From: Rhizophagus irregularis
Lineage: Eukaryota
Assembly (NCBI RefSeq): GCF_026210795.1
Contig: NC_089436.1
Location: forward strand, 744,001 to 808,000
Direction: 5' to 3'
Length of the DNA stretch: 64,000 nucleotides
Below the pieces are notes generated by a model that made no database searches, was not told the DNA's origin, and was given only the letters and a program-made list of their open reading frames with translations. Of the stretch, positions 1 through 64,000 are shown one piece after another (the stretch's first letter is position 1; every line of letters starts with the position of its first letter). The translations under genes and the position numbers were made by a program.

Positions 1-100
1 TATTGTAATTTCATTACACCGTCACGTCTAATTCATTTTATAATTTTATTACACCGTCACGTCTAATTCTTTTTATAATTTCGTTATACCGTCACGTCTT
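1..100. repeat. 35-bp tandem repeat (~3 copies, core ACACCGTCACGTCTAATT)
   Basis: Core recurs at 16, 51 and 86. Confidence 0.8.
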
Positions 101-399
101 TTTTTATCACATGTTATTTATTACAATTAAGGGGTAAATTTTCGTGTTGTATTTATTTATAAAATTAAGGATCTAATTTATAATATAAATTTTACCTTAT
201 TATATACTGAAACCTATACAAATTATTAATTAATTTTACCTTATAAACCGGAAACCTATTTTAACTTTACCTTACATACCCGGAGACCTTTATTTGTTAT
301 ATATATAATTTTACCCTTAACTATTAAGAGACCTAAAATTTAATTTTACTATAAATTTTACCACAGATTTTTGGACACCTATATTAGAAGTAAGCGGGG

Positions 400-1160
400 T
401 CCTGATGTAACAGACGTCTGGATGTTTATAATCTCCATCTTGAACAATATTATCGGCAGTTGGTGATTTTAGTAGGTGGGAATTAAGGAAAGGGTTTTCA
501 TCTTCAACTTTATTTGAAGTCGTCAAAATCTTTTGAATCTTATTTATAGCATCACAAATACTATGATGTATTACGGTTTTAGCTACCTTCTTCAATCCTT
601 TCTTATCCAACTGGAAGACAATCGTGAGCATAATGAATTGAAAAAGTGCATAAAGGTATTTAACATAATTACCCACCGTTGCAATTGAGTGCAAGCATCT
701 TTCAACTGGTGGCTCTAACACTTTCCAGTCCGATGGAAGGTTAGATAGTAAACTCTCGCTTAAGTTTAAAAACTCTCATTCCGCAATAATGTCAGTTAAT
801 TTCGGTCACATGTGTCTATTATACGCCACCAAATGGCACTAACTATAGAAAGATATCAGAATCATTCATATATTTTGATTATGGTAAACAATCATATAAT
901 TGTGAACTTACATTTCTGCCATCTGGGAAAGTGATTCGAAGTCAGTTGTGTCAGTTATGATGACAAGATCTTCACGAAGTTGATGAATCCGTTAGGAATT
1001 AGCTCTTTAAATTCCCAGCTTTTCTCAAGATTATGCTCTTTCTATCAGTGTATTCGACAAAAAGGCCAAATATATATATATATCAATGCAAAATATAAGA
1101 AGAAAAATAGAAAAATTATATAACTTACTACTTGTTCGTCATTAATGATATTGTTTCCAT
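400..1160 (-). pseudogene. Degraded gene fragment of unknown function; paralog of 24440-25110
   Basis: Peptides LPSDWKVLEPPVE, IVFQLDKK and VAKTVIHHS recur, with nucleotide similarity, at 24440-25110 in the same orientation; both copies are disrupted. Confidence 0.55.
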
Positions 1161-2734
1161 TAACATCTTCATTGTCTTCAGAAGTAGCATTCGACTTCTC
1201 AATTTCTGTAGGATCTGACTCATTGATTTCTGGAAATTTTCTTTTCTCTGATACAGAAGATCTAGTGTCTATAATTCCAGTATTGGCAGTCCCAGTATTG
1301 CTATTGACAGTCCCAATCCTCGTGAACGTTGGATAGTTTAAGTGAATTGATGGTTAGCCGATTTTGAATGATCCAGTACGATTGTTTTCCCAATTTTAGA
1401 CACGAATACGAACTGGTTGAGAACCCTAATGTAAATTTGATGAATTAGTAATATTCTTAAACAATACATCTTGGATTTCTATCTAATTTTCTATCTCACC
1501 AAGTAACATCAGAAAAACTTGAAGATTGTATGTCTGTGCTCTGGTGAGGTCAGTGTCAGGTCAACTCGAAGACTTGAATATCAAGCGAGCTTGAAGTTCG
1601 CCTGTGCCCAACACTAACTTTGTGGTTCAACTCGAAGACTTGAATGATAGAGAATTTGAAGATCTCCACCATACCACTTATTCTCTACATTCTTAATAAA
1701 CTCAAATTATAAATGTAATACTCAAATAATTTCTGTGCTTTTTTTCTCTTGAAACCTTTCCTTGATACAATGATCTCCTCAAGAGACAAAAGGTAGCACT
1801 CTATCAATTGCTGCTTCGTTTCCAGATGGCATTCGTTTAGAAATCCGATGATATCCCACTCTTCCGATTTTCGCTTAAAAAAATATTCATATATCTGTTT
1901 TTAGACGAATAAAAAGAAAGGGAAAAGTTATGTTGAAAAAAGCTCGTACCTTATGCGTAGACATAATTGTGTAGGTTAAAAAGAAAAAATTTTTCCATTA
2001 AATCGCATATTGTGTATTAAATAGATCTAATCACATGGTTATGGTATGTAACCATTTACACGATTACAATCAAAAAAAAACCCTATTAGGGTAAGCATGA
2101 TGATGGAAGGAATATTACATGGGCTGACAATCAAATTTAACAAAATGCTAACGCTCTGGACAATTAGTATACTTAGCGGTATACGTAGTATACAAAAACT
2201 ATACTGAAAAAAACAGTCTGCTTTATGGATTTCAATGCTTGATACTTTAACTTTCGCAATACATTTAATTAATACAAACATCCGATGAATATTTGAAAAA
2301 ATAAAATAAGATCATCCTAAGTTAGATAGTAAAATTGCATGGAGTCATAAACATAATGTAATTTGCTTTCGTCTGTTTTACTTATTGGTAGAATTCCTGT
2401 ATGTTTCCAACAATTAACAATAGTTTGTTGACTTACAGAATTCCAAGTATTTTATGCTGAAATCAATAGAATCATAAATATTTATATCATAGGAACAAGC
2501 TCTTTGTTAAGTTCTTGTAATCCTATTTATTTCTAGTACTGTGTTTGGATCATTGAAATTTACCATAAATCAAATTTTGATTTTGTAAAAAAAATCATTG
2601 CAAATTAATAATAAACATACTAACTTCAAAAGAATTAATGATTCCTGCATCATAAAGCTATAGATGAAATATGGTATTTGATGGCAAAAATTTATTTCTT
2701 CATTTATAGTATATACGAGGGCGGGCAATATTAA

Positions 2735-4470
2735 CATATCCAATATTTTAAGATAATCATTCCATATAGAAACTTGCACCCATGCAGTTGAATTTCAGCA
2801 ATAGCTTACTGGTAATTCTTCTTCTTTTTCCCATTTAATGCTTATGATTTTTGTATTTATGAATAAGCAATGGCTTTAATTTTTAGTACGAGTAGCATTG
2901 CATATAAAAAGTATTTTTTTAGATTTCTTTGTTCCAGAAAGAGGTCCTTGTGCTAATGTTTCTGATGGTTAGGTCCCAATATAATCCCAAAATTAACAAA
3001 ATTATAAATATAAAATTTATCACAATTAAAAATATCATTTAAGTTATAATCTTTAATCAGTTCACGCAAAATACCAATTTCTTCATCTAAAGTTTCCAAT
3101 GGCGCGCTTTTTGCGCAGTAGTATGATATCGGAAAAATTCTTGCCGAATGGGGTGTTGGCCCTTTTCATTAAAAATATTTTTTCACAATTAAAATAAAAA
3201 TAAGTTTACTCCTTAAATAGATAAACAATTAGAGAACAGTTAACTCCATTTGAGTTTATATAAATAAATAAATCATGCATATACAAATTTACAAATTTTA
3301 CTAACTTAATTTCACATCATGTGACTTTTTAATTGTATTTATTATAGTTGTTTCCGAAATTCAATTGGCAAATCCGAAATCCGAAATTACGAAATCGTAA
3401 TTAATTATGTAATTACGTAATTAATTACGTATTCCGAAATTCCAAAATTTGCATAATAGTGCGAAATTGCGAATATCTCAGGATCTAGTGATCAGATTTC
3501 GATGATCTTACTACCATTCGATTCGTCGCATCGAGACGAATCTAATGATATGTGTTTCATTTCTATAGCACCGATATTGATGGAGTAAAATTACTATAAA
3601 CATTTAATGAATTTTGGTGTCGGATCACGATCTAGTGATTAGATTTGAATAAATTTACCACCATTCGATTCGTCATGACGAGACGATTCTAATGGCGGTA
3701 AGATCATCTTTCTAGCATTGAAATTGGCGGAGCTATTACGCTATAAATATTTAAAAGTTATTGGTATCGGAGCGCGATCTAGTGATTGGATTTAATTGAT
3801 CTTACTACCATTAGAATCGTCTTATCGACACGAATCAAATGGTAGTAAGATCATCCAAAACGGATCACTGGGTGCCGAGTTATTATTTGTTAAAGTTTTT
3901 ATATATAAATCGGCCAAAATTAAGGCTAATTCTGGCCAAATATTTTCGTAATACGAAATTAATTACGGAGTCCGAAATTAATTACGGAATACGGAGTTTT
4001 TCTAATGAATTACTTAATAATTACAGAATTACGTAATTACATATTTCCGTAATACTAAAATAATTTCGGATACAAGTATAGTATTTATACATAATAAATC
4101 ATCTTAACTCATCAATTCTATTAATTTTATTCATCTCTCAAACTCTACTCTTATAAATTCTATTCATTTCTCAACTCTCCAACTATTAACAGCAACTAAA
4201 ATAGCTGTTAACATCGCCACCCAACTTAAATTCGACGAAGAAGAAACAGAAGCATATCATGGGATGTCCTCACAACAAAGAAGAAGATTTAACGTCTTTC
4301 AAGACAATAATTCAAAAATTGCATATGTTCAAGCACTCGCGGACAGAAAAAAACTTGGCGAGAAAAATTGGTATGTTTAGCTAAAAGAAGCGTATTTTGT
4401 TAGAATATTATACTAAAACTATTTTAACATCTTCATCATTTCTTCACGTACCTTTTTTGTTAGGACGTTG
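2735..4470. repeat. Left arm of a ~1-kb inverted duplication (partner 6450-8035), interrupted by a MITE
   Basis: For example 3090-3240 is the reverse complement of 7030-7185, and 4372-4470 matches 6450-6555. Confidence 0.8.
3345..4078. mobile_element. MITE-like insertion with short imperfect TIRs and three internal ~140-bp subrepeats
   Basis: Ends TAGTTGTTTCCGAAAT and ATTTCGGATACAAGTA; absent from the partner arm of the duplication; internal GATCTAGTGAT...ACCATTCGATTCGTC...GACGAATC units. Confidence 0.65.
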
Positions 4471-5392
4471 GCTGCCCTATCAATCTGTACTTAATGTAAA
4501 TTCATAATTTTATTATTTAAACAATAATACATAAATATGATTCTAATACTAATAGTTTATATATTATTTTATTTTAAAATATAAATGTCAAATAATTAAA
4601 ATTTTAGTTTTGCAATATATATTTTCTTTATCAGCTTTATATTTAGTATTTTCAAACAATAACTACAAATTTTAAGAATATCTTCATTTGATTTTACTAT
4701 AGAAGATAAAATATTTTGATTATTATCTTCTACTAATGATTTATAACATGTCTTTTTGCCTTATGATATTCTAAATTAAATATCTGAAGATTATTCAAAA
4801 CTGTTGGTTATTATTGCAAATTTCAATATTAAATATTAATAAATAATTTCTATAATTGTAATAAATTAAACTGATTAACTTCTTCAAACCTGTATTATTA
4901 ATATACTTTATAATAAATTGCATCAAAATTTCAATTAATTCTACAGTAGCATCTTTTGCTAGAATCATTGGTAATGTGTAATGTTTTGGAAGTCAGGATC
5001 TACGTAAAATCCTTATTTTCCATAAAGATTTACGTGGATCCCTTCCCCCCTTAAAAAGTTTAAAGAATCCTTAGGGATATTTATTTAATTTTTATTAATA
5101 GGTTATTTATCAATTTTTATTAAAATCTATTTATTAATTTATATATTTAATGTGTATTTATTTATCTCTAATATTATTGTATATATTATGTATTTTTCCA
5201 GTTAATAAAAATAAAATAACAATTTAAATATAAAATACAAAGACAACTAACAAATAAAGTTAAAAAAAACATGATATCTCAAAAAAAAAATTCTTTTTAT
5301 TGCAACCTAATACAGAGAATTTTAATAACAGAGAAAAAAAATTTTTTATTTCGTAAATATATAAAATTTTTTTTTTTTTTTTAATGATCTAT

Positions 5393-5820
5393 TGGCGGTG
5401 TCACCTATAAACCACACTAATATTAAGTGACTTCAAATTTTTATAAATTGTAAATTGAATAGTAAAAAGAAAAAACCAAACTGATAAAATGATATAGCAA
5501 CATGTACTGAACATTTCTATTGGATTATTTTATAGAATTTAATAAGAATTTTAATTAATATTATGGGTTAAAGTTGGATAATTTTAATAAGTAGCAATAA
5601 TAAAAATATAAAATTTCGGACTAGTTTTCATGTAATTTTTATGGATTTTACAAAAATTCCATGGAAATCCACAAGAATTCCATGTAATATGGCAAAAAAA
5701 AATTTTGCCGCTCACGCGGCAATTAATATTTTAACAAAGTACTTTAAAACATAAGTTACACAATATAAATAAATAAATTTCAAAATTTCGGACTATTGTT
5801 GTTTATAGGTGACAGCCACC
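5393..5820. mobile_element. MITE-like element
   Basis: Inverted termini TGGCGGTGTCACCTATAAAC and GTTTATAGGTGACAGCCACC. Confidence 0.55.
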
Positions 5821-6449
5821 ATATATATACTTTATTGATATTAAGTTTATATACCATATAAACAAATTATCATGAGCTATATCCACCCAATAGGATGCGA
5901 TCATCAAAGTAAATATATAAAATTGTTCTGTATTGTTTACAGTATTATTCAATAAAAATATAATTAAACTATTTAAAACTTAAAAAATTTATTTTATTTC
6001 TATTGTCTTTTTACTACAAAGTGAAATGTTTTATATTTTTAAAGTTAAAATGTTGCACAAGATCAACTAATCAAAATTTAGACGTGATGAAAATAGAAAC
6101 GTAGCTATTATTAATAATTGAATCATTTGAACCATTGAAATAAAACTTTTCCAAGAGATATAGAGGCTTTAGTGAAAAAAACACAGATCATTGCTGGTAA
6201 AAAATTGATAAATATCGGTAAAAGTTTGGATAGTAATATCCCTATGATTATTAAAAACATATAAAAATAATATAATAATAATCAATATTGCCCCATCGTA
6301 ATTTATTTAAGAACGTGAAAATCTCAGTGATAAAAATCAGCGAATTCAACACTAATGAAAAATATTTTAGTTTTTCTTCGTCATTTTTATATTCAGTTGA
6401 AGCAAGAATAATAAGTACAAATAGGACAGTCACAGCAAACTAGTTTCTG

Positions 6450-8035
6450 ACTAATGTTCTAACGAAAAAGGTATGTTAAGAAATGTCGAAGGCGATAAAA
6501 TAGTTTTAGTAAATATTCTAATAAACTAAATATGTTTCTTTTAGTTAACATACCGATTTTTCTCACCAAGATTTTTCTTTATCAACGAGTGCTTGAACAT
6601 ATGAAATTTTTGAATTATCGTCTGAAAGGGCGTTAAATCATCTTCTTTCTTGTGCTACAAATTTTAACTATTTGTCAACTGTTTTTCATATAATTTTTCT
6701 TGTTTTTCTGTTTGCCATATTTGATACTTCAAAAGATAAAATAATAATAGCATCTTTTTAGCGATGGCCATTACATGAAATGCTTTTGTTCCTTCTTCAT
6801 CAAAATTAAGTCGAATGGCGATATTAACAGCCATTTTAGTTGATGTTAATAGTTAGAGAGTTGAGAGATGAATAGAATTTTTAAGAGTTGAGAGACGAAT
6901 AAAATTTGAGACAAGATGATGTATTTATGTATAAATATAATCAGAGAGTCACATGATGTGAACAAAGTTAGTAAAATTTGTATTTTTATGATTTATTTAT
7001 GTTTATTTATGTAAACTCAAATGGAGTTTTTTGTTCTCTAATTGTTTATCTATTTAAGGAGTAAACTTATTTTTATTTTAATTGTGAAAAAATATTTTTA
7101 ATGAAAAGGGCCAACGCTCTATTCGGCAAGAATTTTTCTGATATTATACTACTGCGCAAAAAGCGCGCTATTGGAAACTTTAGATTGAAGAAAGAGATAT
7201 TTTGCATGAACTGATCAAAGATTATGACTTAAATGACATTTTTATACAGGTCGAAAAGTGAAAAATCAGGCACCAATCAGTCACCAATCAGGTAGCTGAT
7301 TGGTGACTGATTGGTAACTGATTGGTGACTGATTGGCATTTTCGCCAAATACCGTTACCAATCAGGCAGTTTGCTAACTTTTGATCCAGTGATCAGAAAA
7401 GGATGAAATATAGCTCATTGGAATCGTCTCAACATGATGAATCTAATGGTAGTAAAATCGCATTTCTAGGATTAATACTTGATGAGAAATTAAGTAAAAT
7501 ATAAAAATAAAAATGTATCATTTATATTTTATTTAATTTTTTATTAACTATTAATCCTAGAGATGCGATTTTACTACCATTAGATTCGTCTTGTTGAGAC
7601 GATTCCAATGAGCTATATTTCATTTTTTTCTGATCACTGGATCAAAAGTTAGCAAACTGCCTGATTGGTGACGGTATTTAGTGAAAATGCCAATCAGTCA
7701 CCAATCGGTCACCAATCAGGTACCTGATTGGTGACTGATTGATGCCTGATTTTCACTTTTTGACCTGTGATTAATTGTGATAAATTTTACTTTTTTCTAT
7801 ATTTATAATTTTGTTTATTTTAAAGATTATATTAGAATCTAACCATCAGAAACATTACTTCTTTCTGGAATAAAGAAATCTAAAAAAGCAGGTTACTCTA
7901 CTTTTTATATGCAATACTACTCGTACAGAAAATTAAAGCCATTATTTATTCATAAATATAAGAATCATGAATTAGCAGTAATTTATTGCTGAAATTTAAC
8001 TGCATGGATGATTATCTTAAAAAATTGGATATGCA
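6450..8035. repeat. Right arm of the inverted duplication (partner 2735-4470), interrupted by a foldback MITE
   Basis: Reverse-complement similarity to 2735-3340 and 4080-4470. Confidence 0.8.
7247..7767. mobile_element. Foldback MITE (~520 bp, almost fully palindromic), Tc1/mariner-like CAG termini
   Basis: CAGGTCGAAAAGTGAAAA...TTTTCACTTTTTGACCTG; arms of ~250 bp with CACCAATCAG subrepeats; TA on the left flank; absent from the partner arm. Confidence 0.8.
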
Positions 8036-8263
8036 AGTGCAATTACAAAATCACAATATCCTTTTACTTGTTCCGATGTTAATTTGATATCATGTGTCAT
8101 TTTGACTGAATCAGAACAATTCTTTTTATAGTATTGTTGATTCATTGAAATACATACAGAAAAATCTACTTCGCAAATTTTTTAAACTAAATGTATTGTA
8201 AAATTAATGTCATAGTATAATGTATACAAACTATAATAAGATGCCCTAGTATAACATTAAAAG

Positions 8264-8561
8264 AGGACCCCAGATATCTAATATAAAGGTCATAATGGAC
8301 TTTTGGCCAAAAACACCCCTTTTTGCTGAAACTCAAAAAATCGTTTTTTGTAAATATCTCAGCATCCAGTAATTCAATTTTAATGAACTTTTTTTTATTT
8401 TGTAGCCCTCATTTAGCTCTACAATTTAAAAAAAAATTTCATCAAAATTGGACCACTGGATGCCGAGATATTTACAAAAAACGATTTTTTGAGCCCCTGA
8501 AAAATGGGCCAATCTGCCGAAAGTGTGACTTATGACCTGTTTTGGAGATATCCGGAGTCCT
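8264..8561. mobile_element. MITE with 8-bp TSD (hAT-like TSD length)
   Basis: Termini AGGACCCCAGATATCT and AGATATCCGGAGTCCT; ATTAAAAG at both 8256-8263 and 8562-8569; internal long inverted repeat. Confidence 0.75.
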
Positions 8562-8924
8562 ATTAAAAGTTACTGTAAAATATATTGTAAATTTAATTAT
8601 AAAATACAGTACGAATGCATTATCTAATGTAAAAATTAGGATGTTTCAAAGATGCCAAAGATGATTTACATCAACTGTATCCTTTATTGCAACCTTTTTC
8701 CTTTCCTTTTGTTATAATTGGATAGTCACGGATTTTTAAGCGACATAGCTACCCTAGTGACATAACTATAACAAGGTGGGAACCTGATTTGAACACTTGA
8801 TCCATTGATCGATCGGAACTGAATTTTCTGCAGATAAAGAATTTAAGCTATTAATAGTATTCAGTAAACTCCCTCTTATTACTTCCTTCCAGCCATTCCT
8901 TCGGCTCTTACTTTTTAGTAGTGC

Positions 8925-9407
8925 GTCGTCGGTCTGGATGTGTGTCTCGCTACCGCTCCACCCACCTCGGACTCACGTCCTCGCAGTACCTATATCTCGC
9001 TATCGCTCCACCTATATCGCCCCTACGGGGATCAGGAATCCCCATATATCCGCCACAATCTGGGACAACATATGGAACAAATATATATACCAAATAACTA
9101 GAAAATAATAGAAAAGGAAGGAATAACGGATATAATAAGAGGGTTGTCCCAGATGTGGCAGATGTGGCAGATGTTTCAGAAAAAATATGAGAGGACATCC
9201 CCCCAGAAAAAGTTTTATTTTTACCCCCAGATCCGCCACATCCGAACATCTGGAACAAGTCAGGATTCCGTCTAATAATCTATTGGAAGCAGTGAGACAG
9301 CAAACCAGGTAAATTAGTAGGTAAGCCCCTAGAAGGTCTATAGAGCCCAGTAAGACCAACCCCGTCCCGCCCCCGTCAGAAAAAATAAGTAATTGAACAA
9401 TGGGTAT
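8925..9407 (+). repeat. Left terminal inverted repeat
   Basis: Begins GTCGTCGGTCTGGATGTGTGTCTCGC; reverse complement of 22792-23276 with a few mismatches and indels. Confidence 0.97.
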
Positions 9408-9445
9408 TGAGAATGAGCATATCAAGATAAGTTTAGAAGACAGTA

Positions 9446-9765
9446 CTAATCCGTCTTCTTCTTTTTTGCCTCCTTAAGGCATTTATCAATACACTGTTTA
9501 CACGTGTCATCAGAATCTAAGATTTTCTGTCCAAGTTTTTTGCATTGCCGATTGTAAGCCGTCTGCTGTCTCTTAGCAGCGGTTTCTTTCTTTTCTCCTT
9601 AGTCTTCTTCTTGATCACCCAGTCTATTCCAGTAAAAGTATTCTTATGCATACCACAAATTGTGCAGTCACCATGCAGCCGGTAACGCCCATTTGTAGTC
9701 ATATCTTGTATTTTACTAGCCGTCTCAGTTTCCTTCTTGCACTTTAGGCAGTAAAAACGTGTCAT
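9446..9765 (-). CDS. Small zinc-ribbon protein (DUF5679-like), one frameshift near 9590
   Basis: FYCLKCKKETET...TTNGRYRLHGDCTICG has paired CxxC motifs; the shifted frame continues as a Lys-rich helix with CKQC to TAG at 9446. Confidence 0.6.
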
Positions 9766-9809
9766 TTTAAGATTTGAAGTCTAAAACCATTCCTTTAATT
9801 TGTTGTAAT

Positions 9810-10897
9810 ATGTCACACTTAGAGAATTACTATAAGTACTACAATCTCTCCGGAGTACCAGCACGAATTCTAAAAGGTGAAGAGCACTACAACCTATACA
9901 AAAAGCCCCTAAAGGAAAAGTCAACAGAACGCCCAAAGGTAATTGTATGGAAACCAAATGCAACACATCAGGCAGATCTTGCAGAGATGCCAGTTGACCC
10001 CAAAGGATTCCACTATTTCCTCGTAGTGGTGGAAGTTGCAGGAAAGAGAGTTGATGCAGAACCCCTAAAGGATAAGACTGCAAATAGAGTTCTAAACGGG
10101 TTTGTCAAAATCTACAGAAGAAATCGTATTAAGCCACCAACACACAGACTGGAGACAGACTCCGGATCAGAATTCACTAACGACCAGATACGTGATTTTT
10201 TCCTGAACAGCCTAGGGGTAATGATGAGGTTCGGCGAACCAGGAAGGCATAAACAGCAATCTTATGCTGAAAGAGCTATCCAAGCCATCCAAGAACCCCT
10301 TCTTAAACGAATGGTAGCACAGGAGTTGAAAACTGGGGTGACATCCGTGGAATGGTCAGAAGATTTCCATAATATAGTGAGTAAAGTAAATGAACTCTGG
10401 CAGAGAAATCCCCCAGACATTCCGACAGGGTCACCCAAAGTGTCAAAAAAGACAGACCTCCTCTCTAAAGGAACACGTGTCAAGTCAAGTTAGATGAACC
10501 TATTTCTGTCTTGGTAACAAAGCAAGGAAAATTCCGTACAGGAGGCATAAGATGGAACCCAAACATTCGTGTAATCAAAAAAATGATACTCTCACCTGAA
10601 CAGCCTCCTACATATCTCCTTAATGGACCACATGGTCGATTAGGTGTATCCAAATGTGCATATACCCGAAAGGAATTGCAAGTAGTTCCTATTAATGAAA
10701 AGCCTCCACCTGACTCTGTGATAAGAGGACAACCTGAAAGATTTGTACCTGAGCAGATACTTCGGCATCGCATTAGAAAAGGTCAAGACCAGTATTTGGT
10801 TAAGTGGGAGAGATACCCAGATACAGAAGCCACTTGGGAACCTGCTGACCAGTTGAAGGAAGATGTCCCTGACTTAATTCGCAAATTTTGGGAATAA
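9810..10897 (+). CDS. Retroviral-like DDE integrase with C-terminal chromodomain (frameshift near 10485)
   Basis: HQADLAEM, LETDSGSEF and SYAERAIQ give the D-D-E triad; FVPEQILRHR...YLVKWERYPDTEATWEP is a chromodomain; joins ORFs 9774..10493 and 10511..10897. Confidence 0.92.
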
Positions 10898-10922
10898 AAA
10901 AAAATAGAAGAATTAAAGGGTC

Positions 10923-11660
10923 TTATTTTTTGTCTCCTCTATTCACATCAGGAACTATCGGGATAAAAACATTCTTCCCATCACAGGTAAAGGCTATATG
11001 TTCACGTGATTCATGGACATCATAATTGTAACGTTTCAGACATGTCCGGCTCAATCCAATTTCCCTATGCTTGTATCCATCTAAAACTGCAAGATCCTCA
11101 GTGATAGCATAATCAGGGGTAAGTTTGATTGACCTCCCTTTACCATGCCGAATGTCCTACCTGTTCCTGGAGCACCAGATATGTTGTATGTAATACTCTT
11201 GTCGATATTCAACCCTAATTCCTCAGCAGCTTCTCTCTGAATAAAAGACGCATTAGCACAAGTGTCTGCTAAACACTGAATTGCTATTCCATTAACCTCC
11301 CCATCCAGTGCTAAAAGATCTTTAGTATTCTCCAAACGAGCTATATCAATATCCATAGGATCGTATTCCCTAATATCCTCTTCTTGTTCCTCCTCAGCTA
11401 AGTCATCTGAAATCTCTATGACTTTTCTAGCAGATATCATCTCCTCCTGAAGAATCTCACGGAGTAATTTCCTAAAGTCTGCAGACCTTAACAGGCTTAA
11501 TAAGTCATTCTTAGTAACAGCTTTTGCAGGTGTAGACTTACTACCAGTAACTTTCACAGGAATCTTAACAGGGGTTGCTTTACTTTTCAAGGGTACACTA
11601 GAAGAGCTAACTGCTGTCTTATTTGGGGACGACTTAAGAAGTTTTGAGATACTCGAACCT
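10923..11660 (-). CDS. Retropepsin-like aspartic protease in the -1 frame relative to gag (extra frameshift near 11135)
   Basis: PMDID, then GEVNGIAIQCLADTCANASFIQREAAEELGL (LxDT[G/C]A-type active site); flap ISGAPG; shifted frame gives EIGLSRTCLKRYNYDV, equivalent to the ILGxDxL motif, ending at TAA 10923. Confidence 0.8.
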
Positions 11661-13089
11661 ACTTTTTTTTTGACCCAACACGAACCATATAGACATCACC
11701 ATCTTTTTCTCTCAATTCTACCTTTTCACCAAAACTCACAGTATCAATGTCCATAGCATCATCATTAAGATCAAGATTTCTCATTGCTCGGGCTAAATCC
11801 AGATCATCACGTCTATCTTTAGCCTTCTGAAGTTGATTTGTAAGTATTTTAGACGTCCCACGTTTATATCCCATAATAAGATCAATAGCATTTTGATGAT
11901 CATCCAAAGTCCACTCAGGAGCATCAGGGTCATCACCAACATCATGATCTACATAACCATCATCCCAATCAGGATCCTGAGGATCCTGAACAACACGTCT
12001 CTGTGGTTTTGGTCGAACAGGTTTAATCTGCTGTCTATAGACTGGTGGATTACGAACTGGCCGAGCCTGTAATTGTTTAAATTGCACCTGAAAATTCTTG
12101 GTAAGTTCGTCAGCTTGAGCCTTAAGTAACTTTTGTAATTGTTCTTGAGTAACCCCAGATGACTTTGATGTCAGTACGACAGGTTCCTGTTTTCCTAACG
12201 GAGGTTGAGTTACATCACTGTAATCTGCTTGAAGTCGTCGATTTCTATCTTGTAACCCCAAGCGCATTTCAGCCCTTCTCCGTTCTAAATTTCTCAGATG
12301 TTTAACCAAGTCATCAGGATTAAGATTACTAAACCTTTCTGCTTCAAAAATATTATCAGCCGAAAGACCTCTAAAGAACTGGTCGATAATAAGATCATCA
12401 GTTAGTTTTAGTAATTTACCAGCTCTCTTTACAGTTCTATAAAATGCATCAACTGGCTCATTTTCCTGATAAAGACTGTTAAAATGGATACGTTTCTTTT
12501 CATCTAAAATAGTTGGGAATTGTGTTCTAAGCCAATAAAGCGCCTGGTTAGGTTTAATACCTGGAAAAACTATAGAACGATTATTATTAGCAGCAACACC
12601 AGCATCTGCAGTAGCTGGAGCAGCTCTATCTGTCGGACGAGCACCAGCTCTTCCCCAAGCTTTATCTCCACCTATTAAATCATGGGTAGGAATAAATGCT
12701 GCTCTAATAGTTACTAATGCATTAGCTACATCTGTAGCATGAACATCTGCTTCAGACCCATTTACATAGGTACCTGCATTTGGTCCTCCTGCACCTTCTG
12801 GTATTACTAATGCTACAAAAGCAGCTAAATTAGCTCCACCTCTTGAAGTGATACCAGAAAGTTCCCAATTTTTTCCTGTAATTTTCGATCAAACCATTCA
12901 GCCGCTTCACCAGCCATGCAGCTTAAAAAGTATACCCAGTAGCTCTTTTCAAGACTCTGGTGGCCATCCAACAGCATATGGGTTAAGATTAATAGTATCA
13001 AGATAACCCATATAAAGCCTAACAAATGTATCAATATCATCAGTAGCTTTACCCTCAAAAATCGGCAATCCTATCGCAGTGGTAGCCAT
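11659..13089 (-). CDS. Ty3/gypsy-like Gag (capsid) protein, with indels near 12880-12955
   Basis: Manual translation from ATG 13089: LPIFEGKATDDIDTFVRLY...MAGEAAEWFD...WLRTQFP...LYQENEPVDAFYRTVKRAGKLL...IIDQFFRGLS (major-homology-region-like); then in frame with ORF 11659..12309, which contains AMDID. Confidence 0.75.
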
Positions 13090-13868
13090 ATCGTCTCTAG
13101 TGGATTGTTTAATATAGGTGGAGGAGGGTTCAATTGTCTAATTCGAAACCATTGTACCTGAATTCTAAGAGCAGCTATCTGTTGGAAAAGTCTATTCCTA
13201 AGTCTCCCTAATGTCTGAATCCCAAAACGCACCCTATTATTAGCATGTGCTAGCTGTACATTAACCTGTCCAAGTTGCGCATTAGCCAATACAAGTTGTC
13301 CTCCAGTCCGAGTAGCCCTCAGCCGCCAATGATTTAAAAGGATATTACCACGATTCACAGCATTTTGAGCCTCATTACGATCCCTTACTGCTTGAGTATA
13401 ATCTGCTTGTAATACATTACGTTCATGTCGTGCCTGATTACGTTCACCTATAGCCCGTCGACGAAGCTCTACCATAGTATCATAATCTCTTTGCAGGTTA
13501 TGGTTTTCTTCTATAAAATTATCATTGGCAGCACGTATAATAACTAATTGACGTTCTAAATTAGTAAACGTTTCATCAAATGCATTTATCTTACCTTGTG
13601 CAAAAACTAACAAATCTTTTGTAATACCAAGTTCTTCATGTTTTGCTTTACAGCGATACATTAATATATTAATAATATGTTTGATTTGATTATTTGCCTC
13701 CTGTATCTCTGAATCAACAGTTAAACGACCCCTGGTAGTCAATAAATTTGCATGAGCCTTTAGTATTCTAACTAATTCATCATCGTCTTTTTCATTGACC
13801 AAGTGTGCAGGAGGTGGTCCAGTAGGTTCTGAAGGAGTATAAACTGGAATTGGTGTTGATGTCGACAT
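13071..13868 (-). CDS. Coiled-coil protein, probably the N-terminal part of the Gag polyprotein
   Basis: Heptad-like ERNQARHERN...RDRNEAQN; poly-Pro linker overlaps the gag ATG by a one-base frame offset. Confidence 0.65.
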   Translation of the reverse strand: MSTSTPIPVYTPSEPTGPPPAHLVNEKDDDELVRILKAHANLLTTRGRLTVDSEIQEANNQIKHIINILMYRCKAKHEELGITKDLLVFAQGKINAFDETFTNLERQLVIIRAANDNFIEENHNLQRDYDTMVELRRRAIGERNQARHERNVLQADYTQAVRDRNEAQNAVNRGNILLNHWRLRATRTGGQLVLANAQLGQVNVQLAHANNRVRFGIQTLGRLRNRLFQQIAALRIQVQWFRIRQLNPPPPILNNPLETIWLPLR

Positions 13869-13899
13869 AGTATTTAAACTAAGTTAGAATAAAATTCAA

Positions 13900-15123
13900 A
13901 TGGATCTTTATGTATACAATTTGGACGAGTACACGACCGACTCAAGACAAGGCAATGAGTTTGCTCCATCATGGCCCTTTCGATTAGCCATAGCAGGTAG
14001 CTCAGACTCAGGTAAGACAACTATGATCATTAATTTGTTAATGGGTGACAAGAAAGTAAAGGAGGATGGTAATCGGTATGTACTATGTGATGCAGTACTT
14101 TTAGTTGGCAGATATCTTGACGAGCCGAAGTGGGCAGTTGTACATGATTTTTTCGAAGAGGAGAAGATCCCATTCACTGCAGTAACCCATAGTGAGATTC
14201 CAGAGATTGACTCCTTCGACTCTACTCAAGCTACTGTGGTAATCTTCGAGGATCTGATGGATGCACCTAAAAAAATCCAGGATCTCATCACTGGTTACTT
14301 TACACATGGACGACACAAAAATATTTCATGTATTTATGTAGCTCAAAGATTCTTTGCCATTCCTAAGGCTATTCGAGAAAATGTTAACTACATCTCACTG
14401 CATGGAGGTCATGGGAGCCTTACAGATACTAAGAGAATCATTCGCCTATATACAGAAGAATCAGAGTCATTAGCACCAGTAATTGATAATCTTACTTTGC
14501 AACGTGAATTTGTAGTGTTTGATCTTAGACGGTCTAAAAGTGATCCACTGTCCATTCGAGTAAGATGGGATACTAGTCTCAGTTCGATCACAGAGCAATC
14601 TCAGTTCAATCCTAGTTCAATCTCAGTTCAATCTCAGTTTGATCCAAGTTTGAACCCAGTTCGATCTCAGTCTGAACCCAGTTCAATCACAGTTCGATCC
14701 AAGTTTAGTCCTTATGGTCAGAAAGCTGTATCTGAAGCAAAAAAAGGTGGACACTTGATTGAATTTGCTCGGGTATTTCCATCCCCTAAAGAGCGTCAAC
14801 ATTTACTTGTACCTGGTGTCTTAGCCAAGAATACAGATACCTGGATTAAATTTGTCTTTCGGGAAGCTTATGGACTTTCTGGTAAGACCCTAGGAGCTGA
14901 CTTTCAGGACTTCTTAGCAAAAGTACAGGGTAGGACTGCAAAGACTGAAACTCTGAAAACTGAGAATGTGAAGGAGTTATTCTCCCGATATGAAGCCCTG
15001 AAGTCTAGTCGCCCTCTGGATAATAAAAAAATAATAGAAGGAATTGAAGTCCTTCTACAGATCTTTTCTAAGAGCCACATGGACCGTCGAGCATTACAAG
15101 TAGGGATTAATAGTATCTTGTGA
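13900..15123 (+). CDS. A32/FtsK-like DNA packaging ATPase with C-terminal extension
   Basis: Walker A GSSDSGKTT; Walker B VVIFEDL; FTHGRHKNISCIYVAQRFFAIPKAIRENVNYI is typical of Polinton/NCLDV packaging ATPases; intact 407 aa. Confidence 0.93.
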   Translation: MDLYVYNLDEYTTDSRQGNEFAPSWPFRLAIAGSSDSGKTTMIINLLMGDKKVKEDGNRYVLCDAVLLVGRYLDEPKWAVVHDFFEEEKIPFTAVTHSEIPEIDSFDSTQATVVIFEDLMDAPKKIQDLITGYFTHGRHKNISCIYVAQRFFAIPKAIRENVNYISLHGGHGSLTDTKRIIRLYTEESESLAPVIDNLTLQREFVVFDLRRSKSDPLSIRVRWDTSLSSITEQSQFNPSSISVQSQFDPSLNPVRSQSEPSSITVRSKFSPYGQKAVSEAKKGGHLIEFARVFPSPKERQHLLVPGVLAKNTDTWIKFVFREAYGLSGKTLGADFQDFLAKVQGRTAKTETLKTENVKELFSRYEALKSSRPLDNKKIIEGIEVLLQIFSKSHMDRRALQVGINSIL

Positions 15124-15664
15124 GAATATCAAGTAATTCGTCTGCAGAAGCTCTAAGAATCATAGCACTTTTTTACGGCCTTCAAAGTCAATCCTTAACA
15201 TCTTAGCCTTCAACCCTATTGCTCCTAAGGCACGAGAAGCAAAGTTCTTAGTCATTGAATTACTTATATGATTTACATAGTTCTCATAGAATGTATTGAA
15301 AGGCTTGTCGATACCATCTGGATATGTACCCCTTAGAAATTGATATAAGGCAATTTCTCCACTATCACAACCTATGGCTATAAGCTGTTCGAGAAGCCAC
15401 TTCCTAATATCTTCATATGGCTCTCCATCCATAATTTTCATATCCAGTCTTTGTGTAAACAATTGTGTAAAGTCCACATTACTTGCCTGACGAATGATCT
15501 GAACTAACTTATCCCTAGCAAGTCCCAAGGCTTAGAGGGTCATTCTCATCACTAATCTTCTTTATAATCTGTCTGTATAATACACTGGATAATCCTCTAT
15601 GTGCTGTTTTTGGAGTGATTACTCCACAGTTTTGGCACTGGTTTATTACGATTGATGTTGACAT
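15107..15664 (-). CDS. Hypothetical protein with N-terminal CxxC and C-terminal winged-helix-like segment (frameshifted)
   Basis: ATG 15664 MSTSIVINQCQNCG, shifting into ORF 15160..15528; the C-terminus resembles the helicase C-terminal domain. Confidence 0.55.
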
Positions 15665-15709
15665 GGCTATCTTTCTTTATGTAAAAAAGAATTATTCAAA
15701 ATTAAGTAA

Positions 15710-16291
15710 CTATTCAGAGCAGTCCTTGCACAACTTGTCCGTTAAGTCACTTGGGCTTACAGGCATGAGACATTCCCTACACAACTCAATATTAAGCTCT
15801 GCAAGTCTCGGGGTATGGTCCTCCAAAGTTCGTGGACGACTGGAAGGACCGGAGGAAGGTGTTCCGTTAGTCGTATCTTGCTGTAAGATAAAATCATCAT
15901 ATTCATCTTGGTCAGCCTGAATAGCAGTCCTGATTTGTTGTATATCATTGAAAGTTAACCGCTGCCCATCAAGATTTTCCTCATTATAGCGTGTTTCATT
16001 GATGATTTCCTCTATAAGCGCCTCTTCTTCATAATGGACAAGGTAGTAATCCTCAACTACCTCATAGTCACTCTCAATCAGTCTATAATATGTTCTAGTA
16101 CCACGTCGAACATAACGTCCTGTATCTGTATTTAAATATACAGGTTGCTCTTCAGGTGGAGGTGCAGTTTGTCTACGGACAAGCCTTCCATCAATATAAT
16201 CATGGGATTCCATAACTATTCGATTAAAGGTATCTCCACCGATAATAATTGGACGTCCAGTTATAGGGTTAGCTATATAAGGGTAAGACAT
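15710..16291 (-). CDS. Hypothetical protein with two NPxTGR-type repeats and a C-terminal CxxC...CxxC zinc finger
   Basis: YIANPITGRPIIIGGDTFNRI and YLNTDTGRYVRRGTRTYYRL resemble the core of the viral 2-cysteine-adaptor repeat; LCRECL...LCKDC at the end. Confidence 0.65.
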   Translation of the reverse strand: MSYPYIANPITGRPIIIGGDTFNRIVMESHDYIDGRLVRRQTAPPPEEQPVYLNTDTGRYVRRGTRTYYRLIESDYEVVEDYYLVHYEEEALIEEIINETRYNEENLDGQRLTFNDIQQIRTAIQADQDEYDDFILQQDTTNGTPSSGPSSRPRTLEDHTPRLAELNIELCRECLMPVSPSDLTDKLCKDCSE

Positions 16292-16356
16292 GTCTTTTTT
16301 CTGTACGTGTCTACATACCTAATAGTTTTCTTCAATTTACAATAACCAAGTGACAC

Positions 16357-16556
16357 GGTCATCAGTCCTTATCAAAAAATACAAGAATACCTGATGATAA
16401 GATTACATGGTCATCAGTCCTTATTAAAAAATGCAAGGATACCTGATGATAAGGTTACATGATCATCAATCCTTGTCGAAAAAATTCAAGGATACCTGAT
16501 GATAAGGTTACATGGTCATCAGTCCTTGTCAAGAAATATGAGGATACCCGATAAAT
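16357..16556. repeat. Four ~52-bp tandem units, each an imperfect hairpin
   Basis: Units start at 16357, 16409, 16461 and 16514; TCATCAGTCCTT...AAGGATACCTGATGA. Confidence 0.9.
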
Positions 16557-16559
16557 AAG

Positions 16560-16972
16560 CTACTCCTGTTGAGTCCATTCATTCCACTTCCAGTCCAGTC
16601 TCCAAGGATCGCCTCCCCATCTTTGTTCACTTAATGCATGCTCTATGGTTTCCCTCTGGGGTCCACGACCATCCCATTCCTAAGCATTTTCTCCATAATA
16701 TAAAGCTGATCCTCGGTGAGGCGGTCTATCCATCTTTTATAGAAGTCGTTTACATCTTCAAATGATATCCAGTCAATATTCCCTTTTTCAAACGGCTTTC
16801 CAAGAGCTTGGACATGCCCAATTGTAGTAGCATAATTTTTCCATCTCTTATATGCTTCTTGACGAACCTCCTGCCACCACACACTATCTACTTTACTCGC
16901 TGCAATAAGGTCAGTATCTGGGATCTTTGCAACAATGCGTTCGACTATTTCTACTGGTAATCGGTCCAACAT
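16560..16972 (-). CDS. F-box protein (frameshift near 16655, Trp-rich tail)
   Basis: MLDRLPVEIVERIVAKIPDTDLIAASKVDSVWW fits the F-box consensus; shifted frame ...RWGGDPWRLDWKWNEWTQQE*. Confidence 0.8.
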
Positions 16973-17092
16973 GATGTTATGTTACTTATACTATAGCCAT
17001 CTTCAATTACTGTATGCCCATTACAAATGGATAAAAAATATAAACTAAATTCGTACGGGAGCCGCTTATGCAAGAAGTTCTGCTAAGGTTTT

Positions 17093-17536
17093 TCAGGCCT
17101 CGTTTTTAGTAATAGATCGCTTTGGGGGACCGGTTGATGAGTCCTTAGTCGCATTATAATACAATTCGAAGAGGGCCTCAAGTTTGTCTAAAAGAGCTTG
17201 TTTATTCTTGTATGATTCACGAATCTTTGCTATCTTAGCAGTATATGCTGCATTATCTGGGAAGAGTTTTCTGGCCACGAACTTCACATATGATACAGGA
17301 GAATTTGCCGTCTGGATTCGCTTGATATACTTCACATGATCCTGGACAAGGTAGCTGGTTTTGCTAAACCCAGATACTAATGCGACTACTATAGTGTCTT
17401 TTCAATGCACGGATAATGCGAGGACAGTTTCATCAGAGACAATGGTGAACTGATTGTGTGATGCATCATAAATAACTTTATCACTAATGCTGTCAGTGCT
17501 GTTAATAATGCTTGCTAATTCGGTATATGTTGACAT
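17093..17536 (-). CDS. Hypothetical protein, interrupted near 17400
   Basis: ATG 17536 (MSTYTELASIINS) is preceded by the element's shared upstream motif and leads into ORF 17093..17335. Confidence 0.5.
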
Positions 17537-17649
17537 GATTCCTTATACTTTTTTGTACTTTGTAATAAATAGGAATCTTCAAATTGACTTTACATTCAAG
17601 CAAGAAAAAATATATATACCTACTGTAAATCCAACCGCATTCTTGGAAA

Positions 17650-19530
17650 TCATGTCCAGATAACCTTGTTTGCATTTTTCACATGGCAGTATCCTGCGGT
17701 TTCAAACTTGAGAGCTTTCAATGCTTTGGATGCATTTTCTGGACAAGTGATAAGTGTAGGACTACTCGGCTGTTCCTCTAGAATAAATCCATCTGTATGG
17801 ATGCGTCGTACTTTATCCTTATATGGTTCTAATAACTCTGAAGTCGTCTTCCGTCCATGTGCTAATAAGAATGGAGCGATCCTAGGATACTCACCCTTGA
17901 AGGGACTACCTGGGTTTGTGAACTGGAATCGCCACTGGTCAGATCCTACTGGTACGATGGAGTCAAGTGTGTGGCCTTCTGGAAACTTGAATGGATCTGT
18001 TTGATCTGTGGTGAGTATCTTGTAATTGCGTTTCCTCTGGCAGAGTGCTCCCCATAGTGTATTGAGAACTCTCTTTGCAACACGACCGGCCACGCCACCC
18101 TGGTTCTTTATATTGAAGAGAAAGTGGACATACTCACCAAATATTACAGTCCCAGGAATTCTTGCTTCTCTGTCATATATCAAGGCATTTGGCTTTCCAT
18201 CCTGGATTAACTGTATATCGAGTCCAAGTTTTTTTGCTCGTTGTAAGTCAATGAATGTATAGACTCCCCTCTTATTCTGTCGGAAGAGAATATCATTACC
18301 ACTTACCGCTTGCCTTGGGCGCTCCCGGAGCTAGCACGAAATAATCCATACAAGGCATAACCTCTATGGTCTACAAAGTCTTTGAGTATTTGAAACTTAC
18401 CTTGTCGGATTGGAAAGTTTGCATTTGATTGCTGAATACTTGGATACAAACTTGTCACGTCGTATTGCCTTCCATAGCCCTTCCATTCGTTGTCTGCCCA
18501 GATAAGACCTCCCATCATTGCATCACTTATCCACTCTGCTTCGACTGGGTCAAGAGGATCATTGGCTGGAACCCCTACACTAAACCGTTCAAAAAGCCAG
18601 AGTGCAGTTCTCTTGTACGACCAGTTGTGGTAAGATAAGTCAATTCCTAGACCCGAACTTCTTTGTAGCCTGTAGGAAGGAATCCCGCTCTTCATGGATC
18701 CTCTGGTATGTTTCCTCAAGTGTTTCATATATTCCAGTTTTACAATTCTTCTCGATAGGGATGAAGGAGTAACTATCAGAGTTCTTACCTTTCTGAAACT
18801 GTCCAACTGTAAGAGACTTAACTGTCTTACCATTGTATATTTTTACTACATTATTAACCCCATCTTCACGATAAACAAAGGGAGACTTTTGTTTTCTATC
18901 TAATTTGCTAGGGTGGAGTCTTCCGGGATTCAGTGCAAGAGAGTAGTGGCCTTCAGACAGGATAAGTGTTGCACGTCTGTCAGATTTGCTCTTAGAAATT
19001 CGAGTGGAATCCCCTACAATATTAAGTGCAAGGCTTCCTGCAAGTTGTTCAATCTTATCCATATATGAGACTGGAACTGGAGCATCACGATTGAGACCTA
19101 ATGCCTTTTTGATATACTCGGGCTTTTCGATTGACTTTGGCATTTTAGAGAATGTGCCGTAGATATATTTCAGGCATTCATACAGGCAATCATTTAGCTC
19201 CCCGTTGCAACCCCCTGCAACCGGTGGGGCATCTCTCACATAAATTATGAATCGTTCAAAATAATCAGGGTCTGCGTCATCCGGTAGTTGTGCTTCGTCG
19301 TAGTGGACTAAGAGTGAGAAGAGGCTGGCTGGTTGGTTTCCTGATGTCCATCCACCGGGTTTCCAGTTTTCATAGGGGAGCAGAATCTGAAATTTATGTG
19401 TCGGATACCGGGATTGGAGTCGCTGTCCAAATCTTGCTATTGCTCCTCTGGAAAATCTTGCGCCTGAATACTGTAATTCTTTGATATCCGGTCTTGTAGG
19501 TAAAGCACGGACAATCTCTGAATAAACCAT
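17650..19530 (-). CDS. Compact protein-primed-type family B DNA polymerase with N-terminal OTU-like protease segment (frameshifts near 18650 and 18320)
   Basis: AMMGGL; motif A YDVTSLYPS; motif B KRVLNTLWG; motif C RIHTDGF; N-terminal NDCLYECL and LILSEGHY; joins ORFs 18640..19530, 18303..18833 and 17650..18183. Confidence 0.85.
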
Positions 19531-19613
19531 TTGATGTATTTATGAATTGTGTTCAGTTGTAATATAGGTTTTTTATACAAAAAATATAAGATAACTAAGA
19601 AGTGCTTATCTTA

Positions 19614-22168
19614 TTAAAAGGAGTCAATCTTGCTGCATACACGATCAAGATCCTCTTCATCCCAGTCGTCGACAATTCCATTGGCGGCTTCCCATTCACG
19701 TTCCATATCAGTTTTTGGACATTCCTCGGGGATCTCTCGCGCTTTACCCTTATTCATCTTCATAGTTTCATAACCGGAGGTGGTAGGGATAATCTCGGCA
19801 TCATGATCCTCCTTATATGCTCTTATTAGATCTGCGAGTTCTTTACGGCTAGGTGTTTTAGGTAAGTACCCATTATATTCTATCCAGTCCTTGAAGCGGT
19901 CTACTACCTCCCTAAGGTAGTACTGGTACTCGTCCTCAATACGTGTTGTGGGACATTCCTCTACTTCAAATGCGAGTATTTCCCAGTCATAGTCGTCTGA
20001 CACGTCTTGGTACTTAGCCCATAAATCCTCACCCTGTATTGTAGAGATCATTGAAGACCTGGTCCTTTGAATTCTCGACCCATGGCTTATGATCCCATCG
20101 GTGCCTTTCATACCAAGCCCAGTGTGCTCGAGTACCTTCCTTTGGTTCAGGGTCCCAGTCAACTTCTAGTTCTGTGTCAGGTTCTGGGATAGGTTGCTTT
20201 TCAGGAGCCGGTTCTGGATCAGGCTTAGTAACAGATGCAGAAAATTCTGCGGGAGACTCGGGTTGTTGTTCAGGAGCTGGGTTCACAGTTGTAAAATCTG
20301 AGTCAGATAGCAAGTCATCTAAAACGTCGTAGTCATCATCAGCTTTAAATGCAGGTTCCTCAGCAGGCGGTTCATTTTCTTGATCAGGTTTCTCATCAGA
20401 TAGATAACAGTCCGAGAAGCTATCTATAGGTTCATCAGTATCTGACTCTATAGGAGCTGGAGATTCTTCAGGAATAGGATCCTCATTGATGACAGGTGCG
20501 GGTTTTACCTTCAAGGAATCGGGTTTGGGTGGTACTGGTGGTGAAGTCTTTTTGGGAACTACAAGTGCAGATTTCTCTTCAGTAGGCTTTTTCTTGACAG
20601 GGAGCGGGTTTTTCCTCAGCAGGTTTCTCTTGTACATCTTGTGGATTATTAGCAGGAATGCTATATATATTTGCCAAGAACTTTTCTAAGGCTTTGGGAT
20701 CAGATGCGGGCTTCTCAGGAGTTTCTACATCTATTCCTTCTATATTGATTTCATCTGTTTCGTGGATCCATTTTTTGGTGAGAAACTTTTTGTAAAGGTC
20801 CTCCCTGGATATGCTGTAAACTCGTGGTGTTGCCTTACCTACACGTATTTTTCTGCTATTTATACCCAACTCATTTGATAGGATTCTAGAAGCGTTTATC
20901 TTTGATAGGGGTGTAATGCAATGAGTTTCGCAGTATGAAGTATATACCCTATAAAATTCTTGAACAGGTAGGTCGGTTATATGATTTTTTACTATGAGGT
21001 AAGTGTCCTTTATGAATTGAAATAGGGGTGGGAGAGTTGATATGATGTGATCCTGCTTAGATATTGTCATAGGTGGTGGATTCCCATTGAAGTCTGGGTA
21101 AGTGTCTGCAATGGCTCTCAAGTAAGCATAGAATGCCTCACTGGCGCCTGGGTATTTCATAGCATCGCTGAGTTTCTTAAAGTAGTTAAGGTCTCCCTTG
21201 CGGGATGGTGACACATCCAAGAACACTGTGCGCCTATCGTCATTCTCCACTCTGAGAGCATTTTCATTGGTGAGTACAATAGTGGATATAAAGTTTTTGT
21301 AATGTGTTGGCGTCTTGTATTTTTCATGGATTTCCATTATGTCACCTGTTACCTTATCCTTCAACGATCGATACAGATTATTCCACTGGCTTTTTTCTGT
21401 AGGCATTTCCTCGAGGAGGAGAAGAATCTTACCTTGTAATTGCCCATTGAAACTTCCAAGAATCGTTTGAGGATCGCTGGTCTTATAAACAAGTTGAGTA
21501 CCTAAGACACTACGTTGAATGAAATCTGTTATAATACTCTTACCCCAACCCTGTCCGGATTTCAGGTAGAGAATCGAATACATTTTCCTTCCAGCTGCCA
21601 CACCGGCCAACCACTTTATGATATACTCAGTAAGATTCCAATCGCCTGAACACCAGATATCCTGAATGTGGGAGAAGATAAATTTAACTGCCTGATGGGT
21701 TGTAGACTCAAAATTGGATATCAGACGCAGGATATGGAGAAATCCTGGGAAGATATTGAGATAAAGTTGGCCACCTAGTTTAAAGATACGGGATTTTTGA
21801 GGGTCACAGGTAGCTACACATACAGTACTATATTCGATCATAAACCATTTGTTGATATTGAATTCAACCTTTTGTGAAGGACCTTGTTCGGATTGTGTGT
21901 AAAAGACTTTGGTAATTGGACGGATAAGTTTACTAATATTTTTATCGGGGATGTGCTCGAGGTTTTTGATTTCTGATCGCCACATGAAGACTCCATGTGG
22001 GTTGGAGCAGGGGATAAAGTAACTGCAAAGATAACCTTTAGCTTGATTGAGATCCCTCATATTCTTTGCAGCGTTAATGAGCCGTTTAAGCTCATCAATA
22101 CTAAAAGCCTTCTTCTGTTCACCGAACTTGGGGATAACTTGAGCTTGAGTGCTAGTTTGGGCAGTCAT
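19614..22168 (-). CDS. D5-like SF3 helicase with winged helix and long Pro/Glu-rich acidic tail (frameshifts near 20630 and 20040)
   Basis: Walker A SGQGWGKS; Walker B LLLLEEM; motif C IVLTN; DDRR; joins ORFs 20579..22183, 20029..20637 and 19614..20162. Confidence 0.85.
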
Positions 22169-22402
22169 TTTTTGTTCTATCAAATCGAGTACTAATTTAT
22201 AGTTACCTAATCTTCAATTGCCGAATATTTTTCCAAAAATCTGCACTCCTACCAATTTACCCTCCTGTAGTCCTATGGTCCTGCAATTCTGCGGTCCTCC
22301 GGTCCTCCGGTCCTCTGGTTATATCTGGTTATCTTCTAGGGGTAAAAAAAAACTATAAACCACGAACCTTTACGACTGCTCTAAATCTTCCCTTCCCCTT
22401 TT

Positions 22403-22762
22403 TCAAACTACATATATCTGAAATCCAAACCGCTCAAGAGCTCCTTTTACTATAGTTAGCTTTTTTCTAGTGTCCGTTAACTCTTTACAAGCCTTTTGAT
22501 ACGCCTTCCATTCAAGTTCACGGAGGATACCCTCCTCCTCCAATGATTGGCCAAGAGCATCATTTGCTTTTTCCTTCTTTTCTACTGCCCTGTCGTATGC
22601 CTCCTCGGCTTTTTTATGCCACTTCCAGAGTACTCGTTCAGCTTCGGCTTTCCAGATTGGGCTGACTTCTAAAAGACGTGGCCCGAAATTGCTACTTGGA
22701 ATGTGTTCCAGGATATGGCCTACAAGTTCGGGAATTACTGATACTGCGTGCGGGGTATACAT
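22403..22762 (-). CDS. F-box-like protein with coiled-coil C-terminus
   Basis: IPELVGHILEHIPSSNFGPRLLEVSPIWK is F-box-like. Confidence 0.65.
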   Translation of the reverse strand: MYTPHAVSVIPELVGHILEHIPSSNFGPRLLEVSPIWKAEAERVLWKWHKKAEEAYDRAVEKKEKANDALGQSLEEEGILRELEWKAYQKACKELTDTRKKLTIVKGALERFGFQIYVV

Positions 22763-22791
22763 GTTATCTGTCCTTATAGGTTACTTATGGT

Positions 22792-23276
22792 ATACCCATT
22801 GTTCAATTACTTATTTTTTCTGACGGGGGCAAGACGGGGTTGGTCTTACTGGCTCTATAGACCTTCTAGGGGCTTACCTACTAATTTACCTGGTTTGCTG
22901 TCTCACTGCTTCCAATAGATTATTAGACGGAATCCTGACTTGTTCCAGATGTTCTGGATGTGGCGGATCTGGGGGGGTAAAAATAAAACTTTTTCTGGGG
23001 GGATGTCCTCTCATATTTTTTCTGAAACATCTGCCACATCTGCCACATCTGGGACAACCCTCTTATTATATCCGTTATTCCTTCCTTTTCTATTGTTTTC
23101 TAGTTATTTGGTATATATATTTGTTCCATATGTTGTCCCAGATTGTGGCGGATATATGGGGATTCCTGATCCCCGTAGGGGCGATATAGGTGGAGCGATA
23201 GCGAGATATAGGTACTGCGAGGACGTGAGTCTGAGGTGGGTGGAGCGGTAGCGAGACACACATCCAGACCGACGAC
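22792..23276 (-). repeat. Right terminal inverted repeat
   Basis: Ends GCGAGACACACATCCAGACCGACGAC, followed by TSD AGTGC. Confidence 0.97.
22802..22808 (-). promoter_or_regulatory. AATTGAA putative element promoter motif (one of ~8 instances)
   Basis: Same or similar motif ~27-45 nt upstream of the ATGs at 22762, 22168, 17536, 16972, 16291, 15664, 13868 and 9810. Confidence 0.55.
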
Positions 23277-24439
23277 AGTGCACCATTAAAATACTGTATA
23301 CTTCTGATTTTACTATCAATTTTATTTACCAGAAAGATTATTTATTTGGTGGATTATTTGTTTTTAATTGTTATTTTTAATGAATATTAGTGTTTTATCG
23401 ATACCTTACCAATATCATATTGATATCGGAAAAAATTTTATAGTTTCTGCAAGTTGCCTTCTCTTTGTCACTAACGTCCGTGAATGCATCTAATTCAAAT
23501 TGTGAAATTTCAAAATCTTCAACAGTTCGAAATGATGGTAATTCCGTCATTAAATGTTTTTATTAAATACGTATAATTTTGAGGAAGTATTTGTTTTAGA
23601 AATTCGGGTAAAGACGTAAAGTATCCCAAGAAATGATCTATAAATGAATTTTTTTATTAATATCATTTTTTAATAATAATTCAATATCATCTAACAAATT
23701 AAAGCTTCACGATAAATTTAACAATTAAAAATTTAAAATTTAATAATTAAAGTTTTACAACAGATAATTAATAAAAATTTAACAAATTAATATTCTACAA
23801 TAATATTTAAAAATAAAGATGATAAAAACATATCATTATTTAAAAAAAAAATAACAGAAATGAATTTTTAACAAAAATAAATGCAACGCTATAGACAAAT
23901 CAATGATATTTTAACAAATTATTAACAAAATAAAGATACATGATAAAAACATGCTACAGTACATAATATAATAAATACAGATAGTAACGAGAAGAATGCA
24001 TAATTAACTAGCTCTTCCATAATGATTATTTGCGTAACTTTCTAAAAATTTTTAAAAATAATGAATAAAATACTTTGATTTTAATATAAAAACATATATA
24101 TTAATTACAAACGTTAAGAGAAACTATATAAAAAATAAAAATGATAAAGAGGTTGTTCTACTTGAGAAAAGAGCGCATGAGAAAAAAAAATTAACAAAAA
24201 AAAGGAGAAAAAAAAGGAGTACAAGAAAACGTGGGACTTGAAAATTACATTAATATCCCCGTTCTGAATTTTCCATTGCGATATTTTATTATCGATCATA
24301 TTGTACCTAGTTTACATAACTTTCTTATTGACATTATAATAACCAAAATTTATTTATTTTCATGTATAAAGTTATTTCAAAATACTAGTTACATGTAACA
24401 ATTCTCATATTTACGTATAACGAAGAAGTTCAATAATGT

Positions 24440-25110
24440 AATAGACATCTGGGTATTTATAATTTCCATATTGAACAACATTATCGGCAGTTATGATTTC
24501 AGTAGGTGGAAAGTCAAGGAAAGGGTTTTCATCTTTGAAGTATTTATAGCACCACAAACACTATGATGTATTACAGTTTTGACTACCTTCTTCATTTCTT
24601 TCTTATCCAACTGGAAGACAATCAGGTTGAGTAACATAATTACCCACCATTGCAATTGAGTGCAAGCATCTTCAACTGGTGGCTCTAATACTTCCCAGTC
24701 CGATAGAAGGTTGGAAAGTAAACTCTCACTTAGGTTTAAAACTTTCATTCTGTAATAATTTCAGTTAATTTCAGATCACATGTATCAATGATACGCCACC
24801 AAACAGCCCAATAATAGAAAGATTTCATAATCATATATTTTGCGTTTCTGCTACTTGAGACAGTGATTTGAAGTCAGTTGTGTCAGTTGTGATGGTGAGA
24901 TCTTCGCGATGTTGATGAATTCGTTTAAGCCAATCAGAAATTGATTGTTCAAATTCCCAGCTTTTCTCAAGATTATGTTCTTTCTATCAGTGCATTCAAC
25001 AAAAAGGCAAAGAAGGCAAATTAATTACACAGCACAATACAAAAAAAAAACGCAAAAAAATAGAATAAAATATATGACTTACGACTTGTTCATTATCAAT
25101 GATATTGCAC
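24440..25110 (-). pseudogene. Degraded paralog of 400-1160
   Basis: Shared nucleotide blocks such as TTCTTATCCAACTGGAAGACAATC and GCAATTGAGTGCAAGCATC. Confidence 0.55.
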
Positions 25111-25234
25111 ATATTTTCAACATTTTCAGTAGCGTCTGACATCGATTCCTATAGAATCTGGCTTATCAATTTTGGTAGATTTTCTCTTTTTTGATTTTTT
25201 TGATTCAATGTTTAAAGTTCCGTTGCTTCCACCA

Positions 25235-25625
25235 TAGATATTGTTACCCAAAAATTGAATCAAAGGTCCATTAACCGTTTTGTTTACCGTTTTTCTTCCT
25301 CAAAAAAATTAATATTTTGGTTAATTAATAACGATCTTGACTAATCAATACCTTCATAATTCTCTACTTTTCCACTGGGTTGTCCGCAGACTTAACATCA
25401 AAGTAACTGTAGTTATTGACGCATCAGTGGTACCAGTGCTTAGTGGTGGTTATCCGTAGATTTGAGCATAGCTAAAACCGCAGTTTGCTGTGCCACACAC
25501 ACTAGTTTTGTGATTTCTATAGAACTCAATCACCGCCACTAAATAACTCACTGAAGTCATCATACTAGAATCATACTTGCCTTTCTATACCTATCTAACA
25601 GAAAACGTGCTTTATCGTATGAATC
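25235..25625. repeat. Inverted repeat arm (partner ~32880-33127)
   Basis: GGTCCATTAACCGTTTTGTTT and CTATACCTATCTAACAGAAAACGTG occur as reverse complements at 33070-33095 and 32895-32925. Confidence 0.75.
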
Positions 25626-25752
25626 GTTGTTCAGGTCAAAAATGTTCTCAAAGAGATATAAGGTATTTTTCAATTTTTGTTTTAAAGTTTCTTCCTGTTT
25701 TTTTTTTGACATCAAATATAACTCTACTCTGTATCTAAGTAAGTAACATATA

Positions 25753-28700
25753 CCGTATAATGGGGGCTACAGTACCCCGGGTATGATACAGATTTCAGAG
25801 GTTTTGACCTTATACCCCCACCATTGTGTGAGTTTTTATTATTAGTAGATATGTATAAAACTTATATAATAATTGGGTATTTATCATAACAATCATCGGT
25901 CATGTCACGGATCGGCATAGGGAACTGATTTCTATTAGAGGATCGACATGATTGCTGATCACTTTTTTAAAAACCGTTTTTTACTAAAATAAAAAAAATT
26001 TACATAATAATATGTACTGAAATTTTACATGTAGTTTTGTATCATGTCGGAGCTATTATGTATTAATTTTTGTCAGAATTGGATGATTATTGAGCTACTT
26101 TTACTATAAAAAACTTCTAAGTGAACGAAAAAATGCAAATTTTGATGTATATGCAAACATGAAAAAATCTTGTATTACCGTAGTTTGTAACACTAAGATA
26201 TTTGAAACTTCGAGATGGAAAAAATATATTTTTGTCTTCATATGGTTAAAAAAAACTGTCTATAACTTGCATCTCAGCTTTACTTTTACCCTATTTTTGC
26301 GGTTTTTTAAAAAATACTTAATTACAAATGTTAGAACACAATGATAGGTTTTCTTTAAACTCACTTTTTGAAAACTTTACAGAGGAATCAGAAGAGTTGG
26401 AGGACGACATAAGCAGTGATAATGAAGGGAGTGACTGTGAGTTTTTTGGTTCTTTTGCTGATTTTGACGAATGTAATATTAGATTTTTACATAGAATATC
26501 TGAAAATATTGATGTAACTAGTAGTTCTGACTCCGATATTTATGAAGATGAAATAAATGAAGACCTTGAATGTGAAAATGAGTGTAATAACGAACGATCT
26601 CCATGTAACAATAATAATGAATATCACGAAATTATAGCAGATTTAGAGTTAAAAGATTTGACGGCGTGTGTGGTAATTGATTTTATTAATGGTAAGTTTC
26701 AACGGTGTGGGCGAAAATGAAGGAAAGATAAGGCAATTGCGTAACCTTTTTGGCACATGGCAAATAGATCGTGACGCTGTTAAAGAAGTAAATGGTATTT
26801 TACCAAGATTGGGAGTTTGTGATTCACATTTTCAATTTGACAATAAATACCTGCATAAACCACGAGAAAAAAAATTTAAAGACTTTGAATCAGGAATAAT
26901 ACAATGGTGTAGATGTATGTCTTGTGATAAATTTGTGAATTTTTTTTCACGGGGTATGGGATGTGCTCAACATTCTTGGTATATAAATAAACATAATATT
27001 CAAGTATCATGTATTGGACAATATGGCTGTGAAGCGTTAAAAGAATGTGATCCTTTATGTGTTCAAGCATTTGATAATATTAAAAGATCAAGATCTATTT
27101 GCTGTTCATGTTACGAAAAACTTGGGGGTCATATTTATCAACGTCCAGGAAGAGGAAAAAAAGGAAGTACATGTGTCAATAAACAATTACATTTAGAAGA
27201 TATTAGTAAAGGGCTCGAATTTTTGGGTAATTGGTTGATTGACATTTCACGAACTCAAGATGAAGAATTAAAAAAACAAATATTGGTAGCGTTAGTTAAT
27301 ACTCTTATTCCTTTTGCGCCCCATTCATATTATAATAAAGAAACTAATAATCCTATTCCTATTTCTACAAGTAAAATTACTCAACCACCTAGTTTATTTC
27401 TGATTAAAGTGCTTTTTATTAAATTTTTTAAAAAAATAAATGACAACCCAAAAATAAACATTGACAATTTTAAGGAACTTGGAAGTATAATTGGAAATAA
27501 ATTGTGGAATTCACGATCAGATGTTATTGCAAATAAATCTTCCTTAGAATCACCACAAACTATCCAAGAATATTATAATGCATTTCCGAATTTTATAACT
27601 ACATTTTTTTGGGGAATAATTTATAAGTTGCAAGAAAAAAAAATAGAAATAAGTAATCGTCAGCAAAAAAAACGTAACAAGCCTCTTCAAACTGTTAATC
27701 ACAAAAAATTAACCAAAGTAGTGACATTTATTACCTCAATATTAATAGGATTTGCTTTTCCTTCTTTAAAAATTTGGTTACCTCGAGTTTTAGCAAGTTT
27801 GGTTCGTAGACCACGATTATTAAGTTCACTCCGCCAACTATTAACAATGTGTCATGTAACATCTCACACAGATAGATATGAAAGAAAGCTTGCTAATGTT
27901 CGAATGAAAAATGCTAATCCAACACAACGCCTAATTAAAAAAAATAATATTTGGAATTTAGCAATCATCGATAACATTGATTTCAAAGAAAAAAGTTTTA
28001 AGTTTGGAAATATTTACGATGTTACTCGAGAAAGTTCTCATGCAATATTAAGAATGGCCTTTCAAATACAGCTACCAATAGATATAATAAGGACTGGACC
28101 TGAAGAAATGGTTGAATTAACTGCAGATACACCGTTATTTGGTATGAACTCTAGGATAGATCAATTATTAATGACTTTTCAAGAAGTATTCAAAGAATTA
28201 TTAGATTTTAAAAATATCAATGGCGAATTATCTTACAGAAAAGATTTTGATGCTAAAAGCGTTAAAGATATTTTACTTTCCAAATTAGATTATGGATGTT
28301 TAGAACCATCACCTAATGTCGTTATCCTTGAACCCAGAAATAACCCCAATTCAGATGAAGAGATTTTAAATGCCGCTGAGATGTATAAAAAAGAATTTGA
28401 TTTAAAAGATTATGAATTTCTTGATATTGTTGCTGATGAAGCAATATATCGTAGATTAATTAAATGTAAAAAAAAATGGACAAAATTAAGGCACTCACCT
28501 AGGTCGGTGGCGCACGTCTAAGGACTTTTGCTCAGTACTTTTAGTTCTATTTTCAAGTTATGGATTATTAAGTTTAGCTTCACGTCTTGGTGTGCGATTT
28601 TTAGATAAACTTGAAATTGTTGTGGACTATCGTTCAACAGCTAGAGTATTAGATCTCTTGTGGGTTGCTGTAGGAATCGCTATTAATATTTATATTAATT

Positions 28701-30406
28701 TAAAAAAAATAAATTTTTCTGAAATTTTAGATGGTAAAAATGATACTCACATTTGTCTTAAAGTTTGGTACCTTTATTATAGATGGGCGGGTATTTGGAA
28801 AGCTCATAAAATGGGAATGCGTATAGGAAATTTCAGTATTCAAAAAGATTCTTTAGCTGCAGCCGCGCCTCTTTTTGCTAGTGCTGCTAAATCCAATTAT
28901 ACAACTGCAATTGCCCATTATCTTTCAACACTAGCTGCTTTTCCACAATTAGAAGAAAAGTTACGTTGTGTTCGGTTCTTTTAAAATTCCACGTGAACAA
29001 CATGAAGAAAACCATATCTGTTTAGGTTTTGATGAGGCGTTAGAGACGTTTGGAGTGAAATATGTTAAACAAAATGTCACCGGAAATACAATTGATGAAA
29101 AATGTCTTAAAGATCAAATAAAAGCAGTTCAGGATGAAAGGGCCAGGATAGATTTGCTAATATATGAATATTTAGATAATAAATCAATATTACCGGCTGA
29201 ACGAACTAGTAAATCACGAATGGCACCATTGTGGGATCTTGTAGGCGATCTAGTAGATATTTTTGGGATGTCAGATCCTTTGTCTCACGATCTATTTCAA
29301 GAATATCAACCAACTGAACTGCACCATCAAGGAGTTGAACGTCTAATTTCATACTATCAGAAAGGATTAGCGCGAATCAAAACAGTTTATCGACAAGAAG
29401 TTCTAGAAATAGAATGCAGAAACACACATGGTAGAAGAGCAATAGAAGTTGTTAGAACTAGATTGAAAGATTTTATCCAGCAAAAGAAAAATCGTCGGAC
29501 TAAAGTTAAATTATCTCAAGGTACATCACGAACAGGTGGATCTCGTAATGCAGATAATTTAGAATTGTCACACTTACCTAATGACCAAATCAGTTTACTA
29601 AAGAAAAAACGTAAACAAACAACCCCGGAAGAAGAAAAAATACTTGAGGCGTTATTAGTTTATGAAGATGAGTTACCAGACTCAGCTATTAATGAGGTTC
29701 TTGATAAACTTTCAAGTGATTGGAATAAAAGCTAAAGTTAAAGCAGCGTGGAGATACCGTAAATCTAAAATTCAAATTATAAATAATAACAATAATAAAT
29801 AATGTAAGTTTTTTGTTAAATTAACGTTATTTTACAAAATGAACAAATAAATACAATAAAATTTTAAAATTATAATCTAAACAATATTAATTACTGATTA
29901 ATTGGGTGCAAAAAACTATAAATTATAAAATTTCGGCAAAATTTATTAATCTAACCACCTTTTGTCGGATATGTTTTTCGATCGTACATAAAAAGTTACG
30001 TATAATTGGTAATTTAAGATCACGTTACGTTTTCATATAAACTTGCATCTCTGGGTTAAGTCCAAAAAAATAGAAAAGGTTGTTCAAATAGGAAATTTTT
30101 GTACAAATGTTTTTTTGCAAAGAAAATTATTGGAATATGTAGATTAAACCTTTAGTAAATAAAAGTAATTAAAATGTGAAGTTCGTTAACTTGAAAAAAA
30201 AGTTTTGTATTAGAACGGAATTTCACGTGATTTAACATTACACCAATTTCATATTAATGATCGGCAGTTCCTGTGACATGACCGATGATTGATAAGTAAT
30301 ACCTAGGTATTTATTAAATTATTTTAAATAATAAAATCGGTAGAAAATAGGAGTTCTTTTTTGTAGGGTACTGTGCATAGGGGGTACTGTGGCCTGCAAA
30401 ATACGG
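25753..30406. mobile_element. ~4.65-kb TIR DNA transposon flanked by TA
   Basis: Left TA|CCGTATAATGGGGGCTACAGTACCCC; right GGGGTACTGTGGCCTGCAAAATACGG|TA; subterminal inverted block CAATCATCGGTCATGTCAC; one long internal ORF. Confidence 0.75.
26328..29782 (+). CDS. Putative transposase (DUF6589-like), Cys-rich N-terminus, homeodomain-like C-terminus; several frameshifts
   Basis: Four tandem ORFs in shifting frames; LAIIDNIDF, DIVADEAIYRRL, PLFASAAKSNY and FDEALE motifs; enclosed by TIRs. Confidence 0.6.
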
Positions 30407-30472
30407 TAATTGCTAAAACAAACTTTGAAAATTTCAAAGGAACGTAAATACTAATATTTATTGTTTATAATA

Positions 30473-31380
30473 CAGAGGACGATCAAAATTATCCGGCCAG
30501 TTTATTTTGCTAAAATTTTGTAGATCATGATGTGTTAATGTAATATAAATAAATATAATTTTGTATTTATAATCACAATAAACAAATTCCCATGCTTCAT
30601 ATTTTTCAAAAATATGATATCACCTATTGTATAAATTTTATAAATTTTACAATTTTGTGTAAACAAACTTAAAAATCTTAAAAATATCATAATTCCGCCA
30701 ATATTGGTCTGATAGACCTGTGCTTACCACCATTCGAATCGTCTCAATGAGATGGATCAAAAGAGCTATAAATCGTAAAATTTCAATCACAGGATCAGAA
30801 AATAATGTAGGTGACATTTAGGCTTTTAGAGCGTAATCATGTGATGAATATCGATCCTAAAAATATTAAATTATTACCATTCAAATCCTCCCAGTGAGAC
30901 GAATCTGATAAACCCAAAATTACAATATTTCAATCACTGGATCTCGAAATATCCTTAACATACAATTTTAAATTTTAAAATTCACGAATTTCGCAAACTC
31001 GAAAAATTTCATAATTTACATAGTATTACACTTGAATAATACCTGTAATTAATATGCAATATTATGGTATAATACTTTTTCAACATTATGCTTGCATACC
31101 TTATTAAATTTTCTGACAAAACTACTTGAAAAGTACTATGTTAAAGATGCATTAAAAGGTATTACTCCAGAATATTATAAAAAATTTATCAATGCCATAA
31201 CTAATTGAATTGGGAAGTTATTTTTGCAAATGGAGATAGAATTTATTATTAAATTTTTATCTAAATTAGTAAACAAAGACATAATGAATTTGTTTAACTT
31301 TAAATTTTATTATTGCTATATTATATATATATAAGTTTTTCCAACTTGAAAAGTGGCCGGATAATTCTGATCGCCCTCTG
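30473..31380. mobile_element. Tc1/mariner-like non-autonomous element with TA TSD
   Basis: TA|CAGAGGACGATCAAAATTATCCGGCCA ... TGGCCGGATAATTCTGATCGCCCTCTG|TA. Confidence 0.8.
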
Positions 31381-32234
31381 TATATGTGTAAAAGAAAATG
31401 TATAAAGAAATAGGCACACCACAGATCACGTGCCCGAACTTTTTATGTTTCTATTTAATTAAGGTAATTTATAACCGATTTTAGTTAGTATCATAACTTA
31501 CTATACTTATCGGTATGTGAAAATCATTTTTATAATTATTATATAATTAATTCCATATGGACATCAATAAAAAGTTATTAAAATTTGTCTCTCACACGTA
31601 ATAATAATCATCGTAATTCCTCGTGAAAATCAACTTTCATTGGTTTTTTTTAAATTCAGAAGTGAGTTGAGAGAAACATATGATGATATCAAAGAGAGAA
31701 GGAATGCCGATATATAACAAGGGGAGTAATATGTCCATTTTATTTTGGGACATCTAAAGAGATGAGAAAATCGATTAACATCGTGATGACATGCTAATCC
31801 GAACTAACCTTATTATTACTTTTACGGAATATACAGATTGTAAATATATATCAATGATCAAAATAATAGTAGGTTTGAATTTTATTAGAATTTTCATCTT
31901 GATTATTGCTTATATTTGCAGGGGAAATGATCTCATCACGAAAATCTGATCAACCACCTCTCCTTAATTTAACAATAAAAGAATTTAACGCTATCCATAT
32001 GTAAAGGGCTTTTTTTAATAAGAATGTGCGAGAATAAATTAGTTCCCGTAATACATGTGACGTATTACAATAAAGAAAAAATAATACATGCAAAAAAAAT
32101 TATAAAATGTCTGGTAAATTTGCCCCATTGCATTGCTTTATTGATTATATGAAAAATATATATAAAATACAGGTTATTCTCTTTTTACAGAAATTTTGTT
32201 CTATGACTGCGAAAATAATCTATAATACTAGTTA

Positions 32235-32408
32235 GGGCAATGACATATATTAGCTAATATTTTAGGGGGTGGGGGAGTAAAAGAAAATCTTAGGTTACAC
32301 ATAATATAAACCATATGAAATGGTTGTGATTGGTTATAAAATCTTACCTGGGGGTGGGGGAGTAAACGTTACTATTAAAATAATATTAGCTAATATATGT
32401 CACTGCCC
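32235..32408. mobile_element. PIF/Harbinger-like MITE with TTA TSD
   Basis: TTA|GGGCAATGACATATATTAGCTAATATT ... AATATTAGCTAATATATGTCACTGCCC|TTA. Confidence 0.8.
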
Positions 32409-33303
32409 TTATAGTAAACAATCAAAATTATAACGCAAAGAATATTAAGTTGGCAGTACAATAGTAATTTATCCTGTGTTGATTACATTGTCCCTTTCTC
32501 TCATTCCATAAATTTTAGGTAAGTAAGCCTAGCACATAAATCATTACATTTCCCACACTTAGTCAAATACGGTCAACCGTACGACCGAAAAATTGAACTT
32601 TTTAATGATAAATACTCGATAAATACTCATGATGAATACTTATCATATTAATCATTTCTTTCGCGCTTGACACCATTAACAACCCGACCTGCACAAGTTT
32701 ACTTAGTACTATATTTCATGACTTTATATTCGATGTCAAACAAAAACCCGATACATAAGTATTTTAATTGAAGCTCTACGCGATGAAACATCAAGGAATT
32801 TTTAGATGAATGTGAGGAAGAAACTTTAAAACAAAAATTGAAACATACCTTATATCTCTCGAAAACATTCTTGGCCTGAAAGGTTCATACGATAAATCAC
32901 GTTTTCTGTTAGATAGGTATAGAAAGCCAAGTATGATGACTTCAGTGAGTTATTTACTTTGACGTTAAGTCTGCGGACAACCCAGCGGAAAGTAAAGAAA
33001 TATGAAGGTATTGATTAGTCAAGGTCATTATTAATTAACCAAAATATTAAATTTTTTTTAGGAAGAAAAACGGCAAACAAAACGGTTAATGGACCTTTGA
33101 TTCAATTTTTGGGTAACAATATCTATAGAAACAAGAATGTATTTATAAATAAATTTTAATCTACGTGTCCAAAATTTATATGTTCAAAAACTGGTACATG
33201 AAAATCTGAAGATTACGTCGAATTTTGATTTTCATTATCCCATTCATCAAATAACTTCCTGGTTTTCAATTCCTTATGTCAAATATTTAAGTAATTCTAA
33301 ATC

Positions 33304-33637
33304 ATGGCCACCGTCAATGAAGGACTCTTACGTTTCGGAAATTGGATCATTATGTATGATCTTGGCGCAAGTGCCTTAACAAGTTCCTACGGTACCCACG
33401 CTACAGCATATCGGCAAGTTACTGATGCCTTAACAAGTAACGGTTTCGTAATGGTACAGCAAACGTATATCGCCATCCGACTGGTTGCACGTTGTTGCAC
33501 GCTGGGCGGCCGGGAATTTCCTAGGTAACGGTAACCCGCATGTTATTGACATCCGAATCGCGATCCAAGCGAGCCCGTTAATGGTAATGACCGGATTCGT
33601 CCGTGGAGGTCCTTTCCCACCAATTCCATTATGGTAA
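33304..33637 (+). pseudogene. VapD/Cas2-like small protein, frameshifted near 33500
   Basis: WIIMYDLGASALTSSYGTHATAYRQVTDALTSNGFVMVQQ matches the VapD N-terminal pattern; shifted frame WAAGNF...VIDIRI...MTGFVR. Confidence 0.55.
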
Positions 33638-33789
33638 AATAGATAGTTAATAAATAACGAAAAATATTTTATATTATTATTTGCTATAATAAATTTTTAA
33701 ATCTCAAGAAACAAAGTACATGAAACATGTGAAATATTGATTGCAGAAAAAATGGATCGTTTTATTAATGTAATAGCGTGATGAAGGTT

Positions 33790-35090
33790 TCCATGATATA
33801 TGACGAGATTACCTTCTTTGCTCTACGCTCTTAATATATTTTTTTGTCCTAGTTCTCTTAATATCAGGAAGGTTATCAACCTCTTTAACAAACCCACGAT
33901 CACTTCTATAACCATTTTAACGCCTCGGATCTTCCATAATATTTTCGGTAAGTACTATGTGACAGTCAGCCTTCGAGCAATAAATCCTTTCTGATGTATA
34001 TATGAGGAAGTACCAGTCCGAAGCTAGGATAGGTATAAGTTAGATGGAAAAAAAATTCACACAAGGGCCGGAAAATTTTACCAATGGTCACAATCCCATA
34101 GAGATAGTCAAACTCATCATCGAAAGCCACAGACGCTTTCCTTTTTCTCGCGTTCGTGTGGTAGGATGCCATATACATATTTTTCGGCTTCTTAAAGCCA
34201 TTGTGTAACAAATTGAAAAAACCTTCTCAATCATAAAAATTCGTGCCCTAAAAAGTAAAACAGCATATCAGAAGAAAATGCTCCTCTATTAATATGTGCA
34301 CTTGAAAAGGTATACGCTTATATAGAAATTCTTTATTTTTCGTATTTCATTACATGATATTCAAGAGATACGCTTAACGTATCACGTAAATACAAAAAAA
34401 ACACACGAGACAAATGTACAGTATATGTAATCTATAATAACAAAGAAATATTTTCGTATCCTTATTCCTCCTTTTCGCGTAGAGACACATTTGACAGATG
34501 GGCTTGAGTATAGTTGTCGCAATGATCGCAATAAACGTGAGTATTTTGTCCAGAAGTGTCAGAGGTGGACTTGGGATGATTATACTTGCTATCCGCATTT
34601 TTTTTAGGATTAATCGGAACAATCACGCATTCATCTATATGAGTTTGATTCTTGGCCCTCTTCATCATTGGGAAAGTTTTCATCGGCCATTATTATTTCT
34701 TTAGAAACACCAGCCCCAGTTAAGTTCGAACCAACTTATTTTTCGTTGCCACCAAGATCACCTTCGCCGGAGTTCATCATACCCAATAACCCAATATATC
34801 TTTCGCTTCTCGTGTGAGGAAATCGAGCTTTTGGTAATCATCGGAGTTTTGTGATTCCTTTTCTTTTGCGAAATTATCTAGCCGTTCTGCAACTCCACGT
34901 TCCTATATGAAAGTTCCCTATTCTTTTTTTCAAGTTCCGTACACCTACGTTTAAAACTTTCTTTTTCTTGAGGTATCGCATGTAATCGTTTCTTGATAAT
35001 TTTATATCCTTTCCCAGAGTTTCAAGCAGTCCTTTTTTTTTCGGAGGAAGACTTAACGTTATTACGGTCCGTGTTATCTGTCATCATTAG
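33790..35090 (-). pseudogene. Degraded member of an expanded Glomeromycotina hypothetical gene family
   Basis: NARKRKASVAFDDEFDYLYGIVT, then an intron-like gap and a disrupted C-terminal exon; multiple stops and shifts. Confidence 0.45.
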
Positions 35091-38000
35091 AGGTGGTGCT
35101 AACGTTTTAAAGAAGAGTGCGAGTTTCGTAAAAAATTTTTGTCAACTTCTCCAACCAGAAGTATTAACATTTTCCCATATGGAAAGAGAAAACATGTAAG
35201 ATACCAAATGTGTCAAATGTGCAAATGTGTTACCCAAGTGTCCTATTTGTAATTTTAGCACATTTTACTACAAACTATCCATTAACATGAAAACTCTGGT
35301 TGAACTTACAAACTTAATTTATTATCTTCGATGGACTCTGTAACAAAAAATTCGAGATTTCGTTGCACTTCACGAAGTCTATAGCACCTTGTTATTGTCT
35401 TTCCATCACGGAAACAATTTTTACAAAACAAGAAAGACTTAGTCTCCCCTATTGTATGATGCGAGATTGACAAGAGGTGCCATTGTGCAATAAAAGATAT
35501 GAGCAGAATTTTTTGCGATGTAATATTGTGGCGACGGAATATTTAACGGGATGAATATTAAATAGATGTCAACGCATGAGACGACTATATTGGAACCTTA
35601 TGTGGTACAGCACTGGACACCTATGAAAAAACTATTCAGTATATACGTAACAATGGACTACAGTTATTACGCTTTGTTCCATAAGAATATTTGTAATGAA
35701 GCATAGAAATATTGAAAGAGGCTCACTTCACGAGTTTGCATTTGTGGACGAACTAGGAATTAGGACAAACATGAGAATTCTTCAGGTTGGAATTTGTACA
35801 CAAAATGGTAAGTAGAATGAAACTCTTAGTCTTAGCTGAAGTACTTGACTGTATTTCGCTATAGTATTGTCATGGATCATGGTCGAGTGAAGGAGTTTTA
35901 AGAAAAAGCAGACAGATAATATGTTTTCCAATAGACGTTGAAGAAGCATTGTCTAACCCGTTTGTTTTCCTCATCATATAGGGCGGGCCATCACAAGACA
36001 ATTTAGTAGCTTTAGCTAGTTTCACTGAAACTGCCGGTGCCCACACAATGATCACAATAAACAACAGGCAATACAAGATATGCAGAGGACATACATTTAG
36101 TTGTAGCAAAACGTACATATTTTTTCAACTGCAAATACATTTTAGTAGTTGTTAGTACCGAAAAGAAAAGGAAGCAATATAGAGAGAATAGACATTGCTT
36201 CGCAATATTCTCCAGGCATTTCTACTGAAGGAAAAAACAGTGGCGAGTGATACAGTAATCCGATAACATCCACGTAATAAATAGGTATCAATGATATGGG
36301 TGTCAGATAATTTACATGCGTGCTAGAAAGTGGATAAATATTATTTGGATTACAGATATACTAAGGACAGACATTTGGTAATCGAAACAGAGAGATATGT
36401 AGTCTTTGTTTGTATTAGATGATTCGGATGGACTTTATTATCAATCATAAACAATGCTATTGCTAGTAGTGTCCAAGATTTTTTGCTAAAAGTGATAGTG
36501 ACTGACATAGTTCGACTCAACGATTTTAATGATCGAAGCGAAAGAGGATGAACTACACCTTGTTTTTCGGCATTCCGTTTAATATATATATATATATATA
36601 TACCTCTTCTTTTGTGGTTAACGCTTCGTCTATTGATTCATCGGTGATAGTCACTGGCGCAACACCAACCGTTCCACGCAATAACATGCCAAGCCATACG
36701 ACAGCACGAGCAAACTTCCTTTCCTCCCAGACTGCTGATTTTTGAAGTTATTGTATAGTTCAGTTGTTGGGATACGTAAATGAAAACGTGTTTACATCAC
36801 AGATTTGTAAATACGGTCCAGCTATGTTGAAGTGGCTAAAGCCAATGGCATTAGATAAGACGATGATATTATTTTCAGACAATAAGGCTAATAAAGAAAC
36901 CTAGACAATCCTAACCATCGTTAAGAATTTGAGACTGTTGTCGATTGGGATATACTCTTATTTGTAATACCCGATTAATAGTACTAGATTCTTTTTTAGC
37001 TTGCTTGTTAACTGTATATACTTTGTGAACGAGAACCATGTATTTGTAACGTTCTATTACAATTCTTCGTTTCGTGGTGGTTATACGTGGGTATCCCCAA
37101 TTGTCGAGTCAAAGCTAGAGTTCCTTGTTCCAGTAAGGACCAGGATCAGGTGGAATTTTGGAACTTGACTGAACAGCATCCTTCAGCTTTTCATGTGATA
37201 TGTTATTTATTATTGTATGGCGAACAATATAGTATGTAGAGTAGACACGTGTTTTCGATTGTAGAAAATAGTGCATATGTGGCCTTCGTTTGTATTGGAT
37301 TATCGAGATTTTCTAGTTTGGACTGGGCAATCCAACACGCTTCTCTTTGGAGTTTCTTTCAGCTAAAAAATTTCTTCAAACTAGTTATCGAAAACGTGGG
37401 ACGAGAGCACGTTAATAATATCATTTGTTTCTACAATATATCCCTAAGAACTAGTAGTAGCTTCTCTTTAGAGTTCCTTCGGAATAGCTAGTTTCACTGA
37501 AACTACTGGATGTACAATATTCAAGTAAATGGTTAATAGCAAAATGTATACGGGAAGAACGAGTAAAAAAATAGTCCATGAAATGGAAAACTCTGCTGGC
37601 TAAAGCCCTCCTAAGGTAGTGAACGGGAATCTAGTAGACACACTTCGTGATTCTTTTTCGTTGTTGATCAGAAAGGATTTTATAAAATCTCTTGGTAAAA
37701 TTTCACAGTTTAGTCCGTTCTGTAATTTCCCTAGATTCCCTTTATAATTTTCCTCGTTCCTCGAAAATTCACTTCTTTGAAGGTCCTAATGGACTAAAGA
37801 TTTTTTTGTATACATTTGTCTATTATTAATCTACGTAATTGATAATGTAAGTGAATAGTAAAAAATGAAACACAGAGCGTGGTTGAGCGGCAAGACGCTC
37901 ATAGAACTGGAGAGACTAAGAACCGCGTTCTTAGAGAATAATGTTTCCATAGATTTACAAGACAATAACGTAGATCATTGTAACACATAATTATTAAAAT

Positions 38001-40299
38001 CTGTATGATTTTTGCTCTTCGAGCAGTCTCCGACTGAGCAAAGCGAAAAAAATTATACAGGGAAATCTCTTGGCAAAATTTCTTGGCAAATCATTATCCT
38101 CCAGGTATTTCCCAAAAGGCGCTAAAGCGCAGTGACGATTGTTTCATAATTCCGGTAATGAGTCCAGCGTATATACTGGTGTGGGTTTATCATTACTATT
38201 GGTGTAGTCTTATTTTTCTCGAAAGTTGTTGCAGTCACTGTTAAACGCTAAAATATTGGATGACGTGGGAATTAATTTTTCGTATCTCACTAGAGGTGTT
38301 TGTTATATTCATTAGTCTAGTCCGTATATTTAACTAAGAAACCAGACTTATAGCTTGACTGTGATCCGAGGGGCACGATCTCGTTGTTCCAAGGTTACAC
38401 AATGTGTAGACATCCAATAACAATACAGGCACGTGATCTATAATTAAGCCGCAGAATCATAACTAATCATTCTGGGTTGGGATCTTAGTATTAGTAAATT
38501 TCTTTAGCATCGGAAATACTAGGCATTATTCATAATCTTTTACATATACACTGAACTTGAAATCTCTTCAATAAATCTCAATTTATCAAGCTTGTCATTG
38601 AAATCGAATCAAACGTTGTCTGTTTCTGCTCAACAATTGCTACTTTTGTCCCTCATCTAAATGGCTTTAAAAAAGAAGTCATTTTTTAAATAACGATTAT
38701 TATCCAAATCGTGGATAAAATATTCCTTTCAGATTTCATCAACTACCGTTAAAGGAAAGATTTTGCGTCGAGGATTATCATTGTGCCAGAGAATAAATAG
38801 GGGACAATCTAATTTCGCAAACCAGTCAATATAAATAAACGGATAGTAATGATCATAATTACCTTTGTGCTTGAAAATGGCTTTGATGATCGCATAGCTG
38901 TTATCATGATCGTTTTGAATTGATACTATATCATTCTTATGTAGATGACATTTACTTTGAAATAGCCTTCATTTCATGTAGGATGTGTATTCGTAAAATT
39001 TACACGATTTGTTAATTAGTGATGCATGGAATCCAAAACTATTATAGAAGAGCCAAGTCGGATTGAAATATTTGATGTTAGTTTTAATCATTATATTGTG
39101 AGCCGATACTGGTTTTTTTAGCTTTATATTTTGAATCCGGCTAAATTGGAAGCTAACTACAAAATCGATAATAAAGTAAAATAACAATAAAGTAATAATT
39201 CATTGTACAAATTGTTAGAGTCTTACCATATTACCATAATACACAATGAAATAAATTTACCGATCAAGAATTCAAATACTTTACAGGAATGTTTTAAATC
39301 GTGTATACATTGTGACCAAATCGTGACTAAATAATATAGTGGTTATATATCAGCAATAATAATGCATTAGAGCTATATGATAATTACGAACCTATACTAG
39401 TTAAATGTAGTCAGTATTAGTCTACATGCAGTTACTGCGCATTAAGACGATCACGACTTCGACACTGTTTATAAAGAATCTATTGTACAAGTTGTTACGA
39501 ATTAGTTTAAAATTTTTAAATGTATAGTAGATAGTTCATAAATACGGTTTAAAGTTTAGTGAGAATATAGAAAATATGTCGCAAAGAATTAATAAATGTA
39601 TCATTAAACATGTAGTAAATATGTCGTAAAGAATTAATAAATTTATTAATATAATTTAGTAAATACTTTGTAAATATGTAGTAAATACTGTATATCGCAA
39701 AAATTAATAGTATTATTACGAAAATTTAGTAAATACTTTGCAAAGAATTAATAAATGATTTGTTGCTACTTGTTCATGTAATATATAATACTTCGTAGCG
39801 AAGTGATAATATATTATATATAGCCTTGAAGAAATACATGTTTTTTATATATAAATCATTCCCAAAATCGTGACAACCTACCGCTGATGCATTCATCATC
39901 GTTACAATGATGAATAAAATGCGCTGTGTTATTTGTATCAAGTTCTCTTATAGGACGCGTATCCCGAAGCCCATAAACTGGACATTCTAACTTCTTTTGA
40001 TTGGTAATTTCGGACTTATCGATGAAATACTAAATCCTAAAAATTAAATATAATATTGCGCCCCAAATTAAATAATGTCACTAGATAAAGTCGTCCTCTA
40101 CAATACCTTAACTAGTTAACCATCTTAACCGGTTAATTAATCAATCAGTTCCAATCTCTAGACTTCATTTCTTATTTTATTCTAGGGACGCCATACAACT
40201 CATACTTTTAAAGGTAGATTAGGAGCGAATGAAAAAATTTTTATATCAGTTTTTGAAAGAACAAAATTTATTATTTAGTAAAAAAAAAAAGGAGAAAGG

Positions 40300-41220
40300 A
40301 AGAGATAGCCGACACTGTGAGCAATTCCGGGAAGTTTGTCCAAAACTTTGTGTCCAAAACCCCAAACAGGGTGTTCGCCGCAACTGGTTTTGTGGCCAAT
40401 AAAGGCAAAACGTCGATTATTCCTTTCATGGCTAAAAATTGATCGCAGAAGCGCAAAAGTTTTACCCTCTTCTTCGGAAATGGTGGTAACAACATCACTG
40501 ACATGCAGACGATATTGTGTATTACAGTAATTCCATTATCTTCTACTGAAAAACAAATAAGTTCATAGTATCGACATGAACTTTCAAAAAATGCCACTTC
40601 ATAGCCCATTTTTTGGTATACTGATGCCAATTCTCTACAAAAGCCAGAATCGTTTGGCACATTTTCTTCGGCATGTTTTTTTGGTATACCTTCTTTAAGA
40701 TTATATTCGAGATATATTCATCTAGTGAAGAAATAATAAATATCTAATATAAGATTATTAATTAAAAAATTCATATAATTCAATAAAGAAACTTTGATCA
40801 AACCATCGCTTATATCTTCTTCGGGATCAAAGGGTTTTTCGACAATCAACCGTTTTAAGTGATAGGGAAGGTTCATTAAAGCATTATTTGTAGAAGAAAA
40901 ACGTTTGTCAATACCTCCGTCAAATAGATGGCGTACTGTAAACAATGTTGTATATCGTTTTAATAAGTCAAGTTCAATATTCTTTCAATTCGTTCATGGC
41001 ACAATATTTTTGAATATGCAGTGCACTATTTCTTTTGTCCCTACACCTGTATTTAACAATGTTGCATATTTCTTGCTGTTGCACTAAATGATAAATTAAC
41101 ATGTAAATTTGGAAGATTCTCAAAATCTTCAAACGCCCGTTTGTAATTATTGTAATAAACAACAGAAATAATACAAGTCATAATCATTGCGTAATTTCAA
41201 CGTTTATTAATTACCTGCGA
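40300..41220 (-). pseudogene. Transposase relic, possibly CMC/EnSpm-like
   Basis: Broken frames read NLHVNL...YATLLN...GTKEIVHCIFK...DLLKRYTTLFTVRHLFDGG...GDVVT; multiple stops. Confidence 0.4.
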
Positions 41221-41819
41221 AAATAATTTCCTTTCACTATCTACTTTGATAAAAAAGTTAATCCAAGAATGAGAAAAAAGCATTAACTTGAACTCGCAAT
41301 CTAACCTGCTAGTAAAAAGCATAAAGTTCCAATTGATTTTCATTATTCTCTAGTATGTCTAGCTTAACAAGTTCACCTAATAATGATAAAAAAAGATATT
41401 AAGAAATAATCAGAATGAGGAACTGATTTTATCATTTTGTTTATTAAATGATAATAATGGAAAATGACAATCAGCTGATAATAATAATGTTGTTAATGAC
41501 GAAGAGAATTTAAATTATGATAAGGATTATAGAAATCTTGCTGAATTTTTTCTGCCTTTAATTTGAATGATACAGATTTCAATTTAGATCCCGAAGTTGC
41601 AAATTTTGATGATTTATGGATTTTTCTTTAAATATTTAAATACTAACAAGTGACTTTAACTACAAAATGCTGATTTAAAAATACCAGTTGATTCAGTTCT
41701 TTCAGGACTTTTTAAGAATGTTAAGTTCATTGATAACTCCATGGAAATAAATTTCATTCAGAAAAAAAATCTATTATAGATGTTGTCACCATTAAATGCA
41801 AAATCAAACACTTGGTGAT

Positions 41820-42340
41820 TCTATTCAATTTCTAGCATTTTTTTTTATTCTCATATAAACTAAATTATTAAATAGGAGTTTTATTTTATTTAATTCCCAG
41901 TATTTTTTTTATTTTATTCTTATATAAACTAAAATATTATACAAAATTTTGTTTTATTTTATTCAATTCCCAGTACAGATATTTTTTTTTTATTTTTACA
42001 CGAACTAATATATTATATAGGATTTTGTTTTATTTTGTTCAATTTTTAGTATAGTAATTCCTAGTATTTTTATCCATTTTCATATAAATCGCTTAATTTC
42101 CAGTATTTTTTTTTCCATTTTCATACCAAAAAATTATATAGGATTTTGTTTTATTTTATTCAATTTCCAATATAGCATTTTTTTTTTCATTCTTATATGA
42201 ACCAAAATATTATACAGGATTTTGGTTTATTTTTGTTTAATTTTCAGTATATAGGATTTTGTTTTGTTTTATTTTATTCGATTCCCAGTATTTTTTCCAT
42301 TTTCATACCAAAATATTTTACAATACAGTATTTTTTTCCA
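41820..42340. repeat. Degenerate AT-rich tandem repeat (AATTCCCAGTATTTTTT...TATAGGATTTTGTTTTATTTT)
   Basis: Recurring ~70-80-bp unit. Confidence 0.65.
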
Positions 42341-42868
42341 TTCTGAACTTCAATCATTCACCATACCATACCATGCCACAATTGCCACATGCTAATACTA
42401 TTACCTATAATAATATCCAAGAGCCTTGCTATTAAACATAAAAAGACACATTAATTTTAATTCTATCCTATTACCTATAATAATATCCAAGAACTTTGCT
42501 ATTAAACATAAAAAGACATATACTGTTTTCTATTTTTGGAGACATAATTTATCATAAGTATAGTACATGTATAGTACATAGTTTTCTTTTAAACCCATGT
42601 TAAGTTGTTAACCCACGCTCTTACCTTTTTTTTTTTTAAAAAAAAAGGTTCTATATAATCACATATAATTATTATACTTTTTAATTACAAATACCATGCA
42701 TTAATCACTAAATTGCATCCAAAAATAAATATTATGAATTACGATTTACACATTATTTCTAAGAATAAAAAAAAATATATATATTAAAAATGGAAACGTG
42801 ATGCAATATTATAAATCTTATAAATATTATTTATTATGTGTGTACGAATATTTTCATTAAAAAACCTT

Positions 42869-42899
<31 letters not shown>

Positions 42900-45800
42900 T
42901 ATAAAACTAAAAATATTTTTTGAAATTATGGGTCAGTAGATCTTCAGGTTTTATGGGAAACTGGTTCTTGGCATTTAATTAGTAAAAACTTTTTTTTTTA
43001 AAGTTGAAAAGAATTTTTTTTTTTTTTAAAAAAAAAAAAAAAGAATTTGAAGTCTCTAACTCGAACGAATAATTATAAACCAAAACCAAAAATTAATGAA
43101 ATGTTTGAAATCAGAAAGTTAAACTGAACCACTAATAATCATTGAATAAACGGAATATCCGACCGAATAATGTACAATTTTTTACTACGTATAATTATTA
43201 CAGTTATAAATTCTTTGGACTAGTGAAAAAAAAAAAGTCGCAGTTTAATCAAAATAAATATCCTGCAAAATAATTACAATTAAACTCATATACAATAATA
43301 ACAATAATAAATGTTACAGCCGAATGTAATATAAATTTTATTTTGGTGTTACTTTTAATAAATTTGATCTAGTCTATTTTAGAGAATAATTTTAATTAAA
43401 GGTATCCGAAATTTTTTTAGGCTTAAAAAAAAAAATAAAAAAAAAACATTTATGAGCCCAATAAAATAAAATAAATGTATAATGTTACGGGACAGCCGAT
43501 AATATCCGAAACAAATTTTTCGGAAAACTTGTGTATATACATGATTTTTTTTTCTTTTTTTATGTTACTTGTATAAAATTGATTACAAGGTAATTGATTA
43601 CAAGGTTATGTATAGCCCCTATCTATCTGCTATTACAGTTTTTTCCGCCAGATCGACCGGCAAAATGATCGGTATCCCGTGAAATACTAGCCGCCTAAGG
43701 TTTGGTTCCCTGACAAGTTTTTTTTTTTTTTGATTTTATACGTGTTATTATAAATTATATTTATAACTTGTATATTTATTTATAATAATAATAATAATAA
43801 TTATTATTATTATTATTATTTTTTTCGAATCATAAGATTCCTTATATTCCTTATGTACTTTTTGAACACTTAATTTACTGTAATCGTGTAATGTATCAAC
43901 GCTTTATTAACAAAAAAAGATAATTGATTCAATATACCCATTTAAGAGATAGTTAATAGTTTAAACCAGATAAAAAAATTACTAATTAAAAAAATATTAT
44001 ATTATGGTAAATCTTTCTATAATAAAGAAATTGTATGGAGGAAATTGTATCAAAAGATTGGTGGTTTTTTTTTTAACTCCCAAAAAAAAATGTTTTAAAA
44101 ATTATTTATTATTATTATTATATTATTATTTAATCGATGAGATACATCAATAACGATTGCGTTTTTTCATTCGATTAGAAAGAATTTATTGTTTATGCAT
44201 AAAACCAGTTTTAAATCTTGATTGTTGGAATAAATCAAAATTTTTTTTTGATTATCATTACCACGAAAGAGTATGAAGAGCGTATGATTATTGTGACGTG
44301 ATGCGAAAAAAGAATCGCCATATATGCTATATAAACTATATACAATATATATACATATAACTTTTTAGGTTTAATTTGTATTTCAATAAACAATCAAATA
44401 CAACCCAATCCCCCTCAATAACTTTTATTATTTATTTAGATTTACAAAATCACAAAAAAAAAAAAAAAAAAAATAATTTTTTGTGTACAAAGAAAATTTG
44501 CACAATAAAAAAAAACTTAACTTAGCGAATGAAGAAATAAAAGTAAAATGAAATGGAGATAGAATGAAATAAAATAAAATAAAATAATAAAAAATATATA
44601 ATAAAATAAATAAAAATAGAAAGAAAGAAAAGATGAATAATAATAAGATAAAAAAATAAAAATAAAAATAAAAATAAAAATAAAAATAAATAAATACATA
44701 AATAAAATGTATAAATGAATAAATGAATAAATGAATACCTTGAATAACTTTTTTGAAAATAATAACAAAAACTTTATTTTTAAAGTATTCTGGTCTAGAT
44801 TGTGACTTCTTAAAAAAAAAAATCTACTTCCTTTTTGCTCGAATAGTTTTTTGATCTACAAAATAGATTGCGGTTAAATTGTTTTCAAAAAAAAAAAACT
44901 TGTATCAAAGAAACAAAAAGTAAACGAATCATTTTTTTCAATCGAGAACCTTATTTCTTTCAAAGAAAAAGAAATGAATATCCTCATTTGAGTTTAGTCT
45001 TGATTTTTTAATTTTTTTCTATTATACAAATAAAAAAATCTTTTTTCTTTCTATTGTTCTAATAACAAAAAATTTTTTTTATTATTCTTACAAAAGTGGA
45101 ATCATTTAAAATTAATGAATCCAATTATAATTTCGTTTTTAATAACAAAAAGATTTAATAAAAAAAAAATAATTTGACCTTTTTAATATTCATTAATATT
45201 AAACTTTAAAAAAAAAAAAATTTATTATTTGTTATTGTTATTATTATTATTATTATTATAATTATATATATATACACACATTATATCATTATATATATTA
45301 TATATATACACACATTATATATATACATTATATATACACATTTATATATATATGTATACACATACATATTATATACTGTATATACAAAATAAACATAAGT
45401 TGTATGTGTGTATCGAAAAAAAAAATTTTTTTTTTTCCACCCAAATGTATGACAAGAGTAATTTGTGATCATGTTCTTTCTCAAAAAAGATAATTTTTTT
45501 CTTCCTTTTATTTTTTTTTAAGGTTTCAGGGGTGAAAAAAAAAAAACGGGTAAAACATAAAATTGAATGCAATCAGAAATTCAAAGAAAAAAAGAAAAAA
45601 AAATTTTATATATACTAGGCAATATATTGATTTTTTCGAATTAAAATTAAATATTTTGATTATTATTATTATGCACTTTTAAGAATTTGTACTTATTACA
45701 CGTGGGTTCAAAAAAAAAAAGTTAATCGATCTTTTATTAATTTATATTGTGTATCAATTAAATTCATTTATATTCGGCGATATTCGCTGCGGATCAAAAG

Positions 45801-48800
45801 AAATTATTAGTTATCATGTGGATTTCGATATGATTTTTTTGATCGGCACAAATATGACACAAGCCATTTAGGTATTTGAACGAAAAAAAAAATAAAAATT
45901 ATGTAAATGACAAGTAAAGAATTTCACGTGATGAAACCATCATGTGGTAGGACAATTCCCCGGTAGAATTTTAACATTTCCGTTCTGTCCCATTCAATCA
46001 TAAAGTTCGGACCTCGGACCATTCCATGCAAGGATGTGCCTGAAAGATGAAATTGGGCAGCTATGATCAAAAAAAGGAAATTCATACGAAAAAATTTTAC
46101 AATTTCAAAAACCTTACAATTTCAAAAAGAATCATAAGGTATGACGGAAATACACCGGTTATTCCGTCAAAAATTTATCCTCGTTTAAATTTGTAATTGT
46201 AATAATAGAGATTGTGAAGATCCCGAATACTCATAATATAACAACAATGCATAATCTAAGAATAAAATTGGAATTTTTCAATAAATGATAATAATTTCTA
46301 TTTATTTTTACTCTTTTTGAAAAAAAAAAGAAAAAAAAAAAAATTTTTTTTAAAAAAAATAATTTTTAATTAATCCATTTTTAGAAAAATTTTTTTTTTT
46401 ATAAACAAGTATGCAAGCAAGAGTACAAAACTTTAATGATGTTCTTCTTTAATCCTTTATTATATAGTTAAAGTAATTAATTTACCAAAAAAAAAAATTA
46501 TTAAAATTTATTCAAAAAAAAAAAAGATTGCGAATTACAGTCAGTAATCTTAAGATATATCAAACTAATAATTTTTCTTCTTTACACTGCATTTTGCAGA
46601 TAATGTGAAAATATAAATTGAACAATTTCATGTGTTCAATATTTCTTATTTTGTTTATGCATACATGCGCATAATTAACACATAAATAATTAGGATGAAT
46701 CTTTCTCGCAGAAATTCACTGCTCCTAATTTATATATGCATTGACATTTTTCTTTTTGTGTTCCATCCTAGAATTAATTCGAAAAGAAAAAACTTAAAAT
46801 ATATAAATAGAATATATTTATCTATCCATCTATCTATCATCTACGCATATAATTAAACAAAGAAAACCTTATGCATTTAATTTTAAAAATTTAATTAATG
46901 AAATCCTTTGTTTTAAAAAAAAATTTTTTTTTAAAATTTATAGATGTTAGGAAAAAAAACATGGCTTCACAACATTTTTTTGTCGATCCAAACGACCAAT
47001 AATGGGTTTTTCCGGATTTCGTCATAAAAGATAATTAAAACCTAATTAACCTAATTAATTCTAATTAACTTAATTAAAATGTATATTAAAATTAGAAACA
47101 AACAAGAGAAACAAACAATTTTTTTTAAGGGGAAGGAACATAAAATCTTTAATCATAAAAAACAAAAAAAAAATATAAAAAAAAATAAAAATAAAAATAA
47201 ATAATATTAATAATCTTAAATCATTTCTCTCATACATTATTAAAAAATTTTATTAAAGGTTTATTATTTATTTATTTATTTTTTTGTTTTTTTTTAAAAA
47301 AAAAAATTTTAAATATCCGTTTAACTCCGATTTTTCCGATTTAAGCTGTTAAACGTAAAACAAAAAACCAACAAAAATAGTCTCACCTCCTGCAACGGAA
47401 TATTTTGATTAAAATCTTCGATTCTTTTTTTTAATAAGATTTATAAGATTTTTATAAGATATGTTATTTTATGTTACAATAAATACAATAAATACAATAA
47501 ATACAATAAATACAATAAATAAATATTTAATTGTTTCCTGCACGTAATTTAAAGGATTGAAAAAAAATCATTTTATCGTAAAATATATTCTTAAAATGCA
47601 GGGAGAATTTCCAAATTAAACCGAATTTATGTTGGATTTTTCATTATCAAAAAAAAAAAGATTTTTTTAATGTGAAAAAAAAAAGAAAGAATCTTAAAAT
47701 TGTAACAAATAGAGGCGTACGTAAATATTTATTACATGGATTATTTTGAATAATTTAAATAATTGGTCTTTTTTCGATTTTTTTTTTCATGCAATGAAAA
47801 ATAAAATAAAATAAAAATAAAAAAAATAAAAATAAAAATAAAAAATAAAAATAAAAACAAAAAAAAGTAAAAATAAATAAAAATAAAATTCGAGAAGTAA
47901 AAAAAAAAAAAAAAAACAATTTTTTTTTAATTTAAATATCCAATACATCCAATACATCCAATACAAAGTTTTTCCAATTTTTCCCAGACTGTTTTAAAAA
48001 AAAAAAAAAGAATTTTTTTAATTTAAAATAAATAAATAAATAAATAAAATAAATATTATACTGTTATATATAAATAACGATAATTGAACACTGCAGATTG
48101 AATATGAAAATTAAATTATTAATGTACTTTAAACCGATTAAATTGACCAAATTAATTATTAATATTTTTGTCATTACTCTTTTTGGGAAGGTTTTGTTAT
48201 TAAATGATTGGGTAAATATTTTTTAAGGTTATAGAACTATAAATTTAACAAAGAACGTAGTTTTAACAGCTAATTCGAGGAAAACTAATGAATGAATGAA
48301 TAAATGGAAAGTTATTGATTTTAACTTATAATAATAATATTATATCATAAATTCCCAAAAGAAAAATCCCTGGACAATAACTTTATAAACCTTCAATGAC
48401 GAACCAACCAAAATCCTTTTTTCTTTTCTCCCAAAAAGATTTAACAATTTTGGGTACATCTATTTATTATGCCGAATATAAACAATCAATTCAATGTACA
48501 TGATAGGATTTACATTTAACCTTAATAACCTCCAATCCTACATGCGGTCAATACGCCATTTATCTTAGAAGAGTATATTATATTTATTATATATCTTTTC
48601 TTTTTAAGAAACTTTATTTGTTAATGAAAAAAATCTCTTTTTTTATTATTATTTGTTTTTGTACTATTGTTTTTATCCTTGTTTATCTGATATAATAGTA
48701 ATAAAAAACCTTATTTATATCGATTTTATTGGCTGTCAATGTGTAATATTACAATCATTAGAAAAATACATTTATAATAATTAGAAACTTGGAGATTTTG

Positions 48801-49637
48801 AGATAAAGATACCTTACATGGGTAGATTACTATAAATAGGATGCAAAAGTTGAATGTAAATTAAGCACATAAGCATTAGGATTTGAAAAAAATTACTTTT
48901 AGTAGGAGGATTACTTTAGCAACTTGGAGATTTTGTGCAAAAGTGGTCAATAAAAAGCGTTACATTTACTTTGGTAACTTGGAGATTTTGTGTAAAAGTG
49001 GTCAATAAAAACGTTGTATGTAAATTAAACATTATAATTAAAATACGTTACATAAGACATAAGAAGTACGTAAGTACTGTACGTAAGTTTTAAGAATATT
49101 TAAATTAACCAATAACCTGGTATTAATATATATTAATATGGGTGGTTGATCTGCGCGCCTTAATACTTCACATGGTAAATTGGCCATAGCTCATACACTT
49201 AAATAACTTTAAATAAATATTTGTAACCATATAATCGAATATTTATTGTATACATAAAAAAAAACCAGTTTTTTTTTTTTAAAAAAAAAGAGTCTCATAT
49301 TATCTCATATTATATTAATTGTAAATTATTTGGAGTTCCTTAATGTTAAAAAATGATGCATATTGATATCTATAAAAAATTTTCTTATCTCTCTCTTTTT
49401 TTTTTCTTGCTATAAAAATAAAGCAAAAAAAAAAAATAGATACAAAACATATATTTTCTCTCTCTTATTAAATTATTTAGAAGGATAAAAACTTATATAT
49501 ATAATAAATTATGAATAATGATTTAAAAAATTAATAATAAAATAATGTATGACAACAAAAAAAAACCACCTAAAAAATTATCCTGCTGAAAATATAAAAA
49601 TATAAAAATATATAAAAGATCTGATGTAATCAAAGAT

Positions 49638-50742
49638 TTATTTTTTTTGAGCAATAAATCTATGGGAAGTTCTAAACGTTGTAAACTGATTATATTCCAG
49701 TTCTGCCATTTCCATCATATTATCATATTCTTCCTCTGTTATATTAAGATGGGACATTATCTGTTGCTTCATCTTGGATGAAAGATGGCGTATGTAGGAA
49801 ACCCCAAACTCTCCTGTTTTACCTGCCCACGTTCCAATTGGAGAAATAGCAATTTCATGATTTATACTTGAAACTTGGTTATCACCAAGTAACCAATCTT
49901 CGAATTTCTCACAAATTGAATTATTCATATTTATTGCAAGCACTAATATAAATTATGAAACGTTTATGAGAAATGTGTCACAATAAATTAATGAGTAAAT
50001 GAACAATTTTTACTTACAGGCTTGATTCATTTTTTCTAAATTTTTACCACATCTAGAAAGCTCCGAATCATTTTGCATGATTTCTAACCAAGAACCGGAC
50101 TTTGTAAGACGAAGTAATTCTCGCAAGACTGTTTCTTCCCATTCCTTTTGGGAAAATGAATCCCCTACCAGTCTTGCGAATACGAGGTCAAATGTGTTAT
50201 CTTCAAAGGGTAAACCCTCGATTATATTTCCGAGGGAAAATTTTAAATTTTTTTCATGGTGGTTTGTTGGAAATATTGGTGCTATATCTACCCCTATAAA
50301 ATTACTTTCAGGGTAATGTTTGGCCATTTCTAACGACCAGGTACCAGCGCCGCAACTATGTTTAATAAATTTTAATTTAATTAATTTAATATTATAAATA
50401 TTATATATATACATGTATGATGTGTATAATATATACTTACCCAATATCTAATACATTTGCGCCACCTCTTTTAAGAATTTCTTCAACAGGAGAAGAGAAA
50501 TTATTTTGCCACAAATGCCTTATTAAATAATGTGGATCTTCAAGCCACATTTTTTTTTCTTCGGTAGTTGCCGGTAAAGGATATTTCATTTCACCGCTCC
50601 TAGATTTACTGGCAATAATAAATTTCCTACCAAAACTAGTAGGGGTAGTTTGTGGATCTTGTCCTAAACAAGCAGGTCTCCTACGTCCATTATATTCGTC
50701 TCTGATTGAATTTGTATTCAATCTTCTCAACGCGTTGCCCAT
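49638..50742 (-). CDS. Class I SAM-dependent methyltransferase, 3 exons (50742-50441, 50355-50018, 49942-49638)
   Basis: GT-AG introns restore VLDIGCGAGTW (motif I); FIGVDIAP; GLPFEDNTFDLVF; LLRLTKSGSWLEI. Confidence 0.9.
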
Positions 50743-52225
50743 TTTTATGATCTATAATGATGGAGTGAAAAAAATATTTTATCGTAATATGAAAAAGTAA
50801 ATCTTAAATTATTCTTAAATTTTCGTGATGAAAAGAGGTGAGAGGAATATCGAATTTTTAAAGGTAAAAAAAAGGGGGGAAGGAAAAAAAAAATGACGAG
50901 ATTATTAGATATGAAAAACAAAGAAAAAGGAAAAAAATATATATATAATTTTTTTTTTCTTTTTCAACAAATCAAACGATTTCGAAAGAGCGAGAAGTTT
51001 TTTTTTATAAAAAAAAAAAAGAATTTTTTTTTTCTAAAAAAAATATGAAAACCAAAAAAACGAAAGGAATAGTAAAAAAAATTATATATAAAAGAACCAA
51101 AGGCAGTTGACTAACTTTTTATTTTTTATTTTTTAAAAAAAAAATTTCATGATGAAATGTTGGGGCATTTATATTAGAAAAAAAAAATATTTTTTTTTTA
51201 TGTTAATTATTTCAAAATAACTGATATTATTTTATTATTCAATAGGTATAATATATACGGCATAAACCTATTTTGAAAGGGAGTGAAGCAGTAAAAAAAA
51301 AAAGAAAAAAGAAAAAAAAATAAATAAATACTCTAATTTAACTTGTATATAATGTACAATAATATAATAGTAATAATAATAAATAAATAAATAAAAAAAA
51401 AAAAGAGTTATTTTACTATTAAGTTTGTTTTATTGTATCCCGCAAAATATTTAAACTTTAAAAAAAAAATTTATTTAAAGCCAAAAATATATATATATAT
51501 ATATATTTTTTTTTATTTATTTATTTTTTTTTATTTAATATATTTTCTCTTTTTAAACTAAAAAAATTTTTTTTTTACCTTCGTAAATATTATTTGTGAT
51601 TGCATATTTTTAATTATTTTAGAGGACACTAAGTATAGTAAGTTTATTTTCCCAATAAATGGGACATGATTGGTTTCCACTTTCCAATCATAGTGCCCGG
51701 TATAAAAACCAGAAATTTAATATTCCTTTTAAGTAGTCATTCAAACTGTTATAAAGTCCTATGTGTGATCTACTTTGCATTACTTTTTATATTCTGAAAG
51801 AATTTAGAATTTTGCACTATTAAAATTAATAAATAATCTGTATATTATGTTGTGTTTTACAAAGTTTACAATATATACATAATAATAATTATATAATTAA
51901 AAAATTTATCCCTGCTTTTTTTTTCTTTCTTTTTTCTTTTTAAAAAAGAAAAAACAATCAACCTGTAATATTTCGCATAACGCATATATTATTAAAATAA
52001 TATCACAAAAAAAAAACGGAAAAATGAATATATATTCCGAAACAATTAGTTAACCGCCAAGGAAAGAAAAACTTTAAAAATAAAAAAAAAAAGTTAAAGA
52101 TTGATCTTGTAATATCGTACAACAACTCATGATTATAAATATTTATGAAATTATAATAATTTAAAAAGATAAATATAATTGGTTGTTTGATAAAAAAAAA
52201 AAAGACCCTGAATTGTTATAATTTT

Positions 52226-52258
<33 letters not shown>

Positions 52259-55200
52259 TTTTTTATTTTTTATTTTTTTTTTATATAATAAATTCACTAA
52301 AAATCAGTACCAACCTGAGCCAAAATCTCAATCAAAAAAAAAAAAACTTTCGTTTAAACAAATGAAGTACTTTTGTGATAATTTGCAATTGGTATCGTAT
52401 TCGAATATACTAATACAAATTTAGTTGTTCATTCAAAAAAAAAATCTATCCTTTATTTATCATTATTTTTGAACTCCTTGATACATTTACTGAAAATCTC
52501 CGTGTATCTATTATACGTGTACTATGTATACTGTACTTGTATGTGTGCAATCGAAAGTTCAAAAAAAAAAAAAATTTATGGCGAATCAAAATCAATGGCC
52601 TGTTTAATAATAAATGATTAGCTGTAGATTACACATGATTTGATACACTTTTTATAGACTTGTAATGATTATCAATTAGATTAATGACAGCTTCAGCTTA
52701 CAAATTCCCCCGCAAAATAATAAATTACTTTTTTTTTCTTACATATTAACAAATAAGCCTTATTTAGGATATTTATTGAGAGGTTCTTGTTCAGTTCCAA
52801 TTAAGTTTTCATTTGTAATAACATCATATTTTTTTTTAAAAAAAAAAGGAAAGAAATAAACAAATAAAATATAAATGAAAATAAAAAAAAACTAATTAAT
52901 ACTTTAATATTATATTTATTATATTTTATTATATTTATTATTATATTTATCAACCGAATATACACATAATAAATTAAGTGTTACATTATGCAAATCACGT
53001 CTCACATACTGGGGATGATCACTTTTTGAAAGATACGCTGACAATGAAAATGTATAACATGAGATGTGATAATCTTTTTGTACAAACCATAAACAAATAA
53101 AAAAAAAATTTAAGAATCCAGTCGTAAATTTTTTATTTTTTGAAAAAAAAAAAACTTATTGCGCGTAATTTTACGCGTAAAATTATTTTAATTTACGGTG
53201 TTGTATTACCCTTATGAAATATGGAAAATTGTTTTCTTGTTTAAATTTGAAAATGATCGAAACTTATTTATTTATTTATTTTAACTTTCTTTTATTTTGA
53301 TTACTTGATTACTTATGAAACTTTAATATTTCGCGTATATTCCGACCTTCCAATCATACTATACAGTTGAAAAATCATTCATTGTCCAATAGATTAAAAG
53401 GATAATTTAAAAAAGGATAACAAAATAAAAAAACCATATTTTTCTTTTTTTTTTCTTGGAAACTTTGTAATGGTTCTCGTATCCGCTTTTTATTTAAATA
53501 AATAAACGCACCCCATTTATGTAAGTACGATACAAGTACGATACAAGTACGATATAAGTACGAATTGGGTTCAACCACTTTTCGTCAATTGATTACAGTT
53601 AATAATTATATACCACATTTTTTTTTATGTGTTAAATTAAATATTCTCTTTTAAGCTGAAATCACTTTATATCAAGAAATTGGAAATTTGGCGTAAAAAA
53701 AAACATGATTATAAAAAAAAAAAAAGATCATGGGTTCATTGATAACCGAAATTACCGAAATTCTACGATTGGATTTTCACGGAATATCCGATTATACTTT
53801 GACCGACATTATTTATCTTTAAAAATAAAATTAAATGACGGAGGGTTTATACATAATAAAATTAAGTAATCAAGAATTATAAAAATATATAGTTATGTAA
53901 TCATTGAAAAAAGGAACTAGTCAGTTTAAGTTTAGATCTGTCAAAATATTTTAGATATTTTAGATATTTATATTAGATATTTTTGATCTTTTTTTCTTTT
54001 TACAAAAAAATATTTTATTATTATTATTACTATTATTTTCTATATACAGTATACATACAGTGAATGTACACACAGACGCAGATAAAACATACAATATATA
54101 CATATATACAACACATACATACATACATACTAACACATATGTGGCGACTTCTTATTATCCCATTTAACCCATTATAATAATAAATGATTTTATAGTTCAA
54201 AATAAAAATAACGAAATCATTTAGTGGTACATTACGCCAAATTTTTTCATAACATGGTACACCTTTAAAATTTTCGATTACTAAATTTGTGCAAAAAGGA
54301 CTTTATAATAAGAGTAGATTAAATGATAATATTAATATCAAAATTATTCGCTTTTTTTAAAAAAATATGTGCAAGCACAAACAATATTATTATATTTTAT
54401 TAGGATTGGTAATAAATTTACCCAAATTTTAATACTATTCTATCATATGTTTGTAAAAATTCTAACCTTATGACTTACACCAAAAGTTGATCACTTTATA
54501 TCGGTATTAATGTATCTTACACAAAAAAAAAAAGGGTCTGCAATTCTGCATAAAGAATTCCTTTCTGTTACACTTGAAAATGATTTTGGGTTGCCCGGGA
54601 TACTTTATGTCACGTGCACGTGTTTTCAACGTACAAAATTTCGGATTATTATTTTTCAAAAAGGGATCATTGTATTATTTATTAGTTATTATATAATTTT
54701 ATATATGTATATATATAATTTCGAGAACTTTTTTTTTATATACCCTTTTTTTTATTTTTTTATTTTTAAAAAAAACAAATAAAACTTTTTTACCAAACTT
54801 TTTGATTCTACCCGGCAGGTTGTGAGACAGGAATTTTTATTTTTCCGCATGACTCAATGATTTCATGATTTCATGTTTAGAATATCATTAGACAAACAAA
54901 GCCACATTTATATTTTTGTACAGTTTCAGGAATTTACAATAATGAATCAAAACAAAAAAAAAACATAATTAAATTAAATGTTTATGCTTTATGTTTGATA
55001 TGTTTTTGATTCGTTTTTTTTCACTTTTGAAATAAAAGTCATTTGCAACAAATAAAATTGAATAAAACTTTAGGTGGGGAAATCTGTTTATTATTGGTGA
55101 AAATCTAAATGTTTTTTTTTTAATTTTATTTTATTTTTTTTTTTTAGTATTCAAACTTGAGACATGAAAAAAATTTTTTTTTATTTTTTTTACAAATACA

Positions 55201-55790
55201 AATAAAAAAAAAACTCGTATGATTTATATGATTTAAAGTTTCAAACGTTAACATTGTTTTTTAATATTTATCATTGACATCATAATGCATTATGTACATA
55301 CATTTACCATTGTGACTCGTTTAAAACGTTTGTAATTTTACGTAATTCTCGTTGGTTAATTTTTTAAAGTTACGATTCGGAATTACGATTTGAAAATTTG
55401 ACAAAAAAAATCTGCTGACTAATATTAAAACCTTAAATTTGAATTGATTCGGAATTTTTTAATAAAACAATGCATTGATTATTAATAAAGAAAGTTATAC
55501 GTTATATTTATACCTTATTAATACAGTAATATTTATATATAGCATGTCAATTTTTGTTGAAAGATTGTTGTAATTAATGATATTCGATAATTTGTCAGTT
55601 TTTTTTTTTTGATTACTAAAATTATTTGAATTATTATCCGTTGTTATACTTGAATAAATTCGGGTCCATTCGGGTGAGCTCCTAGTATGAAACATGATGT
55701 TGGTGATTTCAAAAGAAGAATAGATAATGATCTCGAAGATTAATATACATGTATGTTGATTCCGTCAGAAGTATTGTTTTCGAGTGCTAA

Positions 55791-55900
55791 CCCTATAAAA
55801 ATTTCTGGGGAAAATTTCGATAAATGATCATTTTTCTAGTTTTCATTCCGAAAAAAACTTCGATATGTGATCAATTTTCTAAAAAAAATTTTTATAGGGT
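55791..55900. repeat. ~110-bp mini foldback element; an inverted copy lies at ~57559-57661
   Basis: ACCCTATAAAAA...TTTTTATAGGGT; the internal TAGTTTTCATTCCGAA is reversed in the second copy. Confidence 0.6.
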
Positions 55901-56413
55901 GAATTTGGTTTTTAATGTAAGTTACTTTGTAAAATTTACTTATAAAGTTCGTTTGATACAAAGCAAATTTTATATGATTTTTAAATATTTGCAGTTTTTA
56001 TAGTATTATGAAAATTTGAAAAACTATTATTATTTTTAATTTGTCATCACATATAGAATAGGATATCGAGTTTGCATTCAATAATGATATAGATAATTAT
56101 TGGGTCAATTTAATTATTGAGTCAAATTGTGGTTCCACACTCTCACTTGTAGAATACCTAAAAAAGTGTGGGTCAGAAGACTGTCAGAAGATATACTGTA
56201 ACAAAACCGTTCAATCATTTATATTGGTATAAGTATGATATGGCGATATTTTTCAAAAATGTTAGTTATATCGGAGTTTGTACTGTACGTTATAAGCGGA
56301 GTCCTACATTAAGATGATTGTAAATTGAGAATTATATATCTATTTTTAGCATTAAGTACATAAATCACGTGACTGTATTTGAATCACCCTCCAAGTAATT
56401 CTGGGCGTTATTA

Positions 56414-56683
56414 CCGTATAGCGCTGCATATAGTACCCCTGGTACTATTCACGGGGGATACTATAGGAGGAGGAGGGGGGGGGGGGGGGGGGGGGGGGGT
56501 ACTAAATAAATTAGTACATAAAATTTGAAAATTTGATTAGTTTTTCAAGTCGGAATATGATTAGTATCCGGGGTATTATTCAAAATCGAATTTTGATTAG
56601 TACCGAATGTGAATTTGAATAATACCCCGGTACTATTTGAAGGGGTACTATTACAAGGGGGTACTGTATGCAGCGCTATACGG
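56414..56683. mobile_element. TA-flanked MITE with termini related to the 25753-30406 transposon
   Basis: TA|CCGTATAGCGCTGCATATAGTACCCC ... GGGGTACTGTATGCAGCGCTATACGG|TA. Confidence 0.8.
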
Positions 56684-56825
56684 TAAATGTCGCGTAGTGA
56701 ATTTTTCTTAGCGCCGGCCAAATTCAGAGCCGATAAAATTAGTTATTATTTTTATTCATCATTATTTGGAAAAAAATGGTTTAAGCAACTCCGACAAATG
56801 GATATTATTAATTGAGTAACCTTTA

Positions 56826-57069
56826 TTGTATGTATGGTATAGTTTTTTATTTTATACAGTATAATTTTTTATCTATGCTGAATAGTTACTTCAAATCTTA
56901 ATATTTAAAGTCATCTTAATATTTAAAGTCAAATTTTTAACCCAAATCTTTAACCCTAATCCTAACTAATTCTAACCCAAATCCTATACCTGATCCTAAC
57001 CCCCTAAAAATATACCGTATAACTAACTATACAGTATAGGCAATAATAAAACCTATACCATACATACAA
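56826..57069. mobile_element. MITE-like element containing degenerate (TAACCC)-like repeats
   Basis: TTGTATGTATGGTATAG ... CTATACCATACATACAA. Confidence 0.55.
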
Positions 57070-57682
57070 CGAGCGTCCTGGTACCGTTATTATTTCGATG
57101 AGTTAACAACTATCAATGATGTGTATAATTGATACATAAAATTATTTTTTATATAAATCAGTCCGCGGTTGAAATTTGATCGATATTATTTGTTATATGA
57201 ACTTACAGTAGTTTAAAACTTAAAAAAACAAGTTAAATATTAAACTTTATATGGGTTCAATTTCAGTTTACATACAGTACGCTCTATTAATTTTTGTATA
57301 GGCGTGATAAGTTTGAGACATTGTAAAAGTGGATAGTATGAAAAGTACTTTGGACGATGGAGAAGAATATGATGATGGTAAAATCATCCAAGCGGAATAT
57401 ATGAACTATGAAGATGAGCAAATGCATATAATAAAATTGTACACAGTATTAGATCTGTGACTGTGATCAATGTATTACCATTTAACACTGCTTAAAATAT
57501 TTCCGTTTTAAAGACTAAGTATAAATCATGGTAATAAAGGATCTAGGTTTAATACCATGCCTTATAAAAATTTTTTCAGAAAAATGATCATGTGTCCGAG
57601 TTTCTTCGGAATGAAAACTAGATCATTTATAGGAGTTTTTTCCAGAATTTTTTTTATAGGGCCAGGTGGTTGAATGAATGAG

Positions 57683-58110
57683 TATATATGACTTCCGTGC
57701 GTCAGGTGTCGATTTGCGTCAGATGACAGCTGACGCGCGTCAGATGCCAATTTTGAATAGTTTCTTATAAGTAAACATCTTTATTTATTAATTAAATTGT
57801 CTTTTATTTTATAAGTAAATCTGTGCATCATAATTATTTGCGTATATCCTGAAAATTTCAAGTAAATACCATTAATGCTGAATTATATATTGCAGATATA
57901 TAATGTTATTCAAAGTTTTAGCTATAATTAAACATAAAATTTTTCAGTCTTAATGTGCCTTTATTGCCTAAGTAAATTAGTTCATCACATTTTTAAATAT
58001 ATTATAATGCTAAAATTTCAACACGTTCGGATTCATATTGGTGGAAATTTCCTTCTTTAAAATATGCAGTTGTCATCTGACGCAAATCGACATCTGACGC
58101 ACAACATATA
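57683..58110. mobile_element. MITE-like element
   Basis: GTGCGTCAGGTGTCGATTTGCGTCAGATGACA ... TGTCATCTGACGCAAATCGACATCTGACGCAC. Confidence 0.7.
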
Positions 58111-58199
58111 TATGGTATGGTATTAAAAACTGGTATGTATGGTTAGTATGGTACCTACTTTCATATTAAAATGCTATACAGTATACATCTTTGACCATA

Positions 58200-58590
58200 C
58201 CATATCGGTGTACCGTTGGTATGGTACTACAATCTCTATTAAAATTTCAATAGCATATATACAACGGAGGTCATATCATACTCATTATCGTCATACCGCG
58301 TACAACGAGGGTCATATCATATTCATTATCGTTGTACCGTTGGTATGATGCTACAATCTCGTATTAAAATTTCAATAGCATATATACAACGGAGGTCATA
58401 TCATACTCATTATCGTTGTACCGTTGGGTATGGTGCTACAATCTCGTATTAAAATATACCGTATAGCATACGTACAACGGAAGTCACATCATACTCATTA
58501 TCGTCATACAAGGGTCATATCATCGTTGTATCACACTCTCATATTAAAATCTATACGAGGCCATATCATACTCATTATCGTCATACCGGG
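58200..58590. repeat. Degenerate tandem repeat (TACAACGGAGGTCATATCATACTCATTATCG core)
   Basis: Core recurs about six times, alternating with TACAATCTCGTATTAAAAT. Confidence 0.75.
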
Positions 58591-59424
58591 ATCTCCCTAG
58601 AGTAACCGTCTTTTTAACCATTAAATTTAAATTCAAAAGAATGAAAATTCTTAGATTTTTTTTTAAATGTTCTAAAATTCTATTCCTGAAAGCTCAGAAT
58701 AGGTGTAAAGCAGTGATGTGCATTTATGCTTCCATAGTACAATCCAAATGGCTTTATTAGAAAATTATGCTTCCAATCTTTCCAAAGGTGTTTCCAATAT
58801 TGCTTCCAATCTTCCAAGGGCACATCACTGGTGTAAAGTAAGCATGTTTGTAAGCACCTTATCAAAGTCACTCCTTAATTTAAGATAATTTTGGTCATGT
58901 ACCGTACATACAAACGGGCAATATAATTTAACATCTGGAGCGGTTTAACTAATCGTTCTTTGGAATCAGGCTCATATACTGTAAGAGAATTTACTCTTAA
59001 TCAGAAATTAAAACTTTATTTGGGATGTAAATAAGTCGAAGTGGATGGCTCATTTGGAAATGATATTAAAGACAACTTCACATCATGGATTTCAAAAAAC
59101 AACAAAAACATAAATACGTAAATAAATAATTCATTCGTTCATACTTTTTATATCTGACGAATTTTTACGTGTTCCAAAGACAATCGCTAGTTGGGTTTAT
59201 GACAAGATAACAACAACACAAATAAATAGAAAAAGTTATTTATCTTAATTTATTTTACTTAAATTCTTAACGGGATCTTAGTATTACATAATATCATAAT
59301 TGATGCCTGCATCTTTGAATTTGAAAAAAAATTTACTAGGCTAGTCTAAGTAAAGTAAGAATCGAACTAATTAAGTTCAACGAAATGATAATTATCAATT
59401 TATCATCTCAGAAATGTTAACTGG

Positions 59425-60156
59425 TTAACCCCCAGTAAAATAAACCCCCAGTAAAAAAAATAAAATAAAAAATGTTAACCGGTAAACCCCCAGTAAAATA
59501 AACCCCAGTAAAAAAACAAAATAAACGAGTAATTTAATTACTCCTAGGAATGACGACACCTCTTCTTGGATGTCACGGTAAACCCCCAGTAAAATAAACC
59601 CCCAGTAAAAAAACAAAATAAACGAGTAATTTAATTACTCCTAGGAATGACGACACCTCTTCTTGGATGTCACGGTAAACCCCCAGTAAAATAAACCCCC
59701 AGTAAAAAAACAAAATAAACGAGTAATTTAATTACTCCTAGGAATGACGACACCTCTTCTTGGATGGCACGGTAAACCCCCAGTAAAATAAACCCCCAGT
59801 AAAAAAACAAAATAAACGAGTAATTTAATTACTCCTAGGAATGACGACACCTCTTCTTGGATGTCACGGTAAACCCCCAGTAAAATAAACCCCCAGTAAA
59901 AAAACAAAATAAACGAGTAATTTAATTACTCCTAGGAAGACGACACCTCTTCTTGGATGTCACGGTAAACCCCCAGTAAAATAAACCCCCAGTAAAAAAA
60001 CAAAATAAACGAGTAATTTAATTACTCCTAGGAATGACGACACCTCTTCTTGGATGTCACGGTAAACCCCCAGTAAAATAAACCCCCAGTAAAAAAACAA
60101 AATAAACGAGTAATTTAATTACTCCTAGGAATGACGACACCTCTTCTTGGATGTCA
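59425..60156. repeat. 97-bp minisatellite, seven nearly identical copies plus partial units
   Basis: GAGTAATTTAATTACTC at 59527, 59624, 59721, 59818, 59915, 60011 and 60108. Confidence 0.95.
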
Positions 60157-60179
60157 AAGTATTCAAAGTATTACAAAAT

Positions 60180-60510
60180 GGTATTATATTATTTAAAGTT
60201 TTTAAATGGTAATGGATTAATATTCGAAGATTGTATTATAATCCTCCTACTGGAGATTATTTGTATTATATTCCTCCTACTCGGAGATTATTTGTATTAT
60301 ATTTTCTTACTTCCTACCGGAGTATTATTTGTATTATATATTTATATTTAAATTTTAAATGGCAATGGATTAATATTCGAAGATTGTATTATAATCCTCC
60401 TACCGGAGATTATTTGTATTATATTCTTCTTACTTCCTACCGGAGTATTATTTGTATTATATCCTTCTTACCAGAGGATTGTATTATATTCCTCTTAACA
60501 TATTATTTGT
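60180..60510. repeat. Degenerate ~30-bp repeats (GGAGATTATTTGTATTATATTCCTCCTAC) within a ~150-bp duplication
   Basis: Direct inspection. Confidence 0.7.
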
Positions 60511-60980
60511 AATATTTAAATCCTTAACCGGATGATTGCAGCAATTGACTAATACGGAACCAGTACAGGATTAATCTCATAATTTCAGCAATTGATTTAA
60601 CTCTGAATCACTGTACACCTGCTGATTGAAATTGTAGGTGCACGAGGCAACCTACTGTACTAAATGTTTCTACCATTTAACGGTGTTAACTTGCTATTTT
60701 TTGTTATTTTGCAACAAACACCCAGTCTCACTAATTTGAGACTAAAATCTCACTGATGGTTATATATGTTCTTCAAATCTCACTATCGGTTATATGTGTT
60801 CTTGAAATCTAGCTAATGTTATTATGTTCTAGAGACGCGCTCCTGAACTAACATTATTAAAAAAAAAAAGGTTCTGAATTTTGTTAATTTCTTTTAATGA
60901 AACATGGTCTCCGGTCTACTAAGTATAAATGTTCGAATGCTCATGGGCTGTTCATCTGTTTCGTTTTAGCTCGCTGGCTT

Positions 60981-61045
60981 TCATTTTTGTTGTCATTTTT
61001 GTTGTCATTTTTGTTGTCATTTTTGTTGTCATTTTTGTTGTCATT
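60981..61045. repeat. 12-bp tandem repeat (TCATTTTTGTTG)n
   Basis: About five copies. Confidence 0.9.
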
Positions 61046-61309
61046 TTGTTGTCATTTTTGTTATTAAAGTTCTTGGTCATTAGCCATGAACTTTATTAGC
61101 GTCGGTCGTGACCTAGCTATGTCTGCCTTTACAAATCTCGGGGTTATCATTATAATATTGGGTTTTGGGTATCCTAGCCAAGCTCGTGAGCCAGGAGCAT
61201 GACATTCGTAAACGATCTTGGTTGGATTATTTCCTGGAGGTAAAAATAGCGGCCGTTGCGGTATGTATTTGATGAACTCTGGGCGAACATAAACGCTCGG
61301 TGGTGCTTG

Positions 61310-61597
61310 GATTATAATTCTCTATGGCTTGCTGACGGACTTCAGATGAAGTCCTCATATTTAGGATTATAATTCTCTATGACTTTCGACTGAAGTCTCA
61401 GACGGGTCTCCTCATATTTAATATCATAATTCTCTATGACTTTCAATTGAAGTCTCAGACGGGTCTCCTCATATTTAGTATTATAATTCTCTATGACTTT
61501 TGAATGAAGTCTCAGACGGGTCTCCTCATATTTAGTATTATAATTCTCTATGACTTTCAATTGAAGTCTCAGACGGGTCTCCTCATATTTAGTATTA
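61310..61597 (-). repeat. 60-bp tandem repeat, open on the minus strand as KVIENYNTKYEETRLRLQS units
   Basis: GAAGTCTCAGACGGGTCTCCTCATATTTAG recurs with a period of ~57-60 bp; ORF 61342..61560. Confidence 0.8.
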
Positions 61598-62699
61598 ATA
61601 GAAGGTGTGGTGAGTGAAGATGTAGAGTGACAAAAGAACTTAGATATTAAAAGAAAAGCTTAGGTAATTTTATATTCATAATCATAGCTTAGTAGAATCA
61701 CCGGTGAAACATGTTTTAAAATAGGAATTAATAATAGAATTGAGTTGAGGGATATTTTTTTTTCCTTTTTTTTTTTGATTTGTTTTGTCGTTCGTGTGTA
61801 TGTATATATATATATATATATACATATGCATATATGTATACTCACTATACTGACGTGATTTTATCGTTTGGTTAATCGAAAGGAAAAACCTATCTTCCTA
61901 TCAATCAATTACACTTTTATGAGTTTTATGCAAAAACTTCTGATAAAGATCTTCAATGCATTCAATATTTGTAATAAATCTTATCATTTTCAAGAAAATT
62001 AAGTAATTCTCCTGAATCCATTACGCCATCATTTTTTTAATAAATATAAAGTTAGAAAATTATTGTAAATCCTTCATAGTAAAAATTTAAAGTTTTAATT
62101 TATCCAATTAAAAATCAAAAATTATTAATTAAATAGGGGGAAACGGAATATGAAAGGGGGTAATTTACATCTGATCATCGATTTAAGACTAAAGATAAAA
62201 TCTGTTTTTAAAGGGGTTTCCTTTTATTATTAATATGAAATAGTTTAAATGCAAAATTTTTTTTTTCTCACGTCCCTTAAAAATTGTACGTAATGACATT
62301 TGAAAAAAGCATTGACCACCATGATTTATAATCTGATGATCAAAAATAACAAAAATGACGGATTTATTATTCTTATCTCAATTCTATTACTGTATGTTTT
62401 TCTCTCTGATAAGGTTCTTCAAATAAACTTTAATATGGTAGTTACACCTAACAGTCAACTGTTATTTATATCGAAATAACATCACTCGTGCCACTGCATA
62501 ATGTATCATAATTTGGCAAGGATAATCTTTAAATTATATGGGAGAGTACTGCGGGAGTCAATAGAAAAAAAAGTCAATTTTTTATTGGTTCATTTTGCTG
62601 ATCACAGTCATGTGAACAAAAATTTCTGATTGGTTCCGAGTATTCGGCATTATTGACTTACCCGATTACAATTTGTTCGTAAAGAATTTTTCTTGCAAA

Positions 62700-63083
62700 A
62701 TGGCTCTTAGTTATCGAGATTATGAAAATTATGATGACCGCCAAAGTCAGTTGCGACAACGGCAAATCATTGAAAACCATGGTAAAGTCAACTTACACTT
62801 CCATCTTAATGAAATTGATCAATTATCGAATGTTCAATTACCGAATGTCAAATTCATAAATTACGGAGAAATGAACGTATTCGTTGAGAAATGCAAGATT
62901 TGTGAAAAAGCAATCGATAATAATCCCACCACTACCTGTTGCTGTTCAAATTCGAGTAATTCCACTCCCAAAATTAATTCCATTCCCAGTAATACTTTAT
63001 CTACCATTTTAAAATTTATTTCATTTATTATTATACTTTTTTTACTCTTCGTATTACTTGTAATAATATTTATTTTATTATAG
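62700..63083 (+). CDS. Hypothetical small protein with Cys cluster and C-terminal transmembrane helix
   Basis: ATG 62700 MALSYRDY; CKIC...CCC; hydrophobic tail FISFIIILFLLFVLLVIIFILL. Confidence 0.55.
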   Translation: MALSYRDYENYDDRQSQLRQRQIIENHGKVNLHFHLNEIDQLSNVQLPNVKFINYGEMNVFVEKCKICEKAIDNNPTTTCCCSNSSNSTPKINSIPSNTLSTILKFISFIIILFLLFVLLVIIFILL

Positions 63084-64000
63084 TTTACATTTTATATTTT
63101 TTCTTTATCTGTTATTGTATATCCGTTATATTTTATTTTTCTATCATACTCCTCATCAAACGAATAAGTAGTCGAAATAGGCGAGTTTATATTATTAATT
63201 CTAATGCCTTTATATAGCTTGCATCCTAGTGTGTTTTTAATAAACAGATCAGGTCAATCTTTTTTCTATGAATCGCATTTCTTTATGAGTTATTGGAGTG
63301 GGTTGCTGATTTTAAGTAATAGGAAATTTCGTACGATTGCGCATGATTTCACGTATAACGCGTAATTTCTTAACATTCACCCTACTCTCCTGTTATCATG
63401 AATTTAAAGGTATGTGACATGATTATCACTTTATAATGTTAATAACACTTTCCGTAGATGAGAAAATTAAAACGTCTTAGATTTTTAAGCGGTATCATAG
63501 TCTATCAACAAAATGCGTAATAAAGTGAAACGATCATTCCGTTCACTTATAGCAATTTATATCTGGGATCATTTCATAGAACTATGAACAATTGTGATGA
63601 ATTACTTGGTGATTGTTATAGTGATGGTAAAACAGATTATTCGAGGGATGATGATGGGGTAGTGATCACAATCACCACTTTGATATTAATTACTAATGAT
63701 GAAATACTCAAAAAAGAAATGTATATTATTTCAAATATTTTTAAATTTTAATGTTTGGGCTAAACATGGCATTTGATACTTGGTGGTAAAATCTGTGATT
63801 TTTTTACTCAAGATACTTATCATCTATGATTTTACCATCATGTCTTTTATTGAACAAAAAATATGAGAGATCAAAGTTAATTTATGCAAAAGCCTTTACT
63901 TTACCTACACCGCGAGATTTCTTATGTTTTTTCGATTTCTTCTTCAGTGTATGTTCCTTAGGAGCGTTCTTTCTGATGCCGTCGATTTCTCTGGTCTTGT

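What the first reader, a model, noticed from the sequence alone, without database searches (positions are those of the whole stretch)
8925..23276. Polinton-like DNA element with a retrotransposon Gag-protease module in place of the jelly-roll capsid module
Seen: TIRs, a TSD, integrase, A32 ATPase, PolB and D5-like helicase. No remaining ORF is long enough or similar enough to be a double-jelly-roll major capsid, penton or adenain protease. Instead 10923-13868 encodes coiled coil, Gag-CA-like motifs, (P/A)MDID motifs and a retropepsin, with no RT, RNase H or LTR. The module looks integral: it ends 25 bp from the integrase stop, starts 31 bp from the ATPase start, and has the element's upstream motif. 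Established: virus-like Polintons pair the A32 ATPase with DJR capsids and a cysteine protease, while Gag/PR belong to LTR retroelements. Inference: a chimeric element that may package protein-primed DNA genomes in Gag-derived particles. I do not recall this architecture being described but cannot check the literature.
Basis: partly seen in the sequence, partly recalled or inferred. Interest (0 to 1): 0.95.

Follow-up and report, generated by a model that had tools for sequence, protein, structure and literature searches.

The report
Fungal Polinton with a retrotransposon capsid
A virus-like DNA transposon of root-symbiotic fungi has kept its DNA-packaging motor but carries a retrotransposon-type capsid and protease gene instead of the usual capsid gene, an arrangement shared by distant relatives, so it likely travels in a shell borrowed from RNA-based elements.

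Summary
Observation confirmed and extended. Window 8925-23276 is a recent Maverick/Polinton insertion (98.4% identical TIRs, 5-bp TSD) of the Rhizophagus/Glomeromycotina family, with pPolB, S3H helicase, rve-chromo integrase and A32 ATPase. No ORF long enough for a double-jelly-roll capsid is left unassigned. The Gag-like ORF folds as a two-lobed retroelement CA with a ~100-aa insertion; the top 35 structural matches are all retro-CA. The order ATPase-coiled coil-Gag-protease-integrase recurs in metagenome relatives at 30-50% Gag identity (17 of 32 loci reach the ATPase; 7 of 8 long enough reach the integrase; none has RT). Gag and protease are under purifying selection. An A9-10 run at the Gag stop (17 of 21) puts the protease in the -1 frame, a likely programmed frameshift. 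Gag-pro shares the element's T-run avoidance. So it is not a nested retrotransposon. Particles and ATPase-driven DNA filling are inferred, not shown, and CA and ATPase identities do not co-vary. Prior art: a 2021 figure legend (Starrett) lists Gag/retropepsin labels, probably for the Rhizophagus element, without discussion; later papers still call the Glomus capsid missing.

The parts
8920..8924 (.). left target-site duplication AGTGC
   Evidence: sequence
8925..9407 (.). left terminal inverted repeat, begins GTCGTCGG
9446..9765 (-). DUF5679 zinc-ribbon-like ORF (broken), head-to-head with integrase; same place in L002, L014, L020, L025
9810..10897 (+). rve integrase with C-terminal chromodomain; D-D-E residues present; one frameshift near 10480
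10923..11671 (-). retropepsin ORF in the -1 frame of gag; D-T-C motif at 11258-11266; one frameshift near 11138
11663..11671 (-). 9-A run just before the Gag stop: candidate programmed -1 frameshift or slippage site
11659..13089 (-). Gag-like gene: CA N-lobe with ~100-aa insertion, CA C-lobe, tail with MDID motif, no CCHC knuckle; broken in this copy
13071..13868 (-). coiled-coil ORF, intact; stop overlaps the Gag start by 19 nt
13900..15123 (+). A32/FtsK-HerA packaging ATPase, intact, with an extra helical C-terminal region
15160..15676 (-). conserved ~190-aa ORF of unknown function (broken)
15710..16291 (-). ORF with weak 2C_adapt match (E 0.0017); homolog in L005
16322..16563 (.). 52-53-bp tandem repeats, non-coding
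16643..16972 (-). F-box-like ORF (weak, E 0.005)
17093..17530 (-). conserved ~127-aa ORF (broken); homolog in L025
17650..19530 (-). short protein-primed-type PolB, two frameshifts; the intact relative is 624 aa with Cys/His motifs like a vOTU domain (inferred)
19614..22168 (-). D5-like superfamily 3 helicase; the two ORFs behind it are likely its low-complexity tail (780 aa in L003)
22403..22762 (-). small ORF, F-box-like by eye only, no Pfam match
22792..23276 (.). right terminal inverted repeat
23277..23281 (.). right target-site duplication AGTGC

Best explanation
This is a glomeromycete Maverick/Polinton that carries a conserved Ty3/gypsy-like Gag-protease module in place of a jelly-roll capsid gene, and it likely uses the Gag shell to carry its own linear DNA. 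Shown: element anatomy, CA fold, conserved gene order, purifying selection, conserved A-run junction, shared T-run avoidance. Inferred steps: (1) PolB and the helicase copy the element from its ends by protein priming. (2) Genes are read from short TTGAA-type promoters and end at T-runs. (3) Gag is made in bulk and Gag-protease at a low ratio by slippage on the A9 run; no stimulatory RNA structure was found, so polymerase slippage is as likely as ribosomal. (4) CA assembles a shell with the insertion facing outward, and the protease trims Gag near the MDID motifs. (5) With no RT and no zinc knuckle, the cargo would be element DNA, brought in or handed over by the A32 ATPase, perhaps through the coiled-coil protein. 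(6) The chromodomain integrase reinserts it with a 5-bp duplication. My odds: integral module 0.95; forms particles 0.75; particles hold element DNA 0.55; ATPase pumps it in 0.35.
For: CA: profile hit to PEG10 CA-CTD at E 1.8e-4; model pLDDT 83; VIA rows 1-35 are all retroviral or retrotransposon-derived CA, best Z 10.0, rmsd 2.6, 84 aligned, with full-length HERV-K CA at Z 9.5 over 158 residues; Atlas top hits Retrotrans_gag 0.93. Protease profile hits DDI1 and Ty3 Gag-Pol at E 9e-6 to 6e-5. ATPase: top Foldseek hit is the STIV packaging NTPase B204, E 3.7e-6; Walker A, Walker B and the GRH motif present in 54, 54 and 53 of 55 sequences. Synteny: 17 of 32 Gag-anchored loci reach the ATPase head-to-head and the other 15 have at most 693 nt upstream; 7 of 8 with more than 150 nt past the protease reach the integrase tail-to-tail. 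L002 and L003 (99% identical in overlap, sharing a 123-nt inverted end) cover a second, divergent element with no DJR-sized free ORF. dN/dS: CA below 1 in 108 of 108 usable pairs (0.17-0.53 in the 12 with dS under 0.8); protease under 0.5 in 26 of 27; ATPase 10 of 11; integrase 6 of 6. A-run: 17 of 21 Gag ends against 1 of 110 other ORFs. T6 on the coding strand of gag-pro: 0 against 18.3 +/- 3.3 expected; ORFs outside the element are not depleted, 16 against 12.7. Polintons without an MCP often also lack ATPase and protease (PMC4028283), but here the ATPase is kept. No MCP was found in five R. irregularis genomes (PMC10640383).
Against: No particle, protein or clear RNA evidence: only assembled contigs were available. 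CA and ATPase pairwise identities do not co-vary (rho 0.15, p 0.33, 45 non-independent pairs), while Gag-protease (0.82), protease-integrase (0.79) and coiled coil-ATPase (0.61) do. L018 is 91% like the window in ATPase but 50% in CA, so CA is swapped freely, which is awkward for a tight CA-motor interface. No known Gag shell has a portal (recalled). The protease motif is D-T-C, D-S-C, D-S-A or D-S-G, and the second Gly is mostly Ser, so activity is uncertain. Foldseek alone gave no CA match at E 0.001 or better. Loci were picked by Gag, so Gag-less copies would be missed. No relative was found in IMG/VR in four scans. L031 has a Gag fragment beside a helicase in another layout.
Confidence: 0.55

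Rival explanations
1. The element is a capsid-using intracellular transposon, not a pump-filled virus. Gag forms a cytoplasmic or nuclear particle that shelters replication or integration complexes (DNA, PolB, integrase) from RNAi and methylation and moves them between nuclei of the shared hyphal cytoplasm. The ATPase acts as a DNA translocase in replication or segregation.
For: Same anatomy and selection. CA and ATPase are uncoupled. The ATPase has a conserved extra helical region of unknown role. No IMG/VR relatives.
Against: The ATPase core's best Foldseek match is a viral packaging NTPase, though VirB4 and HerA tie with it by Z. The ~100-aa CA insertion is as conserved as the lobes (42% against 47-51%) and sits where HIV has its extra surface helices (PMC6525542), which fits an exposed role.
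Confidence: 0.25
2. The element is a virophage-like parasite of an asfarvirus-like giant virus. Its promoters and T-run terminators serve the helper's RNA polymerase, the ATPase packs DNA into a capsid supplied in trans, and Gag-protease is an accessory scaffold or antagonist.
For: TTGAA within 50 nt of 21 of 50 starts against 5.3 in shuffles. T5NT after 22 of 62 stops against 1.6% of coding windows. The yeast VLE promoter ATNTGA lies 20-40 nt before the start and UUUUUNU ends vaccinia early mRNAs (PMC6211774). An asfarvirus-like insertion with RNA polymerase genes exists in one R. irregularis strain (PMC10640383). The short PolB resembles the mavirus TP-vOTU-palm layout (PMC11161782; by motif only).
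Against: No MCP in five genomes, although Polinton and PLV MCP profiles were not among those listed. A two-lobed CA with a tuned Gag:protease ratio is elaborate for an accessory. Helper-dependent transcription is also compatible with the best explanation.
Confidence: 0.13
3. Gag-pro is the remnant of an LTR retrotransposon nested in a capsid-less Maverick and copied passively.
For: This copy's gag and protease are broken. Module GC is slightly lower, 38.9% against 40.5-43.2%. Retrotransposons do nest in virophages (PMC8547959, search listing only).
Against: Same position at 30-50% identity. Purifying selection. Longest repeat across the module borders is 8 nt. No RT family in 44 scanned relatives out of 150 listed or downstream of any protease. 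Integrase, PolB and helicase are equally broken here.
Confidence: 0.03
4. A divergent jelly-roll capsid hides among the unassigned ORFs and Gag is incidental.
For: Several 106-197-aa ORFs have no family and were not folded.
Against: Every ORF above about 265 aa is assigned to another family or is coiled coil in both elements. A DJR MCP normally needs well over 300 aa (recalled).
Confidence: 0.04

Closest known systems
Mavericks/Polintons of Glomus intraradices = Rhizophagus irregularis; NCBI taxid 2707321 'Rhizophagus glomeromycete fungus MELD virus' (Starrett et al. 2021, PMC8502044)
   Same: Host group, pPolB, rve integrase, A32 ATPase. The Fig. 5 legend lists Gag/retropepsin and S3H labels, probably for this family.
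   Different: In the passages and section 3.4 that I read the chimera is not discussed. No structure, conservation, selection, frameshift or CA insertion is reported. PMC7805220 states that no MCP was yet found in G. intraradices, and the 2026 preprint 10.64898/2026.06.19.733378 notes Glomus/Rhizophagus A32 genes with no occurrence of 'gag'.
Canonical Polintons (Polintoviricetes) and mavirus-like virophages
   Same: TIRs, short TSD, pPolB, chromodomain integrase, A32 ATPase; mavirus-like short PolB (by motif).
   Different: No DJR-sized capsid ORF; Gag CA and an aspartic protease stand beside the ATPase.
Ty3/gypsy retrotransposons (Metaviridae) and domesticated CA (PEG10, Arc, PNMA2)
   Same: Two-lobed CA fold, downstream retropepsin, Gag/Gag-protease made by a frame change.
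   Different: No RT, RNase H or LTR; the integrase is a separate gene on the other strand; ~100-aa insertion in the CA N-lobe; no zinc knuckle in the ATPase-linked group; altered protease motif.
Bidnaviridae
   Same: Polinton PolB joined to an unrelated capsid protein (PMC11161782).
   Different: ssDNA genome, parvovirus-type capsid, no A32 ATPase or integrase (the last two recalled).
Caulimoviridae
   Same: DNA genome in a shell of CA-related protein (CA homology: PMC6525542).
   Different: They make their DNA by reverse transcription and have no packaging motor (recalled).

Membership tests
Maverick/Polinton | long TIRs and a 5-6-bp TSD | tested here: met
   483/485-bp TIRs, 5-bp TSD, many flanks at the terminus. 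The size rule is recalled.
Maverick/Polinton | protein-primed PolB | tested here: met
   PF03175 above cut-off in intact L003; fragment E 3.5e-5 in the window. Terminal protein and vOTU inferred from motifs only.
Maverick/Polinton | rve integrase | tested here: met
Maverick/Polinton | A32-type packaging ATPase | tested here: met
Polintoviricetes (capsid-bearing Polintons) | double-jelly-roll major capsid protein | tested here: not met
   By ORF tiling, not by absence from a hit list: all long ORFs in two elements are assigned elsewhere and the longest inner gap is 351 bp.
Polintoviricetes (capsid-bearing Polintons) | penton and Ulp1/adenain cysteine protease | tested here: inconclusive
   No Pfam or PHROG match among small ORFs; they were not folded.
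Ty3/gypsy LTR retrotransposon | Gag with two-lobed CA fold | tested here: met
Ty3/gypsy LTR retrotransposon | retropepsin protease | tested here: met
   Family met; activity untested, motif altered.
Ty3/gypsy LTR retrotransposon | RT and RNase H after the protease, integrase in the same polyprotein | tested here: not met
   The protease stop is 23-49 nt from the opposing integrase stop in the window and five loci measured; no RT.
Ty3/gypsy LTR retrotransposon | flanking LTRs | tested here: not met
Virophage / helper-dependent PLV | replication depends on a giant virus | not testable with these tools
   Only promoter-like and terminator-like signals seen.
Virus (particle-forming) | genome enclosed in self-encoded particles | not testable with these tools
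   Needs expression or purification.

The most novel reading that the evidence does not exclude
Glomeromycete Mavericks are a lineage of dsDNA viruses whose virion is a retrotransposon Gag shell with its own surface domain, filled with protein-primed linear DNA by an A32 motor. That would be a capsid swap across virus realms, the missing capsid of the Glomus Polintons, and a dsDNA virus form for mycorrhizal fungi.
Probability: 0.35. Interest if true: 0.95.

Novelty: new variant of a known kind. Interest (0 to 1): 0.82.

Why it matters
It offers an answer to a stated open question: why Glomus/Rhizophagus Polintons keep a packaging ATPase without any detectable capsid (PMC7805220). It pairs modules thought to belong to separate virus realms, and the test is simple (express a natural intact Gag and look at what it encloses). 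Mavericks are among the most recently expanded elements of R. irregularis (PMC8647823) and are expanded in Glomerales (PMC11952901), so a particle stage would bear on how DNA moves in these plant symbionts. A Gag shell that accepts 14 kb of DNA through a motor would also interest people who use CA-derived particles for delivery.

Tried and rejected
No host genome was held, so copies could not be counted or surveyed from the ATPase side. IMG/VR scans with Gag, PolB, integrase and ATPase found nothing; the sister-Gag alignment was too diverse to scan. The one prokaryote-genome hit, L033, is an unrelated P-loop match. A search for a donor retrotransposon with RT, using the L022 protease against longer proteins, gave 1 hit of 3137 candidates, a protease-integrase fusion without RT; weak as an absence. 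An RNA structure stimulating the frameshift was not found (z from -2.0 to +1.9 in 16 of 17 foldable cases). A frameshift or splice joining coiled coil to Gag was rejected: no shared slippery site by eye, and the Gag frame is open only 2-21 codons upstream; the fused NCBI gene models are probably prediction artefacts for this group. TGAA before the Gag start (11 of 16 loci against 26% background) may be driven by Leu-Asn codons, so I give it little weight. RNA-labelled runs held only thin contigs that may be DNA: no claim on expression. Contig depth covers gag like the rest of the element but cannot rank genes. The ATPase C-terminal region has no usable match. Complex prediction of CA with ATPase was not available. 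Coiled-coil dN/dS is unreliable (4 of 28 pairs under 0.5; L021 and L029 dropped for stops; poor alignment). Three of the 50 start positions were not ATG (my coordinate errors) and stayed in the count. The CA tree is the quick version only, midpoint-rooted. The Starrett supplement was cut before its tables, and Fig. 5 and the GenBank record were not visible; they may state the Gag annotation outright. The 2024 MMBR polinton review is not held. Five look-ups of earlier scan findings returned nothing on this element.
Full report
1. The element. Window 8925-23276 (14,352 bp) is bounded by inverted repeats of 483 and 485 bp that are 98.4% identical and by a 5-bp duplication AGTGC. In public contigs the right end is followed by several different flanks at 23276/23277 in 3 of 4 runs, in the rows shown, so this is a true terminus of a multi-copy family. 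Its genes are 39-43% GC against 28% outside. Pfam gives rve plus chromodomain, retropepsin, Pox_A32 and a D5-like helicase and an organellar/viral PolB. The closest named homologs of the Gag-like ORF are Rhizophagus proteins; ATPase homologs include Diversispora. No genome was held. The copy is young but decayed: gag, protease, integrase, PolB and helicase each carry lesions, while the ATPase and coiled-coil ORFs are intact.

2. No jelly-roll capsid. About 91% of the DNA between the TIRs is coding and the longest inner gap is 351 bp. Every long ORF is assigned. Metagenome contigs L002 and L003 overlap at 99% and share a 123-nt inverted end; together they show a second element, about 50% identical in ATPase, with helicase (780 aa), PolB (624 aa), two small ORFs, ATPase, coiled coil, Gag, protease, integrase and two small ORFs. 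Pfam and PHROG scans of 33 and 15 ORFs gave no capsid or cysteine-protease family. A penton among the small ORFs is not excluded.

3. The Gag is a real CA. A profile of 21 sequences hits the PEG10 CA C-terminal domain at E 1.8e-4, and 16 of 21 members touch Retrotrans_gag at E 0.5 or better. The model of the L002 CA (pLDDT 83) gave no Foldseek match at E 0.001, but most listed rows were CA proteins. In the wide VIA search rows 1-35 are all retroviral or retrotransposon-derived CA; best Z 10.0 (rmsd 2.6, 84 residues), full-length HERV-K CA Z 9.5 (rmsd 6.3, 158 residues), Arc N-lobe Z 5.2 over model 14-190. These Z values are modest for a helical protein; the unanimity and the sequence hit carry the weight. 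Between N-lobe helices 3 and 4 lies a ~100-aa insertion that is about as conserved as the lobes (42% against 51% and 47%). Ty3 helices 1-4 correspond to HIV helices 2-4 and 7 (PMC6525542, passages), so the insertion sits where HIV has its extra helices; that it faces outward is inferred. Seven Gag tails checked are near neutral in charge and only L022 has a CCHC knuckle.

4. The module is integral. One metagenome scan with Gag gave 32 loci. Seventeen reach the ATPase, always head-to-head across a coiled-coil ORF; the other 15 have at most 693 nt upstream. Seven of the 8 that extend more than 150 nt beyond the protease reach the integrase tail-to-tail; the eighth, L022, ends in a TIR-like terminus. 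L031 has another layout. Gaps stay tiny: 31-76 bp between ATPase and coiled-coil starts in 13 cases and 23-49 bp between protease and integrase stops in 6. The coiled-coil stop falls 19 nt into gag in 17 of 19. dN/dS is below 1 in all 108 usable CA pairs and 0.17-0.53 in the 12 least saturated; protease 26 of 27, ATPase 10 of 11 and integrase 6 of 6 pairs are under 0.5 (pairs are not independent). No LTR or duplication flanks the module (longest shared word 8 nt). The loci were chosen by Gag, so copies without it would not appear.

5. Expression signals. Of 25 sequences with the CA C-lobe motif, 4 run off the contig; 17 of the other 21 have a run of 9-10 A at the Gag end, against 1 of 110 other ORFs. 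The exceptions are L009, L011, L031 and L032. In all 17 the -1 frame stays open, for 193-302 codons or to the contig end, and the +1 frame closes within 17 codons where that can be seen. In L002 the first protease-frame ATG is 273 nt past the stop, so a frame change is needed. No downstream RNA structure stands out. TTGAA occurs within 50 nt of 21 of 50 starts (5.3 expected). Runs of six T are avoided on coding strands (5 against 27.7 in 62 ORFs; 0 against 18.3 in gag-pro; not in 8 outside ORFs), and T5NT follows 22 of 62 stops. Gag-pro thus follows the element's own rules. The signals resemble those of yeast cytoplasmic elements and poxvirus early genes (PMC6211774, passages); helper dependence is a possibility, not a result. 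An earlier AI note on an animal Polinton with poxvirus-type promoters is an untested parallel.

6. ATPase and protease. The ATPase core models well and matches the STIV packaging NTPase B204 first in Foldseek; in VIA it ties with VirB4 and HerA (Z 12.2 against 12.9). Catalytic motifs are kept in 53-54 of 55 sequences. The protease matches DDI1 and Ty3 protease and keeps the catalytic Asp, but often has Cys or Ala for the following Gly. An MDID-like motif occurs both near the Gag end and 29-38 residues before the protease active site in most of 8 loci: candidate cut sites, inferred.

7. How it likely works. Replication by PolB and helicase and integration by the chromodomain integrase follow from family knowledge (PMC11161782, passages). 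Gag in bulk with a little Gag-protease is the retroelement way to build and mature a shell. With no RT and no knuckle, RNA cargo has no evident use, whereas the ATPase is strongly conserved although capsid-less Polintons often lose it (PMC4028283, passages) and no MCP was found in five host genomes (PMC10640383, passages). By hand: a Ty3-sized shell (about 24 nm to the CA layer; inner radius taken as 21 nm) would be about 40% filled by 14.4 kb of DNA, dense enough that a motor or a larger shell would be needed. Against this, CA and ATPase identities do not co-vary and CA is swapped among copies; the coiled coil tracks the ATPase better, which may be an adaptor role or plain linkage. Particles were not observed.

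8. Prior knowledge. Ten literature searches found one mention: the Fig. 5 legend of Starrett et al. 2021 (PMC8502044; section 3.4 and passages read, figure not visible, supplement cut; preprint 10.1101/697771 passages) lists Matrix/Capsid/NC/Pro and S3H, and a Rhizophagus MELD virus is in NCBI taxonomy and is cited in 10.1101/2022.05.25.493380 (passages). The labels very probably belong to this family. Bellas and Sommaruga 2021 (PMC7805220, passages) say no MCP was yet found in G. intraradices; the 2026 preprint (passages) places Glomus/Rhizophagus A32 genes with Maverick-Polintons and never uses 'gag'. Passages of PMC11952901, PMC8647823, PMC5751038, PMC11296320 and PMC13348850 add nothing on Gag. 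Subscription papers and Repbase were not searchable.

9. Verdict. A real, conserved and selected chimera of Polinton replication and packaging genes with a retroelement capsid and protease. The family is known and the Gag label was probably drawn once, but its fold, conservation, frameshift and surface insertion are not described in what I could read. New variant of a known kind; interest 0.82. If Gag shells are filled with DNA by the A32 motor (0.35) it would be a new kind of virion.

Noticed in passing
L002:7582-7902, L020:3194-3514: A stand-alone 106-aa ORF that matches the CA C-lobe only (hhalign 80%, E 1.4e-5; hmmsearch E 3.6e-5), beside the TIR. It recalls the Ty1 CA-CTD restriction factors seen and may be a copy-number control.
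   Followed up: partly
P0235-P0303 group: Sister Gags in Entrophospora, Diversispora, R. clarus and R. irregularis share the CA insertion; many have the coiled coil fused in frame in the gene models, and 10 of 150 representatives have a CCHC knuckle. None scanned has RT. Context unknown.
   Followed up: partly
P0356; L022:1-3031: P0356 is a protease, zinc-finger-like region and rve integrase in one ORF without RT. L022 has Gag with a knuckle, the A9 run, a D-T-G protease and ends in a sequence like the window's TIR terminus. A wider family of RT-less Gag DNA elements may exist.
   Followed up: partly
L011, L018, P0062 against window 11659-15123: Mosaics: neighbouring genes or the Gag tail are 91-93% or more like the window while CA is under 50%, so capsid domains are exchanged between copies.
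   Followed up: partly
P0293, P0297, P0299: Proteins with a retropepsin followed by two CA C-lobe-like stretches, in reversed order relative to Gag-Pro.
   Followed up: no
window 14559-14722: 11-bp tandem repeats inside the ATPase gene, in the low-conservation linker before the helical tail.
   Followed up: no
window 7233-7781 and 8261-8564: Two palindromic MITE-like repeats left of the element; the second is very abundant in runs laid.
   Followed up: no
window 26322-29735: A broken multi-ORF region that looks like another transposon, not identified.
   Followed up: no
window 317-775 and 24491-24748: Two related ORF fragments on either side of the element, probably one repeat family.
   Followed up: no
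window 23277-23576, run X13 record 14: A contig matches the right flank from exactly 23277 with 168 further letters that are not TIR, as an empty allele would; the left flank was not in that call.
   Followed up: partly
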